In this document: piece by piece, positions 1 to 64,000 of the stretch
How positions within the stretch are numbered: the stretch's first letter is position 1
How the letters are laid out: every line of letters begins with the position of its first letter
Origin: a virus
Lineage: Duplodnaviria; Caudoviricetes
Direction: 5' to 3' (one strand)
IMG/VR virus record: IMGVR_UViG_3300037247_001786
Coordinates: 32,001 to 96,000 of that record
DNA length: 64,000 bases
The notes under the pieces: model-generated
What the model was told of the DNA's origin: nothing
The model's input: only the letters and a program-made list of their open reading frames with translations
Databases searched by the model: none
Made by a program: the position numbers and the translations under genes

Positions 1-108
1 AACCAAGGTAGGATTCGAACCTACAACCTCTACTTTTTTGTCCAATTGTGGTTTCCCATGCTCAATTGGCTCTTACATATAGCTATCTACCATTTGATAT
101 ACTTGGTT
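1..108 (-). tRNA. tRNA-like gene with a ~38-nt hairpin insert in the anticodon loop; 3' end truncated by the window edge
   Basis: Minus strand reads AACCAAG/CTTGGTT (7-bp acceptor), TATC-AAATGGTA-GATA (D arm), GTAGG-TTCGAAT-CCTAC (T arm), and CTAT/GTAG anticodon stem enclosing ATGTAA + 38 nt + A. Removing nt 72-35 would give loop AUGUAAA (GUA, Tyr-like), but identity is uncertain. Confidence 0.6.
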
Positions 109-163
109 TTAACAGTTGAGACAAGACTTGATACTTGCGAATTCCCGTGTACTTAGGTTCAGA

Positions 164-253
164 CTTACAATACGGGACTCGAACCCGCGTTCCCTCTTTA
201 TTAGGTAATTAATCTAACTTTAAGAGGTGTACTATCCTCTATACGAATCGTAA
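164..253 (-). tRNA. tRNA-like gene with a 25-nt anticodon loop (~18 nt extra)
   Basis: Minus strand: TTACGAT/ATTGTAA acceptor, GTAT-AGAGGATA-GTAC D arm, perfect CCTCT/AGAGG anticodon stem, GCGGG-TTCGAGT-CCCGT T arm, G73, no encoded CCA. The loop TAAAGTTAGATTAATTACCTAATAA contains a TTAG/CTAA hairpin. Confidence 0.65.
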
Positions 254-284
254 TGCGTTATCTTAACGCTACTCAACTTTTTGT

Positions 285-312
285 ATCATATCATATTTAG
301 AATCACTTTCAA
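285..312 (-). promoter_or_regulatory. sigma-70-type (early) promoter for the tRNA-like genes
   Basis: TTGAAA-GTGATTctaaatatga-TATGAT, 16-nt spacer with TGn; the same motif recurs at 13047, 15147, 15194 and 50133. Confidence 0.65.
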
Positions 313-321
313 TAATAAAAA

Positions 322-1053
322 TTATTTAATTTTATTTTTTATTTTCGTAAGTTGTTCCATAGATTTTTCTGCTAAAGAATAATCAACGAATAGAGCGACA
401 TTAATATCATATAAATATTTATCTCCCTGTTCTAGAGAAATAATATCACTAAAGATAGGATTTTTATCTTTTATTTCTTTGTCTAGTATATCTTCAACTG
501 TCATCCCGGTTTCTTCTTGCTTATTATGGACATAATTTATAACAACGTCTGTATTTATAAATGATCCTTGTTTTTTCCCTATTTTTAATAGATGCTTTTG
601 AGGCTCTGGTATCGCCGCCCAGTCAGCGACATCAATAGAAGTTATAAATATATTTTCGAAAGGAAAGTCTTCAGGACTAGATCCAGGCATAATATTTTTT
701 CTTACTTTTTCTCTTAATTCTTGTTTGTAGTTATCTACGATATTTGTAGCGACTTCTTTTAAATACTCGCTTACATCCTCTACTAATAGATTTTCTTGTT
801 CTTGAGTTAATCCTTCTAAATCATCATGAAACAATGCTTTTTTGAATTTATCAAGATCTGAGTTTAAGTTAGTATCAAAATTAAAAAATGTATTTGGTTT
901 TATTTCTTTAAGTTGTCCTGTTCCAGCGGCTACTTCAAAATCATAGTCAACTGTTTGTTGATTCATTTTGGTTCGAAATGCTTCCATAATCTCAGACGAG
1001 ATAGAAGTTATAACATCTTCATCTTTTAAATATTTATAAATTTCTTTATCCAT
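322..1053 (-). CDS. hypothetical acidic protein
   Basis: 243-aa ORF with AGGA RBS; no family recognised. Confidence 0.75.
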   Translation of the reverse strand: MDKEIYKYLKDEDVITSISSEIMEAFRTKMNQQTVDYDFEVAAGTGQLKEIKPNTFFNFDTNLNSDLDKFKKALFHDDLEGLTQEQENLLVEDVSEYLKEVATNIVDNYKQELREKVRKNIMPGSSPEDFPFENIFITSIDVADWAAIPEPQKHLLKIGKKQGSFINTDVVINYVHNKQEETGMTVEDILDKEIKDKNPIFSDIISLEQGDKYLYDINVALFVDYSLAEKSMEQLTKIKNKIK

Positions 1054-1188
1054 AATTTGTATCCTTATTTTAACTATTATATATTATCTATCGGAATAAG
1101 GGCTAAAAAACTTAATATCAGAATATTAAAGGATTATGACGAATATATATGAAAGAATAAATATTAGTGTTTCATTGAGGAGAATATA

Positions 1189-1800
1189 TTGAGCACCTGG
1201 TACCAAAAATGTATGCCAAAAATAAAAGACGTAAAAAAACATCTTGCAGGAACTCTTGAAGAAATAAAAACATCTGACAATATAGATTCTCTATATGTTT
1301 GGGGATCATTTGTAGATAATTATGACAACTCTAATTTTAGAATTAGAGATATCGATATTATCGCCGTAACAGATTTTAACTCTGGCGATTTAACCGCTAT
1401 AGATAAAAGCATTACCACTCAAAAACTTTCAGATGAAGAGCTAGAAGATCAAGGATATAATCCAACTGCTATAAAGTTTAGTAAAGATTTTTTAAAATTA
1501 AAAAAATATAATATTGATCATTGGGTTATTTCATCTGATAAAAAACTTCTACATTGGGGACCTATTCCATCAAGCAAGGAAGAGTCAGAAGCCATAAACA
1601 AAGATGCCTCAATTCATGCATTTAATCAAACTGGTTATCGTAGAGAAAAAATAAATAAAGCGGCACAAGAGGTAAGAGATAATTGGTATGAAGAGTATCA
1701 TACTTATATGAATAAAGTTTTTGCAGATATGCCTTCAGGTTGGTATTTAAGCGGAACAGAAAATATTGATGAAATAATTGAAAAAGCTATAAAGTTTTAA
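1189..1800 (+). CDS. pol-beta-superfamily (minimal) nucleotidyltransferase
   Basis: YVWGSF...RDIDIIAV fits the hG[GS]x9-13DxD NTase motif; GAGGAG RBS before a TTG start. Confidence 0.7.
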   Translation: MSTWYQKCMPKIKDVKKHLAGTLEEIKTSDNIDSLYVWGSFVDNYDNSNFRIRDIDIIAVTDFNSGDLTAIDKSITTQKLSDEELEDQGYNPTAIKFSKDFLKLKKYNIDHWVISSDKKLLHWGPIPSSKEESEAINKDASIHAFNQTGYRREKINKAAQEVRDNWYEEYHTYMNKVFADMPSGWYLSGTENIDEIIEKAIKF

Positions 1801-1804
1801 AAAA

Positions 1805-2146
1805 TTATAGTGTCCCAGCAATCCAGAAACCAAACTTATTCATTGTCAACCATAGCCTGCTTCCGTTAGAAACGAGAGTTATATTTTCTCCTGGGACATC
1901 AGCATATAAACCTTGCCCCAAAATGGGAGAAGAGGTATCTATTATCTGGTCTAAAATATTTCCAGGAACGATGTTCATAGCTAAAATATCCTGAACACAA
2001 AAATGAAATATCACGCCTTTTGGAGCGTTATCTGGCAAAGTATAAGAAACTTGAGTTAAAGTATCTCTATTAGAAAAAACCCCGCCTGAGTCGGATAGTG
2101 TTAATTGATAATCTTGTATTTTATTTATTACACATTTCGTATGCAT
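1805..2146 (-). CDS. small beta-rich protein, paralog of 2158..2505 and of the C-terminus of 2522..4231 (putative virion surface/receptor-binding module)
   Basis: Shared pattern SG.vFsN...v.(y/l)tLP......G..f.F.V....ADvPGE.ItLvSNG...W.....FG.W. Confidence 0.6.
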   Translation of the reverse strand: MHTKCVINKIQDYQLTLSDSGGVFSNRDTLTQVSYTLPDNAPKGVIFHFCVQDILAMNIVPGNILDQIIDTSSPILGQGLYADVPGENITLVSNGSRLWLTMNKFGFWIAGTL

Positions 2147-2157
2147 TTTTTATTTCC

Positions 2158-2505
2158 TTATATTTCCACTGTCCAGGTGCCGAAAATGTCCATAGGATAC
2201 CATTCGTTAACGCCATTTGAAATAAGAATTATGGTCTCGCCCGGAGCATCGGCCCATATATATTTATCACTTATCATTGAAGGATTAAAGTCAACCCCCC
2301 TTATAGTTCCTATTCCTGGGTCTATTCTAAATTGTTGAGCAGTTGGAACAGAAAAAATATAATAAATTCCATTAGAAGTGTTTTCAGGAAGAAAAAGAGT
2401 GACCGTTTCCCCTGCTCCAAAATTTGTAAAAACTGTTCCTGATTCTGATTCGAGAATAGTATAATTCGAAGTTTTATTTGCAATTGTTAAAGTTGTTGGT
2501 ATCAT
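2158..2505 (-). CDS. small beta-rich paralog (putative virion surface module)
   Basis: ESGTVFTNFGAGETVTLFLPENTSNGIYYIF...ADAPGETIILISNGVNEWYPMDIFGTWT aligns by eye with both neighbours. Confidence 0.65.
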   Translation of the reverse strand: MIPTTLTIANKTSNYTILESESGTVFTNFGAGETVTLFLPENTSNGIYYIFSVPTAQQFRIDPGIGTIRGVDFNPSMISDKYIWADAPGETIILISNGVNEWYPMDIFGTWTVEI

Positions 2506-2521
2506 ATTTTTCTCCTAAGCG

Positions 2522-4231
2522 TTATAACCCTTCTGTCCAAAATCCAAATTTACTAATTACGAACCAGTTACTTACTCCGTCGGAAACAATAGTTAATGAA
2601 ACACCGTCCACGCCCGCATATTTATATTTTCCAACACCTTGCCCGCTGGTGTCTATAATAGTATCAGCCCCGTCAGGCTGTAGAAATAATAGATAATTCT
2701 CAACAAGAACAAAAGAAAAATATATCCCTGGGGTTGATGCCGATGGTAAATTTATAGTGACGAAACTTCCGGCTCCCTCATTTGTATGAACGGTTCCTGA
2801 CTGGCCAACCGTTAAATCGTTTGCCGGAACTCCATCCGTAGGATGAGCGATAACGTCGCTAATAGTTTCAGTAACAAAATTATCACAACTTGGATAAGGG
2901 GAACAGATGCATGATGCCAAACAATCCTCTTGAGTTAAATGAGTAGATAAAATCTGCAAGTTCTGGTCATCTGTCAACTCATTAGAACAAGAACAAGTTC
3001 CTAAAGAAATATTTTCGATACAATACCAGGTTTCAGAACAGACGGTGATATTATCTCCACAATATTGCCATGCAATAGATCCATCATTATAAGTAACCGT
3101 TGCACACCAAGAGGTATTACCTCCTGTCTCATTGCAATCGGGAACTACAGAAACTATAAAAGGAACATCATCATTTGTGTATTGAAAAGTATCGGTTTTG
3201 CCGCATTGATGACCACCTCCCGTAACACCTGGACCTTCTCCAAGACAAGTACTAACACATCCACTCCTCCATAATACTTTATCGGAGTCTATAGGTTCGT
3301 TACAAGGGTCTCCATATGCTGATGAAAATACTATTATCTCGTCCCTTGTATCATTAGTAGTATAACTTATTGTGGCTGTAGGTATTTTTATCTCTTGACA
3401 ATCTAAATCTCTTGTTTTCGAATTCCCAATTCTAGAAATATTAAAATCAGGACCCAATACATAAAATGCATAAGCAGTCGATCTGGTTCCACGACAATTA
3501 GGGACAGTTCTTATTCCTAAAGGTAAATCAGATTCACGAATAGAAAAACAATCATGCCAGACAAAATCCGGATTCCTACCGACATTACTTCTTGTTAAGT
3601 ATAAAGACTGGTTACTATTACCATATCTTTGAATATCAGGATTAAATCTCGTCGGAGGATATGATCCTGGATATCTAGTGGTTTCATTAGTACTAACGCA
3701 TCCAGTATCATACAATACAGTTCCTGAACAATCGGTTCCATCAAAATTACCCATTACCTGTATTCTATCAGGGACCCAGTAGGTAGTGAATTCTACATAA
3801 ATATCAGTCACTCTGTCTCCAGGTGTATCGGGATCAACAATCCATTCTGGAAAACAACTAATAGAAGAAGTTTCTACAACAATTGACTCTATATCACTGA
3901 AGAAAACTTCTCCATTTATAATAGATCTAGCCTGTATTAAAATAACGCCCTCTTTACCGGCAAAAGGTATGATAGAGAATAAAGTATCTCCTGCACTGTA
4001 AATTCCAGATGCCGTTGCCGAGTTGACCCTCTGGTTTAATGAAGAATTATTAAAAGAATAGTATACTTCCGTACTTGTAGGAATAGCGTCGGTGTTTAAA
4101 ATTCTCCAAGACACTGACGAATTTTGTAGATGTGCCACTATTCCTGGAAAACTTACAAACTCTAAAAAGGGAAAATCTCCACAATTAGGTCTATCGCAAG
4201 GATTAATTAATTCTATTCTATGTATTGCCAT
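2522..4231 (-). CDS. Cys-rich multidomain putative virion protein with a C-terminal copy of the paralogous module
   Basis: Two internal repeats of the type D.I.V....gdcsgt.VLy.tGCVST, a Cys-rich stretch, and the C-terminal TNEGAG...SKFGFWT module. Confidence 0.6.
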   Translation of the reverse strand: MAIHRIELINPCDRPNCGDFPFLEFVSFPGIVAHLQNSSVSWRILNTDAIPTSTEVYYSFNNSSLNQRVNSATASGIYSAGDTLFSIIPFAGKEGVILIQARSIINGEVFFSDIESIVVETSSISCFPEWIVDPDTPGDRVTDIYVEFTTYWVPDRIQVMGNFDGTDCSGTVLYDTGCVSTNETTRYPGSYPPTRFNPDIQRYGNSNQSLYLTRSNVGRNPDFVWHDCFSIRESDLPLGIRTVPNCRGTRSTAYAFYVLGPDFNISRIGNSKTRDLDCQEIKIPTATISYTTNDTRDEIIVFSSAYGDPCNEPIDSDKVLWRSGCVSTCLGEGPGVTGGGHQCGKTDTFQYTNDDVPFIVSVVPDCNETGGNTSWCATVTYNDGSIAWQYCGDNITVCSETWYCIENISLGTCSCSNELTDDQNLQILSTHLTQEDCLASCICSPYPSCDNFVTETISDVIAHPTDGVPANDLTVGQSGTVHTNEGAGSFVTINLPSASTPGIYFSFVLVENYLLFLQPDGADTIIDTSGQGVGKYKYAGVDGVSLTIVSDGVSNWFVISKFGFWTEGL

Positions 4232-4232
4232 T

Positions 4233-4649
4233 TTATTGTCTATTTATTCCCATTAAATTATTATTACCTTGCTCTTTAATTACTTTAAAACCAAATTTTT
4301 CATAGAAATTTGTTAGAGCTTCTAAAGGCAATCCATCAAATCCCATAGGAGAAGCATTTAAATAGATATAATTAACATTTCTTTTAGAAAGCTCCTTCAT
4401 CGCTTCTTCAATTAAGGCAGTTCCATACCCTTGACCCATATTAGCAGTATTTACTTCTATATGTTCTATTTTTGCTATCCAATCATCTTCATCAATTCCA
4501 ATTTTTTCAAATTCTTCTGGAGACATATCTTCTGTAAATTCATATCTTGGAGAAGTTTCAGTTATAACGACACTTCCATAAGGAGAAGAAATAGTTACTC
4601 TATCCTCGTCGGTATTGTAAGAAAATTGTGCTATTTTATACCAGTTCAT
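4233..4649 (-). CDS. GNAT-family acetyltransferase with MNWYKIAQ leader
   Basis: Acetyl-CoA motif A IEHIEVNTANMGQGYGTALI and motif B LTNFYEKFGF. Confidence 0.8.
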   Translation of the reverse strand: MNWYKIAQFSYNTDEDRVTISSPYGSVVITETSPRYEFTEDMSPEEFEKIGIDEDDWIAKIEHIEVNTANMGQGYGTALIEEAMKELSKRNVNYIYLNASPMGFDGLPLEALTNFYEKFGFKVIKEQGNNNLMGINRQ

Positions 4650-6436
4650 GAATACCTTATTACCTTTTCCGCTTCTGGAAATTTTCGCTGTAACAATTGT
4701 TGTAAAAATTGAGGAATTTCTCTAAATCTGCTCATCCCTTCATGAGGAGACATAATAGAGATAATTTTTTCACTAGGGCTATATCTTCCTGTATATAACT
4801 TATCTAAGCCAGAATCGAGTCCCCAATTTCCTCTAGACCTATGAGTCTGATCCGTTCCAGTTTCTGGTCTTGTTTCTATCTGCCCGTTATTATAAACCCA
4901 CATTATATTAGGATTATTAATAGAATAATTCTCATTTGGTTCGTGTCCTAATGCTTTATTTTGTTCTTTATAATAAATATCATGGCCTATGCCTGTATAG
5001 AATCTTTCTTTTCCTTTTAAATCTTTAGAATCCATTACCTCTATTTGTTGTGCTATTTTATACCAGTTTTTACAAGAAGAATAACTAAAATCAAATGACG
5101 TTTGTCCTTCAGGCATATATATTAATTTTAACATATGTTCTGCAAAACTTTTTATAACAGGAGCATTTTCTCCATAAGAAGAAGCATTATCTCTTATCTC
5201 TCCTTTTAATATATTTATTAATTCCTTAAGACCAGGTTTTTCTCCACCATAGCCGTCAGATCCTTCTATGGTTGACAATAACTCTGTATCTATCCAACTC
5301 GAATGCCAACTTATATCTTCCGCATTTTTTGGACCATATTCATAAGTCATAGTTTCAAAAATTATACCCATCAATCTACCTATATCAAGATTGTTAGACC
5401 ATTCAATAAACTCATCTGATTCTGTTCCTTGTAGCCCATAATCTCCTGCTAAATAATTTTTATAATTATCTTGTTCACTTGTATATCCATTTTGTAAATC
5501 CTTCAATTGTTCGGCAATAGTACTTAAATCGCCCCCAATATCCCACTCAGAAGTAGAAGTCCCACCAAGTCTTTCAGGAGTATTTTTGCCATACTCTACC
5601 CATTCCCTTATCATATCTCTATGTTCTTCATCAGGAGTACTGTTAGAATTGCCTTGTATCTGCTCGACAATTTTCCCAGTCCCATCTGTCTCTATTGTAG
5701 CTTTAGGATTATTTTGAGGGTCCCTTAAAGAATAAATAATACTTTTTTCGCTAATAACATCTTGACAATAATCACCGACACAATGATTCATCATATTTCC
5801 TTCTGCTAACAAATCATTCTCACTTATAACTTTTTGGATAGTCCATCCTTGCCACTTCTTATCATTTTTCCATTCTGGACCAAAGACTATTAGTTCAGAT
5901 TTAGTAGGCTCGTATTCTTTTCCTGCACCTTTACCAGCCATCATTCTATGCCACTCAGCAGATGCGTCGATCGCCTGTTCTAATGAGAAAGAAGCAATAT
6001 CAGCTTGATTTTGAGACCTAGTATACCAGTCATCTATTTCCTGGATTACATTAGTGTTAGAACCATAATACCCATATGTAATAAAATCTATATAATCTTG
6101 AAAATCTTCTGGAGAAAGTTGATTTTCTGGATCCATCGAACTTTTTCTTATTTTTTTAAATTGTACTAATAACCATTTTGAAAAAGAAGAATCATATCGA
6201 TTTGCAATATTTTTTTCTGTAGGCAAATAAGGGTCTATTTGTTGTGGAGATTGGAACTGTTGAAGTTGTTGTAAGTTTAAAGATGGATTTTTTCTAAATT
6301 CATTAGTTAATATTTGTCCGAAATTAGGATCTAAAGAGCTAATATATTGCACAATATCTGGGGACGCTCCGAGGCTTTCCAAATAACCTAGCATCGCTGT
6401 CGCTTGAGCAAATATATTTTTAAGATACCAATTCAT
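4646..6436 (-). CDS. PcfJ-like domain protein; MNWYLKNIFAQ leader and an internal second NWYKIAQ module
   Basis: DLLAEGNMMNHCVGDY...IYSLRDPQNNPKATIE fits the PcfJ-like motif; KNWYKIAQQ occurs about 135 aa from the C-terminus. Confidence 0.7.
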   Translation of the reverse strand: MNWYLKNIFAQATAMLGYLESLGASPDIVQYISSLDPNFGQILTNEFRKNPSLNLQQLQQFQSPQQIDPYLPTEKNIANRYDSSFSKWLLVQFKKIRKSSMDPENQLSPEDFQDYIDFITYGYYGSNTNVIQEIDDWYTRSQNQADIASFSLEQAIDASAEWHRMMAGKGAGKEYEPTKSELIVFGPEWKNDKKWQGWTIQKVISENDLLAEGNMMNHCVGDYCQDVISEKSIIYSLRDPQNNPKATIETDGTGKIVEQIQGNSNSTPDEEHRDMIREWVEYGKNTPERLGGTSTSEWDIGGDLSTIAEQLKDLQNGYTSEQDNYKNYLAGDYGLQGTESDEFIEWSNNLDIGRLMGIIFETMTYEYGPKNAEDISWHSSWIDTELLSTIEGSDGYGGEKPGLKELINILKGEIRDNASSYGENAPVIKSFAEHMLKLIYMPEGQTSFDFSYSSCKNWYKIAQQIEVMDSKDLKGKERFYTGIGHDIYYKEQNKALGHEPNENYSINNPNIMWVYNNGQIETRPETGTDQTHRSRGNWGLDSGLDKLYTGRYSPSEKIISIMSPHEGMSRFREIPQFLQQLLQRKFPEAEKVIRYS

Positions 6437-6444
6437 ATTATTTT

Positions 6445-6666
6445 TTATAGCAAATCAATCTTACTTTGCAAGTTATTTTTCATCGCTACTGTTTTCGTTT
6501 TCATGCCCTCAAACTGGGTCTTCCGTTCAGTATTACCGTTAGTTTCAGCATTTGCAATTTTGGTATTAAGTTTTTGTATTCTTGCGTTCATATTAACTAT
6601 CCTACCTTCTGCATCTGCTTTGCTCATTGCGTTGACTATTTTTCCATTTACTATTTCAAAACTCAT
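6445..6666 (-). CDS. small coiled-coil hypothetical protein
   Basis: AGGAG RBS; heptad-like sequence. Confidence 0.65.
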   Translation of the reverse strand: MSFEIVNGKIVNAMSKADAEGRIVNMNARIQKLNTKIANAETNGNTERKTQFEGMKTKTVAMKNNLQSKIDLL

Positions 6667-6668
6667 AA

Positions 6669-6731
6669 TTATTCTCCTATTGGGCTATATTTAACTTTAT
6701 TTTTTAATTGTGCTATTTTATACTAGTTTGT
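6669..6731 (-). pseudogene. decayed leader-bearing mini-ORF (T-N-stop-Y-K-I-A-Q-L-K-N-K-V-K-Y-S-P-I-G-E-stop)
   Basis: ATG replaced by ACA and TGG by TAG relative to the three intact copies; otherwise identical through the GCA CAA codons. Confidence 0.45.
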
Positions 6732-6732
6732 A

Positions 6733-7137
6733 TTATTCTAAATACCATTCTTCATTTTCTTGGGTGTCTATTATGTTTGAAATATTTACAGTTCCTATAT
6801 CTAATATTGCATATACAGTGCTCGCTATACTAGATGTGTATTTATTATCAGATATATTTTTAAAGATAACTGCATCGTGACCCGCATTTTTAGCATTATT
6901 AATAATATCTTTTTGAGGCACTGTTATCCACGATTCTCCTTGAGCGTCCAACATAAACGGATTATTAAGATTAACAGATATTTCATAAATATATCTACCA
7001 TATTCTTCAGCAGCAAATACATCGTCTGTGAGGAATAACGCATCTCCCGTTTCAGAACTATTAATATTTAAATTATCACCTCGATAGTTAGAACCATGAA
7101 AAAGAGTAATATTTTGTGCTATTTTATACCAGTTCAT
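6733..7137 (-). CDS. ADP-ribosyltransferase-like domain protein with MNWYKIAQ leader
   Basis: LFHGS...ALFLTDDVFAAEEYG..IYEISVNLNNPF pattern typical of phage/polyvalent-protein ART domains. Confidence 0.6.
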   Translation of the reverse strand: MNWYKIAQNITLFHGSNYRGDNLNINSSETGDALFLTDDVFAAEEYGRYIYEISVNLNNPFMLDAQGESWITVPQKDIINNAKNAGHDAVIFKNISDNKYTSSIASTVYAILDIGTVNISNIIDTQENEEWYLE

Positions 7138-7145
7138 AGTTATCT

Positions 7146-7436
7146 CTAGAAATTCATTTTCTCTCTCATTTGATCTACACTTTTATTATATCTTGTTTGA
7201 TTGTTAAGCAGTTCCGTATTCGCAAAGTCTGTAACTGGGTCAAGATAGGTGGATCCGCATGAACTACATCTAGGGATAGAGCTAGAGCTTCTTTCTCTTC
7301 TTGATAAATTAGTAAATTCTCCGCAAGTATCGCATTTATATTTATAGATACCAAATTGTCCAGCTTCTTTTTCCATATATCTAATGGTTTTTAGTATTTT
7401 CATATCTTTACCTCTAATTAAAAATGTTTTATACAT
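7146..7436 (-). CDS. zinc-ribbon protein (FmdB-like); true start probably ATG at 7403
   Basis: YKYKCDTCG...RCSSCGS; an AGAGG RBS precedes MKILKT at 7403. Confidence 0.6.
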   Translation of the reverse strand: MYKTFLIRGKDMKILKTIRYMEKEAGQFGIYKYKCDTCGEFTNLSRRERSSSSIPRCSSCGSTYLDPVTDFANTELLNNQTRYNKSVDQMREKMNF

Positions 7437-7560
7437 TTATTTACCGTTTTTTGCTTCTTTTCCTCTATTTTAGTTGAGTGGAGGAAAAGTAATATATTTC
7501 TCGGAATACTTAATTAATGTCGATATATTTAATGATAAGACTTAAAGAATAGAGGAAAAT

Positions 7561-7899
7561 ATGATTATATTTTTTATATCATTGATAATATCATTGCTAT
7601 TAGCATTTGGAATGGCAATAGCCCTTGTAGAGAAGGGAGATGACTTTCCTATTAAATTTTGGAAGGATAAGTTAAAAGTAGTATTAGGAAAAGTTCATTC
7701 TAGAATGCCAGAGATGTTAGAATGCACAACTTGTACGAGTTTTTGGGCAGCATTGATAGCAGATATTGTATTATGTATAGTTAATATTTCATTATTTGGG
7801 ACATTCTATTTTTTCTGGCCTTTCAGCGGAATTATAATTTTAGGGATCACTTGGTATGCAATAGAACACTTAAATGCTATTGATTCAAATGGAGAATAA
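7561..7899 (+). CDS. small membrane protein, DUF1360-like (possible holin)
   Basis: Three hydrophobic segments and a CTTCTSFW motif. Confidence 0.5.
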   Translation: MIIFFISLIISLLLAFGMAIALVEKGDDFPIKFWKDKLKVVLGKVHSRMPEMLECTTCTSFWAALIADIVLCIVNISLFGTFYFFWPFSGIIILGITWYAIEHLNAIDSNGE

Positions 7900-7901
7900 T
7901 T

Positions 7902-8762
7902 ATGAAAGATATTATCAAAATAACATTATTAGTAGGTTTATTATCTTTATGCGGATGTGACTTATTTCAGCCAACCAAACCTAACGAACATTTGGCAAAC
8001 GATGTTACAAAAGTTACAAAAGTTATCAATATAAGTGCAGATGATATTCTCGCATCAGCTACAAAAATAGATGAGAAAGTAATAGATATCAAACAAGAAA
8101 CAAAAGTTGCTACTCCTTCAATGGCTATTATCGAAAAAAGTGCAGACGATATTTCAACTGAAAGCTCCAAATTAAAAGAGACAAGTAGGAATCTGTCTAA
8201 AGCAGGAGTAAGATTAGAGATATCTGGAAAAACAATAGATGGTTATTATAAGCGTATAGCCGAAACAGAGAAAGATAATGAAAAATTGACAAAAGAGAAT
8301 ACCAAATTAAATGAAGATATGAAATCCGGTTTAAATAAGATGCTTAAATGGATAGTAGGGGGATGCGTCATCGGAGCAGGAGCCTGTGCTGCAATGGCTT
8401 TATTTTTCGGAAATATTAAAGGTGGATTATTTGGAGCAACAACTTGCATTATTGTAATGGTTTTAGCTATTGCGGTAGGTCAATATATGATATATATAGC
8501 CATTGCAGGAATACTTGCAATAATTGCAACATTAGGAGTTTTAGGATATCAATTATTTGTTCAAAGAAGAGCTATATCAGATAACGTATGGACTCAAGAA
8601 GTAGCTAAAAAACATATGTCTTCTGACTTAAAAGAGAAAATCTATGGAGATGGTAAGAAGAAAGGAAAAGCTGGTATCATACAATCTGCGACCACTCAAA
8701 AAATAGTTAAAAATATTAAAAACAATTTACCTAGAGGATGGAAAGTCACGAAGGAGGACTAA
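7902..8762 (+). CDS. lipoprotein with coiled coil and C-terminal membrane segments (spanin-like architecture)
   Basis: Lipobox LLSLCG-C19, long heptad region, hydrophobic helices around aa 150-220. Confidence 0.5.
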   Translation: MKDIIKITLLVGLLSLCGCDLFQPTKPNEHLANDVTKVTKVINISADDILASATKIDEKVIDIKQETKVATPSMAIIEKSADDISTESSKLKETSRNLSKAGVRLEISGKTIDGYYKRIAETEKDNEKLTKENTKLNEDMKSGLNKMLKWIVGGCVIGAGACAAMALFFGNIKGGLFGATTCIIVMVLAIAVGQYMIYIAIAGILAIIATLGVLGYQLFVQRRAISDNVWTQEVAKKHMSSDLKEKIYGDGKKKGKAGIIQSATTQKIVKNIKNNLPRGWKVTKED

Positions 8763-9261
8763 TTCCTACTGACTTAACAATGTTTATTAGCCATTCTTTA
8801 TCCTTATCGGTATAGCCAAATCTTTCTTGATTAATGTCTAATGACTTAAAGATACATCCATCTGAGTGACGAGTAACAGCCGCTATCCAATCAGCTATCA
8901 TCTCAAATTTATCAATCTCACTCATATATTTATATCCATCTTTGATGTTATAGTATTGAGGATGATGAGGGTTTCTTTTATAATGCAAATTTATAGAAGG
9001 CTTAATTGATCTCAAACTTTTTATATACCCTTCTGATCCATAGGTTAATCCTTTAAGGTCAAATATCACTTTAGCGAAGGCTTTAGCTTCTGACCATCGG
9101 TATTTACTGAGATCATGAGACAACCCTCTCCTATACAGTTTCCATTTATCTTTAAGCTCTATATTATTATTAATAATATCAACGATATTTATAAGAACTT
9201 TAATTTTATGAATAGTTGTTTGGATTATATGCCAAATATATCCTGCTACAAATTTAAACAT
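8746..9261 (-). CDS. DUF5662-like / HD-type phage protein
   Basis: HDLSKY...HYKRNPHHPQY...EMIADW motifs. Confidence 0.6.
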   Translation of the reverse strand: MFKFVAGYIWHIIQTTIHKIKVLINIVDIINNNIELKDKWKLYRRGLSHDLSKYRWSEAKAFAKVIFDLKGLTYGSEGYIKSLRSIKPSINLHYKRNPHHPQYYNIKDGYKYMSEIDKFEMIADWIAAVTRHSDGCIFKSLDINQERFGYTDKDKEWLINIVKSVGISPPS

Positions 9262-9272
9262 TTATTTTACTC

Positions 9273-10733
9273 TCAATTAAAAAACTTTGGATTCCTGATA
9301 GCTAGCATAGTGCATCTTGCCCCTAAACTTGTTAAAGCTCTATAATATTCTTCTGATAAATGGTCTTTAGAATATTCATGACCAAACTCATGAATACATA
9401 GGTCAATAACTTCTTCTATATTATTAGGAAAATCTTCAAAGAAAGATTTTTTCAATCGAGAAATATTAAAAGTTAATCCCGTCGAGGTGCCATACCAGGC
9501 AACGGCTCTTTCTGATGGTAAGCGTATAGCTTGGACTTTAATAAAATCCCCTATAAGCTCACAAGCTAATTTTCCAGCAAACCTCAGCACTTGTTGTTGT
9601 TTTTCTGATAATGAGTCAAAAGGAATAGGAGGCTCTCCATCTGGTGAAGATTTTATTTTATGTGAAGGGGTCACTTGTCCCGCAGGTAGAGCCGCTCCAC
9701 AACGCTTCACATTTGCCCACTCCTGCTTGGAAAGGGACTTGCCTGGGATAACTGCATACCCTTCACTAACAGCCTTCTTATTGGCTTCTGGGTCGCTGGG
9801 GTCGAAGATGACCCTTTTCTTGCCAAACCTCATATCAAGAGATGTTATTATCGCATCATCGGAGCAATTTTCATTCGAAGTAGCCTCCTTAACCCAAGTG
9901 CTATTTATCTCTTCTGTGTCTAACAGATTGAATGTTCTATTAAAAACTTCTGTTCTAATCGTCTTTAAATATTTAGGCGTAACATTATCTCTATCCATAT
10001 TTAAAGGTACTTTTTGTTGAACATCTATATGGTACTTATCTCCTTCCAATTCTACAACTGGTATTCCCATTTCATAAATGGAAGGTATCTCTCCCTCTTT
10101 AGGCTCATAAATATTTACAACGGTTTTGCGAATAGTCTTTTTGAGATTTCCATTTTCATCGCTTATCTCTGTAGGAAGGGGAATTGTAAAAGAAGCAAGA
10201 GGGACTCTTTGCTCTAGTTTTACGTCATTGAAAGTAGTGACAATTCCTTGAGGAGGAATGACTTTATATACTGCGTCGCAAACCTCTGAGAATTCGGCTC
10301 TTGTCATTTTAACCAGTATATCAATATATGAACCTTTCTCGGTACGAATTTTATTATTTCGACGCATACCGTTCTTGTCAAAAAATATCGAGCCTGTCGT
10401 AGACTTTATCGTAGCTCCATCACTAATCGCTAAGACTAATTTCTCTCCGAGATTGAAACGCCCTCTCTTTGAAGGATCTGATTTCTTTTCAGATTCGGCA
10501 AAAAGAGTAAAAGCATGAGATAAATCGGAGAATCCTTTCGGGTCATCATCACGAATTGTAATCATAACCCTCGGAGTATTCTTAATGGTGTTTATCCACA
10601 ACTCCACCTGAGTAACATTTTGGTCCCAAGAATTCTGGAGCAATTCATAGACGATAAATGCTTTCCCCTTCCTTTGCATTAATTTCGCGAGACCCTCTTT
10701 ACTAACCTCAAACCAGTTACTTTTTTTTGCCAT
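9273..10733 (-). CDS. GHKL (HSP90/MORC-like) ATPase with C-terminal HExxH motif
   Basis: ELLQNSWD (N box), IRDDDPKG (G1-like), GRFNLGEK (G2) and IHEFGHEY near the C-terminus. Confidence 0.7.
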   Translation of the reverse strand: MAKKSNWFEVSKEGLAKLMQRKGKAFIVYELLQNSWDQNVTQVELWINTIKNTPRVMITIRDDDPKGFSDLSHAFTLFAESEKKSDPSKRGRFNLGEKLVLAISDGATIKSTTGSIFFDKNGMRRNNKIRTEKGSYIDILVKMTRAEFSEVCDAVYKVIPPQGIVTTFNDVKLEQRVPLASFTIPLPTEISDENGNLKKTIRKTVVNIYEPKEGEIPSIYEMGIPVVELEGDKYHIDVQQKVPLNMDRDNVTPKYLKTIRTEVFNRTFNLLDTEEINSTWVKEATSNENCSDDAIITSLDMRFGKKRVIFDPSDPEANKKAVSEGYAVIPGKSLSKQEWANVKRCGAALPAGQVTPSHKIKSSPDGEPPIPFDSLSEKQQQVLRFAGKLACELIGDFIKVQAIRLPSERAVAWYGTSTGLTFNISRLKKSFFEDFPNNIEEVIDLCIHEFGHEYSKDHLSEEYYRALTSLGARCTMLAIRNPKFFN

Positions 10734-10800
10734 TTTCTATTCCTTGTTTAAAAATATTATATATTCTTATAAAAACAAAAAATATACACTCTGGCAAAAT

Positions 10801-11580
10801 TTAGACATTCGACCTTCCGAAACTTGGAGGAATACCTTTTTTGTGCATAGATACTTTAATCATCTTCTCCACTTTTGAAATCTTATCGATATTAAATTTG
10901 TCCAATTCGGAGGAATTCGGAGTAAGCAACGCTTTAAGTATCTCGTCAAGTTCCGAGTAAGGCATACCTAGTTCTTCTTCATCTGTTTGCCCATCCCAAA
11001 GGTCAGCGGAAGGAGCTTTAGTTTTCACGTTATTAGGGATTGCTGTCATTAATTCAGCCATTTGATATACTTCGGTTTTAAAATACATACCGATTGGCTC
11101 AATATCAACTCCTCCATCACCATATTTGGTGAAATACCCAACCATCAATTCTGAAAGATTACCAGTTCCAGCTACAAGATAATTATTAGCCCCTGCAAAA
11201 GCATATAGAGCTGTCATTCTCAATCTGGCTTTGATATTGGCTAGAACAAGACTATCAACGTTCGTTCTTGTCATTTTAATACCTTCGGCGAGAAACCCAA
11301 CAGGCTGTCTTAGCTCTACTTTTTCAAATCTTATCCCAAGATTTTTAGCAAGTTCCTGTGCGTCATCTTTCATATCTGCTCTTGTTTGGCATGGAAGAGA
11401 AACTCCTATTACATTCTCTTTTCCAACTGCTCGAACTGCAAGATCAGCAATAACAGAACTGTCGATGCCTCCGCTGAGTCCCACTATGAACCCTTCGGCA
11501 CCCGCATCACTTGCATAATCTTTCATCCATTGTGCTATGTTATCTATCTCGTTTTGATAATTCATGTTTTTCCTTTTCAA
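10801..11580 (-). CDS. nadE: NH3-dependent NAD+ synthetase
   Basis: GLSGGIDSS, NIKARLRM, GTGNLSE, GYFTKYGDGG, KAPSADLWDGQTDEEELG. Confidence 0.95.
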   Translation of the reverse strand: MKRKNMNYQNEIDNIAQWMKDYASDAGAEGFIVGLSGGIDSSVIADLAVRAVGKENVIGVSLPCQTRADMKDDAQELAKNLGIRFEKVELRQPVGFLAEGIKMTRTNVDSLVLANIKARLRMTALYAFAGANNYLVAGTGNLSELMVGYFTKYGDGGVDIEPIGMYFKTEVYQMAELMTAIPNNVKTKAPSADLWDGQTDEEELGMPYSELDEILKALLTPNSSELDKFNIDKISKVEKMIKVSMHKKGIPPSFGRSNV

Positions 11581-11589
11581 AATATATTT

Positions 11590-12006
11590 TTATTTTTTGC
11601 CAAGCATAATTTCTATTGCTTTTTTACCAGTATCAGAAGTAAATACACAAGATATGTCTTCTATCTTTTTTAAAGTATCTCTTCTTCCTTGCTCCATGCC
11701 TAACTGAAGAGCAATTGAGATTATTACTTCAAAGGCATCTCTTTGATTCTCTCTAGAATATGAAAGAGAGTCAGCATGTAGTGCATCCTGAGGATCGAGA
11801 GCAACATGATTACATATTTTTCCTTGTTCCAATCCCTTCCATTCGATACCATCTTCGTAAACTTTCTCTCCTTTATCTATTGCAATTTGCAAAGCCTCCC
11901 TAACTTGAGAGATGAGACTGTCAAATATGACCATCTCATTGTTAGAAGGCCATTTATATGCTTCTGCTGTAATTGGAGAACCTCGTTCATCTACTTTATT
12001 ATTCAT
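11590..12006 (-). CDS. hypothetical protein
   Basis: ORF in the same leftward gene run; no motif recognised. Confidence 0.7.
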   Translation of the reverse strand: MNNKVDERGSPITAEAYKWPSNNEMVIFDSLISQVREALQIAIDKGEKVYEDGIEWKGLEQGKICNHVALDPQDALHADSLSYSRENQRDAFEVIISIALQLGMEQGRRDTLKKIEDISCVFTSDTGKKAIEIMLGKK

Positions 12007-12013
12007 TTCTTTT

Positions 12014-12655
12014 TTACCATGTCTTAATTTTTAAAGTATCTTTTTCTCTGTAGTAACCTTTTACAGTGTCATATTCATGGTCTGTATCTGCCCATATATT
12101 TTCAGACATTAAACCGATATGATTTTCCATATCTTCTTTTTTTATCTGCCCTGCTTTAATGGCTATTTCCATAGCCTCTGCCCTATCTACAAATTTATGT
12201 TCCGAGGTAAGAAATCCTTGTGTTTGCCCGAGCTTTTCGAAATATCCTTTAGGGGCTTTTTCAAATATTGCAGGATGATCTCTATCGATAAGTATATTCC
12301 CACCATCTGTTTTAATAGCTGCGTGGATTATTTCTAAGATATTTATTTCTTTCCAGTAGTCTTTAAATTCATGTTCAGATTGTAGTATATCTTTAATCTC
12401 TCTTTCTTCATATTTATCAACCCACCTCGACCAGTAATGGTCGATTTTTTCACCAGCCAGTGCCCATTTTAAATCATTAAAAACCAAAGAAAATAAATGG
12501 TTCTGATGGTTTTTCAATAAATCAGAACCATCTTGATGATGTTCCCAACAATTATGTATCCTTGCAACTGTGAACAATAATTTATTTTTCATTATATTCA
12601 TTTTATTTCTTTTCCGTTGTCCCGTCACTAATTCCCGTATCTTTGAGGAACTCAT
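12014..12655 (-). CDS. hypothetical phage protein
   Basis: Contains QGFLTS..KFVDRAEAMEIA.KAGQ, a pattern common in phage hypothetical proteins; true start may be downstream of the annotated one. Confidence 0.65.
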   Translation of the reverse strand: MSSSKIRELVTGQRKRNKMNIMKNKLLFTVARIHNCWEHHQDGSDLLKNHQNHLFSLVFNDLKWALAGEKIDHYWSRWVDKYEEREIKDILQSEHEFKDYWKEINILEIIHAAIKTDGGNILIDRDHPAIFEKAPKGYFEKLGQTQGFLTSEHKFVDRAEAMEIAIKAGQIKKEDMENHIGLMSENIWADTDHEYDTVKGYYREKDTLKIKTW

Positions 12656-13007
12656 CTACATTATCAGAGACGATACCTTTTCCAGATTCTAACTCTTCTA
12701 TAGCTTTTTCTGTTACTTCTTTTTCTTTTAGCTCTTTCATATCAATGTTCTCCGATATTATCGTTTTATATTCTTCTTCTGTTATTTCGGTCATCCCCTC
12801 TGCCGAAGGTGAATAGTAATGAGGATTATAATCTTTAAGATTTTTCCACTCTACTCTCCATTTTCTAGGAGTTTTTTCGTCATCAGGTTGGTATTTCGCA
12901 AGGAATTTTTCAGGCTTTTTACTTCCTCTATATATCAATTCTTTGTATCCATAAAAAGGAGCGTGTCCTCCTGTTTCAAATCTTTCTTTAAGATACCAGT
13001 ATGTCAT
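12603..13007 (-). CDS. hypothetical protein
   Basis: AAGGA RBS; lies just downstream of the promoter at 13047-13074. Confidence 0.7.
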   Translation of the reverse strand: MTYWYLKERFETGGHAPFYGYKELIYRGSKKPEKFLAKYQPDDEKTPRKWRVEWKNLKDYNPHYYSPSAEGMTEITEEEYKTIISENIDMKELKEKEVTEKAIEELESGKGIVSDNVDEFLKDTGISDGTTEKK

Positions 13008-13046
13008 ATTTCATTCCTTTAAAATTTATTAACTTTTCATAGTTGT

Positions 13047-13074
13047 ATTCTACCAAAATAAAAATCACTTTCAA
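13047..13074 (-). promoter_or_regulatory. sigma-70-type (early) promoter
   Basis: TTGAAA-GTGATTtttattttgg-TAGAAT. Confidence 0.65.
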
Positions 13075-13098
13075 CCAAAAATTCTCAATTCTTTTAAC

Positions 13099-14292
13099 TT
13101 ATCCCGTAGCAGGAGGGAAACTTTCCCATAAAGGTTTATTTTGGAAAGTCCATTGAGCAACCGCTACAGCATCGCTGTCTCCCATTACTTTACCAAGAAC
13201 ATCTGATAGCTTAACAACTGGTATGCCATTAACGCTCCACAATTTAATTACCATATTTAAAGATGGGCTATCTGCAAAGTCATTTGAAAAGTGAGTTCCT
13301 ATGCCAAATGAATATTTAATTTTACCTTCACAATATTTTGCTATTGCGATAGCTTTATCGACATCTAGTCCATCGCTAAATACAATGATTTTAGACATAG
13401 GGTCTATTCCCATTTTTTTATAATGGGCAATTGTCTTATCTGCGAAAGCAATCGGGCAACCGCTGTCATGTCGGACACCATCATAAAGCTTTGAAAGTCT
13501 CTTGTTAAAGTTATCAAAGAAGGCATCGCTTCCAAAAGTATCCGTAAGAGCAATACCCAAATCTGTATTGTAAACTCTAACCCAATTTTGCAAAGTATGA
13601 TAATTAGCATGTCTTAAACCTTCAAGAGCAGACATAGCCATAAATAGTTCGTGAGCCATCGTTCCAATAGGAGTTAGCCCATATTTCATAGCAAGATACA
13701 TATTGCTTGTACCTACTAATGTAGACTTTGGACAATATGGTCCTGTAGAATTTAGTCCGAGAAGTGCGGTTTCTTGACTTTTAAAACTGCGTCTTCTCCG
13801 GGTCGCAAAGCCAGCATAATTACAATTATGTGCAGCAAGTATTGTTCCTTTTTCAAAAGCTCTGGCAGCTTGACCATCATAATTCCAATTAGTATCAATG
13901 ATTTGAAAATACAATTCACTGATTATTGCCATAAGGGGGACTTCCCAAAGGATTGTATCTCTCCATAATCCATTAATCTTTACAACCAAATCATTATCCT
14001 CTAAATGACATTCTACATCATTCGGATTATAACGAAAGTTTTTTAGATATTCCGCATAAGATGGTTTAAAAAAAGAAATACTCTTAATCCAATTATATTC
14101 ATTATCTGTTAATGACAGTTGTCCCATCATCATTATTTCTTGTTTTAATCGCTTTAACAATTCTACATTAAATCTTTGTTTCCCCCGATTTTTAAACCGA
14201 TATTCAACCTGAGCATCTGGGAACAGTTCAACCACAAATTGCATCATACTCATTTTATAAAGATCATTATCTAACATACTTTCAATTATCAT
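13099..14292 (-). CDS. pncB: nicotinate phosphoribosyltransferase
   Basis: LDNDLYKMSM, LWEVPLMAIISE, FATRRRRS, GTMAHE, ALTDT, GVRHDSG, IVFSDGLD, FGIGT, VIKL...KLSD..GK. Confidence 0.93.
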   Translation of the reverse strand: MIIESMLDNDLYKMSMMQFVVELFPDAQVEYRFKNRGKQRFNVELLKRLKQEIMMMGQLSLTDNEYNWIKSISFFKPSYAEYLKNFRYNPNDVECHLEDNDLVVKINGLWRDTILWEVPLMAIISELYFQIIDTNWNYDGQAARAFEKGTILAAHNCNYAGFATRRRRSFKSQETALLGLNSTGPYCPKSTLVGTSNMYLAMKYGLTPIGTMAHELFMAMSALEGLRHANYHTLQNWVRVYNTDLGIALTDTFGSDAFFDNFNKRLSKLYDGVRHDSGCPIAFADKTIAHYKKMGIDPMSKIIVFSDGLDVDKAIAIAKYCEGKIKYSFGIGTHFSNDFADSPSLNMVIKLWSVNGIPVVKLSDVLGKVMGDSDAVAVAQWTFQNKPLWESFPPATG

Positions 14293-15041
14293 TCTGACAT
14301 CCTTTCTATTGTCCAGCCTTTGTGGTGGACCCTGTCACCTTTTAAAACTTTCATTAAATTAGCTGATGTTAAATTATTTTTTTCGCAAAATACCGTTAAT
14401 CCATTTGTCGTTATATGCGTTTGACCGTTAGGGTCGGTTAGTTTATATTTTTTAATATTTATTTTACCTTTCGAGGTTTTGCTCATTTTTAGTTTTGTTT
14501 CAGCCGTCGTTATTCTTTTTTTTCTAGCAATACTTAACTTGTTTTTATGTTCATTAGAGAACCTGATGCCCTTTTTAGCCTCGCTCATTTTTCGCTTTGT
14601 TTCTTTTGAATGAGACCCCCAAGAAACACCTTTTTTAGAATTAGCCATATTCTGGTTCCAATCGGTTGTCTCCCTCAATTTTTTTCTATATTTTAAAATC
14701 TGCTCTCTATTTGGATTATCAGTAAGAGTATCTCCTCCGTCTCCTCCATCAGTTAAATTAGTTAGCTGATACCCATCTTTTCTTAACTTTTCAATATAGT
14801 ATATTTCTCTATCATCGAGCAGATCCATTTCAATGTTTTCTTCGATTATAACAATAATCTCATCAATTGTCAAACCTGTTTTCAATATTTTTCGTAATTT
14901 ATTATATTTGTATAAACTGTTCCCTTTTTTACATTCTAAAAGATGGGCTTTTGTTCTCTTTTTTAAATCTATTGTCTTGCCAATATAAAAAGGTTTTTTA
15001 TCTTTATCTACGAATATGTATATTAAGCCGTTTTTTTTCAT
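14289..15041 (-). mobile_element. free-standing GIY-YIG homing endonuclease with NUMOD3-type repeats
   Basis: LIYIF...FYIGKT N-terminus, LTNLTDGGDG, and HSKETKRKMSEAKKG / SNEHKNKLSIARK repeats; stop overlaps the pncB start. Confidence 0.85.
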
Positions 15042-15146
15042 GAATAACTCCTATAATTGAAATATTCTATATCTATATTTCAATTTATATAGGTTGTTAT
15101 CCTTTATTTTTTATACAAATCATTATCATAATAACTATTAAACAGT

Positions 15147-15221
15147 ATCTTATCATATATAAAATCACTTTCAACAAAAATCTCTTATTTTTTGGCAAAG
15201 TGATTAAGTTATTGATATAAT
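15147..15221. promoter_or_regulatory. back-to-back divergent sigma-70-type promoters
   Basis: Minus 15174-15147 TTGAAA-GTGATTttatatatga-TAAGAT; plus 15194-15221 GGCAAA-GTGATTaagttattga-TATAAT. Confidence 0.6.
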
Positions 15222-15261
15222 AGATATTGTTATGTAATCTAATTCCTTATGAGGAGGGAAA

Positions 15262-16107
15262 ATGAAAAAACAAAAAATTAATCATCTGCCATTATGGAAA
15301 AAATTTCAATCAGCTAAAACTGATAAAATGAAACATACATTAAGGAACGAGTTGATAGAGAAATACTATCCATTAGTTAAAAAAATAGCCTACAGCTTAT
15401 CTCTAAAGCTCAATTGGAAAGTCTCCCCTGATGAATTAACATCTTTCGGAGTAGACGGATTATATATTGCTATTGGTAAATTTGATATTCATAGGGGAGT
15501 TAAATTCGAAAATTATGCTTTTCCTAGAATTCATGGGTCTATGGTTGATAATATGAGAAAAGAAGATATTATTCCCAGGTCTGTTCGATTAAACCATTCT
15601 CAATTTGAAAAAACACGTTCGAAATTAGAATCTGAAAAAGGTAGACTAATTACAGATATTGAAGTTGCTAAAGAAATGGGACTTTCAGTATCGGAATATA
15701 ACAAAAATATTAAAAAATATCATCCTACACGGTTTTCCAGTTTAGAAGGATCTGATATGTCTTCTGACAGTGATGTAGAAATGTTTAAACAAGATTTTAA
15801 TTCAAGCTTAATCTCAAATAATACTCCTACTCCAGAAAGCACTATTATTCGTAAAGAATTTTTTAATAAGCTTTTAGGCAAGGGATTTAACTCGACAGAA
15901 AGAATGATTGTTTATTTGTATTATTATAGAAACTTCACAATGGACAAAATAGCTGAAAAATTGAAAATATCAGAATCGAGAGTGAGTCAAATACATAAGA
16001 AATTGCTTCCTAGAATGAAAGATAAGATAGAAAGGAATCCAAATTATTTTTCTAAACATATTGGTAATTTTATTGAAGAAGGGAATAATAATAATTTACT
16101 TTTTTAA
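15262..16107 (+). CDS. RNA polymerase sigma factor, FliA/WhiG (sigma-28)-like
   Basis: RNELIEKYYPLVKKIA (region 2.1), KFENYAFPRIHGSMVD.MRKED.IPRSVR, region 4 TMDKIAEKLKISESRVSQIH. Confidence 0.9.
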   Translation: MKKQKINHLPLWKKFQSAKTDKMKHTLRNELIEKYYPLVKKIAYSLSLKLNWKVSPDELTSFGVDGLYIAIGKFDIHRGVKFENYAFPRIHGSMVDNMRKEDIIPRSVRLNHSQFEKTRSKLESEKGRLITDIEVAKEMGLSVSEYNKNIKKYHPTRFSSLEGSDMSSDSDVEMFKQDFNSSLISNNTPTPESTIIRKEFFNKLLGKGFNSTERMIVYLYYYRNFTMDKIAEKLKISESRVSQIHKKLLPRMKDKIERNPNYFSKHIGNFIEEGNNNNLLF

Positions 16108-16168
16108 AATAATTTTCATAGGATATATTATACCAAAAAAGTAATCACTTTTTGAATGAGGAGGTAAA

Positions 16169-16687
16169 GTGGTAGAAGAAATAAAAATTATACTTGGAGA
16201 TATAGCATATCCTAAGTCAGAAGCAATGATAATCCCAGGAAATACAGTAGGGTTAATGACAAGAGGCGTAGCTTTAAGAATACTGAAAGATAGCTTAGGA
16301 TCTGTGCGTAAGGAAGCTAGGAAGGTAGCTAAAGAGCAGTCCCCCGAACTGGGAGAATGCTTTAGGACTGTTCCAGGAAGGCTCAAGAGAAGAGGTCTCA
16401 AAAATATGTATCATGCGGTGATTAAACGTTTCCCCAATGATATGACGACAATAAAAATAGTAGCAGATAGTCTAGAGTATTCTTTTAAAAAAGCGATAGA
16501 AGATCAAAATAAATCTATATCTGTGTGCGGAATAGGTATTGAAGAGGGAGATTTAGAAAAAATTGTGGTAGCGAGAATATTATTGTCGATATGTGAAAAG
16601 TATTCTAATAAGATAAGTATTAAAATTATTGACGAAGATAAAAGTTTTATTTTAGAGTTAGAAAAAGTAACAGGAGTTAAGAAATGA
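16169..16687 (+). CDS. macro domain (ADP-ribose binding/hydrolase) protein
   Basis: ILGDI...EAMIIPGNTVGLMTRGVA, MYHAV, SISVCGIG; the Gly-rich loop is diverged. Confidence 0.75.
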   Translation: MVEEIKIILGDIAYPKSEAMIIPGNTVGLMTRGVALRILKDSLGSVRKEARKVAKEQSPELGECFRTVPGRLKRRGLKNMYHAVIKRFPNDMTTIKIVADSLEYSFKKAIEDQNKSISVCGIGIEEGDLEKIVVARILLSICEKYSNKISIKIIDEDKSFILELEKVTGVKK

Positions 16688-17013
16688 AGTCAAAAAAATA
16701 CTATTATCATGACGAAGAAAATGACTTATTAGAATATATAGATGGCACGGAAGATGGGGTCGTCGCTTCTTGGGTCAATCCTTATCTTACTTTATTTTTT
16801 CCTCATGGATGTGACGAACTGATTCCTAAGAACATTGTGGGTTTTCAAATAAACGGTCTTCGACGCATGATGCATAAAGCAGAAGAGCAAGCGGCTATTC
16901 CCCTTACTCCAAAACAACAGGGGCAAATAGACAAGATGTTGACAGAAATGGGTTGGGGACCCTCTATTAACGAAAACGGAGAAGAAGTCTGGGCAAAAGA
17001 AGATAAGGAGTAG
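16684..17013 (+). CDS. hypothetical protein
   Basis: Start overlaps the macro-domain stop (ATGA); no firm family. Confidence 0.65.
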   Translation: MKSKKYYYHDEENDLLEYIDGTEDGVVASWVNPYLTLFFPHGCDELIPKNIVGFQINGLRRMMHKAEEQAAIPLTPKQQGQIDKMLTEMGWGPSINENGEEVWAKEDKE

Positions 17014-17016
17014 AAA

Positions 17017-17592
17017 ATGGATATATTTAAAAAACCAATATTAGTATTGAATAAAATATGGATACCGATAAGAGTTATAACCTCTATGAGAGCTTTCAAA
17101 TTATTATTTGCGGGAAAAGCTTTCGTTGTCAATCCTGTAGATTACTCAATATATTCTTGGGAAGAATGGGTTAAAGTACCAGCTAAAGAAGGGGATGTAA
17201 CTATCAGCACTACACGTGCAGATATAATATTACCAGAAGTTATTGCGTTATCTCATTATGATAAGTTGCCTAAGAAAGGAATGAAATTAACTAAAAAGAA
17301 TCTTTTCATTAGAGACTCTTACACTTGCCAATATACAGGCGATACAGTAAGCACTAAAAATGCTGATATAGATCATGTAATACCTAAATCAAGAGGCGGA
17401 AAAACAAGCTGGGAAAATCTTGTTGTCTGCTCTAAAAATATTAATAGAAGAAAAGCAAATAAAACCCCTCAAGAAGCAGGCTTGAGATTACTTAAGAAAC
17501 CGACTAAGCCAAGTCCACAAGTAATTTTTATAGATCCACGTATGGATATGCCTAAATCATGGAAGAACTTTATTGCAAAACAGAAATCTTAG
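17017..17592 (+). CDS. HNH endonuclease (McrA-like)
   Basis: FIRDSYTCQYTG...DIDHVIPKSRGGKTSWENLV...N.RKANKTP.EAG. Confidence 0.88.
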   Translation: MDIFKKPILVLNKIWIPIRVITSMRAFKLLFAGKAFVVNPVDYSIYSWEEWVKVPAKEGDVTISTTRADIILPEVIALSHYDKLPKKGMKLTKKNLFIRDSYTCQYTGDTVSTKNADIDHVIPKSRGGKTSWENLVVCSKNINRRKANKTPQEAGLRLLKKPTKPSPQVIFIDPRMDMPKSWKNFIAKQKS

Positions 17593-17624
17593 ACAAACTA
17601 GGAATTGAGGAGAAAGTATAAAAG

Positions 17625-20600
17625 ATGACAGAGAGCAGAATAACGTACAGTTACGAAGAGGCATTTGAAGAAAGTAAAAATTATTTTAACGGTGATGAAC
17701 TTGCTGCAAAAGTATTTTTAGATAAATATGCATTACGAAACGATAAATTAGAATTATTAGAGCCGACACCCAATGAGATGTTTCATAGGATTGCGACCGA
17801 GTTAGCACGAATTGAAAAGAAGAAATTCAAAAAACCTATGACGTATGACGAGATAATGTCATATATTAAAGACTTTAAACGAATTATTCCTCAAGGGTCT
17901 CCGATGGCAGGTATCGGGAATCCTTATCAATTTGTAACTATTTCTAATTGTTATGTAGTAGAATCGCCAGTAGATAGTTATGCTGGTATCATGAAGACGG
18001 ATGAAGAAATCGTTCAAATATCAAAACGTCGAGGTGGCGTAGGAACCGATATTTCTCATCTAAGACCAAATGGGACCCCAACTACTAATGCCGCCCGAAC
18101 TTCTACTGGTATTATTCCTTTTATGGAACGCTACTCTAATACAATTCGAGAAGTGGGGCAATGTTTATACGAAGACACGCTCGTACTAACTACCTCTGGA
18201 CTTAAATTGATATCAGAAGTTAAAGAAGGAGACAAGGTATGGACGCAAGAGTCCTGGGTAAGTGTTAATAAAATTGTAACGAATTCGAAACCCTGTATCA
18301 AAATCAAAACAAAACATGGGAAAGAAATTATATGTAGTAAAGAACATATTTTTCATACAACTGATGGAGAAAAAAAATCTATCGACTTTAAAGTAGGAGA
18401 TGAGATTACACAGATTGTCGGAAGAGGATGGAGTGGGAAGGATGTTCGTCTTAACTATAACGGCTATAGTAAAGATGAATATAATAATTCAAATAGATTA
18501 AACGAAAAAATATCTCTTCCAGATATTTTGGATGAAAAATTGTCTTATGTGCTTGGCTATAGCTATGGAGACGGCTCTGTCGAAAGACAATTAAATGGTA
18601 AAAATAACTGCCTCTCCTTGTCTTGCTCTGACGATTGGCAGGACATTAAGACCAAATTATCCAAAAATATTAAAGATACTTTTAATTATGATGTGAAAAT
18701 AAAAAGCCACGACGAAGCATGTGAAAGTTTAAGACTATTCTCTAGATTAATATTAGACTTCTTAGAGAGTAATGATGTTTTAAAACAAAAAGCAGGAAAT
18801 TTAATTTTTCCCGAAAAACTATTAGAAGCAAAGCAAGATATAATTTTTTCATTTTTGTCAGGATACTTCGATGCAGATGGATGTGCTCAAAAATCTAAAA
18901 AAGTTTATAAGATAGCATCTATTGACGATAATTTCCTTTTGATTATACAAAATATTTTATCAGCATTTGGCATCGTAAGTAAAATTCATAAATATAATCG
19001 CCCACAAGATAAATGGCAAGATATTTATTCATTATCTATTAACGGTCAGAAATCCCAAAAAATATTTAAACAACTGATGTCTCAAAGTGTAAAGATAAGC
19101 AATACTACCATTGGAGATAAAATTAGAGATTTTACAAGAAGTATTTACAAAACTGCTGATTTTGAGACTAATTCGAGTAGACACTCTTACATTATAGATA
19201 ATAATCAGTACATATCGTATTCCACTTGCGATAGGCTAAAAGAGGATTTGGACTCGAATAAAAACATATTTTTATTACAAGATGAAGTGTGTTCAATAGA
19301 GGAATACTCTGACGGCGAAAAACAAAATGTTTATGATTTATGTCTCGACTCTGAACATTTATTTTTTGCTAATGGACTGTATGCCCATAATTCTGGCAGA
19401 AGAGGAGCATTAATGCTCACCTGTTCTATCCATCATCCAGAAATTCTTAACTTCGCTAACTCAAAAAGAGATTTAACCAAAGTAACTGGGGCGAACATCT
19501 CCATTCGTCTTTCTGACGAGTTTCTTCAAGCAGTAAAAGATGGAAAAGAATACGAAATGCGTTGGCCTGTAGATTCTAAAGAACCAGAAGTATCAGAAAT
19601 GATTGATGCTCGTACAGTTTGGATGAAAATAGTAGAAAACGCTCATGCAACTGCTGAGCCAGGTCTTTTGTTTTGGGATAATATTATAAATGAATCTCCA
19701 GCAGACTGCTATGCGGACTTTGGGTATAAGACGACATCGACGAACCCCTGTGGTGAGCTGCCTCTATGTCCTTATGATAGTTGTAGACTTCTACTTCTGA
19801 ATCTTTTGACATATGTTAAGAATCCATATACAAGTAAAGCATATTTTGATTATGACGGATTTTACGCTGATGCTCAAATAGCTCAACGTTTCATGGATAA
19901 CTTAATTGATATCGAAATAGAGATGATTGAAAGAATTATCGCGAAAATTAAAAAAGACCCAGAAAGTACTGGCGTTAAATCAAGAGAGCTTGAACTATGG
20001 AAGAAGATGAAAGATGCTTGTGCTAATGGCAGAAGAACCGGGACGGGTATTACGGCTCTTGGGGACACATTAGCAGCATTAGGCTACAAGTATGGTTCTA
20101 ATAAAAGTATTGAAGTTACAGAAGAAATCTATAAGACTTTAAAACTTGGAGCTTACCGTTCTTCTGTAGATATGGCTAAAGAACTCGGTGCATTTAAAGT
20201 TTGGAATCACGAACTTGAAAAAAACCAAGCCTTCCTTAATCGCATTAAAGAAGAGCGTACTGATATATGGAACGATATGAAAAAGTATGGCCGTAGAAAT
20301 ATCGCCTGTTTAACAACCGCTCCTGCTGGCTCAGTCTCTATCTTGACTCAAACAACTTCTGGTATTGAACCATTATATATGATTAGTTTAGTAAGGCGTA
20401 AAAAAGTTAATCCAAATGATGAGGGAACCAGAGTTGACTATCGAGACCAAGCAGGTGATTGTTGGCAAGAATTTGAAGTTTATCATCCTCAAGTAGAAGT
20501 TTGGAAAAAAGTTACAGGTAAAACGGATATTAAGGAATCGCCTTGGTACGGATGTTGTGCTGAAGAAATTAATTGGCAAAATAGAGTTAAACTTCAAGCG

Positions 20601-21308
20601 AGTGCAAATAGGCATGTTGACCATTCTATTTCGTCAACTGTTAATTTACCAGAAGATGTTACCGTCGAAGAAGTAGCTAATATTTATCAAACAGCTTGGG
20701 AAGCAGGGACTAAAGGCATTACCGTTTATCGTAAGAATTGCAGAACTGGCGTTTTAGTTGAAAAGAAAACAGTTCAAGAAGAAATGATTCAATATCATGA
20801 CGCACCAAAGAGACCTAAAGAATTACCTTCTGATGTTTACCATGTGAGCGTTAAGGGACATCCTTATTTCGTTTTGGTAGGAACTCTCTATGGAGAACCT
20901 TACGAGATTTTTGCGGGAGACGATAAAGATAATAGAATTTCGAAAGCAATTAGAAAAGGAATTATAAAAAAACATAAGAGAGGGAGGTACGGACTTTTTA
21001 ATCCGATAGACCCAGATAATGCTATCCATCCTGATATCTCAGCATATATCGGAGAAGAATACGAGACTATCACAAGATTAATTTCTTCTAATTTAAGACA
21101 TGGTTGTAATGTGGGTTTCGTTGTTCATCAATTAGAAAAAACTAAAGGTGATTTAATGTCATTTAGCAAGGCTGTTGCTAGGGTATTAAAAAAGTATATT
21201 AAAGATGGAGAGGCCGTCTCTGGAGAGGAATGTGCAGAGTGCGGTAGTAAGCTAATCCGTCAAGACGGTTGCATTTTATGTCCTTCCTGCGGTTTTTCCA
21301 AATGCTAA
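17625..21308 (+). CDS. nrdJ: ribonucleotide reductase, probably class II (adenosylcobalamin-dependent), with intein
   Basis: SNCYV, GRRGA, TNPCGE, TTAPAGS, C-terminal KRPKEL domain and CPSCGFSKC zinc ribbon; no small-subunit gene seen in the window. Confidence 0.88.
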   Translation: MTESRITYSYEEAFEESKNYFNGDELAAKVFLDKYALRNDKLELLEPTPNEMFHRIATELARIEKKKFKKPMTYDEIMSYIKDFKRIIPQGSPMAGIGNPYQFVTISNCYVVESPVDSYAGIMKTDEEIVQISKRRGGVGTDISHLRPNGTPTTNAARTSTGIIPFMERYSNTIREVGQCLYEDTLVLTTSGLKLISEVKEGDKVWTQESWVSVNKIVTNSKPCIKIKTKHGKEIICSKEHIFHTTDGEKKSIDFKVGDEITQIVGRGWSGKDVRLNYNGYSKDEYNNSNRLNEKISLPDILDEKLSYVLGYSYGDGSVERQLNGKNNCLSLSCSDDWQDIKTKLSKNIKDTFNYDVKIKSHDEACESLRLFSRLILDFLESNDVLKQKAGNLIFPEKLLEAKQDIIFSFLSGYFDADGCAQKSKKVYKIASIDDNFLLIIQNILSAFGIVSKIHKYNRPQDKWQDIYSLSINGQKSQKIFKQLMSQSVKISNTTIGDKIRDFTRSIYKTADFETNSSRHSYIIDNNQYISYSTCDRLKEDLDSNKNIFLLQDEVCSIEEYSDGEKQNVYDLCLDSEHLFFANGLYAHNSGRRGALMLTCSIHHPEILNFANSKRDLTKVTGANISIRLSDEFLQAVKDGKEYEMRWPVDSKEPEVSEMIDARTVWMKIVENAHATAEPGLLFWDNIINESPADCYADFGYKTTSTNPCGELPLCPYDSCRLLLLNLLTYVKNPYTSKAYFDYDGFYADAQIAQRFMDNLIDIEIEMIERIIAKIKKDPESTGVKSRELELWKKMKDACANGRRTGTGITALGDTLAALGYKYGSNKSIEVTEEIYKTLKLGAYRSSVDMAKELGAFKVWNHELEKNQAFLNRIKEERTDIWNDMKKYGRRNIACLTTAPAGSVSILTQTTSGIEPLYMISLVRRKKVNPNDEGTRVDYRDQAGDCWQEFEVYHPQVEVWKKVTGKTDIKESPWYGCCAEEINWQNRVKLQASANRHVDHSISSTVNLPEDVTVEEVANIYQTAWEAGTKGITVYRKNCRTGVLVEKKTVQEEMIQYHDAPKRPKELPSDVYHVSVKGHPYFVLVGTLYGEPYEIFAGDDKDNRISKAIRKGIIKKHKRGRYGLFNPIDPDNAIHPDISAYIGEEYETITRLISSNLRHGCNVGFVVHQLEKTKGDLMSFSKAVARVLKKYIKDGEAVSGEECAECGSKLIRQDGCILCPSCGFSKC
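18162..19391 (+). mobile_element. intein with LAGLIDADG homing endonuclease (410 aa)
   Basis: Begins CLYEDTLV after EVGQ and ends FFANGLYAHN before Ser (SGRRGA); blocks LGYSYGDGS and LSGYFDADG. Confidence 0.95.
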
Positions 21309-21328
21309 AATAAGAACAATAGGAGATT

Positions 21329-21928
21329 ATGATGTCAATGTTTTTTGACAGATGGAAAGAAGAAACAGATTTAACGTATGTGCAAGAGGTTATTGCTCAT
21401 ATCAAATTTAAAACAATAGAATATTTTAAAAATAGGAGAAAAAGTATGACATGTAATTGTAGTAAGGAAGTAATATTAAAAATTAAGAAGACAGATGAAA
21501 AAGCAGTAATTCCTAAATATGCTCATAAGGGAGATGCAGGATTCGATTTCAGTGCTATCATATTTGAGAAAAGTTCTATGGGTGAATATATAGATGAAAT
21601 AACAGTTTCTCCAGGAGAGAAGTATATTGTCAATACTGGGCTGTCTATGGCTATACCTAGTGGCTATGAGCTACAGGTTCGCCCCAGGAGCGGTTTAGCA
21701 TATAAGCACGGTGTAACTGTTATAAATAGTCCAGGCACGATAGATTCAACTTACAGAGGTACTGTGATGGTCATCTTACTTAATACGGGTACGTCTCCTT
21801 TCAAGATAAAGACTGGAGACAGAATCGCTCAAGGAGTAGTTAATAAACTTCCAAGTGTAGGTATTGTAGAAGTGGAAGAGCTGGACGATACGGAACGAGG
21901 TAAAGATGGATTTGGGAGTACGGGATAA
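21329..21928 (+). CDS. dut: dUTPase (trimeric); second AGGAG-ATG start at 21446
   Basis: AGFDF, RPRSG, GTIDSTYRG, RIAQ, RGKDGFGSTG motifs. Confidence 0.93.
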   Translation: MMSMFFDRWKEETDLTYVQEVIAHIKFKTIEYFKNRRKSMTCNCSKEVILKIKKTDEKAVIPKYAHKGDAGFDFSAIIFEKSSMGEYIDEITVSPGEKYIVNTGLSMAIPSGYELQVRPRSGLAYKHGVTVINSPGTIDSTYRGTVMVILLNTGTSPFKIKTGDRIAQGVVNKLPSVGIVEVEELDDTERGKDGFGSTG

Positions 21929-21951
21929 CTACTAAAATATATTTAGATTTT

Positions 21952-21987
21952 AAAAGAGCATTCTCTTCGGAGTTTGCTCTTTTTTTT
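21952..21987 (+). terminator. intrinsic terminator
   Basis: AAAAGAGCA...TGCTCTTTT hairpin with TTCG cap followed by a T run. Confidence 0.8.
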
Positions 21988-22147
21988 CGCGAAAATCCAA
22001 AATAGAGGATTTGTCGATATAAATACAATATTTTATTACTTCATAAGAGACTTCTGCTTTAGTGGTCTTTATTATCTTTTAGAGGTTTTTAAAATTAATT
22101 ATTGAAAACAAATGTATCAAAAATAATATAAAAAGGCATATTTATAG

Positions 22148-24004
22148 ATGACTATAAGCAAAAACAACTTTGTCGTAGTATATATAATTGGAGCTACAAA
22201 TAGCCTCGAATTTGCGGAATATTACGCCGAAAAACATAATATGGACACTATAAATCGCAATCCTTCATCTGGGGAAAATAGTGGATCTATTAACAGTATT
22301 AATTGGGAAGTTAATGGACAATTAATCGGAATCGAATCAGGAGACACTACGGAGATACTTCCTTCAGAAGATTCATTTAATACAAATATATTAAATCCAT
22401 TAAAAGAGGCTCTAGAATCACCTGAGTTAAGAGATAGAAGTATATGGGGAATAGTATTGGGATTTAGAGTTCCTGGTGGATATTATTATATTAATGAATA
22501 TCTAGGAGAGCATACTATCTCTTCTACATCACGTATCTCAAGAATTCATCATGATTTTGAATTGCAATTAGATAATAGATTATATAATAGACAGGTTTTC
22601 AAACGATTTGACCAGGATGATGCAGATTTTGCTTTAATCTGTTCTAGAATAGATGCTCCAACTTTTCTTCAAGCGAAAGAATTTATTGATAATGCAGAAG
22701 AGTTAAGAAGGCAATTATTTGTAGGAGGAACATTCTATATAGACCCATATTCAGACCAGATAGGATCTGATGCAGATGAATATAAAACACTATTAGAAAA
22801 CTTTAGAGATTTTTCTTTGCCAAAATTAAATTTAGATAGTTTCGGCACACAGTTTATTGATCCCTATATCGATGTTACAATACCTTTTGTTCAAGACGAT
22901 TCTTTCGTCTGGTCGTGGATGTCTGGTCAAGCAGATGATGACTTTTTTCAATTTACAAGTTATCCGAGAGCCTTCTTTTATAATGCTGACCTTAATGGGG
23001 GAGCAACTATAAGAAATGAAAACAGTAAAACCTGGCCTATACTTTCAATGAGAGCTGGTTACGTTTGCTGTGCATCTTCTATGTCAGACCCAACTATAAG
23101 TAGTTTCTTGAATCCAATTGCTTTTTACAATGCCCTTTTTAGGCAGGCAACAATAGGAGAGGCTTATCTTTTTAGCTCTCCTTCTGTTGACTGGACTATA
23201 GCTCTTTTTGGAGACCCAATTGTCGCTGTTGGTTTTCCTCAAGCTGTATTAGAAGATACCGAAACATTAGATGATAATCAGTTATGGGAAGTTTCATCTA
23301 AGAATACCTCTAGAATAGCTGCTCAACTTTGGCAAAAAGAGCAAGATCTAGATGATATAAGAATAGCCATAGTCGATTCTCAAATAATAGATGTGGAGAT
23401 AAATCTTCTCCGTCCTGCCCATGAACTATATTCAATGTATTCTTTGCAAAATAGAAAATCATTATTATCTATCCCTGTTAATAGTCTTTTTAATTATCCT
23501 ATTCAGATATATAATGGAATATTTGGGGTAAGTGTTAAGTCTTTGGAAGACTATCTTAATTTAACAGAATATAAAGTTAGCGAGTTGCTTTTAGAAATAA
23601 ATGAGCAAGACATTTCTATTGATAATATTTATGAAGAGGGTTGGTGGGAATTAGAGCATACAATACAAGATAATTATTTTGGTTTTGTAAATTATCATTT
23701 TATATTAGAGATGTATGATAATGAAGACATGACTGGTCCTCCTATTTTTTCATCAGATAGCTCTTCTCTTGATGGATGGTCTTATGAGTTATCTCTTGGC
23801 AATTATGCTGTTCTGCCTATAGGGGGAGTCCCGTCCAGTTACATAGATAGAAAAGTAAGGTATCAAAGTAGAAAAGATGATCTAATAAGTCTTAACGAGT
23901 ACCAGATGAGAGGACAGACCTATTATTTTAGAATTAGACAATACAATGCTGTTCTTGGGACACTTTTTCCTTGGACTAATTATAGTGATATTATTTGGAC
24001 ATAA
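22148..24004 (+). CDS. TIGR03790-like protein
   Basis: VVVY...S.EFAEYYAEKH, CSRIDAP, TIGEAY.FS.P..DW...FGDP pattern recalled from TIGR03790 proteins; not searched. Confidence 0.55.
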   Translation: MTISKNNFVVVYIIGATNSLEFAEYYAEKHNMDTINRNPSSGENSGSINSINWEVNGQLIGIESGDTTEILPSEDSFNTNILNPLKEALESPELRDRSIWGIVLGFRVPGGYYYINEYLGEHTISSTSRISRIHHDFELQLDNRLYNRQVFKRFDQDDADFALICSRIDAPTFLQAKEFIDNAEELRRQLFVGGTFYIDPYSDQIGSDADEYKTLLENFRDFSLPKLNLDSFGTQFIDPYIDVTIPFVQDDSFVWSWMSGQADDDFFQFTSYPRAFFYNADLNGGATIRNENSKTWPILSMRAGYVCCASSMSDPTISSFLNPIAFYNALFRQATIGEAYLFSSPSVDWTIALFGDPIVAVGFPQAVLEDTETLDDNQLWEVSSKNTSRIAAQLWQKEQDLDDIRIAIVDSQIIDVEINLLRPAHELYSMYSLQNRKSLLSIPVNSLFNYPIQIYNGIFGVSVKSLEDYLNLTEYKVSELLLEINEQDISIDNIYEEGWWELEHTIQDNYFGFVNYHFILEMYDNEDMTGPPIFSSDSSSLDGWSYELSLGNYAVLPIGGVPSSYIDRKVRYQSRKDDLISLNEYQMRGQTYYFRIRQYNAVLGTLFPWTNYSDIIWT

Positions 24005-24045
24005 ACGATGATTATAATAATTGATAATTTAGTGGGGATAGTATA

Positions 24046-25053
24046 GTGCCAAGTACAGGTTTTAAACTTCCGAATAACGCAGCCGATGGTAATATCTATT
24101 CTGGTGGGTCATCTTGGAATAATCCTTTTGAAATTATAGTTGGTGGTTTTAATACTACATGCTCTCTGGGTCCATTTGGCGATACAAATAGTTTAGAGGG
24201 ATTTGACTTTGATTTTTCTAGTATTCCTAATGATGCAACTATTGACGGCATTGAAGTCAGAATTACTAGAAAGACAGATTTCTCAAATGAAGTCGATGAT
24301 AGCCAAATTAAGCTTATGCGTACATCGGTGGCGATTTCTGGTTCAGATAACAAAGCTGCAGCAGGATTTTGGCCTACAACCTTGCAATCAAAAACTTATG
24401 GAGGTTCAACACAAGACTGGACCGCAAATTTAACTGTATCAGATGTTAAAGATAGTTCATTTGGAGTGTATCTCGTTGCCAAAGGACACCTCGCCGGAGC
24501 AACTGCCGAAGTGGACACTTTCGAGATGAATGTCCATTATACGGAGGCTTCAAGCAGTTCGAGTTCTTCAACAAGTTCAAGTAGTTCAGTAAGTTCTTCT
24601 ATGAGTTCTTCTAGCAGTTCTACAAGTTCAGAAAGCTCCGAAAGTTCATCAAGCTCTTCAAGAAGTTCTTCAAGGAGTGATTGGAATATTTTTTACGTTG
24701 AAATCGAGAGGCTTATAACTAGTTCACAATTGAGAGATGCTGAAACTTTATTATTATACGATATAATTATTGCGACTATTGGTACCTCTTCATTATCAGA
24801 TCGCAAAGGGTTAAAAACTTCGTTTACTGAGTCCTATATTATAGGTAAAGAAAATAATACTCTTTATAACGAAAATTATTATTTAAAAAATATTACTTTT
24901 GTTGGAACCCTTCAATCCTTGGTAGTGGACAATTTCGGATCAGTTGACTCATTTTACGAGACAGAGGATATCATCGTTTCTTCTACTTTTGCTGAATTAT
25001 CAGAACTGGCTGGATACCCCATTTCTCAACAATATATAGAGGATGTTTCTTAA
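24046..25053 (+). CDS. putative virion surface protein with Ser-rich linker
   Basis: FDFSSIPNDATIDGIEV...YGGSTQDW beta domain followed by poly-Ser; GTG start. Confidence 0.55.
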   Translation: MPSTGFKLPNNAADGNIYSGGSSWNNPFEIIVGGFNTTCSLGPFGDTNSLEGFDFDFSSIPNDATIDGIEVRITRKTDFSNEVDDSQIKLMRTSVAISGSDNKAAAGFWPTTLQSKTYGGSTQDWTANLTVSDVKDSSFGVYLVAKGHLAGATAEVDTFEMNVHYTEASSSSSSSTSSSSSVSSSMSSSSSSTSSESSESSSSSSRSSSRSDWNIFYVEIERLITSSQLRDAETLLLYDIIIATIGTSSLSDRKGLKTSFTESYIIGKENNTLYNENYYLKNITFVGTLQSLVVDNFGSVDSFYETEDIIVSSTFAELSELAGYPISQQYIEDVS

Positions 25054-25073
25054 AAATCAAGAATATTTAAATT

Positions 25074-26948
25074 ATGGCAAATAAAAAAATAGACACAAAA
25101 AAAGATGTTACAGATATAATTAGCTCTATGAGACAAGGTATTTCTAAATCTGTCCATAAGAAGATACCTGACATTATGACTTTTGTAAAAGACCCTGATT
25201 GGTTGGGGTTAAATTTAAATTTATACCCTGTGCAGCAAATAGCTTTAAAGTGTTTCTATAGGGGATCTCTTGGGAATGAAGATCTTACCTTAAATGAAGC
25301 TGAATTAAGACTTTTAAAACAATTAGGGTGTAATACTAATGATAGAGGGAATGTTTTACAAAAATATGAAAGCGGAGAAGTATTTAAAGATTTGGTTTTA
25401 GTATGGGGTAGGCGTAGCGGAAAAGACTTTTGCGTTTCTATCATCGCCCTATATGAGGCTATGAAACTGCTTGAATGTCCTGGGGGAGATCCTTACGCTA
25501 TGTACGAACTTGGCGACGCTAATACTATTAACATCGTTACGATAGCTAACTCTCAAGAACAGGCTAAACTTGCTTTTTCTGAAATGAGAGCCAAACTTCT
25601 TAAAAGTAAATATTTTAAAGATAAATTTTTACCAGATGGATTTACTGCAAATTCCCTTTATCTTTTAACTCCAAAAGATAGAGAAGAAAATATAGAAAGA
25701 AAAGCAAAAAAATATCCTCTTAAAAAAGGATCTATAGGTCTTATAGTAGGTCACTCTAATTCTGATTCATTACTTGGTATGGGATGTATCGTTCTTCTTC
25801 TTGACGAAGTTGCAACCTATAAAAATGCTGACAAAATTTATCAGGCGATGCAACCGACTATTGCAACATATAATAGAAGGGAATATGCAACAGATGAGAA
25901 TGGTGATTATATTTATGATGAATTTGATCAAAAAGAAGTTCATAAAACCCATTATGATGGAAAAATAATTAGCATATCATCTCCTAGAGGTAAAGAAGGG
26001 AAATTTTATGATTTATATAAAAAAGCCCCCACGACAGCTAATAGATTAATGATGAGACTTGCCACTTGGGAAGTTACCCCTCAAAGAAGAGCTGAGTTAA
26101 GAAAAGAATTCTCCGCTATGTCAGATGGTGAATTTAACATGGAGTTCGGTGCTGAATTTAGCGGAACCGGCATGGAGAACTTCTTCTCAGAAGACCAGGT
26201 TAATTGGTGCTTTACAGGGCATAATCTCAATGTAGTCGATATAGGAAGACCAGGAAATGTGTATTTTGCACATTTCGATCCCGCTACATCTAGTCATAAT
26301 TATGCTCTTGTTGTTTTGCATAAAGAATTCTATATGAATCCAGACACCAGAAAAGCAGATTTTATTATAGTTGTAGATCATATAAAATATTGGCATCCGG
26401 TTGCTGGCAAAGCTCTAGATGTTTTTGAAATAACTAATTATCTTGTGAGTTTAAAAAGAAGGTTCCGCATAGGTCTTTTAACTTATGATCAGTTTTCTTC
26501 TCAAGAATGTATATTAAAATTGAGAAAAGCAAGTATCCCAAATAAGTTAATGAGATTTAATCGTCCTCAAAAAATGGCAATGTACAAGGAATTAGAGAAT
26601 CTTATAAATGGAAAAAGATTACTAATACCATATCACCCGTTACTGAGGCAAGAGATGATAGAGCTAAAAAGAAAATTCGACGCCGGTGGATTTAAAGTTA
26701 TGCCTAAACAAGAAGGCGATGGGGCAAAGAGCGACGATATTGTCGATTGTCTTGCAGGAGCCTGTTTCTCAGCTATTGAGAAACAGATAAATAGGCTACC
26801 TAAAGCTAAAACTGTAAGCATCGGCGACGGAGCCGCTAACAATATAGTATGGAGAAATATGCAAGGAGGGGTACAGGGGATAGGGCCAGGAGGACAAGTG
26901 GCAAAAATGCAGGAACGGAGGGCATCTTGGCCTAACTATAGAAGATAA
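25074..26948 (+). CDS. terL: terminase large subunit
   Basis: Walker A WGRRSGK, Walker B LLLDE, ISSPRG, nuclease HFDPA and KSDDIVD. Confidence 0.92.
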   Translation: MANKKIDTKKDVTDIISSMRQGISKSVHKKIPDIMTFVKDPDWLGLNLNLYPVQQIALKCFYRGSLGNEDLTLNEAELRLLKQLGCNTNDRGNVLQKYESGEVFKDLVLVWGRRSGKDFCVSIIALYEAMKLLECPGGDPYAMYELGDANTINIVTIANSQEQAKLAFSEMRAKLLKSKYFKDKFLPDGFTANSLYLLTPKDREENIERKAKKYPLKKGSIGLIVGHSNSDSLLGMGCIVLLLDEVATYKNADKIYQAMQPTIATYNRREYATDENGDYIYDEFDQKEVHKTHYDGKIISISSPRGKEGKFYDLYKKAPTTANRLMMRLATWEVTPQRRAELRKEFSAMSDGEFNMEFGAEFSGTGMENFFSEDQVNWCFTGHNLNVVDIGRPGNVYFAHFDPATSSHNYALVVLHKEFYMNPDTRKADFIIVVDHIKYWHPVAGKALDVFEITNYLVSLKRRFRIGLLTYDQFSSQECILKLRKASIPNKLMRFNRPQKMAMYKELENLINGKRLLIPYHPLLRQEMIELKRKFDAGGFKVMPKQEGDGAKSDDIVDCLAGACFSAIEKQINRLPKAKTVSIGDGAANNIVWRNMQGGVQGIGPGGQVAKMQERRASWPNYRR

Positions 26949-27016
26949 AATAGAGGATAACTAGATGAAGATCAGAAATCTAAATATCTTTATAATAATT
27001 TAAAGAGGGAGTTAAA

Positions 27017-27652
27017 ATGTCAAAATATAATTTAAGTAAAGAAGCAAAAAAATCAGGATTTAAGAATTATAACAAAATGATAGAAGATAATGTTCTGGTT
27101 CCAGCAGGAGATATTGCGGAAAAAAATATCAACATAAGTTTAGAGACTAAAGATAAAGACAACACAGTTCCATATGAGGTACAGTTAGAAGCTTCAAGGG
27201 ATGGTAAGGATAATCTCATTATTGCTGAAAAGGCTTTGAACGAAAACGAAAAAGTGTATAATGAAAAAAGACTAGATCAAACTGGCGATGTTATGCCTAT
27301 AAATCTTGAAACTATCAAACATGAACAAAAGAAAGAAGAAGTTTATAGAAAAGCGGCTACTGATGGAGATACTGCTTTTTGGGATAAATATCTTAATGTA
27401 TCAGTTGGCGAAACAAAAGTTGATGTTAACGTTCCTATTAGCCAATTACATAATGTTTCTGATAGGTTTAATAAGATTGATGATGCGACAGATGCCAAAT
27501 ACGATAAGATGGTTTATGCGTCTTTAAAAGATGCTGATGCTATGTTATTCCACATTTACGCTACAGCGTCAGGAAGAGACTTGACAGTAGAAGAGAAACA
27601 ACAAGTAGTTGATATTAACAGCGGCAAAGCAAGACTTTTAATGGAAAAATAA
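27017..27652 (+). CDS. hypothetical head-module protein (MSKYNLSKEA N-terminus)
   Basis: GGGAG RBS; position after terL. Confidence 0.7.
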   Translation: MSKYNLSKEAKKSGFKNYNKMIEDNVLVPAGDIAEKNINISLETKDKDNTVPYEVQLEASRDGKDNLIIAEKALNENEKVYNEKRLDQTGDVMPINLETIKHEQKKEEVYRKAATDGDTAFWDKYLNVSVGETKVDVNVPISQLHNVSDRFNKIDDATDAKYDKMVYASLKDADAMLFHIYATASGRDLTVEEKQQVVDINSGKARLLMEK

Positions 27653-27654
27653 TT

Positions 27655-27894
27655 ATGCCTAATTGGTATGAAAAAGCTAAAGCACAGCAACCTGACACTT
27701 CAAGGTATGTAGGCACTATGATGGCTGACATCGAGATTCCTGCCCAAATAGATAAAGAACAAGAGGTGGCAACTGCTAAGCACGTATTAGATAGTTTTCT
27801 TCCTGAATCTACGGATGCTAGTGCTAGAACTGCTATAGAATCAACCGTTAATATTCAAGTTATAGGAGTCGAACAGCGTGGTCAATTGGTATAA
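27655..27894 (+). CDS. small protein with MPNWYEKAKAQ leader
   Basis: Leader resembles MNWYKIAQ. Confidence 0.65.
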   Translation: MPNWYEKAKAQQPDTSRYVGTMMADIEIPAQIDKEQEVATAKHVLDSFLPESTDASARTAIESTVNIQVIGVEQRGQLV

Positions 27895-28294
27895 ACAATC
27901 TCGTAGGGGGAATATTCCACTAATGGATCAAGACGAAAAAGAGAGGAGAACTACTGACATTGGTATTGTCCAGCCTTTTCTAGGCTCTAATGACAGACAG
28001 ACTAGCGATGGTAAGGGATATCCAAAAGGAATTAGTTCAGATGATGATTATGTAGATGATAAAAATGGAGGATCAGGACATAACGAACTTCCTTCTGGCA
28101 GAACAATTCTTGACGACGACATTTCGGCTGACCCAGGTCAGGGCGAGGGGGCTAATGATGAACGTTTTACCGACCCTATTGACCAGGCACCTAAAAAGAA
28201 GATGGAACCTGCAGGACCTCATAATATGCAAAGGGGTGGAATTTTTGACGATGTGGCTAAAAAAACAAGAATGCGAAGTTTAAACAAAATATAA
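27878..28294 (+). CDS. disordered acidic protein with MVNWYKQS leader
   Basis: AGGAG 9 nt before GTG; NWYK leader. Confidence 0.65.
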   Translation: MVNWYKQSRRGNIPLMDQDEKERRTTDIGIVQPFLGSNDRQTSDGKGYPKGISSDDDYVDDKNGGSGHNELPSGRTILDDDISADPGQGEGANDERFTDPIDQAPKKKMEPAGPHNMQRGGIFDDVAKKTRMRSLNKI

Positions 28295-28314
28295 TTTTAA
28301 TAAAAAAAATAGTT

Positions 28315-28342
28315 AAAAGCCTCTATTTTTAGAGGCTTTTTT
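28315..28342 (+). terminator. intrinsic terminator (possibly bidirectional)
   Basis: AAAAGCCTCT-ATTTTT-AGAGGCTTTT-TT. Confidence 0.8.
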
Positions 28343-28419
28343 AATATAAAATCAACAAAAAGACATGTTTCTATCGATATAATAAAGTAAAGGTATGTTT
28401 TTTTAAAAAGGAGTTAAAG

Positions 28420-29394
28420 ATGAAGTTTATAGTTTCCTCAAAAGTAAAAGGTTCATTAATTTTAAAAACTTTAGGCAGAGCAGTGTCTGCGAAGTCTAGC
28501 GTTTATGTAGAAGGTAATGATTTATATGCAGATGATATTCAAAGGGCTATTAAGTCTAAATTTCTTATTCCTGCTGATCCTAGACAAGAAATAGAAGTTA
28601 AAGAAAATATTATTAATAAAACTTCTGAAGTGATTATTATAAATAAAACAGACAGGGTTGTCATTGTTGGAAATATCCCTATTAGACCTAATGGCTCAAC
28701 CATTAAAGATATCACTGAAATAGATATGAATTCTATTAAGCAAGCTATTGCAAGAAATCAGATTCAAGTTATCGTTGATGTAGATGAGGAATTATTTCAA
28801 GAGAATTCTCCTATTAAAAAAAGTGTTAAGATAGCAGATAAAGCGAAAAATATTAAGATAGAAAAAAACGATACTGAAGACGGTGAATCGGAGGACAAGA
28901 TAGTAGAAGACGAAGTTAATTCTGTTGTATGGGATTTTAGAAGACAAAAAATAGTCGATCCCGAAATAGTTCCTAAAACAAATCAAATTATAAATGCAGA
29001 ACCTGAGAAAAAAGATGAAGATGTAGATATGATAGACGCTTTAGACGAAGTGAATGATATCGAAGCAAATTCTACGCAAAATAATAAAGATAATATTTCT
29101 AAAAAAATTGAAACCATACAAAAAAAAGTTACTAAAAAAACATCTAAAAAGAAAAAAGTGACAAAAGCATCAACTTCTAAAAAGAAGGAATTAAACGACA
29201 CAAAAGAGAAATCTACTGAAGATATAGTCCCAGCTCTAGATAGTATGGGAAGAATTCTTAAAAATGATATGAATCATATGATAAGCGAAGAAAAAAATGA
29301 TATATCATTTGTGGATAAAGAACAAGCTAAGAAAAAGATAGACAATACAAATAAGAAAAAATCTGGAATTTTAGATTTAGATTTAGATTGGTAA
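28420..29394 (+). CDS. hypothetical Lys/Glu-rich protein
   Basis: AAGGAG RBS; long ORF. Confidence 0.75.
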   Translation: MKFIVSSKVKGSLILKTLGRAVSAKSSVYVEGNDLYADDIQRAIKSKFLIPADPRQEIEVKENIINKTSEVIIINKTDRVVIVGNIPIRPNGSTIKDITEIDMNSIKQAIARNQIQVIVDVDEELFQENSPIKKSVKIADKAKNIKIEKNDTEDGESEDKIVEDEVNSVVWDFRRQKIVDPEIVPKTNQIINAEPEKKDEDVDMIDALDEVNDIEANSTQNNKDNISKKIETIQKKVTKKTSKKKKVTKASTSKKKELNDTKEKSTEDIVPALDSMGRILKNDMNHMISEEKNDISFVDKEQAKKKIDNTNKKKSGILDLDLDW

Positions 29395-29400
29395 TGAATA

Positions 29401-30177
29401 ATGGATACTTGGACAACATTAAATAAAGAACTAGAGTACTATGGTATTCATCTTATAACTGATGTTGAGTGCGAGTGCCTTAAAGAAGATGGTACGAAAG
29501 TTAGTCAAGGAATTATGAAAACTATTCGTATGATTAATAAGTCTATAAACAAGCATAAACAGATACTTGTCTCTTTATGGGATAATGCTTGTGACTTAAT
29601 TACCGAAGATCGATTAGTAGAAGAATGTTTTCATGATGTAAAAATAAAAAAACTTTTTATCTTTACGCTTAAAGATATGTCAAAATTTTTACTTATGTTC
29701 GATATTCCCAATGAATCCTATTTAAGTAAAGGCATTAATGCTTCTTTAGATAGGGATATAAAATCTTTTTCTTCAGAGCAAATAAGTGAGATAATAGATT
29801 ATAAAATATCAATTGATTGGATACATCGAGTCATACAAAGGTTGTATTATATTTGTAATTTATTAGCTTTTGCATCTATTGGGAAAGAGAAAGTCTCTAC
29901 ATATGATATCAAGATAGCAGAAGGCATATCTGGACCTTGGGCTAATCTAGATTTACCTAAACTAGAAAGAGTTTATCCTTTTGAACAAGAAGAGCAACAT
30001 GGAAGAACGAAAGATAAACAGCATCAAAGAAGATACAGAAAAGGCTTTGAGAACTATAATAACGACGGTCGCGTTGGCGAGGGTCATTACTGGAGAGAAT
30101 TAAGGAACGAACCTTATAGTTGGTTTGATAATGCATCAGAAAGCCCATATCCACATAGAAACCTCTTATGGAATTAG
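29401..30177 (+). CDS. hypothetical protein
   Basis: Long ORF with an aromatic-rich C-terminus. Confidence 0.7.
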   Translation: MDTWTTLNKELEYYGIHLITDVECECLKEDGTKVSQGIMKTIRMINKSINKHKQILVSLWDNACDLITEDRLVEECFHDVKIKKLFIFTLKDMSKFLLMFDIPNESYLSKGINASLDRDIKSFSSEQISEIIDYKISIDWIHRVIQRLYYICNLLAFASIGKEKVSTYDIKIAEGISGPWANLDLPKLERVYPFEQEEQHGRTKDKQHQRRYRKGFENYNNDGRVGEGHYWRELRNEPYSWFDNASESPYPHRNLLWN

Positions 30178-30290
30178 GGTTTTAGATATGCTATTTAACA
30201 TAAAAACAAGAAATAAGCCTAAATTTTAAAGGATTTTTAAAATATTTACAGAATTCTATAAATAACGAGAAGTTAATTTATGGAGTAAAA

Positions 30291-30989
30291 ATGAGTATTA
30301 TCGAGAGTCTAACGAAAAAATGTAAATTTTGCGGTGACTATTTCAGGTCAACTAAAAAAAGAAGAACATATTGTTCAGACGGATGTTTTGATGGTTCCGT
30401 AAAAGAAAGACAGAAAAGATACAGAGAAGACAATAAGAAAGAAATTTTTAAAAGAAAAACAACCTGCAAGTATTGTAATAATAAATTTAAAATAGAAGAA
30501 CTTAAAGAAAGATGTTGCGATAGTAAAGATTGTTTAAAAGAGAAAAAAAAGGAGAAACAAAGAGTATCTTGGAAAAAGCATTATAATAAAAATATAAAAA
30601 AAACTACCAAGAAATTTAAAAAGAAAGATGCTGAGAGTAGCCGAAATTATAGGCGAACCCATACGGACGAAATTAACAAGAGAGACAGATCCCGTAAAAA
30701 AGAAAAAAGAGATTGGGTCGATAGTTTGAAAAAAAAATGCAAATGTAGTAGATGTAAAGATGATAGACACTTCTGTTTAGAGTATCATCATTTGAAGCCT
30801 GAAAATAAAAAATTTGCTATCTCGCAAGCTATAAGACAGGGATATGGCAAAGAAAGTATTTTAAAAGAAATAGAAAAATGTATTGTACTTTGCAGTAATT
30901 GTCATAGACACCTGCATTATCTAGAAAAGGAAATAGAAAATTGGAAACCATCAGAAGAATGGTTAAATAGTAAGGAGATTTTAGTATGA
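30291..30989 (+). CDS. HNH endonuclease with zinc-finger N-terminus
   Basis: CKFCG, CSDGC, CKYCN and C-terminal CSRC...LEYHH...EIEKCIVLCSNCHRHLH. Confidence 0.8.
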   Translation: MSIIESLTKKCKFCGDYFRSTKKRRTYCSDGCFDGSVKERQKRYREDNKKEIFKRKTTCKYCNNKFKIEELKERCCDSKDCLKEKKKEKQRVSWKKHYNKNIKKTTKKFKKKDAESSRNYRRTHTDEINKRDRSRKKEKRDWVDSLKKKCKCSRCKDDRHFCLEYHHLKPENKKFAISQAIRQGYGKESILKEIEKCIVLCSNCHRHLHYLEKEIENWKPSEEWLNSKEILV

Positions 30990-31144
30990 AAATTTTTAAA
31001 ACAGCAAATTATATAAAAATAGCAAAAGAACAAGGGTGTAGAGGATGTGGCAATTTAGCTGTTGGTCATAATGGCCTTTGCCAGAAATGTCAGGAAGAAG
31101 AGGAAGGAATAAAAGAAAGAATGGATAGTTCTAAATATGAATAA
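30986..31144 (+). CDS. 52-aa zinc-binding mini-protein MKIFKTANYIKIAKEQGCRGCG...LCQKC (not in ORF track)
   Basis: Own translation; AAGGAG RBS; start overlaps the previous stop. Confidence 0.6.
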   Translation: MKIFKTANYIKIAKEQGCRGCGNLAVGHNGLCQKCQEEEEGIKERMDSSKYE

Positions 31145-31271
31145 AGAAATTAATAGAATATTAAAAACTAATATCAAAGATATCGAGCCTCGTTTTAGAC
31201 CGTTATATAAATATATGAAATATATATGCTCTGGTGGAAAACCAAGAAATGATTAAAAAGGAAATATAAAA

Positions 31272-31691
31272 ATGAAAAAGCATTCACAATCGATATTTGA
31301 TTCTTTAATTAGAATTATGCCTGAATTAAAAGAAAATGTACGTTTTGGAGACGAATTAGTTGATCCTCTCGCAGCAAATGCTTTATTCCAAATATGGAGA
31401 ACTGGCAGCAGCTCTGATCAAAAAACATATAAAAGACCAATGACTTTTTCCCATGACGACTTACAAAGAATGCAAAAAGCTGATTTGGTAAAAGTTTTAG
31501 GGGATAAATTTGAAGTTACCGAAAAAGGTGCAAATGTTATCAAAGTTATGATACTAGGAGATGATAGGTCAGTTTTTGAAGAAAATGGTTTAAATGTTGA
31601 CTACCATACAGCACTTGATAACACTAAAAATGTAAAAGTAGCGAAAACTCAAAAAATAGCTGGCTGGTGGAATAGGTACACCGAGGAATAG
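31272..31691 (+). CDS. hypothetical protein
   Basis: AAGGA RBS; abuts the next gene. Confidence 0.7.
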   Translation: MKKHSQSIFDSLIRIMPELKENVRFGDELVDPLAANALFQIWRTGSSSDQKTYKRPMTFSHDDLQRMQKADLVKVLGDKFEVTEKGANVIKVMILGDDRSVFEENGLNVDYHTALDNTKNVKVAKTQKIAGWWNRYTEE

Positions 31692-32114
31692 ATGAGGCAA
31701 GTAACTGTAATTTATAGAAATAGATCAGAGCCAACAAAAGTTTTAACAAAAAATAAACTGCAATGGTATGACCCTTTAAAAAAAGAGATGCAACATTTCG
31801 AGGGCGGTTGTCTTGAATTTGAATATATAGAAGATCAATATCTCGTCGCTATTGGATCACAGCAAAGATCAAATCAAGGAATTCATAGTACTTTTAGACT
31901 ATTGCCTAAAGCGGTTGATTTAGAGATAATATCAACTCATAAAGTATCTGATAATAAAAAGTTTTTAAAGTTTTTTGATAATTATCTTAATTATAATATG
32001 AGCGAAATAACAGCGAAGACGGGTAAAGAAAATACTATATGCTTTGTTCCAAATGACGAGTTTGAGGATTTTAGCTATCAACTAGAAAGACACGGTTTTA
32101 ATTATGAGATATAA
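31692..32114 (+). CDS. hypothetical protein
   Basis: Tightly coupled ORF. Confidence 0.7.
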   Translation: MRQVTVIYRNRSEPTKVLTKNKLQWYDPLKKEMQHFEGGCLEFEYIEDQYLVAIGSQQRSNQGIHSTFRLLPKAVDLEIISTHKVSDNKKFLKFFDNYLNYNMSEITAKTGKENTICFVPNDEFEDFSYQLERHGFNYEI

Positions 32115-32116
32115 TA

Positions 32117-32482
32117 ATGTCAAATAAACAATTAAAAGTAGAAATAGCTGATACCCCTTTTTCGAGACAGAAGGGGTTAATGTTTAGATCTAAATTAAGT
32201 GAAAACGATGGAATGCTTTTTAAGTTTAACAGACCTCAAAAGTTAAAATTTTGGGGACTAAATACTTTTATTCCTCTATCTATCGCTTTCATTTCCCCTG
32301 AAAATAAAATATCAAAAATAGAACAAATTTCCCCTTTTTCTCTTAAATGTGTAGAAAGTGATACAGATTGTTCGATAGCTATAGAGGCTAACCATGATTT
32401 CTTCGATAATAATAATATCGGAATTGGCAGCTCGATAGATATCGTTAAAGATGATATCACTAATTACATAATTTTTAAATAG
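32117..32482 (+). CDS. DUF192 family protein
   Basis: VEIADT...RQKGLMFR..L...DGMLF.F......FW..NTFIPLSIAF. Confidence 0.85.
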   Translation: MSNKQLKVEIADTPFSRQKGLMFRSKLSENDGMLFKFNRPQKLKFWGLNTFIPLSIAFISPENKISKIEQISPFSLKCVESDTDCSIAIEANHDFFDNNNIGIGSSIDIVKDDITNYIIFK

Positions 32483-32492
32483 AGGAAAAACC

Positions 32493-32897
32493 ATGAAAAT
32501 AACTTTAGCGGAAATAAAATCACTAGAAACTAGTTTATCAAAAATATTTGATAAAGATATAAATATTAAATTGGCTTATAGATTAGGGATTTTATTAAAA
32601 AAGATTTCTGAAGAAATGCAATCGCTAGAAAAAAATAGAGTTAAACTAGTTACAAAATATGGTGTCAAAAACGGAGAGGGTCAAGTATCTGTACCTGATG
32701 AGAAAACGCCTGATTTTTATAAAGAGTTTAATGAGCTAATGCAGATAAGCATAGACATTGATTTTGAACCTATCCCTTTGAGTGCATTTGGCGACATTTC
32801 TCTTAGTGCCGCTGATGTCATGAGATTGGATGAAAAAATAATCACAAACGATGAAGAGATTGTAGAAAAAAAAGTTTTAGAAGAAGTCAAAGGATAG
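32493..32897 (+). CDS. conserved phage helical protein
   Basis: KLAYRL...LKKI.EE...LEK.R.KLV.KYG pattern common in phage hypothetical proteins. Confidence 0.65.
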   Translation: MKITLAEIKSLETSLSKIFDKDINIKLAYRLGILLKKISEEMQSLEKNRVKLVTKYGVKNGEGQVSVPDEKTPDFYKEFNELMQISIDIDFEPIPLSAFGDISLSAADVMRLDEKIITNDEEIVEKKVLEEVKG

Positions 32898-32944
32898 AAG
32901 ATAAAACAAGGGTTTTTTAAAAAAAAGCCTAACTCTTATCTGTT

Positions 32945-35302
32945 ATGAACAACAATCATCAAAGCTGGTACAAAAAAAATATTACCTCACAAAATAACCG
33001 CGTTAATGACGTTATAGATTGGGTTGATGACGACACCTCCGAAGAAATGGCTCAGATTATGAATCCTGAAATAGTAGATTTTGATGCTATAGAAAGGCAA
33101 CGAGCAGAAAACCTACCTTTAGAACAAGGAGAAATGCAAACTATTACAGAAGAAGAAATAGACGGCTATATCGTTGATGACCTGATAGAGCAAGATGAAA
33201 GATATATTAGAGACGAAAAAATGGAGCAAGATTATTTTGATGGAAAATATATTCCATCAGAAGAGGAACTTAAAGAAAGAGGTATAGAGCCGGTTATCGA
33301 CGATGAAACAGTTGTCGATGAGAATCCAGATGACGCTCCGGAGTTCGGAGAAGATCATATATCGGCAATGCAGTGGGCTATAGAGAATAATAGAGTTGTA
33401 AAGTTATCCTATCTAACTCTTGGTAAAAAAAGGGGAAGAGGAGGAAAACAGCACTTAAAAAGAGAAATAAGTGATGACAGAATCCCTGGAACAGGGGTTA
33501 ATATATGGAGAATAGTTGAACCTCATTATATTTATCCGGCGAGCAATGGACACGACATCCTAATAAGTTACGATAGATCAGTAAGGCATATCAGAGCTTT
33601 TAGAGTGTCTAATGTAACAGGAGTGGAATTTACTAAGAAAAGATCAACTAATGAACCTTCATATTTTAAACCAAGAGTTAAAATTAAAAATCCTGATGGG
33701 TTAGGGCAATCAGGTAAAATAAAAGGAATAGAAGCTATGAATGAAAATATTTTTCAAAATTTGAAAGAGATTGGTGATGATTTAGTATCAAAAGGATTAT
33801 CAAAAAATGCTGAATCAGTAACTAAAATGATGTCTCATTTGCTTAACATTAAGACAGCTCAATATGTAGGTCCTCAAGGATACTGGATCAGGCAAAAAAG
33901 ATGTTGGGATAATTGTTATAGGCATAAAAGAACAACTAGCCCAGAGAAAGCTGCTCAAACTGTATGGATGGAGTGCCGAGACGAATATAACGAGGCTATA
34001 AATAATAACTCAAGCGGTTGGGAAAAGTATGCTGAAGAAGATGCAGATCTTTTTAAATATGCTAGTAAGGAACAAGAAGATTGGGTGAAAGAAGAAAATA
34101 AAAAATTTGCTGAATCTGTTGATAAAAAAATAACAGAAGGAAAGTCTCATGGTATGTCTATTTGCTTAACTCTTGAACAGAGGAAAAATAGATATAACGA
34201 TATTCTTATTGCAGATGCCGATAATTTATCAAAAATAGCTGAAACACTAAAAGAAACAGGACAAGAGGAGCTAAGCGAGAAAATAGCAACAATTTCTATT
34301 GAATTATTAAAAAAAGCACAATTTGGAGGCGGGTTCGAAGGTGCAATGAATAAGCTGAGGAAATATAACCCTTTTTCAAGTAAGAGCCGAGCGAAAGGTC
34401 ACTCTGGTGACGTTATGACTCGTCTCAAAAATATCGCGATGCAAGCAGATAACTTGTCAACTCAATTTAATACTTTGCAAAGAGATGCCGCTCAATACGG
34501 GCAAGAGTATTCTCAAGAGCAACAGTCTTATAGAGATTTTGATCAACAACAACAAGCCAAAAAACAGCAAAGACAAGATATGTGGGGAAAAGTAAAGGAT
34601 GCTCCTGGACAAACATGGAACGCTCTGAAACAAAAAGGACAAGAGGCTTATCAGAACTTCTCAAATCCTCCTGGGCAAGCTCTTAGCGAAAGCGATACTG
34701 ATATTAAAGAAGCACAATATTCAGACAAGACAACAGGTGTAGTTTCCTTTATAAAAGATTTAAGATCACAACTTGAAGAATTTATGACTAATTTAGCAAC
34801 AGAAAAAAGTGCATTAAGTCAAATATCTGCCCAATCGACAGATACTTCATCAAGAGATAGAGCTGCTGGAGCATCTGTAGCTATTGAACAATTTATTACA
34901 AAAGCTAATCAATTTATATCATCTACGAGAACAGTTCAAGACGCTTTTAACGCAATCCCATCTATGGTAGAAGGTTTAAGTAAATTCTCTAATGATATAA
35001 ATATGATACAAAGAGGAGAGACTCCTCCAATAGATAGCGATAGAGATGGAGTGCCAGACAGTATAGATGTTGATAATAACCAGAATATGATAGCAGACGA
35101 AGAGGAGATAGCCACACCTGAAGAAGAGTTGGCTATACCTGAGAATATCCCACTTACTAGCAATCTAACAGGGGATAAACAACTAGATTTACAACAACTT
35201 ATGGAGAACGAAGATCTAAAAAGTTATCTAGCGTCATTGATGGGAATGTATAATAGTAAAATGAGAACATTAAAAAGACAACAGGCGAAAGAACAAATAT
35301 AA
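32945..35302 (+). CDS. large putative internal head protein containing a WYL-like domain and K-x-A-Q motifs
   Basis: AIENNRVVKLSY...RIVEPHYIY...DILISYDRSVRHIRAFRVSNV (WYL pattern); KTAQY, KKAQF, KEAQY; possible internal start at 33737. Confidence 0.65.
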   Translation: MNNNHQSWYKKNITSQNNRVNDVIDWVDDDTSEEMAQIMNPEIVDFDAIERQRAENLPLEQGEMQTITEEEIDGYIVDDLIEQDERYIRDEKMEQDYFDGKYIPSEEELKERGIEPVIDDETVVDENPDDAPEFGEDHISAMQWAIENNRVVKLSYLTLGKKRGRGGKQHLKREISDDRIPGTGVNIWRIVEPHYIYPASNGHDILISYDRSVRHIRAFRVSNVTGVEFTKKRSTNEPSYFKPRVKIKNPDGLGQSGKIKGIEAMNENIFQNLKEIGDDLVSKGLSKNAESVTKMMSHLLNIKTAQYVGPQGYWIRQKRCWDNCYRHKRTTSPEKAAQTVWMECRDEYNEAINNNSSGWEKYAEEDADLFKYASKEQEDWVKEENKKFAESVDKKITEGKSHGMSICLTLEQRKNRYNDILIADADNLSKIAETLKETGQEELSEKIATISIELLKKAQFGGGFEGAMNKLRKYNPFSSKSRAKGHSGDVMTRLKNIAMQADNLSTQFNTLQRDAAQYGQEYSQEQQSYRDFDQQQQAKKQQRQDMWGKVKDAPGQTWNALKQKGQEAYQNFSNPPGQALSESDTDIKEAQYSDKTTGVVSFIKDLRSQLEEFMTNLATEKSALSQISAQSTDTSSRDRAAGASVAIEQFITKANQFISSTRTVQDAFNAIPSMVEGLSKFSNDINMIQRGETPPIDSDRDGVPDSIDVDNNQNMIADEEEIATPEEELAIPENIPLTSNLTGDKQLDLQQLMENEDLKSYLASLMGMYNSKMRTLKRQQAKEQI

Positions 35303-35388
35303 AATAAAATAAAGGATTTTAGGTAGTCCTGAAGTAATTAATAATAAATATACAAGTTTAACAAAAAAAATAGTTAATAAACAAGGAG

Positions 35389-36147
35389 ATGGATATGCAT
35401 TTTATTCAAAACAAGATCAGCGTTGGCGTTACAAAAACTTTTGATGACATAGTTAATGATTATGTTGCAAAGAAAAACGCCCAGGTAAAAACAGCTTCTG
35501 TTGAAGAAGTAGTGGCAGAAGTTAAAGTGGCTGAGGCAGATGAAGCCGCTTCAAGTGGACAATTAGATGTTGAACCTCTTCATCAAGAAGGCGAATCAAC
35601 GAATCAAGATTCTGTTGCTGGTGGAAAATCAGACGGCGACGGTGGAAAAGCTCCTGCTAAGAAAGCCGATGAAGAAGGCGAAGATAGCGGACAGCCAAAA
35701 GCCGAAGGTTCTGATAAGTTTACCAACGACCCTAAAGTAGACGCTGATGCTAACGCTGATGCTGATGTCAAGATAGCAGAAGCAAAATGCGAAGAATGCA
35801 AATGCGATCCTTGCTCTTGCGACGAGAAAGAAGCTAAGACTGATGAAGACGAAGAAGAAGTTAAAGAAGCTGGCATTAAGGGCAATTGTTCAAAATGCAG
35901 CAAACCTAACTTCCTTTGCAAATGTGACAAAGGTTCTGATGACTCTGATGACTCTGACGACTCCGATGACTCCGATGACTCCGATAAGGAAGATAAGGAA
36001 GATAAAGAAGCATCTGACGATAAGACTGTAAAAGTAGCTTTTAAGAAAATTGCTAATTTAACATCGCCAGAAAAAGCAAGACTCGGCAAGTACTGGAAGA
36101 ACATCTATCCAGATTCATTCGTTGATGCTATGTTGGCTGACAAATAA
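35389..36147 (+). CDS. acidic low-complexity putative internal head/scaffold protein
   Basis: Repeated K-x-A motifs, Cys clusters and DSD tandem repeats at about 35935-35985. Confidence 0.7.
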   Translation: MDMHFIQNKISVGVTKTFDDIVNDYVAKKNAQVKTASVEEVVAEVKVAEADEAASSGQLDVEPLHQEGESTNQDSVAGGKSDGDGGKAPAKKADEEGEDSGQPKAEGSDKFTNDPKVDADANADADVKIAEAKCEECKCDPCSCDEKEAKTDEDEEEVKEAGIKGNCSKCSKPNFLCKCDKGSDDSDDSDDSDDSDDSDKEDKEDKEASDDKTVKVAFKKIANLTSPEKARLGKYWKNIYPDSFVDAMLADK

Positions 36148-36163
36148 TTTATAACAGTTATTA

Positions 36164-36871
36164 ATGGAGTTTATTATGGCGATTATACCTGTTGGTAAAA
36201 CGCGTTTAATGGTTTCGCAAGTAATATCTACCCCTACATCACAGGGGTATGACGATGGCGTACCTAAACTTACCCCCGATGATATTGATGTTGAGGGAAT
36301 AGGGAATGACTTGCCAGAAATTCCAGAAGTCCCAGAAGCCCCTGAATCTCCAGAAGAAGGAATTCAGGGAGTCGCTGAAGATAATCAGCTAACTTTAACA
36401 GATTATATTTTTAAAACTCTTGAGGGGTTTGGTTATCCTGGTAGACGATTAGAAGAATTTAAGAAGAAATTTGTTAAAGAAAGCGTATCTCCAGATGGAA
36501 CAAAAGATATTAAGATAGAGATCCCTGATAGATATTATCCCGATAACATGGGTAATATAAAAACAGTGGAAACAGAGGAACTTGGTAAATTTGTTCAAGA
36601 AATTAATAGTAAATTTGGTCTTAATTTCAATGGTGCTGAACGGTCTGAAGGAAAATGGCTTGTTAACTTAACATCTGCTAAAAGAACAGAAGAGGATGAG
36701 GGAGGTATTGTTAGAGATAATCTTGACGAAGTTTACGGGACTCCCTCGGGCAATGGAAAGCCAAGTGTTAAAAAAGAGACAACTGTTCAAGCTTTTTCTC
36801 AACAAGAGTTAATAACAGCATCAAAAGACGATAAACTTATAGAAAATTTACAAAAATTAAATGGAGAATAA
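36164..36871 (+). CDS. hypothetical head-module protein
   Basis: Acidic ORF between terL and portal. Confidence 0.7.
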   Translation: MEFIMAIIPVGKTRLMVSQVISTPTSQGYDDGVPKLTPDDIDVEGIGNDLPEIPEVPEAPESPEEGIQGVAEDNQLTLTDYIFKTLEGFGYPGRRLEEFKKKFVKESVSPDGTKDIKIEIPDRYYPDNMGNIKTVETEELGKFVQEINSKFGLNFNGAERSEGKWLVNLTSAKRTEEDEGGIVRDNLDEVYGTPSGNGKPSVKKETTVQAFSQQELITASKDDKLIENLQKLNGE

Positions 36872-37700
36872 TATGCTTCGCAAAACAAAATCTCAAAATA
36901 TTTTAAATCTCTTTACTATGCCAGAAGAACCTGATAAAGTCGCTGAATTTACAGAAACAAAAAACATTAGCGATAAAGTGTCAGAAGGCAGATTAAGAGT
37001 AACTAGTAAACAAAATATTTCTGAAAATTTCTTCGGATTAGGGGAATTGGCTGAGAACGTTGCAATTGCTCAAAAAGTTTCTAAAGCTCAAGACAATGAG
37101 AACAGAAACAGCAAAGAGCACTTGGCTATATTATCAGAAGAGCAAAAGAGTAAAAGCCTTTCTGGTTTCAATCCTATGACTTCTAATGGCAGTAGTATTA
37201 TATCAGCGAATGCTGGAGGCATTACCGACATGGGCGGACCTCAGAAACAGATTAAGATACCTACATCGAATAGTATTTTTAATCCTGATAGAAATGCGAT
37301 AGAAGCGAGTAAAATTGATAGCAAAACAGAAACTAAAATAGAAAAAGAAAAAATTGCTACAAATAGAAGGTTGTCAGAGCAAAAAAGAATGGACGACATG
37401 GTAGAGTCTTTGAGAACTACTAATCAATCTAAAAGTTCATCTGCTCATAGAACTGGAACTGGCGATCTAGAGAGAACAGATTTTAAATTATCTCGAAATA
37501 ATATAAGCATTTTTGATTCAGGAGATTTCGATAGAGTTCCTGAGAAAACAAGAGGAGAAAAAGTCTCTGAACAAGTAGCTGAAAAGAATGCTCAAATTGA
37601 TGAGTCTTGGAGACAAAATGGAAAATCGTTGAAAAGTAGAGAAGTTACAAATAGATTTTTTGACAGTTTGATAGAGAAATTAGAATCTGATGGATGTTAA
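36861..37700 (+). CDS. hypothetical head-module protein
   Basis: Overlap-coupled ORF. Confidence 0.7.
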   Translation: MENNMLRKTKSQNILNLFTMPEEPDKVAEFTETKNISDKVSEGRLRVTSKQNISENFFGLGELAENVAIAQKVSKAQDNENRNSKEHLAILSEEQKSKSLSGFNPMTSNGSSIISANAGGITDMGGPQKQIKIPTSNSIFNPDRNAIEASKIDSKTETKIEKEKIATNRRLSEQKRMDDMVESLRTTNQSKSSSAHRTGTGDLERTDFKLSRNNISIFDSGDFDRVPEKTRGEKVSEQVAEKNAQIDESWRQNGKSLKSREVTNRFFDSLIEKLESDGC

Positions 37701-38916
37701 TTATGTCCAACAAAGTTTTGGGAACGGTTTAATAGAACTAGAAACATCTATTCCTGAACTTAGAGCTTTGCCTCCTGAAGAGGCTGATCTTCAGATTCAA
37801 CAAACTAAACGAATATTAATGGACACTCAATTAAGATTGAGCAAAGCGTCAAGTAGTATGGCGGGTATAGAAAAACAGATTAATAATACGGTTGATACGG
37901 AACAACAAGCAACAAATCAACAAGTTATTACTAATCTTACTAGTAATATAGAGGGAGAAGCTATGAGTAAAAATAAAAAAGAAATTAAAGCTTTTAATCT
38001 AAAACAAGCTCAATTTGAAGCTCCGGCTGTTCCATTTGGATCAGATAGCTTTAATGACGCACCTGAACTAGGAGAAGAGAACTTTAATAGCATACAAGAA
38101 ATAAACCAAGAAAACGGACTAGATAGAAAAGCTTTTACAGATTTCTTATCTGGACTAGCATCAGAAGACGTTAATGGATTATTCCAATTTGTAAAAACAC
38201 ATTCTTCTAGCGGTAGCGAAGAGGTTGTTGATAAACTTACAGAACAATTTAATATGATATTTGAAAATCCTATGCATGTTGACGAATCAGATCAAATTGC
38301 AGGACAAATTTATGATCTATTAGATGACGAAATAAAAACTATTCCGTCTAATGCCGCAATGGGAATTCCCACCACTATATCAGAAATTAATGACATTATA
38401 AAAAAACTTGCTGAAGAGCATGTTAATAAAAAAACTAAAATAAGCTCATTTAATTTGAAGAAAACTGCTCAACATAAAACCGTTGAGAACGTTATTCTTC
38501 ATGGACCACATAATATGAAATTCGACCCTTTCCTCAGACAACCTGTTTCTGATTGGAGTATTCTTGAAAGAAATAAAGGTTTCGGATTAACATTTGATGA
38601 CGTTTGGGATGTAGATTATGAAGCTATATGGCGTGGATCTGTCATGGATAAGTATTCTCGCCCTTATAGAGATAAAGAGGGTAACTGGGTCGGTGGGTAT
38701 ATAAACAAAAGATTTGAGGTTGATAGGAATATCCCTGAAACAAATAATTTACAATTAAAACCTGGGCAATTAAGAAGACCGACTCCTCCTGAATATGGAC
38801 TAATAGAATCTCGCTTACAAGCTGCAAGAGCTAATGGCGATATCGAAGGCGGACCAGATGTAAATAGAAGTAAGCCTTTTAATTGGAAAGAAGCTTCATC
38901 TAAAAAAAAAAGTTAG
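37690..38916 (+). CDS. hypothetical head-module protein ending at an A10 slippery run
   Basis: FNLKQAQF and FNLKKTAQH motifs; in-frame GAGGGAG-ATG internal start at 37963; ends TCT AAA AAA AAA AGT TAG. Confidence 0.7.
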   Translation: MDVNYVQQSFGNGLIELETSIPELRALPPEEADLQIQQTKRILMDTQLRLSKASSSMAGIEKQINNTVDTEQQATNQQVITNLTSNIEGEAMSKNKKEIKAFNLKQAQFEAPAVPFGSDSFNDAPELGEENFNSIQEINQENGLDRKAFTDFLSGLASEDVNGLFQFVKTHSSSGSEEVVDKLTEQFNMIFENPMHVDESDQIAGQIYDLLDDEIKTIPSNAAMGIPTTISEINDIIKKLAEEHVNKKTKISSFNLKKTAQHKTVENVILHGPHNMKFDPFLRQPVSDWSILERNKGFGLTFDDVWDVDYEAIWRGSVMDKYSRPYRDKEGNWVGGYINKRFEVDRNIPETNNLQLKPGQLRRPTPPEYGLIESRLQAARANGDIEGGPDVNRSKPFNWKEASSKKKS

Positions 38917-39362
38917 CAGTTAATATTGCCCCTAAAAAACAAAAAGACCCTTTCGAAATAAAAGATCTTTTTAAAGATGAAGGAACTCAATCTAAAATAA
39001 CTTGCGAACAGTGCGGAGGAAATCTAGGAGAAAAAGATTTCTCTTGCCCTAACTGCGGTTCAAATCAAAATGATGTAGGACAAGCTCACCAGGCTCGCCC
39101 AGACAATAGAGGAAGGCAATATAATCCATTTAGTACGAATATTCATACCAATCCTATGCAGTTCCAAAAAGGAGTTCCTATTAATAGAGCTGCAAGCACT
39201 AAAGACCCCAAAGAAGGTCCTAACCCTGATATAGTCCCTTTTGAGTCAGATGAAATCTTGCAATGTACAGACCCCTCCGAAACTCGAAAAAGAAAGAGAA
39301 GAAAAAATGTCGATATTGAAGAAGTATCTAAATCATGTTTAGATCTAGAAATCGACGGTTAA
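38904..39362 (+). CDS. -1 frame extension of 37690..38916 with double zinc ribbon (includes track ORF 39156..39362)
   Basis: Frame open from the A run (bounded by TAA 38901-38903) with no start codon for ~84 codons; encodes CEQCGG...CPNCGS. Confidence 0.6.
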   Translation, partial: KKKLAVNIAPKKQKDPFEIKDLFKDEGTQSKITCEQCGGNLGEKDFSCPNCGSNQNDVGQAHQARPDNRGRQYNPFSTNIHTNPMQFQKGVPINRAASTKDPKEGPNPDIVPFESDEILQCTDPSETRKRKRRKNVDIEEVSKSCLDLEIDG

Positions 39363-39379
39363 ATAAAAGGGAATAATAT

Positions 39380-41680
39380 ATGGCTAATATAAAAATGAAA
39401 GTATCAGATAGTAGTCCAGAGGGTAGGAGAAGATTAACGACTGCCACAGGTGGATACAATATAGGCACATCAGGCAAAGAAAATTCTGATACGATAGGTA
39501 GTAATCGAAAATATATTTCATCTCAATCAGTAAAAGTACCAATAACTAAAAATGCTCAATTTGCAGGATCAGCAGCGAACGCTGTTTGGGCACAACCAAT
39601 GTTTTTCTCACCTTTACATACCCCACAAAATTGGCAAATAGCTAGTAAAAGAAGAGAAATATATCAATGGTCAAGATTTTATTACATGAATGAACCAAAG
39701 GTCGCTGCAGGCGTTGACTTCTATGCTAATTTTTCTATGAATGGATTTAAACTAGAATGTAAAAAGAAAAAAATCTTAAAGTATTTCGAAAGATTAGTTG
39801 AAAGATTAGACTTATCTGAAAGGCTTAATGAGATAAGCCATGAATATTTTTTATTAGGAGATGTATTCCCATTTTTAGAAATAACTTGTCCTCAGTGTCA
39901 AGGAGGAGGATTTACAAAAGATGGAAAACCGTGCAATCATCCAGATGGAAGTTTTAAGTCTGTTAAAATTTTAAATCCAGACTATATGGATGTTAAGACA
40001 AATAGTATCGCAAACGATCCTAAATTTTTCTTAAAACCAGATGAAGAACTTAAGATGCTTGTTTCTAGAAAAGAACCAAAAGAACTATACGAAAGTCTTC
40101 CTCAAGATTTAATCGATCTTATCTCTACAGGGCAAGATATCCCGTTATCAGATAGATCTATAAGCCATATAAGACATAATGCTAGTCCTTATGGAGTATA
40201 TGGCGTATCTATGCTACAAAGACTGTTTACTATGTTGGCTTATAAGACAAAAATCATGACAGCCAACTGGATAGTTGCAGAAAGATTAATTCTTCCTGTC
40301 AGAGTAGTAAAAGTTGGAGACGAGAAAAGACCAGCCACAGAAGAAGATCTCCAAGATGTCGTAAATCAATTAGGGGCTGTTGCTAATGACCCCAACTTAA
40401 CGATCGTCACTCACCATGCATTTGATTATGAATGGTATGGGGCTTCAGGTAAAATTCATAATATCACTCAAGAGATGGAACATATCGGCAAAGAGATACT
40501 TGATGGACTGATGCTTAATCAAGCTTTACTTAATGGAGAAATGGGAGGTTATAATAGTGCTCAAGTTGGAATAGAGGTTCTTATCCGAAGACTTGATAAT
40601 TGGCGTAACAAGCTTAAATCTTGGGTGGAGAAACATATTTTCCTTCCAATTGCTATGATGCAAGGCTTTATAGACGAACAAGAGTCGGACATGCTTGGAG
40701 AGACAGTTTACATGTATCCGAAATTAGTTTGGAATGATTTGCAATTAAGAGACAAAACAAATAAAATACAAACTTTGATGCAATGGTATGATAAGGGAGG
40801 GGTTTCTGCTCAAACTATATGTGAAGAACTAGATTTAGATTATGATGCCGAAGTTGAGAAAATAAGGGAAGAACAAGTTATGGCAGGACCTCAAGGACAG
40901 ATGCCAGGTGGAGGCAATATGGGAACTATGGGCATGGGAGACATGGGTGGAGGAATGCCAGGCGGAGACATGGGAGGAGGAATGCCAGGCGGAGATATGG
41001 GAGGAGGAATGCCGGGTGGAGGAATGCCAGGCGGAGACATGGGTGGAGGAATGGCAGGCGGAGGAATGGGAGCTGCCCCAGGAATGGGAGCTGCAGCAGA
41101 GAGTTCTTTGCCTAAGATAACTAAAAGAGGCGGAGGCGGTGGAAAAGAAGAAGAGCAAGAACAAGCTCCTCCTCAAATGATAAAATTTACTAAATTAGAA
41201 CAACAAATGTATAAAATACTTCAACAGATTCCAGCTCCTCATGAATTGTTCGCTCAATATTCAGTTAAAGTTCCTGGAGAGCAAAGACCTTTTGTTTTAG
41301 ATTTCGCTTACCCTCAGATAGGAATAGGGGTAGAAACAGATGGAGCTATCTGGCATCAAAGAGAGGACTTCCAACAAAGAGATCTAGTAAGAGACCAAAA
41401 ATTAGCCAATGTTGGTTGGAGAATATTAAGATTTAGAGATGATGCGGTTGATGAACAATCAGATACAGTTCGAGAGGTTATCTCTAAAAATATTATAGAA
41501 GCAACAAAAACTAAAAAAGCAGCTAATGACAAAAACCTAGTTATGAAATACGCTTCAATAGAAGAAACGGGAAAAAATCCAATTTATGATTATATGCTCG
41601 CTAATGAGGGTAAAATAGGAATTAATATTATTGAATTGCCTGGAAAAATGGGACAATTATTATTGATAGGAACAATATAA
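39380..41680 (+). CDS. portal protein with Gly/Met/Pro repeats and a C-terminal DUF559-like nuclease domain
   Basis: Position between terL and protease; IRHNASPYGVYGVSML and ERLILPVRVVKVG portal-type motifs; C-terminal LDFAYPQIGIGVETDGAIWH...RDQKL...GWRILRF. Confidence 0.8.
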   Translation: MANIKMKVSDSSPEGRRRLTTATGGYNIGTSGKENSDTIGSNRKYISSQSVKVPITKNAQFAGSAANAVWAQPMFFSPLHTPQNWQIASKRREIYQWSRFYYMNEPKVAAGVDFYANFSMNGFKLECKKKKILKYFERLVERLDLSERLNEISHEYFLLGDVFPFLEITCPQCQGGGFTKDGKPCNHPDGSFKSVKILNPDYMDVKTNSIANDPKFFLKPDEELKMLVSRKEPKELYESLPQDLIDLISTGQDIPLSDRSISHIRHNASPYGVYGVSMLQRLFTMLAYKTKIMTANWIVAERLILPVRVVKVGDEKRPATEEDLQDVVNQLGAVANDPNLTIVTHHAFDYEWYGASGKIHNITQEMEHIGKEILDGLMLNQALLNGEMGGYNSAQVGIEVLIRRLDNWRNKLKSWVEKHIFLPIAMMQGFIDEQESDMLGETVYMYPKLVWNDLQLRDKTNKIQTLMQWYDKGGVSAQTICEELDLDYDAEVEKIREEQVMAGPQGQMPGGGNMGTMGMGDMGGGMPGGDMGGGMPGGDMGGGMPGGGMPGGDMGGGMAGGGMGAAPGMGAAAESSLPKITKRGGGGGKEEEQEQAPPQMIKFTKLEQQMYKILQQIPAPHELFAQYSVKVPGEQRPFVLDFAYPQIGIGVETDGAIWHQREDFQQRDLVRDQKLANVGWRILRFRDDAVDEQSDTVREVISKNIIEATKTKKAANDKNLVMKYASIEETGKNPIYDYMLANEGKIGINIIELPGKMGQLLLIGTI
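40937..41065 (+). repeat. coding tandem repeat GDMGGGMPG (about 27-nt unit, ~4 copies)
   Basis: GGAGACATGGGTGGAGGAATGCCAGGC-like units inside the portal gene. Confidence 0.85.
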
Positions 41681-42099
41681 TGAAAATATTTAATTTAAAA
41701 CTTGCTGGCCCTAAAAAAATTAAAGATAGGGGTATCAATTGGAAAGAAAAATATCATGAAAAATCAGTTGGACTTAAAAAGAAGTTTGATAAGGAAATAG
41801 GACCTCAAGCTTATATGAGATTTGAGGGACATGACTATACCACCAATTCAGATTATTTTGTAGTAGTTGGTCCTGCTGTCACAAAAGACCTTAAAAAAAG
41901 ATATTTTGCGGGAATTAAAAAATTACCTGATGACCCTAAAGCTAAAGTATATGCTCCTTCAGGGGAATATTTTTCTACTGTAGTTGCAGCGTATAGCCAT
42001 GCTGCTGATAAATGGAGAATTCCATTTCCAAAAGGAGTCCCTGGATATAATCTAGGTCATCTAGCGAATATAGATATACCAAGGCACGTAAAAGGATAA
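41680..42099 (+). CDS. hypothetical protein (MKIFNLKLAG N-terminus)
   Basis: Start overlaps the portal stop. Confidence 0.7.
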   Translation: MKIFNLKLAGPKKIKDRGINWKEKYHEKSVGLKKKFDKEIGPQAYMRFEGHDYTTNSDYFVVVGPAVTKDLKKRYFAGIKKLPDDPKAKVYAPSGEYFSTVVAAYSHAADKWRIPFPKGVPGYNLGHLANIDIPRHVKG

Positions 42100-42170
42100 A
42101 AACTTAAATAAAGGTTTTTTAAGACTATTTCCTAAATAAAAAGAATACACATTATTTGGAGACAAATATA

Positions 42171-42332
42171 ATGCTAAAGTGCGGTCAAAAAGATAATGCC
42201 AATTATACATTTGGCGTAAGTGAAAAACAAATTAAAAAAGCGAATAAAGATGCTTCAAAATTTTGTTCTGCTTGTGGCTCAAAAATAAGAGCTAATACTG
42301 ACTATTGCTCAAAATGCGGGAGTCCAGTTTAA
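42171..42332 (+). CDS. 53-aa double zinc-ribbon protein (not in ORF track)
   Basis: MLKCGQ...FCSACGSKIRANTDYCSKCGSPV; GGAG RBS. Confidence 0.6.
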   Translation: MLKCGQKDNANYTFGVSEKQIKKANKDASKFCSACGSKIRANTDYCSKCGSPV

Positions 42333-42389
42333 CTACTCTCCTGATCAATATGGCACGACTATTTAAATTAATAATTAAGGAAATAAATT

Positions 42390-45300
42390 ATGGCTATTTA
42401 TAAAACAGCAACTTTTTCTTATAAACATGAAATTAAGGCTCTTAATAAACCTAAAGGTTGGGATATCTTTAATCTTCCTGATCAAATCAAAACAGCTTCA
42501 ACTAAACTGTCAGAGAATGAAGATCTCAATGGTTTCGACTTAAAAACAGCGACATCAGATCATCCAGATCATCTTTATTTAAAAATATTTGCTATTAAAG
42601 AAGATGAGGTAAATGATAATGGGGACGCTTTCTCATCTAAAGAACTTAAAACTGCTGCTGCATCTTTTGTAGGAGTTCCTTTATTTACTAATCACCAAAA
42701 CGACGATGTCGAAAAATCAAGAGGAGAATGCGTTCACTCTTGGTACGATAAAACCGCTGGAGGTATCTTTATTATAGGAAGAGTAGATAAAGTAGCTTAT
42801 CCTAAATTAGCAAGAGGAATTGAAGAAGGGTATATTACTGGAACATCTATGGGTTGTTCAGTAGAATACTCTATATGCTCAGTTTGCCATAATAAGGCAC
42901 AAACATCTGATGAATACTGCGAACATATTGCAGGAAGAAAAAATAAAAAATATTCTGGCGATATTAATTGCAAATATCATCAAAGCCCTATCGATACTGA
43001 CGATCAATGCCCTCTTTGTAAATCTGTTAAAGATACATCGACTTCATTAGATCATGATAAACAAGCTATTTTTGAACATAACTATGGACTTAAATTTATC
43101 GAAAACTCATTTGTTGTAAACCCTGCTTGTCATGATTGTGGCGTAAGCTGTATTCTTCATGTACCAGAATTACAAAAGAAAATAGCTTCATTTAGTAATT
43201 CTATCAACTCTTTAATTAAAAATTCAAGTAATCTTAATGAAGATGGGATAGATGATTTACTTAAAATGGGGGGAGTAGACGAGCTTAATCTTCTTAAAGA
43301 CTCTATGGGGAAACTAGAACAAGTAGTCCAGAGCATGTTAAAGCAAAAAGAAAATGTCTCTATGGACTATGTAAGCGACCTAGTTAAAGCTATGGCTGAC
43401 TTGCAAGCTACTTATGATGAGTTAAATGAAATGGGATATGCCAGACTTCCATCTGCTGTAACCGCTGATATACCAACAGATACGGCTATTACCGGAGACG
43501 CTGAGGCTGAAGCATTGCCAAACCCAGTCGCTCAACCAGCTCCAATGCCAGCTCCTGCATCTACAGGAGTAAGCTCAAATGACATGTCAGGTCTCGGGAC
43601 TATGACTACACCTAAACAATCTTCGAAAAAAATAGAGGATTTTTCAGCTATAAATCAAAAATTAGTAACTAAGGTGTCAATGTTAACAGATACCATCAAT
43701 AATGTTATAGAAAATATCAATAACCGAAATTTAAAAGAAATAGGAGTGGATATGACTGCAAAGAAAGAAACAAAAGTAGCGGCTGGCCCTGAAAACAGAG
43801 AAGTCATTACTGAAAAACAATTAGAGAAGAAGAATACAGACCTACATCCTAGAACTGATACTACTTATGAAGGGACTACTGAAAGTCCTGAACAAATAGG
43901 TGGTTCAGAGCAAAGTAATGATACCACAAGCGACAGTCCACAAGTTCGTCAAGGAACTTATGAAACTATTACTGAGGATCAACTTGGCACAACAAGTGCT
44001 GCTGTAGTCCGTTATGATGATACTCCAGAAGTTATCACAGAAAAACAATGGACAGAACTAAGCAGAACTATCAGTTCTCAGGTATCAGATGATTATATTG
44101 AAACAATTACTGAAGACCAACTAAAGCAATTGCTTCAAAACCATAAATTTGTAGGATCTTACGAAACAATTACAGAAGATCAACTTAAAGGAATAAGTAT
44201 GACAACTGATCTTAAGAGATGGGCGAATAAAGACTATTCCCTTTCTGTTATGAAAGTTGCCACAAAATCTATTGTTGACGCTATCTCTGATTATCGAAAA
44301 TCTCCTGAAGAAATAGCTAGAACAGCTTCTGCGATAGTTGATAATCCAGAAATGAGAGCAAAAGTAGCTTTCTTATCAGTTGTTAATTCATTACCACATA
44401 AAGTAGAAGATAGAAATTTGATGGCAAGTAAGTCAGCTTATTTTAGTAAAGTAGCTTCTAAAGATTCTTCAGTATCGGCTATCGATGCATTATCGTTTGC
44501 AGTCGCCGCTAATGGAGAATTAGGAATGGTAGCAGAAGATATTCTTGACTCTATCGCTCATGCAGTAAGAAATAAAACTGTTATGGCTAAAGTTGATGAT
44601 ATGGTAAAAACAAAACTTGCTTCAGGTTCTGAACAAAAAACAGTTATTAGTAAATATGACGCTATGGCATCTGCTATTAAAGCTTTAGATAAGCCTGAAG
44701 ATGGCATATATAGAATTAAAGCGACACTCGCTGATATTGATGCTCCTATTACAAACAAAGTTGCTTTCTGCGAAAGTATTAAAAAATTCGCACAAGGAAT
44801 AATGGAAGAAGAAGGAATGATGGGAGAAGAAATGACAGGAGAAGAAGGTTCTGAAGGTTCTGTAGCAGCTGTTATCAAGGTTCAAGTCGGCGATGGAGGA
44901 GAACTTATTATAGATGTATCAGAAGATGGTGCAGAAATAACTCCTGATGATATCGAAGGACTTATCGAAGGACCTGTAGATGATATCGATGTAGAGCCAG
45001 AAACAGAAGAACCTGGTTGCGACGTTTGCGAACAACCTGGCGAAGACTGTGCATGCATGGCTAAATCTAGAGAAGAAATTACTAAAGAAGCTCAAATGAT
45101 GGGCGGAGAAATGGGTGGTCAAGGAGGAGCAGCTCAAGCACCTGGTGCTGGAGCGTCCGTTCCTGGTATGCCAGCCGAAGTTGCACCTATGGAGAGCTTA
45201 ACAGAAGAACCTGCTGTTGATGAGATGGGTCTTGATGATGGAGGAGGGGAACCTCTTCCTCCTGGTTCACTTTGTCCTGCTTGCGGTAGCGAAGATGTTG

Positions 45301-47894
45301 ACGTTATCTCAGGTAAAACTAAATGTAATAATTGTGGATCTACTGGAACATTTAAAGTACAGATAGAAGTTGACAATTGGACAGGAACTACCCCCGATGC
45401 TAATTCCGAACCTGAAGAAGGTGGAGACGAATTCGGTGGAGAAGGTTTCGAGATGCCAGAAGACGCTGGTCTGGAAGAACCAGGTATGGGCGATGCAGGA
45501 ATGGGCGAAATGCCAGCAGTCGCTGCTATGATGAAAGTTACTCCTGAAATGTTACAGAAGCTCGCTGAGACTGATATAGAAATTGGAACAGTTAGCCCTG
45601 CTACAGGATCAACAAATACTATGAAGCTTGCATCAGGAGAACACGTTTGTCTTGATACAGGAACTAAATATAAAGTTGCTTATGCCACTTCAACAGATGG
45701 TAAAGAAGTATGGGCTCAATGGGAATGGACTCCATTAGTAGAAGGAATAAATGTAAAATGTTCTTCTTGCGATAGAGCGAAACAAAAATTTGTAAAAGCA
45801 CTATCTTCAATCTCTGTTACTGAAGCTCAATTTGATGCTTTAGAAATTAAAGAAAAAATTCAGACTATTAGCAAATTAAAAGAAGCTGGATCTTTAAAAA
45901 CAATTAAAACAGCTAGCAAAGAAGGGTCGGTTATAGATGATTACAAACTCGCTTACGGAGGTTATGGTAAAGATTTCCCAATAGAAAGTTGCGTAGAAAA
46001 ACTTGCTCGCAGATTTGGAGAGAATGCATTAGCTTTAAGTGGTCCATGCGAAGGCAAACCTCTTGCAGAATGCGTATGTCAACAACTTAAGAACGCTGAC
46101 ATCTATACAGATAAAGTTGCTATTAAAGTTGCTGAAAGTTGGAGCGATTGCTCAGGAGATGAGGAATGCGTTGAAGACCAGATCAGAGATGGATATAATA
46201 TCAGACAAGCCGCAAGTATTTGCGAAACTCTAAAGATAACCGTTGCTTCTCCTGAAGATCTATTAGCTGATGAGCTTTCCAATGAAGAATTTGGCGACCC
46301 TAACGGCGAACCAGACGGTCCTGAAGGACTTCCAATGGAAGAGACAGTAGAAGATGTTGATCCATTTGCAGAAGGAGATGTAGGGGGAACAGTAACCCTT
46401 GAGCTTCCTGTAGATGTTGTCGAACAACTTAGCGAACAGCTTGATGTAGCTCTCGGAGAAGGTTCGGAAGATGGATTAGAAGATGCTGATATGAATGGAA
46501 CTCCTGATATTATGGAAGACAATGGAGGAGAAATTGTTGAAGAGATCACTCCTGAAGATCTTGGAGTTGAAGAAACCTCTCCTATGATGGATATGACAGA
46601 AACAAAACCAATGGAAGACATGACAGAGTCAAAACCTGTTGATGGAATTGGAGTTAATTTCGAACAAGAAGAAAATAATAGAGGACTTTCTGCACCATTT
46701 TCAGAAAAGAAAGTTACAGTTAATGTAGATCCTGCATTGGCTGAAAGCGAATACGATTTTAAGGAAGCTTCTAATATGAAAAGTAGACAAGGAAAAGTTG
46801 GACAAGTCGGAATGGACTTATCTGGAGTTTTAGCTGTTATCACTGCTGGCGAAAAAGAAATTAGCCAAGAGAAAGCACAAGACTCAAGCGATATAGGTCA
46901 ATATACGGCAGGAGAAAATGGCAGTCAAATGGGTCATGAAAATGAAACTATTCCTACTGCTCAAAAACCTTCTATACCAAGAGACAATGCTACAATGGGA
47001 CAAGAAGATGCAGACCTTAATCCACAAGATAGTCCACAACCAGTCATACCTTCTGACAATGCTACAATGGGTCACGAAGATGAAGCTGGATTGAGTGGAG
47101 GAGACAACAGATATACTGGAGGAACAGACGGACAAGGCAAAACAGAAACTGCCTCTACCGATGAAGACTTAATGCATATGGCAGGATTTGGGAACTCAAG
47201 TTCTGGTCTCTCTCGTTTAGCTGAAAGAATCCTTGAAGCTACAAAACTAGAAGCACCAGCACCAGTTGCTGATGATAAAGATATAAAACCTATCAAAGGA
47301 GATAGCACAATTGGTAAAGAAGATAAATTCGATGCCAAGGGGCCTGAGAATACTAAAGGAACCGGAAATACTTCTATGATGGGGCACGAAAGTGAAACAA
47401 TAGGTGACAGACCTGATTCTCCTAAAGATCATCCTGATGTTGCTACAGGCAACTCACAGATGGGACAAGAAGAGTTAGACTCTGAAAAAACTACTAAAGA
47501 TAAAGGTACAGTAATCGCTGAAACTGACAGCGGTTCGAAGTCCGAGGCTTATAGAGTCGCTGCTAGAATGCTACAGTCAAAAATGATTGAAGCTTCTGGA
47601 TTAGAGTCCAAGGTTCAAGAATTAAGAACTTATAAGCCTGCCCAAATTAAAGATATCGAAAAAGCTATCTTTGCTGGCAAAAAAGGACTTGACACTGTAT
47701 CAGACGGAATGTCTCAAGCCGTAGTAATAAATGAGGCAAGTAGCGAACAACAAGCTATCAAAGAGGCTAAAGCAAATGAAGTTAATACTACAGATGAATT
47801 GCAAAAGAAAATATCTTCACTGTTTCGCTTAGAACAGCAAAATATAGAAGCTGATAATGACGAGAATATTCAGTTAAGAAGAACTTATCGTTAA
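42390..47894 (+). CDS. prohead (maturation) protease fused to a very long scaffold region
   Basis: N-terminal NDNGDAF, FTNHQ (His), GYITGTSMGC (Ser) protease motifs; immediately upstream of decoration and capsid genes; ITE(K/D)QL and MG(H/Q)E repeats. Confidence 0.8.
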   Translation: MAIYKTATFSYKHEIKALNKPKGWDIFNLPDQIKTASTKLSENEDLNGFDLKTATSDHPDHLYLKIFAIKEDEVNDNGDAFSSKELKTAAASFVGVPLFTNHQNDDVEKSRGECVHSWYDKTAGGIFIIGRVDKVAYPKLARGIEEGYITGTSMGCSVEYSICSVCHNKAQTSDEYCEHIAGRKNKKYSGDINCKYHQSPIDTDDQCPLCKSVKDTSTSLDHDKQAIFEHNYGLKFIENSFVVNPACHDCGVSCILHVPELQKKIASFSNSINSLIKNSSNLNEDGIDDLLKMGGVDELNLLKDSMGKLEQVVQSMLKQKENVSMDYVSDLVKAMADLQATYDELNEMGYARLPSAVTADIPTDTAITGDAEAEALPNPVAQPAPMPAPASTGVSSNDMSGLGTMTTPKQSSKKIEDFSAINQKLVTKVSMLTDTINNVIENINNRNLKEIGVDMTAKKETKVAAGPENREVITEKQLEKKNTDLHPRTDTTYEGTTESPEQIGGSEQSNDTTSDSPQVRQGTYETITEDQLGTTSAAVVRYDDTPEVITEKQWTELSRTISSQVSDDYIETITEDQLKQLLQNHKFVGSYETITEDQLKGISMTTDLKRWANKDYSLSVMKVATKSIVDAISDYRKSPEEIARTASAIVDNPEMRAKVAFLSVVNSLPHKVEDRNLMASKSAYFSKVASKDSSVSAIDALSFAVAANGELGMVAEDILDSIAHAVRNKTVMAKVDDMVKTKLASGSEQKTVISKYDAMASAIKALDKPEDGIYRIKATLADIDAPITNKVAFCESIKKFAQGIMEEEGMMGEEMTGEEGSEGSVAAVIKVQVGDGGELIIDVSEDGAEITPDDIEGLIEGPVDDIDVEPETEEPGCDVCEQPGEDCACMAKSREEITKEAQMMGGEMGGQGGAAQAPGAGASVPGMPAEVAPMESLTEEPAVDEMGLDDGGGEPLPPGSLCPACGSEDVDVISGKTKCNNCGSTGTFKVQIEVDNWTGTTPDANSEPEEGGDEFGGEGFEMPEDAGLEEPGMGDAGMGEMPAVAAMMKVTPEMLQKLAETDIEIGTVSPATGSTNTMKLASGEHVCLDTGTKYKVAYATSTDGKEVWAQWEWTPLVEGINVKCSSCDRAKQKFVKALSSISVTEAQFDALEIKEKIQTISKLKEAGSLKTIKTASKEGSVIDDYKLAYGGYGKDFPIESCVEKLARRFGENALALSGPCEGKPLAECVCQQLKNADIYTDKVAIKVAESWSDCSGDEECVEDQIRDGYNIRQAASICETLKITVASPEDLLADELSNEEFGDPNGEPDGPEGLPMEETVEDVDPFAEGDVGGTVTLELPVDVVEQLSEQLDVALGEGSEDGLEDADMNGTPDIMEDNGGEIVEEITPEDLGVEETSPMMDMTETKPMEDMTESKPVDGIGVNFEQEENNRGLSAPFSEKKVTVNVDPALAESEYDFKEASNMKSRQGKVGQVGMDLSGVLAVITAGEKEISQEKAQDSSDIGQYTAGENGSQMGHENETIPTAQKPSIPRDNATMGQEDADLNPQDSPQPVIPSDNATMGHEDEAGLSGGDNRYTGGTDGQGKTETASTDEDLMHMAGFGNSSSGLSRLAERILEATKLEAPAPVADDKDIKPIKGDSTIGKEDKFDAKGPENTKGTGNTSMMGHESETIGDRPDSPKDHPDVATGNSQMGQEELDSEKTTKDKGTVIAETDSGSKSEAYRVAARMLQSKMIEASGLESKVQELRTYKPAQIKDIEKAIFAGKKGLDTVSDGMSQAVVINEASSEQQAIKEAKANEVNTTDELQKKISSLFRLEQQNIEADNDENIQLRRTYR

Positions 47895-47941
47895 AAAAAG
47901 ATTTTAATTAAAACAAACTTTAAATAAAAGGAGAGACAATT

Positions 47942-48529
47942 ATGGCTCTTATAGTAGAACAACACGTAATTGCTGATATGTATCCAGTTGCTGCTGCAGC
48001 GTTTGTATCAGGTATTAGTGCAGGAATGTTAGTTACTTTAAATGCTGCTGGCGAAGCGATTCAAGCAACAACATCTTTAATGGATTCAGTTATTGGTATC
48101 GCCGGTGATTCAATCTTGACAACAGCAGGACAAACTACTGCTTATTCAGCAGAGGTCGTTGTAGGTGCTCAGGATTCTGACACTGCGAGAACTCGTTGGA
48201 CAAGCAACAGGGTTTCTGATATGTATGATGAAGCCGCAGCATCCGGAAAAATTACCGTTTATAACGGTGGTGGAAAATTCCAAATTAGTGCAGACCTTTT
48301 ATCTCCAGTTGCCAATACTATCGTCCCAGGCGATGGTCTTATTGCCACTGATGGTGGATTATGGGACGAAGTAACTGACAATGCTGCAGGCGACCAGGTT
48401 GCTCTTTGTGTAGGCGTTCCTAGTGCTTATCCGTCAGGCGTTCCTGGCACGGATACTGCTGATGGATCTATCGAACTTGCAAACGGTAGTGTCGGAAACC
48501 TTTGGGTTCCAATTAGTCTTAGAATATAA
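47942..48529 (+). CDS. putative head decoration/cement protein
   Basis: Small Ala/Gly/Thr-rich beta protein between scaffold and MCP; AAGGAG RBS; ASGKITVY.GGG.F pattern. Confidence 0.6.
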   Translation: MALIVEQHVIADMYPVAAAAFVSGISAGMLVTLNAAGEAIQATTSLMDSVIGIAGDSILTTAGQTTAYSAEVVVGAQDSDTARTRWTSNRVSDMYDEAAASGKITVYNGGGKFQISADLLSPVANTIVPGDGLIATDGGLWDEVTDNAAGDQVALCVGVPSAYPSGVPGTDTADGSIELANGSVGNLWVPISLRI

Positions 48530-48614
48530 TCTAAGTAAGTAAAAAATATTAACATTTACATTTTAAGGTTATCAGAGATAAGACTTAAAAGTAATTCAAA
48601 AAAGGAGAATTATT

Positions 48615-49487
48615 ATGGCTTTTGCTAAAAATGGTTTAACAGATCACGATAAAGAAATGATCATCGCTCAGGCACTTCAGACTGACGAGGGCAGAACTGC
48701 TCTTGCACAGGCTATGGTCGAGCCAATCCGTAGAGCTTTGGAATATCAAGCTGTCGGAAGAAAATTGCTTATGGTTGACGAACTACCTCAGGGTGCTTTG
48801 GCAAGATATGAGAGAGACGTTGCTGCTATCGCTTGGGTAGTATCACGTAGAGGTGCTGTACCTGACCAGATTCAGGAAGGCGAAGAAGTACTTGTCCCTA
48901 CTTTCGAAATTGCTGCGAACCCAACAGTTCGTCTTAGCGAAATCAAAGCTCGTAGATTCTACATCGTAGACAGAGCCCAGATCAAAGCTAAGGAAGCTAT
49001 CCAGAAAGAAGAAGATACAAATATATTTAACGCTCTTCTTGCAGCAGTTCCTGCATCTCAGCAAGTTATTAATACAGGAACTCTTCAGGTTCTTGCTATT
49101 AATGAAGCCTTCAAGTTCATCGAACAGCATGACCTTGTAGCTGCTAAGATCGTTACGCATGCTTTCCAGTATGCTTCAATCAGAACATTCGGTAAGGATT
49201 TCTTCGACGAGGCAACTCAGAGAGAAATTATCACAACTGGGCTTTATGGTCACCTTTGGACTGCTGATATTCATATCAGTTCCAGAATGCCAAGCACAGA
49301 TGTTCTTATCGTTGCTTCCCCAGAGACAGTTGGAGCTTTCCCTATCCGTCAGGATATCACAGTTCTTCCTGCCGACGATCCTAAGAAATTACGATTAGGT
49401 TGGGTCATCTACGAGGAAGTTGGAATCGTTGTTATAAACGATTACGCCGTAGCGAAGATTGACGTTCAGGACGCAGACGCTAGCTAA
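48615..49487 (+). CDS. major capsid protein (HK97 fold)
   Basis: 290 aa, strong RBS, EPIRRALEYQAVGRKLLMVDELPQG, PTFEIAANP.V, TGLYGHLWTADI, WVIYEEVG; followed by a terminator. Confidence 0.85.
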   Translation: MAFAKNGLTDHDKEMIIAQALQTDEGRTALAQAMVEPIRRALEYQAVGRKLLMVDELPQGALARYERDVAAIAWVVSRRGAVPDQIQEGEEVLVPTFEIAANPTVRLSEIKARRFYIVDRAQIKAKEAIQKEEDTNIFNALLAAVPASQQVINTGTLQVLAINEAFKFIEQHDLVAAKIVTHAFQYASIRTFGKDFFDEATQREIITTGLYGHLWTADIHISSRMPSTDVLIVASPETVGAFPIRQDITVLPADDPKKLRLGWVIYEEVGIVVINDYAVAKIDVQDADAS

Positions 49488-49516
49488 TCGAGAGATTAAC
49501 TAAAAGTAAATTAAAG

Positions 49517-49545
49517 AGCAGGCTCTTCGGGGTCTGCTTTTTTTT
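49517..49545 (+). terminator. intrinsic terminator after MCP
   Basis: AGCAGGCTC-TTCG-GGGTCTGCT-T7. Confidence 0.85.
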
Positions 49546-49630
49546 CGCGTAGAAATAAATATAAGATAGTTTTGTCGATACATATAGAGGAAGCAAAAGA
49601 GTTAATTAAAATTGGAGAATATCTATAGAA

Positions 49631-49813
49631 ATGAGAGAAATAGGGGACTGGATTACTTTAAATCATAAAAAAGAAGATCATCCTATGATCGGAGATGAGA
49701 GTTGGGATCATTATATTAATTGTCAAATAGTTTTTATTGGGATGGATGGGAGATTTAGAGTAAGAAGAAAACATGGATATGAAAGTATCGTAGAAGAGAG
49801 TGAAATTATTTAG
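49631..49813 (+). CDS. small hypothetical protein
   Basis: GGAG RBS; coupled to the next ORF. Confidence 0.5.
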   Translation: MREIGDWITLNHKKEDHPMIGDESWDHYINCQIVFIGMDGRFRVRRKHGYESIVEESEII

Positions 49814-50124
49814 TGATATTTTATCACGGAACAAGTGAAGAAAATTGGAAGAAGATACAAAAAGAGGGAGTTTTGTGGGGGAAACCTTCTTGGAATGAAA
49901 CTTGGGGAGATAGCCAACCTCGTAGATATACTTATCTATCCCCTGAAAAAGAGGTAGCTCAAACTATTAATTCAGAAGTTATTTTAGAAGTAGAATATAG
50001 TCCTGTTGGGGTAGACGGTAAAGGAATAGATAATTATGGGTTTTTCCCTCCTGCTGGACAAACGTGTTGGCAGTTTAGTGTTTTTGTTCCTATAGATATA
50101 AATAAAGTAAAAAGAGTTATTTAA
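49813..50124 (+). CDS. small ADP-ribosyltransferase-like protein
   Basis: FYHGTS...I.KEG...YTYLSPEKEVA......VILEV fits the H-Y-type ART core. Confidence 0.5.
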   Translation: MIFYHGTSEENWKKIQKEGVLWGKPSWNETWGDSQPRRYTYLSPEKEVAQTINSEVILEVEYSPVGVDGKGIDNYGFFPPAGQTCWQFSVFVPIDINKVKRVI

Positions 50125-50132
50125 TTTTTCTC

Positions 50133-50160
50133 TTGAAAGTGATTTTATATATGATACAAT
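50133..50160 (+). promoter_or_regulatory. sigma-70-type (early) promoter for the TerD-like/ncRNA operon
   Basis: TTGAAA-GTGATTttatatatga-TACAAT; spacer identical to that at 15147-15174. Confidence 0.7.
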
Positions 50161-50191
50161 CCCTATGAATAGAAAAGAGAGAAATTAATTT

Positions 50192-52327
50192 GTGAGAGAA
50201 ATTATGTTAGATATAAATACAATTTATTTAAGACGTAAAAACAAAGTTATTGTAGATGCAGGACAAGATACCGCATCCCTACAGTCTTTAGCCACACTAT
50301 TAAAAAATATCGAAAACCTTGGATATACTCTTTCTAATGAGTTATTAGAGAAAGTATCTACTTTACCCTTAATAGGATTAGTAGAGTTCTACTCTCAAAC
50401 AATAGATGATTTAAAAGTTATGGTTGGTGATAATGTCGAACATAAGCCTATGTATCCTAATTTCCCTAAACAAGTTATGGAGATGGATGAGGCTGAACTC
50501 TATTTTAATGCAATGATACATTATTTTGGGAGTTTTATTGGCACCAGACTTATACCTCATTATGAAGTAGAGAAAAGAGAAGAGCTTCAAGATGACATAA
50601 AGTTAAAAGTTATTGAACTTGGAACAAGAGAAGACTTTCAAACTATTTTTACTAATTTAGTATCTTCTAATACTTCCATATCTAGTACTGATAAGGATGA
50701 TATTAATTGGTTTATAAGAGTTCTGGGTGACCCAACTGGTCAGAGAGACCTTTTATCTCCTCTTATGCCTGAGACTATACCTTTGCGTGAGAATGTAGCA
50801 TTGGTAACTGGGCTATTTATAGAGAGGGGATTAACAATTAATGATTCTCTTGCGAAAAATATAAAAACAGCTACAGATGTGTTGCGTATTGCTGTTTATC
50901 TATCTGAGGGAGACATTAGTTTAGCCCAAGTTGCAAAATTTAGAAACTTTAAAAGATATGAAAGGCGTTTAATTTTAGACGCTCTTGAAGGTTGCAAGAA
51001 TATTACAGAAGATATGATAAGGTATAAAGAGAGATGGAAACGTCTTGGAGAGAGACTGCATCCTTTTGAGAATAAAGTGAAATATAGTAACTGTTGCAAA
51101 GCCTTCTCTGTTATCTTTAATAAAGAGCCTTACCAGACTTTCGGTGGAAAGGTAGAAGCTTCTATAGCTACATTTGATATAGAGAGAGCCGCTAATTTGT
51201 TAAAAACTCGTCCAGGAGAATATGCTCGTAGATTAGATAATATGATACGCTTGTCAGATGACCCTAAGAGTATTGTTAAGATATTTAAGGGGATAGCTAA
51301 TAAAGTTTCAACTCCTGTATTATTGCAAGTTAAAACTCACTTCTCTAAGAGACATGAGAGTAATAATGATAAAATTAGGACATTCTTTCCTAAAGGAAAT
51401 GTTGCTAGAATTAAAGTTATTGATAACACTTTACAGAGGATTAATCCTTCTCATTGTAAAAATATAGTATCTATTTGCGAAAATGCTCTTAAAGAAAAAT
51501 TTGCAGAAGAAAAGAGTTTAGGAAAAGTTTATCTTGATAAAAAATTATCTGGATTTAATGTCCCTTTCTCTCAAAGATCAGCTTCTAAAGCTCTTAGAGC
51601 CGTTCCAAGAGGAAGTAAATATGATCTAGCGGAAGGAGATACTGTCCGCTTCTTTATTCATTGGAAAGATATTACAGATGGATATTATGGAAGAGTAGAT
51701 GTTGACCTGAGTGCAATTGGGCTTGATGAAGACCATAAAGAAGTTATGCAGATTAGTTATACTAATTTAAGAGGTATCGGGGGTCATCACAGCGGAGATA
51801 TTACTTCTGCTCCAGATGGTGCGTCTGAATTTATTGATATCTCTATTGAGAAATGCTTAAAGAAAAAAGTTAGATATATAATGATGTCAGTTTTTTCTTT
51901 CACTCATCAGCTATTTACTGATATTCCAGAATGTTTTGCTGGAATTATGATGAGGCAGAAACCTAATAGTGGCGAGATTTTTGACCCTAAAACAGTTGAT
52001 AATAGAATGGACTTAACAGCAGATACGCAGATATGTATTCCTATGATTATTGATTTATTGGAGAGAAAAGTTATCTGGACTGATCTAGGTTTAAGAAGAA
52101 ATTTAGATTGTTATAATAATTTACATGCAAATATGTCGAGTTTACAAGTAACGGCTAAGGCTATGACTGGACTAAATAAGCCAGACCTTTATGACTTATT
52201 TAGAATGCATGCCGAAGCGAGAGGAGAATTCGTTGACAATATTGAAGATGCAGATACTGTATTCTCAATAGAAGAGGGGATAACTCCTTTTGATACTGAC
52301 GTAATTGTATCGGAGTATTTAAAATAA
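50192..52327 (+). CDS. 711-aa protein: long alpha-helical region (possibly ROT/TROVE-like) plus C-terminal TerD-like domain
   Basis: C-terminal RFFIHW...VDVDLSA...HSGDITSAPDGASEFIDI is TerD-like; helical motifs PMYPNFPKQV, TATDVLR, RPGEYARRLD. The TROVE-like call is recollection, not a search result. Confidence 0.65.
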   Translation: MREIMLDINTIYLRRKNKVIVDAGQDTASLQSLATLLKNIENLGYTLSNELLEKVSTLPLIGLVEFYSQTIDDLKVMVGDNVEHKPMYPNFPKQVMEMDEAELYFNAMIHYFGSFIGTRLIPHYEVEKREELQDDIKLKVIELGTREDFQTIFTNLVSSNTSISSTDKDDINWFIRVLGDPTGQRDLLSPLMPETIPLRENVALVTGLFIERGLTINDSLAKNIKTATDVLRIAVYLSEGDISLAQVAKFRNFKRYERRLILDALEGCKNITEDMIRYKERWKRLGERLHPFENKVKYSNCCKAFSVIFNKEPYQTFGGKVEASIATFDIERAANLLKTRPGEYARRLDNMIRLSDDPKSIVKIFKGIANKVSTPVLLQVKTHFSKRHESNNDKIRTFFPKGNVARIKVIDNTLQRINPSHCKNIVSICENALKEKFAEEKSLGKVYLDKKLSGFNVPFSQRSASKALRAVPRGSKYDLAEGDTVRFFIHWKDITDGYYGRVDVDLSAIGLDEDHKEVMQISYTNLRGIGGHHSGDITSAPDGASEFIDISIEKCLKKKVRYIMMSVFSFTHQLFTDIPECFAGIMMRQKPNSGEIFDPKTVDNRMDLTADTQICIPMIIDLLERKVIWTDLGLRRNLDCYNNLHANMSSLQVTAKAMTGLNKPDLYDLFRMHAEARGEFVDNIEDADTVFSIEEGITPFDTDVIVSEYLK

Positions 52328-52332
52328 AAATA

Positions 52333-52442
52333 GGTGGTTGCGGCTTAATCGTAAGAGATACCGTATGGATCCAAACCAGCAAGGGATATAGGCAATAGAG
52401 TTCGCACTCATTGGCCGGGTGCATTCATCCTTGACAACCATT
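52333..52442 (+). ncRNA. candidate ~110-nt multibranch structured RNA
   Basis: Closing stem GGTGGTTG/CAACCATT; internal CGG/CCG arm, TGG-ATCCAAA-CCA hairpin, CAAGG(G)AT/ATCCTTG helix, GGCAAT-a-GAGT-TCGC-ACTC-ATTG(G)CC hairpin; GC-rich in an AT-rich spacer. Confidence 0.55.
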
Positions 52443-52455
52443 TTTGTTCTTTAAA

Positions 52456-52545
52456 ATTAAGGCTATTTAACTTCTTCCTTCTAACTTATGATTAACATCG
52501 GACTAACCGTCCGATTCCTAAAATAGAAGTTAAGCTTTCCTTGAT
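52456..52545 (+). ncRNA. stem-loop RNA unit 1
   Basis: AAGGCTATTTAACTTCT-TCCTTCTAA...TAGAAGTTAAGCTTTCCTT with inner ATCGGAC/GTCCGAT hairpin. Confidence 0.7.
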
Positions 52546-52563
52546 TTATACAAGTGAATATTT

Positions 52564-52646
52564 GAAAGGCTATTTGGTTTCTTCCTTCTAACCCCGTAAC
52601 AGGGGCTTCACCTTTAATGATAAATTAGAAATCAAGCTTTCCTTTC
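52564..52646 (+). ncRNA. stem-loop RNA unit 2
   Basis: GAAAGGCTATTTGGTTTCT-TCCTTCTAA...TAGAAATCAAGCTTTCCTTTC with inner CCCC/GGGG hairpin. Confidence 0.7.
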
Positions 52647-52657
52647 TTTAAAAAATT

Positions 52658-52723
52658 GAAAGGCTATTAAATCTCTTCCTTCTACTATCTTACAATGACC
52701 TTTAGAGATTAAGCTTCCCTTTC
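52658..52723 (+). ncRNA. stem-loop RNA unit 3
   Basis: GAAAGGCTATTAAATCTCT-TCCTTCTA...TAGAGATTAAGCTTCCCTTTC. Confidence 0.7.
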
Positions 52724-52781
52724 TTTTTATAGCTATATGCTATATGGTGGAGTTGAGCTAAATACCATTTTGCTCGGCCCT

Positions 52782-52813
52782 AGAGTAGACTTTTCGGAGT
52801 CTACTCTTTTTTT
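52782..52813 (+). terminator. intrinsic terminator closing the TerD-like/ncRNA operon
   Basis: AGAGTAGACT-TTTCGG-AGTCTACTCT-T6. Confidence 0.88.
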
Positions 52814-52843
52814 GTGCTCATTAATAAATAAAGGATTTGACGA

Positions 52844-52890
52844 TATAAATATATAATATAAATATATAATATAAATATATAATATAAATA
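52844..52890 (+). repeat. 13-nt tandem repeat TATAAATATATAA giving four TATAAATA copies
   Basis: TATAAATA at 52844, 52857, 52870 and 52883. Confidence 0.9.
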
Positions 52891-52907
52891 TTGTTAAGGA
52901 TAATATT

Positions 52908-53087
52908 ATGGAACAAACAAATAAATTTGGGTTAAGTAAAAAAACAAATATAGCAATTGCGTCTATTGCAGGAATCGGAGTTGTTAAAGATGCTCTACCA
53001 GCATTAATTGCAATAGTATTGATAACCTTAGTTGCAATTACATATCAATTTATAATTGATAGATTTAAGAATAAAAGTATCGTATAG
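52908..53087 (+). CDS. 59-aa membrane protein (holin-like size; not in ORF track)
   Basis: AAGGA RBS; MEQTNKFGLSKKTNIAIASIAGIGVVKDALPALIAIVLITLVAITYQFII. Confidence 0.55.
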   Translation: MEQTNKFGLSKKTNIAIASIAGIGVVKDALPALIAIVLITLVAITYQFIIDRFKNKSIV

Positions 53088-53099
53088 GAGTATTAGATA

Positions 53100-53396
53100 A
53101 TGAAAAGATTTGTAATTATAATTTTATTACTGTCACTATTGGCTATTTGTTCCGCAGGTCAGGAAATGATGCTGACGTTTTCAATCCTTGCTGATCCTCA
53201 TTTAAGTAACAAGGCAGACCACGCGGAAAGGCTCGCACGGATTGCGGAGTCACAAGCTGATTCCGATGATCAAGCTGCCCGTGGCGTGCCTGATAAAGAC
53301 GGTGACACCGCTTCAGGGTCCAAGGAAAAGAGTGATTCGAAAGACACAACACAAAATGATGTAGTTACTAATAAACAGAGAGGACCAGCGAAATGA
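53100..53396 (+). CDS. secreted hypothetical protein
   Basis: Signal-peptide-like N-terminus; AGGAG RBS; higher GC. Confidence 0.55.
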   Translation: MKRFVIIILLLSLLAICSAGQEMMLTFSILADPHLSNKADHAERLARIAESQADSDDQAARGVPDKDGDTASGSKEKSDSKDTTQNDVVTNKQRGPAK

Positions 53397-54778
53397 AGAA
53401 ATTAATGATTGTGTTTTTGGTTTTGATGTTAGTGGTTAACTGTTTTGGTGTTCGTAGGGCACTGAGTCTGCCTGATGTTTTAACTTACACTGAGATAGAT
53501 AATTTTGACAGCACGTCGGGGTGGACAACATCGAACTGTAGTATTGCCACTGTGTCCGGCGATGGCGACGTTCTCACGGGAACTGGAAGCATGAAGATGA
53601 CAACTGCTGTCAGTACTAATTCAAATTGTAAGCACACCTTCAGCACCAAAACCCTACCCGCAACCGTAGCACTTCAGTTTAAGATCGATAACCCATCAAA
53701 CGTCAGTTCTATTCAGATATACTTGCATACAGTCACAGGGTATTATAAATTTTTCATGTCAGGTAATGGTAGAGCTAATTATGGGGCCGTGGCGGACAAG
53801 TGGACATATGCCATAGTAAGAGCCGATCAGATGGCACCAATATCAGGCCCACCTGATTGGGGCACAGTTGCCGATCCTACTTTTCCATGTGATGAGATTT
53901 GGCTGCAAATAGTGACAAATTCAGGCGGTGAGGCAAACGTCACCTTTGGGCGATTTACTTCATTTATTGGGCCTGATCCAGTGGCGGTAATCTTCTTTGA
54001 CGATGCGTATGATTCTGTTTATGACAATGCTTTTCCCATATTAAAAGCGGCTGGCGTCAAGGGTGTTGTTGGAGCGATCTCATCTCTTGTTGGCAATGCG
54101 GGTTTCATGACCGTTGCCGAACTATTAGAGGTTCAAGCTGCTGGCTGGGATGTTGTCAATCATACATGGGCCAATACCGACTTTAATGATACCGGCACGC
54201 CAAGTTATCCCTCTTTAATAACTGATGAGAACCTAACATACTATAACTTGCAACAATCAAAGCAATGGATGTTGGACAATGGGCTTATTAGCGGTATAGA
54301 CTTCATGGTATGGCCTCACAACGCTGGAGACACTTCGGCCAGAAGTGCAGGGGACATCTCAGAGCAATTCTGCGTTGCGGCCAGAGGTACAACGAGCAGA
54401 TTATCTATTGGCGACACATGGCACAATGACCAGACATTAAATACTCAGTCATCGTGGATACCAAACGACTGGCAGGGTGTTGCACATAAAAACCTTGGGG
54501 TAACTAATGACGAGGATTGGGACTTAGACACAGATGTAAATGATTTTGTTGATATAACAGAAGCACTAAATATGGTGGCGTGCCTTTATACCCATAGGGT
54601 ACAGGCTGTGCCAACCTCTATAGATGTTACTCCGGAGTATCTAACAGGCCTTATAGAACACTTACAGGCAAATAACTTTAGAATTTTAACTTTTAGCGAA
54701 TGGTATCGGCTAATGAACGGTGAACCTGACAAGGTAGGTACACCTGCAACCGGACAACTTAAGGGAGTATTACAATGA
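53393..54778 (+). CDS. secreted polysaccharide deacetylase (CE4/NodB) with N-terminal carbohydrate-binding-like domain
   Basis: IFFDDAYDSVYDNAFPILK.AG.KG, GWDVVNHTWAN, FMVWPH, CLYTH; signal peptide. Confidence 0.8.
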   Translation: MKKLMIVFLVLMLVVNCFGVRRALSLPDVLTYTEIDNFDSTSGWTTSNCSIATVSGDGDVLTGTGSMKMTTAVSTNSNCKHTFSTKTLPATVALQFKIDNPSNVSSIQIYLHTVTGYYKFFMSGNGRANYGAVADKWTYAIVRADQMAPISGPPDWGTVADPTFPCDEIWLQIVTNSGGEANVTFGRFTSFIGPDPVAVIFFDDAYDSVYDNAFPILKAAGVKGVVGAISSLVGNAGFMTVAELLEVQAAGWDVVNHTWANTDFNDTGTPSYPSLITDENLTYYNLQQSKQWMLDNGLISGIDFMVWPHNAGDTSARSAGDISEQFCVAARGTTSRLSIGDTWHNDQTLNTQSSWIPNDWQGVAHKNLGVTNDEDWDLDTDVNDFVDITEALNMVACLYTHRVQAVPTSIDVTPEYLTGLIEHLQANNFRILTFSEWYRLMNGEPDKVGTPATGQLKGVLQ

Positions 54779-55323
54779 AAAAACTAATTTTTTTAAGTCT
54801 TATTTTACTTATGACAGTGACGGCTCATGCCTTTCGTATTTCTGAGGATGATTTGAATCGACATATCGCTTTTGTGGCAGTTGATTCAACAGATTTTCAA
54901 ACTCGAGAAACAGGAATATCAAGTACAGCGTTCACCGTTTATTGGATTTTGAACGACGAGGCAGATGGATCAGGAAATCTTATGGCTTCTCCGGTTTGTA
55001 TAGAGGCCGATGCTACAAACATGCCCGGTATCTATATGCTTGATATTGATGAAGCTGGAATGACCAATTTGGCGGCAAGCATTGATACCGAAGAACTTGT
55101 ATTGCATATCACTCATGCCGCGATGGCTCCAGTTACAAGAGTGATCGAAATATACAGACCAAAGATAACGGAGGGTAATACTTTGGACGTAGACACCTCC
55201 GGTGATGCTGATGCAACCATTGTTGCGGATGGTTTAGATGCCATAGACACTACCCCTGGTTCGGGAAATCCTTCTGGATTTTCGTGGAGAGAGATGTTAA
55301 TTAGATTATTTAATTTAAGATAA
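54775..55323 (+). CDS. signal-peptide-bearing putative virion/surface protein
   Basis: DATNMPGIYML beta pattern; C-terminal DGLDAIDTTPG...FSWREM motif. Confidence 0.55.
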   Translation: MKKLIFLSLILLMTVTAHAFRISEDDLNRHIAFVAVDSTDFQTRETGISSTAFTVYWILNDEADGSGNLMASPVCIEADATNMPGIYMLDIDEAGMTNLAASIDTEELVLHITHAAMAPVTRVIEIYRPKITEGNTLDVDTSGDADATIVADGLDAIDTTPGSGNPSGFSWREMLIRLFNLR

Positions 55324-55362
55324 TAAAAATATTATTCATATAACTAATCCAAGGATATATTT

Positions 55363-56013
55363 ATGGCGATAAGAAAAATAGTAGACGATGCTCCATTTGA
55401 TGGTATTAATGTGGATATATACAATGGGGGAGGAGATCCTGTATCTATTTATACATATTCTTTTGAAGAAGATGGAATTTTTATTATACAATCTCAATAC
55501 GGAACGGACACAGCAACGGCGGGAGATAGATTACATTCAGATACAGCTATCATCTCTTTTGAATTAGGTTTTGATTTAAGTAATGAGGTTACTCCTGGAC
55601 AATTATATTTTGAAAAAAGAGACACTAGTTCTCATCATTCAACATCAATACAAACGTTTACTACGAAACCTATTTTTATAGCTTCAGGAACAGATATAGA
55701 GATATGGGGATCTAGCAATAATTCTAATGATACAGTAATAGAAGGAATAGTTAATATAATTGATGCAGCGGCAACAAATCTTACTCCAACTGGTTTAGAT
55801 AACATACTTACTACAGAGCCTGATGGAGTGGCTTCTGACTTTAGAGAAATGATGGTTCAGATATGGAGAAGATTCTTTAAGAAGACCACTAAAGATACGG
55901 GTAATAAAAAGATTAAAACCTATACTGATGGCGATGCAGTTAATACAACTCAAGACTATACGATAATAGCTGATGTTGACACAATCGAAGACGCTGCGAC
56001 TGGCGATGTTTAA
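55363..56013 (+). CDS. putative virion structural protein
   Basis: C-terminal TGLDNILTTEPDGVASDFREMM resembles the end of the previous gene. Confidence 0.6.
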   Translation: MAIRKIVDDAPFDGINVDIYNGGGDPVSIYTYSFEEDGIFIIQSQYGTDTATAGDRLHSDTAIISFELGFDLSNEVTPGQLYFEKRDTSSHHSTSIQTFTTKPIFIASGTDIEIWGSSNNSNDTVIEGIVNIIDAAATNLTPTGLDNILTTEPDGVASDFREMMVQIWRRFFKKTTKDTGNKKIKTYTDGDAVNTTQDYTIIADVDTIEDAATGDV

Positions 56014-56999
56014 TAGGCTAAAGCCTTAATAATTAAAGATTGCGACCATCCTAAAGGAGTGTTTTTATTAGGACGAGTGTCTCTGATATAAAGTTCAGGA
56101 AGTTCTAATTTTGTATTCATTGTACTGATGGTTTTTTCTACATATTCTTTATATTTATTTATATTTCCTAATTGACGATAACATATCGCCATCCAGGGAA
56201 ATCCCATTGTCCAACTTGCTTCTTTGTTGTCGTAATAATATTTATCATTTGGATATCTTATAATCCCCTTCTTCCTAATCAGATTTTTTTCAATATTATT
56301 TAATATAGTTATTGCCATTTTTTCATCTACCACATTATATGGGTATACTAGACTTAGTAATGATAAGTCTGTATCTTTAGTAATTGACTCTTTGGGTAGT
56401 AAATTATTTAAAGTATTTTGTCCTTTTTCTATTAATTGTTTAGGGACATTTGTAAAATGTGATATTTCTTTTAATCCTGCTACGCATGCTCCTACTGATG
56501 AGGAATGCACTTCTTTATTTTCTTCCCATATTCCATTATCTTTATCTTTCCAATATTGTATGGAGTTAAGATATTTAGCTAACTTATTAATAATATTTTT
56601 GTCTGCCTTATTTCTTATAATATTATAATTTTGTTTTTGAAGATAACCTACAAAATAAAGAAAGCCTCCTATTGAGTCGTTTTGTTTCCATCCCCAACCT
56701 TCTTTAATTTCTTCCAGGTTTTCCGTGTAGAGAGGATGGAGAAATTTATAATCTTCTGTTGGTTTTTCTTTTATAACATCATTTATTTTCCACTGAAATT
56801 TAATAAAAAGATCCAATAGTCTATGATATATTTGCTCAACTGTTTTTTTATCTTTTATTGCCTCAAAAGCAAGTGATATATAGAGGTTATCTCTAATCCA
56901 TATCCTATCATATCCTGTATCCACATTTTTTCTACTTGCTCGAAATAAGCCACTTTCTGTTTGCATCTCTTTAAGATATTTAATTGAGGTATTAATCAT
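56010..56999 (-). CDS. glycoside hydrolase family 15-like
   Basis: GYDRIWIRDN, DNGIWEE, HSSSVGACVAGL, D.SLLSLVYP, GIIRY.ND.YY, LPELY. Confidence 0.8.
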   Translation of the reverse strand: MINTSIKYLKEMQTESGLFRASRKNVDTGYDRIWIRDNLYISLAFEAIKDKKTVEQIYHRLLDLFIKFQWKINDVIKEKPTEDYKFLHPLYTENLEEIKEGWGWKQNDSIGGFLYFVGYLQKQNYNIIRNKADKNIINKLAKYLNSIQYWKDKDNGIWEENKEVHSSSVGACVAGLKEISHFTNVPKQLIEKGQNTLNNLLPKESITKDTDLSLLSLVYPYNVVDEKMAITILNNIEKNLIRKKGIIRYPNDKYYYDNKEASWTMGFPWMAICYRQLGNINKYKEYVEKTISTMNTKLELPELYIRDTRPNKNTPLGWSQSLIIKALAY

Positions 57000-57049
57000 A
57001 TATATATTTTCGGCGATAATGAATCAAAACCTTTATAGTCGATACATAT

Positions 57050-57505
57050 ATGAAGTTATTTATGGAGAATAAAATGAAATGTAGAAAAATAGAAATATAT
57101 GACCCTCAAGAAGACTGTTATGCGGAAATAGATGTTAGTGCAGTTTTTACTTTAGCCGTTGTCGCATCTGGGTTTAATAAATGTCAAAAAGAAAATGAAT
57201 ATTATGGTATAAATATTGGGATAGCTATACCATTTAAAAACGAGGAGGCTGGAGAGGCTTTCTTTAAAAGATATTGGGATCCAATTTTTAGACAAACTGG
57301 AATATTAAAGATATTTCTAATCGGGGAAGACGGAGAGAGAATTCCTGCAAAAATTGGAGAAGGTAATTTATATGACCCAGCCTATGAAAGTGCTTGTTTA
57401 TTTGGGTATATCGTTCCAGAAATGATAGCTAGTGATGAACTTCCAGAAGTAAAGCATAAAGAGAAAGCTACATTTGGAGCTTATTTAGCTCAATTAAGAA
57501 AATAA
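57050..57505 (+). CDS. hypothetical protein (likely start 57074)
   Basis: GGAG RBS before MKCRK. Confidence 0.65.
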   Translation: MKLFMENKMKCRKIEIYDPQEDCYAEIDVSAVFTLAVVASGFNKCQKENEYYGINIGIAIPFKNEEAGEAFFKRYWDPIFRQTGILKIFLIGEDGERIPAKIGEGNLYDPAYESACLFGYIVPEMIASDELPEVKHKEKATFGAYLAQLRK

Positions 57506-57550
57506 ATATTATTTTAATGGGGCCCGTAAGCCCTGAAAGGAGTTGTTCCT

Positions 57551-58003
57551 ATGAAAAAGAAAGATTATGTATATGATGCGTTAAAAATTTTAATTGATAT
57601 CTCTAAAAACGCACAGGACGCTCGTCCTGAACTTGAGAAGTCAATGGGTATTACCTCTTGGTCCAAAGAGATTTGTACGGTCAGGGCGACTACAGCAAGG
57701 GCGGGAGGGCATACAACTGCTATCTCTAGACTAATTAATGAAGACAATATGAATCTAGGCGTTATCTTTGCTAATTACCACAGTGTAAAATTATTTAGAG
57801 AAAAAGATAATCTATCCTTTTGCACCACGATGAAGAGCTATGAGGAGCATTTATGGGGACGAAGATTAGATGATTTAGATGGAATTGTTATCGATAGAGC
57901 CTATTTAATGTCTTCAAAACAACAATCAGATCTTTATCATATGATATTACCAGCTATTTGTTATAAACCTAAAAAACATTTCTTTTTTATATTTCTTCAG
58001 TAA
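57551..58003 (+). CDS. hypothetical protein with degenerate P-loop-like R..GHTT
   Basis: ARAGGHTTAI...LDGIVID; AAGGAG RBS. Confidence 0.55.
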   Translation: MKKKDYVYDALKILIDISKNAQDARPELEKSMGITSWSKEICTVRATTARAGGHTTAISRLINEDNMNLGVIFANYHSVKLFREKDNLSFCTTMKSYEEHLWGRRLDDLDGIVIDRAYLMSSKQQSDLYHMILPAICYKPKKHFFFIFLQ

Positions 58004-58018
58004 TATTTTCAAGGATTT

Positions 58019-59563
58019 TTGGGCAAATATATAAATAATATAGATATGGCAGATACACCCATCCCAAAACCAAGAGAAACGTTTTTTGTAACAAATGTTG
58101 CAAATTTTGATATAAAAATAACAGATATTCCATCTATCCCAGTTATTAAACCGGGACAAAGAATAGATCTATTAGTATATGCTCGTAGAACCATAGTTAG
58201 CTCATCTACGGTCGTTACTAGATCTATTACTAACGGATTTTTATTAGCAGAAGAATTTGTACATACTCATGATGATAAGTCTGATACTGGACATACTCAT
58301 AAATTAAATGAGATAACAGACGTAACCGCCTCTACTGAAGAATTAACTCAACTAACCAATGGTAGCGATGCCGATGATTTACATATTCATGGCAATAGTT
58401 TAGATAGTGACCATTTAACAGATTTTGATCATGATAATATCTCTAATAATACAGACAAAAGGCACGATGAAGCCCATACTATAGTAAGCCATAGCGACAC
58501 ATCGGCTACAGGCACAGAATTAAATACCTTAACAAATGGTAATAACGCCGATGCTTTACATGTTCATAATTTAACGACTAATGTAGATCATAATTCTATA
58601 ACTAATACTCATAATTTAACAACTAATATAAACCATAATTCAATAACTAATGCTCATAATTTAACAACTAATATAAATCATAACTCTATAACTAATGCAC
58701 ATAACTTAACAACTGATATAGACCACAACTCTCTTTATAATTTTATAGCAAATAAACATATTGATTGGACGAATGCAACCCAAAATTTATTAACTACAGG
58801 AGACATCTCTATTAATTCTAACTCTTCTAGATTATATTTTGGAGAAAATCAAGAATCTTCCATCTATTTTGATGGAATAAATTTAAATATAACTCTTGAT
58901 GAGCCTTCTTCGGGAGGAGTAATAAATTTACAAGATGATGTTCATTTAATTTCAGATTTAGTCTTTGCAAAAGAAAGTGGAAATGGAATAAAGATAGACA
59001 CATCTGACCCTAGTTATGGATGGGCAGACATGATAGGAAATATCACATATCGTGGCGTCGGACCAACTGATCCATCTCTTTCTGTTTATATAACTAATAT
59101 TAGACAATATCAATTTGCTGTTAATGACGAAACCTGGATAGAATTTCATATTCCCCACGATTATGTAGAGGGGACAGATATCTATATTCATGCTCACTGG
59201 AGCCATATCGCAGGAGGAGTTACAGGAGGAAGCGTAACTTGGGGGTTTAATATAGCCTATGCGAAAGGGCATGACCAAGCGGCATTTAATTCTACAACTG
59301 TCGATACAACTGTTGTTGGTAATGCGAACACAACTCCATATCAACATATAATAACAGAAATTAAGATTTCGGGGGTCTCGCCTGCAGCATCTGAAATAGA
59401 TACAAATGATATAGAAGTTGATGGATTAGTATTAGTAAGGGCATACTTAAGTTCAAATGATATGACTGGAGCTACCCCTGACCCATTTTTGCACTTTGTC
59501 GATATCCATTACCAATCTACAGGCATTGGAACGAAACAAAAAGCTCCAGATTTTTACATTTAA
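58019..59563 (+). CDS. tail-fibre-like virion protein with His-rich repeats (likely start 58046)
   Basis: HTH/LHIH/LHVH motifs, 15-aa repeats and a C-terminal beta domain. Confidence 0.6.
   Translation: MGKYINNIDMADTPIPKPRETFFVTNVANFDIKITDIPSIPVIKPGQRIDLLVYARRTIVSSSTVVTRSITNGFLLAEEFVHTHDDKSDTGHTHKLNEITDVTASTEELTQLTNGSDADDLHIHGNSLDSDHLTDFDHDNISNNTDKRHDEAHTIVSHSDTSATGTELNTLTNGNNADALHVHNLTTNVDHNSITNTHNLTTNINHNSITNAHNLTTNINHNSITNAHNLTTDIDHNSLYNFIANKHIDWTNATQNLLTTGDISINSNSSRLYFGENQESSIYFDGINLNITLDEPSSGGVINLQDDVHLISDLVFAKESGNGIKIDTSDPSYGWADMIGNITYRGVGPTDPSLSVYITNIRQYQFAVNDETWIEFHIPHDYVEGTDIYIHAHWSHIAGGVTGGSVTWGFNIAYAKGHDQAAFNSTTVDTTVVGNANTTPYQHIITEIKISGVSPAASEIDTNDIEVDGLVLVRAYLSSNDMTGATPDPFLHFVDIHYQSTGIGTKQKAPDFYI
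58565..58732 (+). repeat. 45-nt coding tandem repeat HNLTTN(I/V)(N/D)HNSITN(A/T), ~3.7 copies
   Basis: Visible in both protein and DNA. Confidence 0.9.
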
Positions 59564-59664
59564 AAAATAAAAAAGGATTTTCAAAGAAATCTTAAAATAA
59601 TACTTATACGCACAATGTGCAGGAAATGAAAAATAAAATTATTGATTAAAAAAGGAGAATAATA

Positions 59665-60150
59665 ATGGCTGTTACTATTCCTAGCGACAAGGGGAAACCA
59701 GGACTTCCTCAATTTCAACTAACTGGTAACCAAATTACTAGCGAGAACCCACAGGCAACTACTGCTTTATCAAGCTCGACAATTGATGCTTGGGTAGTTA
59801 AGAGTGGAAACGACTTTACCCAACAAGACGTTATACTGATGAGTCAGACTGTTACGGTTGGCATTATCGATGCTGCAGGCGGAGGAAACTCTATCCCTAC
59901 ATATAGCACTGCTGGCGATTTTACTGGCGGAAAACCGTTTACCAACAATACAATTGGTGGCAATTTCGAAATATATTACACTCTAAATGGCAAAGACCCT
60001 GTAAGAACAAAGGCTTACTTATATACAGGTACTTTTGTTTTATCAGATAACAAATCCGGCTCAGATAATACAATTATTAAAGCAAGAAGTTATTTGAATG
60101 GTTTAGCAAGCGATGTTGCTAAAATAGAGTTAAGAATTGCCGGAGTTTAA
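59665..60150 (+). CDS. virion protein with chitobiase/Fn3-associated C-terminal domain
   Basis: IYYTLNGKDP.....LYTG.F.L......IIKAR pattern; AAGGAG RBS. Confidence 0.7.
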   Translation: MAVTIPSDKGKPGLPQFQLTGNQITSENPQATTALSSSTIDAWVVKSGNDFTQQDVILMSQTVTVGIIDAAGGGNSIPTYSTAGDFTGGKPFTNNTIGGNFEIYYTLNGKDPVRTKAYLYTGTFVLSDNKSGSDNTIIKARSYLNGLASDVAKIELRIAGV

Positions 60151-60265
60151 CCTTTAAGGAAAATTAACTATGTTTAATCTACTTATAGGAAAAATAGGCT
60201 GGAATAAAATCAACAATATTGTTGATGATATTAATTAGTCTACGCAAAAAATAATAGTTTAATAG

Positions 60266-60298
60266 AAAGTCCACTTTTTTACAGAGTGGACTTTTTTT
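60266..60298 (+). terminator. intrinsic terminator
   Basis: AAAGTCCACT...AGTGGACTTT followed by a T run. Confidence 0.8.
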
Positions 60299-60353
60299 AT
60301 GTAAAAATTCGATATATAACTGTTAGATATTAAAAGATAGACAGGAGAAAAAG

Positions 60354-61034
60354 ATGATAATATTTGTAGATGTTAATTTAAGAGAGATTCACGTGTACGC
60401 AGAGGATGGATTAAAAAAAATAGCATTCCATAACGCACATACACTTGAGTCTGTAATTGGCAATAAAAAAGTTAGATACATTACCAATATAGTAGAAACT
60501 ACTCCAAATGAAATAGCTAATTTAGTCAGAGGGATATCTGGGCAACAACCCCTTACTACGCAAACACAAAGAACGATAGGACCAGATTTAGATGTTATAA
60601 TAAAAACAGAGTATCTTCATTCTATCTCAAAAGGAACTCTCCTAGTGTCAGATCTAGGAATAAGATTTGACGGATCAGCAGATTGTAAACCTTTTAATGA
60701 AAAGATGAAAGAACAAATTAAACAGTCTCCGATTATGAGAAATCTTATTAAAAAAGGAACTCTCGAAATTGTCGGAGAGCAAAGAAAAAATGAACTTTTA
60801 ATAGATAATAGAAAAGATCAAACAAAACAACTACAGAGACAATCGGCTAGGGACGCATCATTAGATGCAATAATTATGAAAGAAAAAGTAGGAGACTGGG
60901 ATGGGAATATAGGAATGTCAGACTCCGCAATAGAAATAAATATTAACCCAAGCAGAATAGGAGGAGGGTCAGCCGAGAGTCATGGGGCAGCTACTATGTC
61001 AGACTTGCAAGATATGATAGACGGAACGGCATAA
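60354..61034 (+). CDS. hypothetical protein
   Basis: AGGAG RBS; long ORF. Confidence 0.7.
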   Translation: MIIFVDVNLREIHVYAEDGLKKIAFHNAHTLESVIGNKKVRYITNIVETTPNEIANLVRGISGQQPLTTQTQRTIGPDLDVIIKTEYLHSISKGTLLVSDLGIRFDGSADCKPFNEKMKEQIKQSPIMRNLIKKGTLEIVGEQRKNELLIDNRKDQTKQLQRQSARDASLDAIIMKEKVGDWDGNIGMSDSAIEININPSRIGGGSAESHGAATMSDLQDMIDGTA

Positions 61035-61035
61035 T

Positions 61036-61767
61036 ATGAAAATACTTATAACAAATTTCGGAACAGTAGTAGATAATATAGCATCTTCTAGCGTGTTAAA
61101 AAGGCTTAAAGGGAGAGTAGAGTCCCCCGATATAACATGGTGCGTTAAACAAAAAGATCACAAAAATATCTTTAAATATAATAAATCTATCAATAAGGTC
61201 ATATCACTAGAAGAACTAATTAGTCTAGAAGAGACATTCGATCTCCTTATCAATCTTAACCCGTTTTTACCTCATAAAATATGTAACAAAATAAAAATAA
61301 TAGATACATTAGGTTTTGGATTTAATGAGGAAAATAAATCCTTCGAGACAGTAATAGAGGGAGATAAAGAACTTGTAGGGATGAATGTCTTCCAGATGTA
61401 TTATAAGCTCGCTGGAATGACCTGGAAGGGAGAAGGGTACGATATAGGGTACAATCCTAGAAGCCGCTCAAAGAAGAATAGGGCAGGAGTAGCTGTCGCA
61501 CATGCTAATTTAAGAAACTACCTTTCAGAAGAACTAGATTTAGATTCCATGAAATTATGGCACATACCATATAAAAAAAATATATTTAAAAAAATGGACG
61601 AAATTAATAGATGCTCTAAAATAGTAACTGACGATATGCTAACATTACACCTAGCGGTCTCTCTAAGAAAATATGTTTACTTCTTAAAAACCTCTTCTAC
61701 AAATACAAAATTAGAATTATTTGGAAATGGGGAGATATACGAAGTACCTAAAAAAATATTCAAATAA
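61036..61767 (+). CDS. diverged GT9 (heptosyltransferase-like) glycosyltransferase
   Basis: N-terminal G.VVD...SSSVLKRLK......ITW.V......IFK.N..I.KVI and late IVT.D...LHLAVSL.K pattern. Confidence 0.5.
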   Translation: MKILITNFGTVVDNIASSSVLKRLKGRVESPDITWCVKQKDHKNIFKYNKSINKVISLEELISLEETFDLLINLNPFLPHKICNKIKIIDTLGFGFNEENKSFETVIEGDKELVGMNVFQMYYKLAGMTWKGEGYDIGYNPRSRSKKNRAGVAVAHANLRNYLSEELDLDSMKLWHIPYKKNIFKKMDEINRCSKIVTDDMLTLHLAVSLRKYVYFLKTSSTNTKLELFGNGEIYEVPKKIFK

Positions 61768-61782
61768 CTACAAAGGACATAT

Positions 61783-62619
61783 ATGCATTTTAAAATGAAT
61801 AGAAGAAACGATACAGAATTTATTAATATCAATGAATTAAAAAAGAAACAAATAGTTGATAAAATACCAGAACCTATTATCTATTCTCCAGAAGACTATG
61901 GAATCTCCGCAAAATATACAGGAGAAAAAGTGAAAATACTTATCATAGATTCAGGAGTGCCAACTCATAAAAATATTAAAAATAAAAAAGAATCACATAA
62001 TTTCGCAGACGAAAATGGAGAAACAAACGACGATACAGGACACTCCACTATAGTCTCCGGACTAATAGGCTCAAAAAATAAACAATCACTCATAGGAATA
62101 GCTTACAACTCTGAACTATTATTCGCAAAAATTATAAACAATAAAGGAGATAGCGACTACAACTCAATAGTCTCCTCTATATTGTGGGGAGTAGTCGAAG
62201 ATGTTGATATTATCGTTATGGCTCTAGGATCACAATATGACTATAAAATATTACATGATGCTATTATAAAAGCACGCAATAGGGGAATATGTATCTTCGC
62301 TGCCGCCGGAAACCATATAAACGAAGAAGGAAGCGAAATAAACTACCCAGCAAGATACCCCGAAGTCTTCTCTGTAGGAAACCTAACAAGATCAAAAAAA
62401 ACCAATCTTAAAATACTCGAAAAAGTTGACTTCGCTATCAAAAATAAAATGACATATTCCACTTATTTAAAAAATAAATATGTTAAAACTAGCGGATCAA
62501 GCATCGCAACAGCTATAGTGGCAGGGATAGGATCAATACTTATAGAAAAAAATAAAAGAACAAGTAAAAAAAATATGCCAACAAAAATCTACACTGAACT
62601 ACAAAAAATAATAGGATAA
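61783..62619 (+). CDS. subtilisin-like (S8) serine protease
   Basis: ILIIDSGV (Asp), DDTGHST.VSG.I (His), AAAGN, SGSSIATA.VAG (Ser). Confidence 0.8.
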   Translation: MHFKMNRRNDTEFININELKKKQIVDKIPEPIIYSPEDYGISAKYTGEKVKILIIDSGVPTHKNIKNKKESHNFADENGETNDDTGHSTIVSGLIGSKNKQSLIGIAYNSELLFAKIINNKGDSDYNSIVSSILWGVVEDVDIIVMALGSQYDYKILHDAIIKARNRGICIFAAAGNHINEEGSEINYPARYPEVFSVGNLTRSKKTNLKILEKVDFAIKNKMTYSTYLKNKYVKTSGSSIATAIVAGIGSILIEKNKRTSKKNMPTKIYTELQKIIG

Positions 62620-62694
62620 GATAACAAATCAAGGACTATTTGCCAAAAAATAGAATATGATTTTAAAGCTATATATTTTAAAAGGATACCTATT

Positions 62695-63120
62695 ATGGCA
62701 GATAATGACATAGTTAAAAAAGATATTTGCGAAGAAAAACATAAATCAATTAAAACTGAAATAGTTGGACTAAAAGCAAATATAACAACTTCAAAAGAAT
62801 CACTCAGCAATAGACTAGACGAAGTCGATATCGCATTACTAGGAGATAGAACCGACCCAGGAGGACTACTTAGAGATATTATAGAAATAGAAAAAGAACT
62901 AAAAGCACATCAAGAAAAAGTGACCAAAGAACTAAGAAAACAAAATAACAAAATATATGTAGGACTAATAATACTAGCCCTAATATTCGGAGGAAAATTC
63001 CTGGGAGTAAGTATCGATACTATTAAAAACTTCTTCGAAACAAAAACAACTATTAAAAATGTACAACCAGAAAAAATAGAATTCGTATACGATATCCCTA
63101 CATGGGAGGAAAATAAATAA
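62695..63120 (+). CDS. coiled-coil protein with one C-terminal transmembrane helix
   Basis: Heptad region followed by IYVGLIILALIFGG. Confidence 0.65.
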   Translation: MADNDIVKKDICEEKHKSIKTEIVGLKANITTSKESLSNRLDEVDIALLGDRTDPGGLLRDIIEIEKELKAHQEKVTKELRKQNNKIYVGLIILALIFGGKFLGVSIDTIKNFFETKTTIKNVQPEKIEFVYDIPTWEENK

Positions 63121-64000
63121 TGCCTACAATTACAGCAGTTACAGATAAAAGAGGGAGATTCAGACAAAACGATTGGGGAGTACTAATGCTAGCAATAACT
63201 GATAGCCACGGAAACCCAAGAGATGCCGAAGATATCTCCATAAGAATATATCAAGGATCAGATACAGTCGATTTTGATTCAGATATACCAATGCAAGTAG
63301 ATGACGGAAATTATGTATTCGAATGGGACATAGATGCAGACCAATCTACAGGAGAATATACCGCAGATTGGATGTTCACTGTAAATGATGCAGACTATAC
63401 AGAAACACAAACCTTTATCGTACATCCAGGATCAGATACCTCTTCAGCAGATATACTATATAATGAAAGATTAATAGCATTTAGAGAAGGACTAGAAAAG
63501 TTAATTATATGTGCTCAACAAATACCTGTGTATTTCGAACAAGCTAAACCATCTTTTGATAGAAAAAAATTCTCATTCTCTTATGGAAGATGGAACCAGT
63601 CACAAAGAGTTAAAGTATATAGAAATAAAAAAATTATGACCGAGGGAGTAGAAGTTAATTACTTTAAAGGAACAATAACTTTTGATGAAGAAATACTACC
63701 ACAAGATATTGTTAATGTAGATTATGACTTCAGATGGTTCACTGATGAGGAACTAGATGCATTCTTAAATAATTCACTTATGGCTTTTAATAGCTTCCCA
63801 CCTGTACAAGGATTTAATCTAATGAATGTACCAGCTATCCATATGCCAGTTATATTATATGGAGCAGCGAAAGATGCTATAAGACAAATAATGATGTGCC
63901 TTATGTTCCAAGAACCACAACAAGTATTTGGAGGACCAGAAAATGCACAAAAAGCATTCGGACAAATGGAAACTCTAAAACAAAATTATGAAAAAGATTG
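63120..64000 (+). CDS. putative neck/head-tail connector protein, runs off the window (not in ORF track)
   Basis: ATG overlaps the previous TAA; open to the edge; Ig-like start then DYDFRWFTDEELDAFL...ILYGAAKDAI connector-like helices. Confidence 0.55.
   Translation, partial: MPTITAVTDKRGRFRQNDWGVLMLAITDSHGNPRDAEDISIRIYQGSDTVDFDSDIPMQVDDGNYVFEWDIDADQSTGEYTADWMFTVNDADYTETQTFIVHPGSDTSSADILYNERLIAFREGLEKLIICAQQIPVYFEQAKPSFDRKKFSFSYGRWNQSQRVKVYRNKKIMTEGVEVNYFKGTITFDEEILPQDIVNVDYDFRWFTDEELDAFLNNSLMAFNSFPPVQGFNLMNVPAIHMPVILYGAAKDAIRQIMMCLMFQEPQQVFGGPENAQKAFGQMETLKQNYEKD

Follow-up and report, generated by a model that had tools for sequence, protein, structure and literature searches.

A tRNA-shaped gene of a very large marine-sediment phage belongs to a covarying RNA family with a conserved module in place of the anticodon loop

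At one end of the window—the whole 64,000-nt stretch of DNA that was analysed, bases 32001–96000 of a 461-kb marine-sediment phage record—lies a tRNA-shaped gene, here called gene A, and on balance we favour the view that it is a functional tRNA look-alike that neither decodes nor undergoes splicing and that acts as a scaffold for a conserved, structured module. Sixteen distinct members of the family, gene A included, were collected from phage and metagenome contigs of up to 571 kb. Insert-bearing tRNA genes of phages are already known; what is new is the definition of this family, the covariation within it and the tests of it against a reading as tRNA-Tyr with an intron. This phage-specific RNA family is not in any catalogue: Rfam release 15 has no model for it, and no description of it was found in the literature.

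The record from which the window comes is a 460,978-bp virus genome with direct terminal repeats, 34% G+C and an estimated completeness of 100%, and one sequencing run of a marine sediment metagenome contains the stretch of the window in full; among the runs that were listed as containing it, none is of RNA. ARAGORN lists 36 tRNA genes in the genome, 33 of them in an array at 373–386 kb and three near the start of the window. Searches of the genome with the terminase (PF03237) and TyrRS (PF00579) profiles gave no match.

The acceptor, D and T arms of gene A, which the initial annotation had described as well formed, are indeed perfectly paired in all three cases (Table 1), and U8 and A9 come after the 5′ strand of the acceptor stem. 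The anticodon stem has only four pairs, after which stands an A.A mismatch, and the 43 nt between its two strands (77–35) are made up of UGUAAGAG, a 7-bp helix with a bulge and a tip, and then ACAAAAAA. The hairpin already pointed out as interrupting the anticodon loop (CCAATTG-AGCA-TGG-GAAA-CCA-CAATTGG) is evident both in the sequence and in the RNAfold predictions, where it is present in the minimum-energy and the centroid structures alike. Gene A has this 43-nt loop instead of the 7-nt anticodon loop of a canonical tRNA, and as it stands it is called neither by default ARAGORN nor by the Rfam tRNA model: RF00005 gives 15.7 bits over the T arm only, short of a full-length match above the gathering score, and ARAGORN with intron search returns a poor and forced His model. 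Two relatives do pass RF00005, at 44.6 and 34.8 bits, with the insert taken as an insertion.

Table 1. Coordinates of gene A, its parts and the features upstream of it, in positions of the window
Feature	Position	Strand	Remarks
Gene A, tRNA-shaped	1..108	-	discriminator G at genome 32000, just outside the window
Acceptor stem, 5′ strand AACCAAG	102..108	-	7 Watson-Crick pairs with 1-7
Acceptor stem, 3′ strand CTTGGTT	1..7	-	pairs with 102-108
D arm, stem TATC/GATA (99-96 with 87-84), loop AAATGGTA with G18 G19	84..99	-	
Anticodon stem, 5′ strand CTAT	79..82	-	4 bp with 30-33
Anticodon stem, 3′ strand GTAG	30..33	-	pairs with 79-82
Internal loop, 5′ strand A-UGUAAG-AG	70..78	-	contains the 'GUA' of the initial annotation; family consensus A-Y-G-N-A-A-G-A-R-Y
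Insert helix, 5′ strand CCAATTG	63..69	-	pairs with 42-48
AGCA bulge (62-59) and tip UGG-GAAA-CCA (58-49)	49..62	-	GNRA tetraloop
Insert helix, 3′ strand CAATTGG	42..48	-	pairs with 63-69
Internal loop, 3′ strand ACAAAAAA	34..41	-	conserved ACA-N-AAAA within the subfamily of gene A
Variable loop AGGTT, 5 nt	25..29	-	
T arm GTAGG-TTCGAAT-CCTAC	8..24	-	Rfam partial match
Gene B, tRNA-shaped, 25-nt anticodon loop	164..253	-	Rfam tRNA 36.8 bits
Promoter-like site TTGAAA-16 nt-TG-TATGAT	285..312	-	~30 nt upstream of gene B, upstream of gene A too

Three routes led to the members of the family: synteny via the neighbouring 243-aa protein, a pattern scan of viral contigs and a pattern scan of metagenome contigs. 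The same pattern yielded no family member in prokaryote genomes taken one per species across 185,579 species, and the single match there was a chance one without tRNA shape. An exact T-arm/acceptor pattern had zero matches across the viral contigs, blastn of window positions 1–300 against 50,697 phage records found no match, and locus searches that used the 243-aa or the 569-aa neighbour alone returned no relatives. A word-indexed protein search with the 243-aa ORF, which is directly upstream of gene B, recovered 37 homologues at 38–70% identity, and on their contigs the protein gene is followed by the gene B homologue, then by a single A-like gene or a pair of them, and finally by tRNA-Gly(tcc) and tRNA-Gly(gcc). 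Two such syntenic contigs, L011 and L015, have a 111-nt gene whose acceptor (AACCGAG/CTCGGTT) is one compensatory pair away from that of gene A and whose insert helix is unlike that of gene A in sequence, yet fully complementary. The tip AUGGGAAACC is identical to that of gene A in both of them and in L070, a separate 155-kb contig that also bears a homologue found by the protein route (P0014). A body pattern with a gap of 36–62 nt retrieved members L040 and L050, along with a related gene bearing a different 55-nt insert; an insert-free copy of the gene A-type body was found nowhere in 2.9 million viral contigs.

All family members sit within tRNA arrays, on the same strand and often 0–10 nt from the next tRNA; most are flanked by ordinary tRNAs, not mRNAs, and in three the CCA is encoded after the discriminator. 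Whatever the apparent anticodon, every body is of class I with a variable loop of 4–5 nt, and a single homologous body is common to all carriers, with the D loop AATGGTAGA and the same anticodon stem and variable loop. Insert length across the family is 38–50 nt. Among the contigs that bear a member are L011 (255 kb), L043 (345 kb), L067 (571 kb) and L074 (184 kb). Gene A displays each of the defining features: the cloverleaf, the 4-bp anticodon stem, the AAGA..UGGGAAACC module, the covarying helix of 6–7 bp and the UGG-GAAA-CC tip.

By the 5′ strand of the internal loop, the family can be divided into an AAGAGC subfamily (gene A and five others, alignment A3) and an AAGAAU subfamily (ten members, alignment A2). 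Pairing is maintained in 96.5% of cells in A2 and 99% in A3, as against 36–44% and 39–50%, respectively, in slid controls; double changes are found in 22 of the 29 pairs of A2 and in 17 of the 33 pairs of A3, and in neither alignment did any of 500 shuffles match this. The insert helix itself has double changes at 6/7 pairs in A2 and 5/7 in A3, with 97–100% of cells pairing. The acceptor covaries at all seven pairs in the AAGAAU subfamily and at five of seven in that of gene A, the T stem at three of five, and the anticodon stem also covaries, its third pair being A-U, U-A, C-G or G-C depending on the member. G18 and G19 are invariant (16/16). A covariance model, R1, built from the AAGAAU subfamily only, gives gene A 87.7 bits and the other AAGAGC members 68.7–82 bits, whereas the best of the ordinary tRNAs (~180 in 434 kb) reaches 55.4 bits. 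Given this covariation and the R1 scores, gene A is a selected, structured RNA, not a tRNA in decay.

The insert is at least as constrained as the body that carries it, because the copy on L070 differs from gene A at six places in the tRNA body, including a compensatory change in the T stem, and at none in the insert. The AAGA of the internal loop is invariant in all 16 members, seven of which were retrieved without any AAGA constraint, while the N before it can be U, A, G or C. As judged from the aligned sequences, the Y-GNAA-G stretch may, in all of the 16 members but L060 with UUCAAG, form a GNRA loop that has C-G or U.G as its closing pair. Readings of the internal loops as a K-turn, loop E, UAA/GAN or 11-nt tetraloop receptor were tried, and none of them fits every member.

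Upstream of gene A, the gene B homologue is kept in the relatives, and genes B and A are probably co-transcribed; the motif TTGAAAGTGATT...TATGATA, which includes the promoter-like site, is found at five other places in the genome. In three other runs, contigs cover the gene B region only, with diverged sequence. On the downstream side, a 159-aa ORF begins 91 nt from gene A, the further ORFs are on the same strand, and the 80 nt that follow gene A are conserved in relatives. A terminator-like hairpin ~107 nt downstream falls within the start of the next ORF and is not claimed here. Pfam and PHROGs searches of nine neighbouring ORFs identified a GNAT acetyltransferase and a PcfJ-like protein only, neither of which bears on the RNA of gene A. 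In two close relatives, L016 and L018, the same slot is occupied by a Tyr-like gene of class II that is 160 nt long. Its acceptor stem is identical or closely similar, its variable arm is long, its anticodon stem covaries, and ~68 nt interrupt its otherwise clean UU-GUA half-loop. Because these Tyr-like genes occupy that slot, it is plausible that the gene A family may have descended from an insert-bearing tRNA-Tyr.

As to what such an RNA might do, the account that we favour is one in which the tRNA body, with its acceptor, D and T arms and elbow nucleotides intact, would serve as a scaffold. Gene A would be co-transcribed with gene B from the phage promoter, its ends would be cut by RNase P and RNase Z as in tRNA processing, and a CCA end would be added—perhaps by the phage itself, which has its own CCA-adding-enzyme-like gene—so that the RNA would be kept stable. 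Processing of the tRNA type would fit the family, because its members lie so close (0–10 nt) to ordinary tRNAs and three of them encode CCA. The selected working part would then be the conserved module and not the anticodon: a stem of 4 bp, an internal loop rich in purines (A-Y-G-N-A-A-G-A-R-Y facing ACA.. or UAAG..AC), a helix of 6–7 bp, an A-rich bulge and a GAAA tetraloop closed by GG/CC. The module would most likely bind a protein or another RNA, and a protein partner is the most economical guess; candidates for that partner include defence nucleases and enzymes that bind tRNA, towards which the RNA would behave as a non-cleavable and non-translating stand-in. With ~14 pairs and its loops, the extended arm would be too long for the normal adaptor role on the ribosome, and the comparison of sequences suggests that the family stays unspliced. 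The initial annotation had entertained an anticodon-less mimic, and it is the 'mimic, non-decoding' part of that suggestion that fits the comparative data best, while the decoy for anticodon nucleases that it put forward would be one candidate function.

The foremost alternative is that gene A is an intron-bearing class-I tRNA, in which a nuclease of the phage or of its host would recognise the conserved hairpin and cut near 37/38 and again before the 3′ strand of the stem, with the PNK-like kinases and Rnl ligases of the phage healing and sealing the halves into a tRNA with the anticodon GUA, or GAA, GGA or UCA in relatives; we regard this as unlikely, though it has several observations on its side. 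The excision first proposed, of positions 72–35 (38 nt), does leave the loop AUGUAAA and a product that ARAGORN calls tRNA-Tyr(gta), and the same call is obtained for four related members, such that all five excised GUA members of the AAGAGC type are called tRNA-Tyr. Over the whole family, ARAGORN calls the excised product a tRNA in 10/16 members. In gene A, the order of helix and bulges matches the topology of a bulge-helix-bulge. The syntenic 160-nt Tyr-like genes of L016 and L018 bear their insert after GUA, and in Lak megaphages, too, genes called Tyr(GTA) and Phe(GAA) carry inserts that are conserved. The phage encodes three Rnl1/Rnl2-type ligases, one of which is adjoined by two PNK-like P-loop kinases, as well as the CCA-adding-enzyme-like gene; the ligase-kinase cassette lies at 282–284 kb of the genome and the CCA-adding-enzyme-like gene at 268.7 kb. 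The four triplets found in the place of the 'anticodon'—GAA in eight members, GUA in six, and GGA and UCA in one each—have A as their last base and A again as the next one, which is the pattern of tRNAs for U-initial codons.

Against this stands, in the first place, the behaviour of the triplet itself, which is not constant even among syntenic orthologues whose acceptors are nearly identical, being GUA in gene A and GAA in L011 and L015. That the triplet varies while the flanking AAGA is invariant is the reverse of the pattern of a decoder. Position 33 is C in 9/16 members, which thereby lack U33, a near-universal nucleotide of tRNAs. The central TGT/ACA helix, to which the initial annotation had drawn attention, exists in gene A but finds no support from covariation in the relatives: it has no double change, two of its three pairs are lost in L060 and the ten AAGAAU members have nothing equivalent to it. 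Even in gene A, it is a 3-bp helix between bulges of 5 nt (AAGAG, AAAAA), as against the 3-4-3 arrangement of the canonical bulge-helix-bulge. Excision also leaves an anticodon stem of four pairs followed by a G.A or A.A/A.C mismatch, with nucleotide 26 missing, and six of the ten products of the AAGAAU type are not called as tRNAs by ARAGORN. Splicing by protein enzymes usually preserves nothing of an intron except the geometry of the splice sites, unlike what is seen here, where the sequence of the insert is conserved over very distant bodies.

Nor does gene A resemble a tRNA-Tyr of bacteria, which has A73, the loop U33-GUA-A37 and, like their tRNA-Ser, a long variable arm: its body is of class I with a short variable loop, its discriminator is G, and a GUA loop would be present only after the hypothetical excision. 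The proposal that the phage is without a tRNA-Tyr, and that gene A supplies it, was rejected, since a class-II tRNA-Tyr(GUA) gene of 84 nt with the loop UUGUAAA and A73 is situated at genome positions 375824–375907, where it is detected by Rfam (35.1 bits) and by relaxed ARAGORN as tRNA-Tyr(gta), with default ARAGORN listing no Tyr gene. The same phage encodes a tRNA-Phe(GAA) by ARAGORN, so that canonical tRNAs for Tyr and Phe are already at hand, and canonical tRNA-Tyr genes also stand beside the family member in the arrays of L068 and L072. Thus, the relaxed bulge-helix-bulge intron of a tRNA-Tyr is not supported as it was first stated, its helix showing no covariation, its triplet varying and a canonical tRNA-Tyr being present. 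As to the further suggestion that splicing and ligation might be encoded elsewhere in the genome, the Rnl ligases and PNK-like kinases are there, though such sets are also the usual tRNA-repair kit of phages. A search of all 461 kb with the EndA profile (PF01974) gave no match at E up to 1, with control genomes positive, and RtcB (PF01139) is likewise absent by profile search. To our knowledge, splicing endonucleases of the EndA type are generally absent from bacteria.

A bolder version of the same idea is that large phages possess an EndA-independent but protein-dependent mode of tRNA splicing, with a conserved GNRA-capped hairpin intron marking class-I tRNAs for U-initial codons (anticodons GUA, GAA, GGA and UCA), a phage nuclease excising it and the PNK and Rnl enzymes of the phage joining the halves. 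We consider this improbable; if true, it would mean that these tRNAs are active only in the infected cell and hidden from tRNA-targeting defences until they are spliced.

It is more doubtful still that gene A is a tRNA-like signal for processing or stability—a 't-element' that would do no more than recruit RNase P and RNase Z to set the ends of adjoining transcripts, for instance of the mRNA of the 159-aa ORF. The arrangement of the locus is compatible with such a role, in that gene A forms one unit with gene B below the phage promoter motif and above ORFs of the same strand, and the conservation of the 80 nt downstream of it would also be in keeping with this. However, acceptor and T arms would suffice for the purpose, leaving a 43-nt module of conserved sequence, invariant in its tip and internal loop, superfluous, and the position of most members between ordinary tRNAs, and not beside mRNAs, speaks against it.

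A reading of the insert as a small self-cleaving ribozyme, or as a mobile insertion spread among tRNA genes, has very little probability in our estimate. It would account for the conservation of many unpaired positions and for the two GNRA-like loops, and the word GAAACC does repeat in the inserts of other tRNA-like genes of the same locus. Yet Rfam searches relaxed to E of 5–10 found neither a ribozyme nor an intron family that matches the insert. Group I introns have a P1–P9 core and are usually >200 nt, and the initial judgement that the insert is far too short for one agrees with its length in the family and with the lack of an Rfam intron match. Mobility is hard to reconcile with the one homologous body shared by all carriers, from which it follows that the insert did not move among different tRNAs, or with the failure to find an empty site in the viral collection. 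A CRISPR-repeat mimic and a hairpin ribozyme, both judged by eye, had no support from Rfam. Finally, that gene A is a tRNA pseudogene in decay or an artefact of assembly—the two outcomes that the initial annotation had named as fatal to its proposal, and with which the absence of a call by default ARAGORN and Rfam would agree—is scarcely conceivable, the former being ruled out by compensatory changes in every helix across the 16 members and the latter by the identical insert on the independent contig L070, to which may be added a separate Logan assembly contig that covers window positions 1–318 with zero differences, though it is possibly from the source sample.

The insert-bearing tRNA genes of megaphages have been termed 'enigmatic' since 2019, and the gene A family offers a well-defined and testable object among them: its 16 natural variants clearly covary, its conserved module is short, its place in tRNA arrays is fixed, and the cellular genomes that were scanned lack it. 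If its members remain unspliced, as in the non-decoding scaffold that we favour, they would constitute a class of non-coding RNA new to phages, with tRNA-binding enzymes or defences as its possible targets. If they are spliced, bacteriophages would have a tRNA-splicing pathway unlike any known from bacteria. Whichever holds, more would be learned of the ways in which very large phages seize translation.

Several known systems invite comparison. The closest published case is that of the Lak megaphages, whose 'enigmatic' tRNA introns are conserved between genomes, with no Rfam match or known splicing mechanism (Devoto et al. 2019, PMC6784885). As in the gene A family, these are very large phages with tRNA arrays, in which an insert in the anticodon loop is strongly conserved, and the genes that bear it include some of class I that are called Tyr(GTA) and Phe(GAA) (PMC6784885). 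The differences are equally plain: the Lak inserts measure 79–114 nt (79–93 in the Tyr and Phe genes) as against 38–50 nt, those of the Tyr and Phe genes at least contain a T-arm-like GGTTCGA element, and the Lak genes that are shown have a 5-bp anticodon stem and U33, whereas the gene A family has 4 bp, mostly no U33 and an 'anticodon' that is not conserved. In the portion of the Lak supplementary text that was covered, the word GGGAAACC does not occur, and as far as that portion goes, the two groups of inserts have the general phenomenon alone in common.

The bulge-helix-bulge introns of archaea and eukaryotes are similar in having the insert at or near 37/38, and the gene A copy has the same topology of helix and bulges, but gene A has longer bulges and a shorter helix, that helix is not conserved in its relatives, and its genome is without EndA and RtcB. 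In coliphage T4, the genes for RNAC and RNAD are located within the tRNA gene cluster, and these RNAs are not known to form a full cloverleaf in which another element takes the place of the anticodon loop. They are akin to gene A as small phage RNAs that are encoded among tRNA genes and matured alongside them. Also known as species 1 and 2, they are stable RNAs of unknown function (PMC9697503). A parallel in architecture is the engineered tRNA scaffold of Ponchon and Dardel, in which the acceptor, D and T arms are retained, the anticodon arm is swapped for a cargo hairpin and the product is processed and stable in E. coli (PMC3753655). The architecture of gene A is the same, with the difference that the scaffold there is man-made, while here it is natural and its cargo conserved; if unspliced, gene A and its relatives would thus be the natural counterpart of that engineered design.

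In two close relatives syntenic with the gene A locus, the slot of gene A is occupied by a 160-nt gene, whose acceptor stem is the same as that of gene A in one (L016) and closely similar in the other (L018). It has a long variable arm, an anticodon stem that covaries (CTTAC/GTAAG versus CGTGT/ACATG), and a half-loop reading UU-GUA, followed by an insert of ~68 nt and then AA. This gene resembles a tRNA-Tyr of bacterial type that carries an insert after position 36. A second kind of tRNA look-alike, with the acceptor AATCGAG/CTTGATT, has the same flanks as gene A in some relatives (L013, L015 and L016), and in L015 it stands in tandem with the gene A counterpart. GAAACC is also present in its inserts.

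Gene B, the tRNA-shaped neighbor of gene A, has a 5-bp anticodon stem showing covariation among six relatives (CCTCT/AGAGG, GCTAC/GGTAG, CTGTC/GACAG) and a 25-nt loop with an almost invariant core, AGTTAGATTAATTACCTAAT. Its ARAGORN identity differs by relative (Phe, Stop, His or Ile). The spacer between genes B and A holds a degenerate T-arm-like hairpin (GCAAG-TATCAAG-TCTTGT, then CTCAAC). The conserved 80 nt downstream of gene A open with a hairpin, GAGCGATTATGCTC, followed by ..GAGTGGCCGGGATGAAA..CACATCACCCCAAG.., and may represent either a further small RNA or the leader of the next ORF. A repeated promoter-like motif of the form TTGAAAGTGATT(T)TA(A/T)ATATGATA(N)GAT lies upstream of genes at at least six places in the phage genome and probably defines a phage-specific promoter class.

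Features of the gene A locus, the rest of the phage genome and related loci
Feature	Position	Strand	Remarks
Promoter-like motif, copy in window	window 285-312	(-)	
Promoter-like motif, further copies	genome 82.1, 47.1, 331.4, 177.2, 430.1 kb		
Gene B	window 164-253	(-)	conserved tRNA look-alike
B-A spacer	window 109-163	(-)	kept in L070 (independent contig, insert identical to gene A's) and L013
80 nt downstream of gene A	genome 31920-31999, just beyond window (L080:2920-3000)	(-)	conserved in L011, L015, L013
160-nt gene at gene A's slot	L016:3840-4000; L018:3246-3407		
Second look-alike kind	L013:3562-3693; L015:3380-3511; L016:3726-3831		105-131 nt
RNA repair set	genome 282075-284333 and 268749-269153		
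Class-II tRNA-Tyr(GUA)	genome 375824-375907, outside window (L079:4825-4908)	(+)	84 nt
tRNA-Asn(GUU); tRNA-Thr(UGU)	genome 374948-375039; 377811-377895		
Further tRNA-shaped genes	L081:5527-5649 (identical copy in L084); L068:9147-9271; L072:250-376; L028:6505-6610		100-127 nt
Phage-encoded tmRNA	L040:1-296		Rfam 72.8 bits, cut at locus end
tRNA with CUA anticodon (amber suppressor)	L060:1547-1619		same array as UCA-type family member

Elsewhere, the phage carries an RNA repair set in which an Rnl2-like ligase (112.7 bits) adjoins two P-loop (AAA_33) kinases; a further Rnl-type ligase lies at genome 315 kb and another, which matches Rnl1 too, at 324 kb, and a CCA-adding-enzyme-like gene is found within an 814-aa frame. 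The phage also encodes a class-II tRNA-Tyr(GUA) with C8 and an A31xC39 mismatch, which scores 35.1 bits in Rfam and is called by ARAGORN at -ps85 and not by default ARAGORN. The variable arms of its tRNA-Asn(GUU) and tRNA-Thr(UGU) are long, which is unusual for such identities.

The arrays of further large phages likewise contain tRNA-shaped genes, with unrelated inserts; therefore, insert-bearing look-alikes are common in these phages. In L040, a contig with a gene A family member, the tmRNA lies 1.3 kb upstream of that member. The phage of L060, whose array combines the amber suppressor with the member bearing a UCA triplet at the 'anticodon' place, may have a recoded stop codon.

Follow-up and report, generated by a model that had tools for sequence, protein, structure and literature searches.

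The tRNA-like gene known here as gene B, which the first-pass annotation treated as a free-standing gene, forms, in all copies found, the inner part of a nested RNA of 166 nt, where an outer tRNA-shaped shell is built around a complete tRNA body. The nested RNA is real, selected and uncatalogued, and is a variant of the unexplained tRNA-in-tRNA class of huge phages. Judged from its sequence, it very probably does not read codons, and with moderate confidence gene B can be regarded as the inner module of a stable, non-decoding tRNA mimic with two elbows. The window, i.e. the whole stretch of 64,000 nucleotides that was analysed, comprises bases 32,001-96,000 of a complete virus record of 460,978 bases with direct terminal repeats. 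The DNA data set that matches it best is a marine sediment metagenome, from which this DNA may come.

The “pseudo-tRNAs” and “tRNA introns” of huge phages have been an unexplained remark since 2019. The nested RNA provides a small, covariation-backed model with three levels, namely the shell, the inner tRNA and an anticodon-masking hairpin, and its natural variants mark which bases matter. At least some such genes of huge phages are thus selected, very probably non-decoding RNAs on a reusable shell, which is nature's equivalent of the tRNA scaffold made in the laboratory. The size of 166 nt allows in vitro synthesis and direct testing.

Architecture and genomic setting of the nested RNA

On the minus strand (253-164), gene B forms a cloverleaf with a 7-bp acceptor stem that includes one G-U pair, a 4-bp D stem with the D loop AGAGGATA, a canonical T arm and G73; it scores 36.8 bits against Rfam RF00005 (cut-off 29; E 3.4e-5). 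The perfect 5-bp anticodon stem (CCTCT/AGAGG, with an optional sixth U-A pair) surrounds a 25-nt loop, just as first described, and the TTAG/CTAA hairpin reported within the loop is present and reaches 5 bp when a G-U pair is included (z of -2.3 for the arm alone). The loop measures 24-26 nt in all eight complete copies, none of which has a 7-nt loop with U33 and a purine at position 37; the D-loop GG and the T-loop UUCGA are invariant.

tRNA scanners mis-annotate such genes. ARAGORN calls gene B Phe(aaa), a call that was rejected since it is not conserved among the copies. The D loop and G73 had also been considered Arg-like, and this identity is refuted: Arg identity in bacteria depends chiefly on A20 (PMC9976931), all four bases occur at position 20 across the copies, so that the Arg reading fails, and C35 is absent in every conserved register. 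Scores are nearly tied among the in-genome tRNAs closest to the inner body (Asp, a Met or Lys), and its ancestry is therefore not assignable. The phage tRNA-Asp(GUC) (L002 7740-7811; genome 375,739-375,810) has the same D-stem sequence as gene B, and apparently carries A73 in place of the usual G73.

The ends of the inner tRNA are tied into the shell at the gene level. Gene B sits, from its first to its last base, directly after A26 of the shell, and its acceptor stem thus stands in for the outer anticodon stem. In the shell itself (Table 1), bases 278-272 are perfectly complementary to their partner strand, and the pairing probability of this outer acceptor stem is 0.77-0.98 in all eight copies. 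The linker consists of two bases before the D arm, the variable hairpin has two C-G pairs on purine-purine stacks, and the T stem is 100% paired among the nested copies, with one compensatory change. The discriminator of the shell is G, U or A, which argues against a fixed amino-acid identity, and CCA is not encoded. The inner acceptor was also considered as an outer anticodon stem displaying a TCG/TAG anticodon, and this was rejected, as these bases are the inner U8-N9-G10 and differ between copies.

Table 1. Positions of the nested RNA, its parts, its neighbours and related elements (window coordinates unless a locus is named)
Feature	Position	Strand	Support or remark
Complete nested RNA, 166 nt: outer tRNA-shaped shell around gene B	113..278	-	Covariation; single copy in genome
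Outer acceptor 5' strand AGTTGAG, partner 120-114	272..278	-	98% paired, one compensatory change
Outer linker, D arm (3-5 bp; loop AAG replaces GG), A26	254..271	-	G-C to A-U in two copies
Gene B, inner tRNA body; U1-A72, G73, canonical GG and T loop	164..253	-	Rfam; helices 3, 4, 5 and 7 of the covariation analysis
18-nt insert at inner 31/32; bases 218-214 pair with 204-200 (would-be 32-36)	205..222	-
Apical 9-nt loop ANUAAUUAM, self-complementary core UAAUUA	205..213	-	7/9 columns invariant
Would-be anticodon loop CTAATAA, masked by insert	198..204	-
Outer variable region, 25 nt, short hairpin, loop WAAGUACAC	139..163	-	8/9 loop columns invariant
Outer T arm (5 bp, 8-nt loop YAUCRAGU), acceptor 3' strand CTCAACT, discriminator	113..138	-
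Sigma-70-type promoter: TTGAAA, 16 nt, extended -10 TGnTATGAT	285..312	-
Gene A, separate tRNA look-alike family, 4 nt downstream of nested RNA	1..108	-
243-aa protein, syntenic anchor upstream of RNA array	322..1053	-	38 homologues
Sister family with 85-nt cargo	L010 5898-6039; L014 4319-4460; L018 971-1112
Sister family with 85-nt cargo	L071 4063-4202; L013 5662-5801; L019 1076-1214
Three shell members, each with its own cargo	L021 2509-2650; L081 2370-2522; L086 1321-1488
Look-alike of ~133 nt, same array	L012 6283-6416; L014 4637-4764; L020 5062-5193; L074 about 3380-3512

A whole-genome scan of both strands revealed no second such shell. Among 38 tRNA-like genes tested, an enclosing acceptor and T stem were found only for gene B and for one weak match, which is G-U-rich and borrowed from neighbouring tRNAs. 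No Rfam family other than the tRNA match covers the nested RNA.

The promoter noticed in the first-pass annotation is borne out at the level of sequence: a promoter-like site lies there and its position is conserved in relatives. Promoter-like sites as such show no excess over shuffles (4 found, 6.7 expected). The end of the -10 box precedes the first base of the outer RNA by 6 nt, which places the start of the shell at the predicted +1; the same spacing recurs in ten loci, so that transcription would usually start with the shell. Three nested copies have the RNA at an internal place of the array, where 5' processing would be needed. Gene A, which occurs in relatives both with and without the nested RNA, probably lies in the same transcript. 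The 243-aa anchor protein has no Pfam or PHROG match, and the nested RNA is absent beside its distant homologues.

Several other elements share this neighbourhood. In many relatives, the opposite strand directly upstream of the gene for the 243-aa protein carries a gene for a protein of 195-203 aa with a Pol-beta-type nucleotidyltransferase motif, GS..DID (window 1189-1800, plus strand); some of the 120 homologues are annotated as predicted nucleotidyltransferases. A conserved non-coding element of ~130 nt directly follows gene A (L001 9995-9860, minus strand; genome about 31,860-31,995), is also found in L010, L012, L014 and L074, and belongs to no family known to us. Between two tRNA-Gly genes lies another conserved non-coding stretch (L001 about 8660-8950; genome about 30,660-30,950), which most close relatives share and which contains nearly identical blocks, and a free-standing HNH endonuclease gene (L001 7890-8576, plus strand) adjoins tRNA-Gly(GCC).

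The phage genome is rich in tRNA genes (36 by ARAGORN; 34 Rfam matches above the cut-off), most of which lie in an array at 373-386 kb. Normal tRNAs are the majority, and enlarged anticodon loops are confined to a minority, comprising genes A and B, those at genome positions 374,206 and 382,465, and probably 372,524. Mostly normal tRNAs together with poor conservation of these genes had been named as the outcome that would speak against a designed RNA; the former was found, the latter was not in the case of gene B.

Covariation and selection among relatives

About 70 loci were collected with the 243-aa upstream protein as an anchor. Apart from the window, seven of them hold further distinct and full nested copies (L012, L014, L020, L059, L071, L074 and L076), and one (L082) holds a cut copy. 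The nested copies are 70-96% identical to each other, and the eight distinct homologues score 160-195 bits. The nested design is kept in 8/8 complete copies, and the inner tRNA was never found alone. In contigs from other marine runs the inner unit is present and the outer T arm after it has diverged (loose ends only). Four DNA runs contributed nothing but additional genomic variants.

Searches further afield detected no relative. Scans of IMG/VR for exact patterns of gene B or its conserved loops returned none, and a further IMG/VR pattern scan yielded five unrelated tRNA hits. No relative of the nested RNA was found in GTDB genomes, blastn against cultured phages gave only short T-arm or D-arm matches, and a distant phage of 548 kb with the anchor gene gave only an ordinary tRNA match.

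The whole nested structure is predicted by RNAalifold without guidance. Compensatory changes, with both sides altered, occur in 16 of 44 pairs and 97.7% of cells are paired; slid controls are 37-46% paired, and none of 500 shuffles scored as high as the real pairing, in a set of eight sequences of which four or five are close and whose relatedness inflates the shuffle control. Eight of the nine helices contain compensatory changes, inner and outer alike. Identity of the RNA to the window copy is 78-91%, compared to 39-52% at the fourfold sites of the adjacent gene, which are saturated.

These observations bear on the possibility that the RNA is a decayed pseudogene or a chance fold. The z-scores of single-sequence folding are modest (-2.4 to +0.2) and single mismatches occur in a few copies, as decay would have it; the compensatory changes, the conservation far above that of synonymous sites and the conserved promoter register stand against it. 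Decay or chance folding is largely refuted by covariation and by the synonymous-site comparison, and its probability is accordingly very small. The earlier proposal of design rather than decay is thus upheld by covariation, by purifying selection and by an insert whose position is fixed in 8/8 copies.

The inner acceptor stem reaches a probability of only 0-0.1 when the full-length RNA is folded as a single sequence. Since such folding does not favour it, this helix rests on covariation, much of it from L059, where two double changes and one replacement of G-U by A-U preserve the stem, a single base being bulged out. In the window, single-sequence folding favours an alternative helix of 8 bp, formed by the inner 3' strand with the outer variable loop. 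The alternative was rejected as the conserved fold, as it shows no compensatory change and is broken in four copies, yet it may represent a minor conformer.

The shell is not restricted to the nested RNA. Other cargos are enclosed by the same set of arms (acceptor, D arm, and a T arm whose loop has 8 nt) in eight of the collected loci (L010, L013, L014, L018, L019, L071, L021 and L081), as well as in L086, a separate IMG/VR contig with a compensated first acceptor pair (G1-C72) and D stem. At least four kinds of cargo occur in these nine loci, and in none is there a normal anticodon arm. No empty shell, i.e. an intron-less allele, was found in 17 shell loci, a small sampling that includes one IMG/VR shell match.

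One sister family combines the same shell with a branched cargo of 85 nt and does not occur in the genome of the window. Further tRNA look-alikes accompany these loci. One is conserved, is ~133 nt long and has a canonical D and T arm with an insert of ~60 nt in its anticodon arm. Another is a tRNA-shaped RNA of ~160 nt with a long AU-rich hairpin as its anticodon arm and a long variable arm (L071 4211-4372; L076 4340-4500). Possible further nested elements, in which a tRNA-like 3' module lies within a long-range stem that starts ~100 nt upstream, are located in L014 (about 4460-4625 and 4945-5085) and L018 (about 1130-1265).

The masked anticodon and the possible roles of the RNA

The insert is 17-18 nt long across the copies, and its helix is 100% paired, with compensatory changes in two of five pairs. 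The would-be positions 32-36 read C-Y-N-A-U in 8/8 copies, where N is A, G, U or C with matching changes opposite. By covariation, the insert pairs with the anticodon-like bases, and the RNA would consequently be unable to read codons. None of the six columns of the anticodon stem is invariant, versus 7/9 in the insert loop and 8/9 in the outer variable loop. The high conservation of both 9-nt loops is as expected for recognition surfaces.

A coherent scheme for the non-decoding mimic can be outlined from these features. The conserved spacing implies that a sigma-70-type promoter would start the transcript at the first base of the shell, position 278. The shell, with its acceptor, D arm and T arm, would act in the manner of an engineered tRNA scaffold, and the covariation places a whole tRNA body where its anticodon arm should be. 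The 3' end would presumably be trimmed and probably receive CCA from the phage's own enzyme, which would protect the RNA from decay. The ends of the inner tRNA being covalently tied, no charging is expected while it is nested; the inner unit may or may not be cut out by RNase P and 3' nucleases, and both forms would be non-decoding. What selection maintains is the shape and the exposed motifs, namely two elbows and two nearly invariant 9-nt loops. It fits a non-decoding RNA that the phage already encodes tRNA-Ile(GAU) and three CAU tRNAs, according to ARAGORN. The most likely use, put forward tentatively, is that of a decoy or ligand for tRNA-recognising host proteins, for which anti-phage tRNA nucleases, tRNA-modifying toxins and sensors of uncharged tRNA are examples. 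This use is favoured because the elbows and exposed loops are selected while the identity and decoding features drift.

The conserved C-Y-N-A-U counts against a non-decoding mimic, as it hints at an anticodon that was once, or still is, usable, and its sequence suggests that the anticodon-like loop derives from an anticodon loop of the Ile/Met type. Gene B may accordingly be a cryptic tRNA-Ile/Met that is processed twice: the inner unit would be freed by RNase P and 3' nucleases of the host, and a nuclease acting at 31/32 and the T4-type ligase of the phage would then produce a decoding tRNA(NAU). Removal of 18 nt at 31/32 does yield the loop CTAATAA, as had been stated, and after excision in silico ARAGORN calls Ile(aat) in five copies, Ile(gat) in one and Met(cat) in one. 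A35 and U36 of Ile identity are invariant in 8/8 copies, any of the four bases can stand at the wobble position with compensation opposite, and C4-G69, a minor Ile determinant, is present in 6/8. The phage encodes a T4-type RNA ligase (Rnl1), kinases of the AAA_33 family and an enzyme of the CCA-adding or poly(A) polymerase family.

Other features make a twice-processed tRNA unlikely. Bacterial Ile and Met identity require A73 (PMC9976931), and all eight copies have G73; of the remaining Ile determinants given in that source, U12-A23 occurs in 1/8 and C29-G41 in none, while position 37 is A, G or U and position 38 A or G. The excised loop is fully canonical in only two copies, those of the window and L076; it has 8 nt in L020, U37 in L074 and C33 in L059, and G38 is found in three copies. 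The loop of the insert is better conserved than the anticodon stem. An insert-less allele occurs in 0/8 copies, and the gap range of one IMG/VR scan excluded such alleles. The geometry is not that of a bulge-helix-bulge (BHB), and EndA (PF01974) has no match in the complete phage genome, nor do RtcB and HARP/PIN_5. An RNA ligase is frequent in tRNA-rich phages, where it serves repair, and the phage ligase is thus no proof of splicing. Ligation of cleaved tRNAs is mentioned in PMC7162821. The 31/32 register of the spliced tRNA(AAU) suggested originally gains some support from the exact pairing of the insert with positions 32-36; as a product this tRNA is doubtful at best.

Other routes for removing the insert were rejected. 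Excision at 37/38 leaves non-conserved loops, without U33 in most copies. The conserved fold is a stem, a small internal loop, a 5-bp helix and a 9-nt loop, and lacks the 3-nt bulges and 4-bp helix of a BHB intron. A self-splicing group I or II intron, the ribozyme core of which takes up hundreds of bases, is incompatible with an insert of 17-18 nt, and no Rfam intron match was obtained.

A combined possibility, of similarly low probability, sees in the family modular natural tRNA scaffolds, with a single non-canonical shell that is transcribed from +1 and can house exchangeable RNA domains. One of these would be a caged tRNA of the Ile/Met type that would act as a two-headed decoy until nucleases of host or phage and the phage ligase uncage it. 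If true, it would represent a route of tRNA splicing or activation in bacteria that needs neither EndA nor a ribozyme.

The inner unit could alternatively be the part to be discarded, as a tRNA-shaped intron or processing signal whose removal by tRNA-maturing enzymes allows the outer halves to be ligated to an RNA of 75-76 nt that displays WAAGUACAC, a route that has been proposed for introns of the Lak type. Emptied shells do measure 75-76 nt in 8/8 copies, the top half of the inner unit is canonical with 12 bp, the introns of Lak phages end in a tRNA-like unit, and a ligase is encoded by the phage of the window. Yet ARAGORN recognises no tRNA in any of the eight emptied shells, which are without U33 or a paired anticodon stem, no locus or IMG/VR shell match contains an empty shell, and the cargos of paralogous shells lack a tRNA top half. 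Moreover, U at +1, a paired leader and the absence of CCA make a poor RNase P site. Such an intron is considered distinctly unlikely.

A structural role is a further possibility: the apical loop of the insert (2+6+1) contains an invariant self-complementary hexamer, UAAUUA, through which the RNA might oligomerise by kissing loops; the alternative contact would be pairing with the second conserved loop. GOLLD and ROOL, which with phi29 pRNA are the models for this reading, are homo-oligomers (PMC12286853). The columns involved are invariant, so that no covariation is available, and no Rfam match other than tRNA was obtained. Kissing helices made of A-U pairs only are weak. Oligomerisation is thus judged to be quite improbable, and the non-decoding mimic is retained as the preferred reading.

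Comparison with known systems

No description of the nested design was found in the literature, the coverage of which omits most subscription papers. The nearest precedent is the tRNA-Thr(TGT) of the Lak megaphages, the “enigmatic” intron of which may be a tRNA gene in its own right (Devoto et al. 2019, PMC6784885, Fig. 4, Table S6). The Lak introns of the Tyr, Gly and Phe genes too have at their end a tRNA-like unit of acceptor and T arm, behind a short leader (PMC6784885, Table S6). As in the nested RNA, a huge phage carries a highly conserved, tRNA-shaped unit in the anticodon region of a tRNA. In Lak, however, the outer tRNA is canonical with an intact anticodon stem, the insert follows a leader of ~30 nt inside the loop, and alleles without the intron occur. 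The nested RNA has the inner acceptor in the position of the outer anticodon stem; its shell is marked by a T loop of 8 nt and a discriminator that varies, and its inner tRNA has an insert of its own that masks the anticodon. The nested RNA is not a Lak-type intron, because no excision restores a canonical outer tRNA (ARAGORN, 0/8 emptied shells).

The introns of archaea and eukaryotes that are defined by a BHB resemble the 18-nt insert in being short and structured, in lying in the anticodon loop and in pairing with its bases. The insert differs from them in its location 5' of the anticodon, in the lack of a 3-4-3 bulge-helix-bulge, in its bacterial-type signals and in the absence of a phage-encoded EndA. 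The Y RNAs of the YrlA type (Chen et al. 2014, PMC4201824) are likewise non-decoding, possess tRNA-like D and T loops and occur in phages, but they are circularly permuted (T, closed acceptor-like stem, D) and located near Ro60; the inner unit has the normal order of arms, the phage genome contains no match to TROVE, and no Rfam Y-RNA match was found.

The shell also resembles natural and engineered scaffolds. tmRNA is a natural analogue of a tRNA scaffold with kept arms; as an identity for the shell it was rejected, since the shell has U3-A70 and not the G3-U70 pair of alanine, and an ARAGORN search for tmRNA found none. In the engineered tRNA scaffold (PMC3753655), as in the shell, the acceptor, D and T arms are kept and a cargo replaces the anticodon stem-loop; the scaffold protects that cargo, as the shell would. 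The nested RNA differs from that construct in being natural, in belonging to a non-canonical family of shells, and in having as its cargo a second tRNA.

Follow-up and report, generated by a model that had tools for sequence, protein, structure and literature searches.

A short N-terminal tag on unrelated proteins of phage G-related huge phages as a candidate capsid-targeting signal

Introduction

In phage T4, the internal proteins and Alt carry an N-terminal capsid-targeting sequence (CTS) of 10-20 aa which attaches to the core of the prohead and is cut off by the protease gp21 (PMC7411985). T4-type internal proteins form a highly diverse set with only this sequence in common (PMC3012670). 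The tag described here, MNWYK-x-A-Q, resembles the CTS of IPI, IPII, IPIII and Alt (Mullaney & Black 1996) in being a short N-terminal peptide of ~8-10 aa on otherwise unrelated proteins, in ending in a head-processing motif (for K-x-A-Q a predicted one), in combining one leader with highly diverse cargo, here also in variable tandem arrays, and in having an ART among the cargo, as T4 has Alt. It differs in sequence, as the T4 peptide MKTYQEFIAE with its L/I-x-E site has no similarity to it, and in the putative protease, which is not matched by Pfam S77 and forms one polypeptide with a scaffold of ~1600 aa. The cargo set here, mostly enzymes, is also far larger, with ~19 members per genome and no fewer than 65 body families in relatives, and there are internal tag copies at module junctions. 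Judged from the sequences, the likeness is one of function and not of descent.

The cleavage of many head proteins, including the portal, at one short motif is also known from phiKZ-like giant phages, where propeptides have been proposed to target the prohead and the protease has a targeting propeptide of its own. Their propeptides are, however, ~110-130 aa long and share no short leader, their motif ends in Glu, and their lineage is unrelated. The phiKZ protease gp175 reportedly cuts at S/A/G-X-E. Herpesvirus assemblin, which is made as a scaffold fusion and is related to the phage prohead proteases as a Ser/His enzyme, cleaves [V/L/I/Y]-x-A-S between Ala and Ser. A cut in the tag would likewise fall after Ala and ahead of a small polar residue, and the candidate protease is a scaffold fusion too; unlike in assemblin, Lys stands two residues before Ala and Gln usually follows.

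The cleavage motif of gp245 of SPN3US, another phiKZ-like giant phage, is A-X-E (PMC7411985). DarB of phage P1, an anti-restriction enzyme, has an N-terminal signal of <30 residues which suffices to bring a reporter into the capsid (PMC9024508); unlike the tag, this signal belongs to a single protein, and no cleavage motif goes with it. Polyvalent proteins and MuF-fused effectors (Iyer et al. 2017, PMC5512222) belong to the same theme, that of phage effectors which enter with the DNA, a role predicted for the tagged proteins; the cargo here includes GNAT, kinase and methyltransferase domains. In those proteins, a single giant polypeptide holds a string of domains, or the domains are fused to MuF or the portal (PMC5512222), whereas the tagged proteins come from separate small genes, each with its own 8-aa tag, and the few two-module fusions keep the tag at the junction. 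A polyvalent protein holds 2-15 effector domains per polypeptide, while most tagged proteins are single-domain. An earlier sequence-only reading had placed GNAT, ART and PcfJ domains in this company; of that link, the ART-PolyVal domain is shared, though the ART-like protein scores below the Pfam cut-off for it, and “PcfJ” is not a term of Iyer et al. 2017.

The window analysed here is a stretch of 64,000 nucleotides from a complete phage genome of 461 kb, a relative of Bacillus phage G. Its features are collected in Table 1. That MNWYK-x-A-Q is a capsid-targeting tag of the T4 kind is the most probable of the readings, at about even odds on the circumstantial evidence of these sequences, and the competing explanations are weighed below.

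Table 1. Features of the window that bear on the tag (x, any residue; h, as in the motif M-x-h-h-K-x-A)
Feature	Position	Strand	Basis
“MSTWYQK” ORF, TTG start	1189..1800	+	W-Y only
GNAT acetyltransferase, 138 aa, starts MNWYKIAQ	4233..4649	-	ORF, Pfam
PcfJ-like protein, 596 aa, starts MNWYLKNIFAQ; PcfJ module fused to second tagged module	4646..6436	-	ORF, Pfam
C-terminal “IGH” module of PcfJ-like protein	4646..5074	-	alignments A4, A5
Internal leader copy KNWYKIAQ, residues 456-463 of PcfJ-like protein, at two-module junction	5048..5071	-	sequence
Dead leader relic, TGG to TAG, without ATG, just past ART stop codon	6708..6728	-	sequence
ART-like protein, 134 aa, starts MNWYKIAQ; first strand NITLFHGS right behind tag	6733..7137	-	PF18760
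Leader-coding stretch of ART-like gene; 21-nt core identical to copies at 4626 and 5048	7114..7137	-	sequence
79-aa ORF, MPNWYEKAKAQ, loose leader variant, two genes past large terminase	27655..27894	+	sequence
138-aa ORF, GTG start, VVNWYKQS, loose leader variant	27878..28294	+	sequence
52-aa ORF, starts MKIFKTAN, fits M-x-h-h-K-x-A	30986..31144	+	sequence
785-aa head-module protein, SWYKK near start, four internal K-x-A-Q sites	32945..35302	+	sequence
Four acidic scaffold-like genes; three with K-x-A-Q sites KKNAQ, EKNAQ, FNLKQAQ, FNLKKTAQ	35389..38916	+	sequence
Portal protein	39380..41680	+	phrog_16240, E 1e-49
Portal K57-N-A-Q60, candidate maturation site, boundary of variable N-terminal 56 residues and conserved body	39548..39559	+	alignment
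139-aa protein, starts MKIFNLKLAG	41680..42099	+	sequence
Putative head-maturation protease and scaffold fusion, 1834 aa, starts MAIYKTAT (tag-like)	42390..47894	+	phrog_18299
Major capsid protein, 290 aa, without delta domain	48615..49487	+	55% identity to phage G gp27

Distribution and modularity of the tag

About 19 ORFs of the 461-kb genome bear the leader MNWYK-x-A-Q or a variant of it on unrelated bodies. In the whole proteome (680 predicted proteins, 143,093 aa), 15 of 21 NWY tripeptides lie within the first 13 residues, where 6% would be expected (P ~3e-14), and for [NSG]WY the count is 19 of 32 against the same expectation (P 2e-15). The regular expression suggested by the sequence-only reading for a genome-wide count finds 6 proteins, compared with a mean of 0.006 and a maximum of 1 in 500 shuffles, and the excess at N-termini is thereby confirmed. 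The exact start MNWYK was counted 111 times, over 28 records, and the reversed control pattern never; in prokaryote genomes, of which 596 Gb were scanned, there were only two real arrays, both on short MAG contigs. The tag is restricted to phage G-related huge phages. Phage G itself, the sole cultivated relative, has no M-x-WYK start anywhere, and at BLAST level it shares only the portal, the protease and the capsid protein with the source phage. When cultivated phages were searched with tblastn, the ART-like protein found no match and the PcfJ protein matched via its PcfJ domain only. A literature search for MNWYK found nothing relevant, and neither “N-terminal” nor “propeptide” occurs in the main text of the 2025 phage G paper (PMC12484599).

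Uncultivated relatives add at least 88 tagged proteins; these 88 ORFs, taken from 27 related viral contigs, make up 65 clusters with no relation to one another, 50 of which are singletons. The bodies behind the leader are thus as unrelated as had been claimed, and as with the T4 CTS one short N-terminal peptide is common to all of them, here and in relatives. Bodies that could be recognised are, among others, GNAT, AAA_33/Zeta kinases, methyltransferases, ART-PolyVal, SLT, HicA, Tad6, cREC, G6PD and HTH. The leader is also portable, being set before complete, unrelated domains whose first strand it directly abuts, for example MNWYKKAQ followed by NKKTLYIMRGIAGSGKST and MNWYKWAQ followed by PQKNNSDAFVFFGASGDL. 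In most tagged proteins a single domain can be recognised; two-module fusions are few (PcfJ+IGH and some in relatives), and in large tagged proteins the internal leader copies are located at module junctions.

Tandem arrays are frequent among tagged genes, with stop and start codons which abut or overlap, and this arrangement would also suit a DNA or RNA element, either a junction for cassette-swap recombination or an enhancer of translation initiation, to which the peptide would be incidental. Such an element would further explain why, as an exception, three leader copies in the GNAT/PcfJ/ART cluster are one identical 21-nt stretch, with a fourth, dead copy which resembles a scar left behind when a cassette was lost and would mark a cassette boundary. 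Against it, the third-codon positions of the leader differ between copies (AAT/AAC, TAT/TAC, AAA/AAG, GCA/GCT) while M-N-W-Y-K-x-A-Q stays constant, genome-wide and in relatives, and because synonymous sites vary, selection acts on the peptide. The DNA upstream of the leader is unlike from copy to copy, internal copies without an ATG retain the peptide, and orthologues alter the first half and retain K-x-A-Q. A nucleic acid element is highly improbable as the explanation, and any recombination there is more probably a side effect, one that is useful for shuffling.

K-x-A-Q in head-assembly proteins

An unbiased enrichment scan of ~8000 a.bc patterns in 8 head-module genes placed K-x-A-Q third, with 12 seen versus 0.6 expected (P 3e-12). 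The only two patterns which outrank it both stem from a Gly/Met repeat, and with low-complexity repeats removed it comes out on top; K-x-A-S is the fourth-ranked pattern. Genome-wide, 7 of 35 K.AQ occurrences are found in leaders and 13 in six adjacent head genes. The end of the leader is therefore strongly and specifically enriched in head-assembly proteins. In the cargo bodies behind the tag it is not enriched (3 seen versus 2.8 expected in 17,163 aa), and this fits a trimming of cargo as opposed to scaffold-like degradation. Because its second half is otherwise concentrated in head-assembly proteins, the tag is most likely to be an address-and-cleavage tag.

In the portal, 11 relatives retain the motif P-[IL]-T-[KR]-x-[AS]-Q, ~14 (13-15) residues ahead of an invariant QPMFFSPLHTPQNW. 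The K-x-A-G of the 139-aa protein next to the portal is kept in its orthologue in relative G021, which starts MTNILKYAG. Pfam Phage_capsid has no match in the source genome.

Every link of the tag to the head module holds equally for a binding motif, and the tag could anchor proteins on head or scaffold and stay uncleaved, in which case tagged proteins could be assembly helpers or decoration, not injected cargo. An AF2 model in which the leader forms a short helix (pLDDT ~61) is in keeping with this, as is the consideration that cutting just 7-8 residues off the protease-scaffold protein seems pointless unless they are a docking element. The position of the motif in head proteins speaks for cleavage instead, as it lies at boundaries between variable and conserved segments, e.g. 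at portal residue 60, and is frequent in acidic scaffold-like proteins, which normally need to be removed. ART orthologues keep K-x-A-Q behind a variable first half of the tag (MNWYNNIKLAQ, MKIIKSKNYIRIEKKAQ), a pattern which better suits a cleavable propeptide. Docking without cleavage is quite unlikely.

The protease-scaffold protein

The candidate for the enzyme that would cut the address-and-cleavage tag is the 1834-aa protein encoded upstream of the capsid gene. Its match to phrog_18299 has an E of 3e-8, and it is 35% identical to phage G gp19. Its putative identity as a protease rests on the PHROG match, synteny and invariant His and Ser residues: in alignment A3, M1, K5, A36, H102, S153 and H179 are invariant and A7 is nearly so. 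Peptidase_S78 (Pfam) and Peptidase_S77 (PF03420) have no match in the genome, the control genomes of the S77 search being likewise matchless, and no PDB sequence was matched by the protease profile.

Thirteen homologues begin M-x-x-x-K5-x-A7, in the same register as M-N-W-Y-K5-x-A7-Q, and the homologues keep an h-K-x-A-S site ahead of the catalytic domain. Further sites in the protein are IKTAS, LKTAT, KKFAQ, TKEAQ and IKTAS. A homologue is encoded in 15 of the 27 tagged contigs and in 4 of the 4 which are at least 90% complete. A co-fold of the protease domain (residues 41-275, with alignment A3) with the tagged ART-like protein scored 0.00, which carries no weight either way. Strict co-variation between the leader variant and position 4 of the protease-scaffold protein was considered and dropped, being only partial across relatives: position 4 is Y/M/D/T/E/R/I, and the leaders stay WYK.

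Tagged genes and head genes

In the source genome, 20-400 kb separate most tagged genes from the head module, which does not share a strand with the GNAT/PcfJ/ART cluster.

Two relatives, G016 and G007, have a variant leader, MK[IL][IV][KR]x[AS], in 12 and 14 copies, respectively, compared with 0-1 in other records and 0-1 in the control. In G016, 10 of the 12 variant leaders are found on the same strand as the genes for capsid, decoration and protease-scaffold protein, within 9 kb around these, two of them in genes between the protease-scaffold and decoration genes, and a MNWYKKAQ gene directly follows the capsid gene. A common late promoter, AATAGAGG, upstream of several head and tagged operons was rejected, with 49 occurrences versus 79 in the reversed control.

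The tag might also address a machine outside the head, such as a host AAA+ protease for which it would be a degradation signal, a chaperone or a modifying enzyme, with the match to head proteins coincidental or secondary. N-W-Y-K-h presumably resembles an N-terminal ClpX recognition motif, and a brief lifetime makes sense for toxin-like cargo such as ART, HicA and Zeta. Metabolic and regulatory proteins would be odd head cargo, and in the source genome the distance of most tagged genes from the head genes agrees with a target elsewhere. However, no gene consistently adjoining the tagged arrays was found, and ClpP, which might have read a degradation signal, is not encoded in the genome. A machine of this kind would not account for the K-x-A which head-module proteins, the site in the portal and the N-terminus of the protease-scaffold protein have in the same register, nor for the interleaving of leader and head genes in G016. 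We consider it unlikely.

A model for loading of tagged proteins

If the tag is a capsid-targeting signal, its aromatic half, N-W-Y, together with K5 would dock the protein to the assembling prohead core, which would be built from the 1834-aa protease-scaffold protein with an N-terminus of the same kind. The second half would be the site of the head-maturation protease, probably cut between Ala and Gln of K-x-A-Q, so that the cargo would be trapped in the head, trimmed and free to exit with the DNA on infection. The sequence-only reading had proposed a portable packaging-and-cleavage tag that loads host-modifying enzymes into the head. Portability, the enrichment of K-x-A-Q in the head module, the tag-like protease-scaffold N-terminus and the leader genes beside and between head genes in relatives all support it, while packaging, cleavage and injection are predicted steps. 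Cargo such as G6PD and the HTH regulators does not suit the simple label “host-modifying”.

In its broader form the proposal is more tentative: a lineage of 170-550-kb phages may load a large, fast-changing set of enzymes and regulators for delivery with the DNA, using an 8-residue protease-removable tag of at least two forms (MNWYK-x-A-Q and MKIIK-x-A). The proposed set would include ARTs, acetyltransferases and kinases, toxins of the HicA-like and Zeta-like kinds, a homologue of the anti-Thoeris protein Tad6 and G6PD. Among its members, a 440-aa glucose-6-phosphate dehydrogenase and the HTH regulators are unexpected inside a head.

Were the model true, the tag alone would provide a sequence-only list of packaged or injected proteins for uncultivated megaphages, and dozens of protein families would become candidate first-minute effectors in anti-defence, host takeover and cell-wall breaching. 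The specificity of the prohead protease would be defined as a cut after Ala in K-x-A followed by Q, S or T, and the T4 solution of one leader with many swappable cargoes would have arisen independently in another lineage, where its scale would be far greater. A further use of the tag could be the loading of large capsids with foreign proteins. Should the capsid reading not hold, a strongly conserved 8-residue tag on >65 unrelated families would still need explaining.

Looser leader variants and the GNAT/PcfJ/ART cluster

The variants reported at 27655, 27878 and 32945 (MNNNHQSWYKKNITSQ) were all recovered, the second with a GTG start and hence the N-terminus VVNWYKQS. The fourth, MSTWYQK at 1189, is doubtful and probably not a member, as it begins with TTG and matches in W-Y only. 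The leader at 27655 and that of the PcfJ-like protein (NWYLKNIFAQ) are without a strict K-x-A-Q.

In the cluster, the leaders of all three genes and the internal copy are present as quoted in the sequence-only reading, and two of the three names given to the bodies hold. The GNAT protein scores above the Pfam gathering cut-offs with both PF13508 (31.6 bits versus 27) and PF00583 (26.0 versus 20.7), and the PcfJ-like protein does so with PF14284 (49.1 bits versus 25). The ART name is less firm: PF18760 (ART-PolyVal) reaches 29.4 bits, just below the cut-off of 31.2 (E 1.6e-6), while the protein and three orthologues carry a precomputed PF18760 label and the H-G-S/T motif is present. The alignment of 6 rows behind its AF2 model (pLDDT 38) is too shallow for leader packing to be read from it.

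A paralogue of the PcfJ-like protein at genome positions 2105-3811 (49.4 bits with PF14284) has the identical layout. A search of the PDB and AFDB clusters with the AF2 model of the IGH module (pLDDT 70) found no significant known fold, and the weak resemblance to a phosphohistidine phosphatase was unconvincing. The IGH family is ~125 aa long, with invariant Y, G-H, W, H, G-R and S, and in relatives it mostly occurs as a stand-alone tagged protein.

Frequency and form of the leader

The N-terminal tag MNWYK-x-A-Q is far more common in this virus than was visible in the sequence-only reading, as about 19 ORFs genome-wide start with M[NSG]WY[KLQ]. All leader starts quoted in that reading were found in their places, although MSTWYQK at 1189, which needs a TTG start, is unconvincing as a leader variant. 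The predicted proteins total 143,093 residues and contain 21 NWY tripeptides, 15 of which fall within the first 13 residues (P ~3e-14). The regular expression suggested for a count against shuffled background matches 6 proteins compared with a mean of 0.006 over 500 shuffles. The three bodies named behind the leader in the window, GNAT, PcfJ and ART, all match Pfam families, with the ART score falling slightly below the curated cut-off.

A position count over 100 instances, whose choice fixes W and Y as invariant, reads M, N (88%), W, Y, K (94%), any residue, A (65%, with I at 15% and S at 11%) and Q (57%, with K at 23%). Strict K-x-A-Q is missing from some leaders, that of the PcfJ protein among them. 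The more general pattern M-x-h-h-[KR]-x-[AS] is found at 16 ORF starts of this genome against about 1.2 expected; 12 of these belong to xWYK proteins, while the rest include a 52-aa ORF of the head region and the protease-scaffold, in which head-maturation protease and scaffold form one chain.

Features of the window discussed in the text
Feature	Position	Strand	Remarks
113-, 115- and 569-aa proteins in series	1805-4231	-	immediately follow the tagged GNAT gene on its downstream side
GNAT	4233-4649	-	starts MNWYKIAQ
IGH module	4646-5074	-	C-terminal part of the PcfJ-domain protein
PcfJ-domain protein	4646-6436	-	starts MNWYLKNIFAQ; second copy KNWYKIAQ at residues 456-463
Fourth leader copy	6708-6728
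ART-PolyVal-like protein	6733-7137	-	starts MNWYKIAQ
Ribonucleotide reductase large subunit	17625-21308	+
Large terminase	25074-26948
Portal	39380-41680	+
1834-aa protease-scaffold	42390-47894		N-terminal ~260 residues match head-maturation protease family
Decoration-like protein	47942-48529
Major capsid protein, 290 aa	48615-49487
60-aa ORF	49631-49813
103-aa ORF	49813-50124	+	untagged

Conservation of the peptide

Leader copies differ in their third codon positions and have unrelated DNA upstream, so selection acts on the tag peptide. The idea that the tag is chiefly a nucleic-acid element is clearly disfavoured by this synonymous variation and by internal leader copies that lack an ATG. Such internal copies are located at module junctions of large tagged proteins, at residue 635 in L014 and residue 328 in L026 (both loci of relatives) and in the PcfJ protein of the window. 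A signal at the DNA level exists too, but only locally: within the GNAT/PcfJ/ART cluster, all three leader copies contain an identical 21-mer. The fourth copy is a dead relic: its TGG has become TAG, the ATG is missing, and a stop codon follows 13 codons after the leader. The shared 21-mer and the dead copy together suggest that recombination took place recently at the leader, a junction at which cassettes could conveniently be gained and lost.

Two tagged multi-HTH genes share an identical upstream stretch of about 55 nt (ATGCGATACAAGATAGGCAAATAGAGGTTTTCTTTTATTTTCGCGGAATAAATAGTT; genome 100179-100216 and 101659-101696, or window 68179-68216 and 69659-69696, past the window end), perhaps a promoter or leader that was duplicated. 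A suspected promoter motif was dropped, as its frequency was not above control.

Distribution and cargo repertoire

A back-translated 24-nt pattern identified 33 loci, which lie on 27 IMG/VR contigs between 26 and 548 kb long. An exact MNWYK start occurs 111 times in these 27 records and this genome, with 0 for the reversed-pattern control. The same 24-nt pattern gave 11 loci in 596 Gb of prokaryote genomes. Only two of them are real, both on short MAG contigs that carry 3-4 MNWYK ORFs in tandem; the remaining matches, short or out of frame, are due to chance. Tandem arrays of tagged genes are frequent, the longest with 16-17 in series (loci L018 and L029), and stop and start codons abut or overlap in them. 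A literature search for 'MNWYK' returned nothing relevant, and such a leader is not described in the paper on polyvalent proteins (Iyer et al. 2017, PMC5512222).

With the first 10 residues cut off, 88 tagged proteins form 65 BLAST clusters, including 50 singletons. Recognised bodies comprise GNAT, AAA_33/Zeta-type kinases, methyltransferases, ART-PolyVal, SLT, HicA, Tad6, cREC, a poly(A)-polymerase-type nucleotidyltransferase, a GHKL ATPase, DUF5661 and glucose-6-phosphate dehydrogenase, and in this genome also two multi-HTH proteins. Every recognised body is a complete domain whose first strand comes right after the tag; the tag is therefore an add-on outside the fold. ART orthologues vary in the first half of the tag (MNWYNNIKLAQ, MKIIKSKNYIRIEKKAQ) but keep K-x-A-Q.

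A full-length glucose-6-phosphate dehydrogenase with an MNWYKWAQ tag is encoded at L002:11652-12971 (+) and matches G6PD_N and G6PD_C in Pfam (E 1e-46 to 1e-63). If the tag stands for capsid packaging, such an enzyme is a strange cargo, and the HTH regulators are likewise unexpected. The most expanded tagged family is IGH, with 8 paralogues in series in L018 and members also in L019, L008 and L026; it is about 125 aa long with invariant Y..GH, W, H, GR and S, and neither a Pfam family nor a fold was recognised for it. The three proteins encoded in series next to the GNAT gene have a similar C-terminal domain (...VSNG..W....KFGFW..G), and the 569-aa member is Cys-rich.

The head module and its protease-scaffold

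The source record, of which the window spans bases 32001-96000, is a single viral sequence of 460,978 bp with direct terminal repeats, 34% G+C and an estimated completeness of 100%. Its major capsid protein and gp27 of Bacillus phage G share 55% identity, and the portal and protease also have phage G matches, with little beyond these in the head module. The virus, which is uncultivated, is thus distantly related to phage G; phage G itself has no MNWYK tag. Pfam and PDB searches gave no support for the protease assignment. Across 13 homologues of the protease-scaffold, M1 and K5 are fully conserved and A7 almost fully, in register with M-N-W-Y-K5-x-A7-Q; here the N-terminus reads MAIYKTAT. A second site, h-K-x-A-S, lies ahead of the catalytic domain, in which H102, S153 and H179 are invariant, and several internal sites (KKFAQ, K-x-AQMM, IKTASKE) are kept between relatives of about 56% identity. 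A homologue is present in 15 of 27 tag-bearing contigs and in all four of those that are at least 90% complete.

A second leader form, MK[IL][IV][KR]-x-[AS], occurs 12 times in the relative G016 and 14 times in G007, against 0-1 per record in the other 14 and 0-1 in the control. Ten of the 12 copies in G016 (L079, 206001-220000) head small genes packed into 9 kb around those for the capsid, decoration protein and protease-scaffold, all on one strand; two of the ten lie between the protease-scaffold and decoration genes. There the capsid gene is directly followed by an MNWYKKAQ gene, and the protease-scaffold begins with MLIKVAL. In G021 and G006, too, MNWY genes follow the capsid gene on its own strand at a distance of 2-6 kb; in this genome the head module is distant from most tagged genes. 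Bodies behind the MK form include a rhodanese-like domain and DUF5662.

K-x-A-Q in head proteins

K-x-A-Q is seen 35 times genome-wide against 17 expected, with 7 copies in leaders and 13 in six adjacent head-module genes (about 0.5 expected). In an unbiased comparison of about 8000 gapped patterns it ranks third for head-module enrichment (12 vs 0.6 expected, P 3e-12), behind only two patterns from the Gly/Met repeat of the portal, and K.AS ranks fourth. In cargo bodies there is no enrichment (3 vs 2.8 expected). In the portal, a variable N-terminal stretch gives way to the conserved body at the motif ITKNAQ (residues 55-60), and in 11 relatives [IL]-T-[KR]-x-[AS]-Q stands about 14 residues (13-15) ahead of an invariant QPMFFSPLHTPQNW. 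The corresponding place in the phage G portal is RKMAS (residues 55-58).

Phage G head proteins are rich in K-x-A-S. Many small ORFs of its head module (L059, 1-30000), namely gp8, 9, 10, 13, 17 and 20, begin with a basic leader of the RLKK/RLIK type; in phage G, this leader may correspond to the tag.

A proposed model of docking, cleavage and retention

In T4, internal proteins and the ART Alt have an N-terminal capsid-targeting sequence of 10-20 residues that attaches to the prohead core and is cut off by the prohead protease (PMC7411985). In SPN3US, the propeptide of the protease itself was proposed to be core-targeting, and one short motif is the cut site in many head proteins (PMC7411985), while DarB of P1 has an N-terminal packaging signal (PMC9024508). 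The pattern found here matches the published T4 system, and with these precedents three steps can be proposed: the tag would dock cargo onto a core of protease-scaffold, the protease would cleave K-x-A|Q, and the trimmed cargo would remain inside the head. The cut would probably fall after the Ala of K-x-A, since K5 and A7 are conserved and residue 8 accepts Q, S, T, L and G. Such a cut resembles those at the A|S sites of herpesvirus assemblin. Two other explanations remain, namely that the tag is a docking peptide which stays uncleaved, or that it is an address for another machine, for example a degradation signal or an enzyme handle.

The sequence-only reading had taken the tag for a T4-like targeting and cleavage signal that loads enzymes into the head. 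By analogy, we infer a capsid-targeting system that is functionally T4-like in a lineage unrelated to T4. It differs from that of T4 in the sequence of the tag and the presumed cleavage motif, in the fusion of the protease to the scaffold, and in a far larger and mostly enzymatic repertoire.

Further features of the window and its relatives

The ribonucleotide reductase large subunit is split by an intein that contains a homing-endonuclease domain of the LAGLIDADG type (Pfam Intein_splicing, LAGLIDADG_3). An insertion that looks like an intein is located right behind the catalytic GTSMGC of the head protease in two relatives, L045 (G025) and L046 (G012), whose protease-scaffold open frames measure about 2300-2380 aa compared with the usual ~1850. 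The Gly/Met-rich repeat of the portal reads GGMPGGDMGG..., and the C-terminus of the portal is a restriction-endonuclease-like DUF559/MTES_1575 domain, a fusion that is unusual in portals. The 103-aa ORF, which is the second gene downstream of the capsid gene with the 60-aa ORF in between, begins with IFYHGTS, similar to the start of the ART-like bodies behind the tag.
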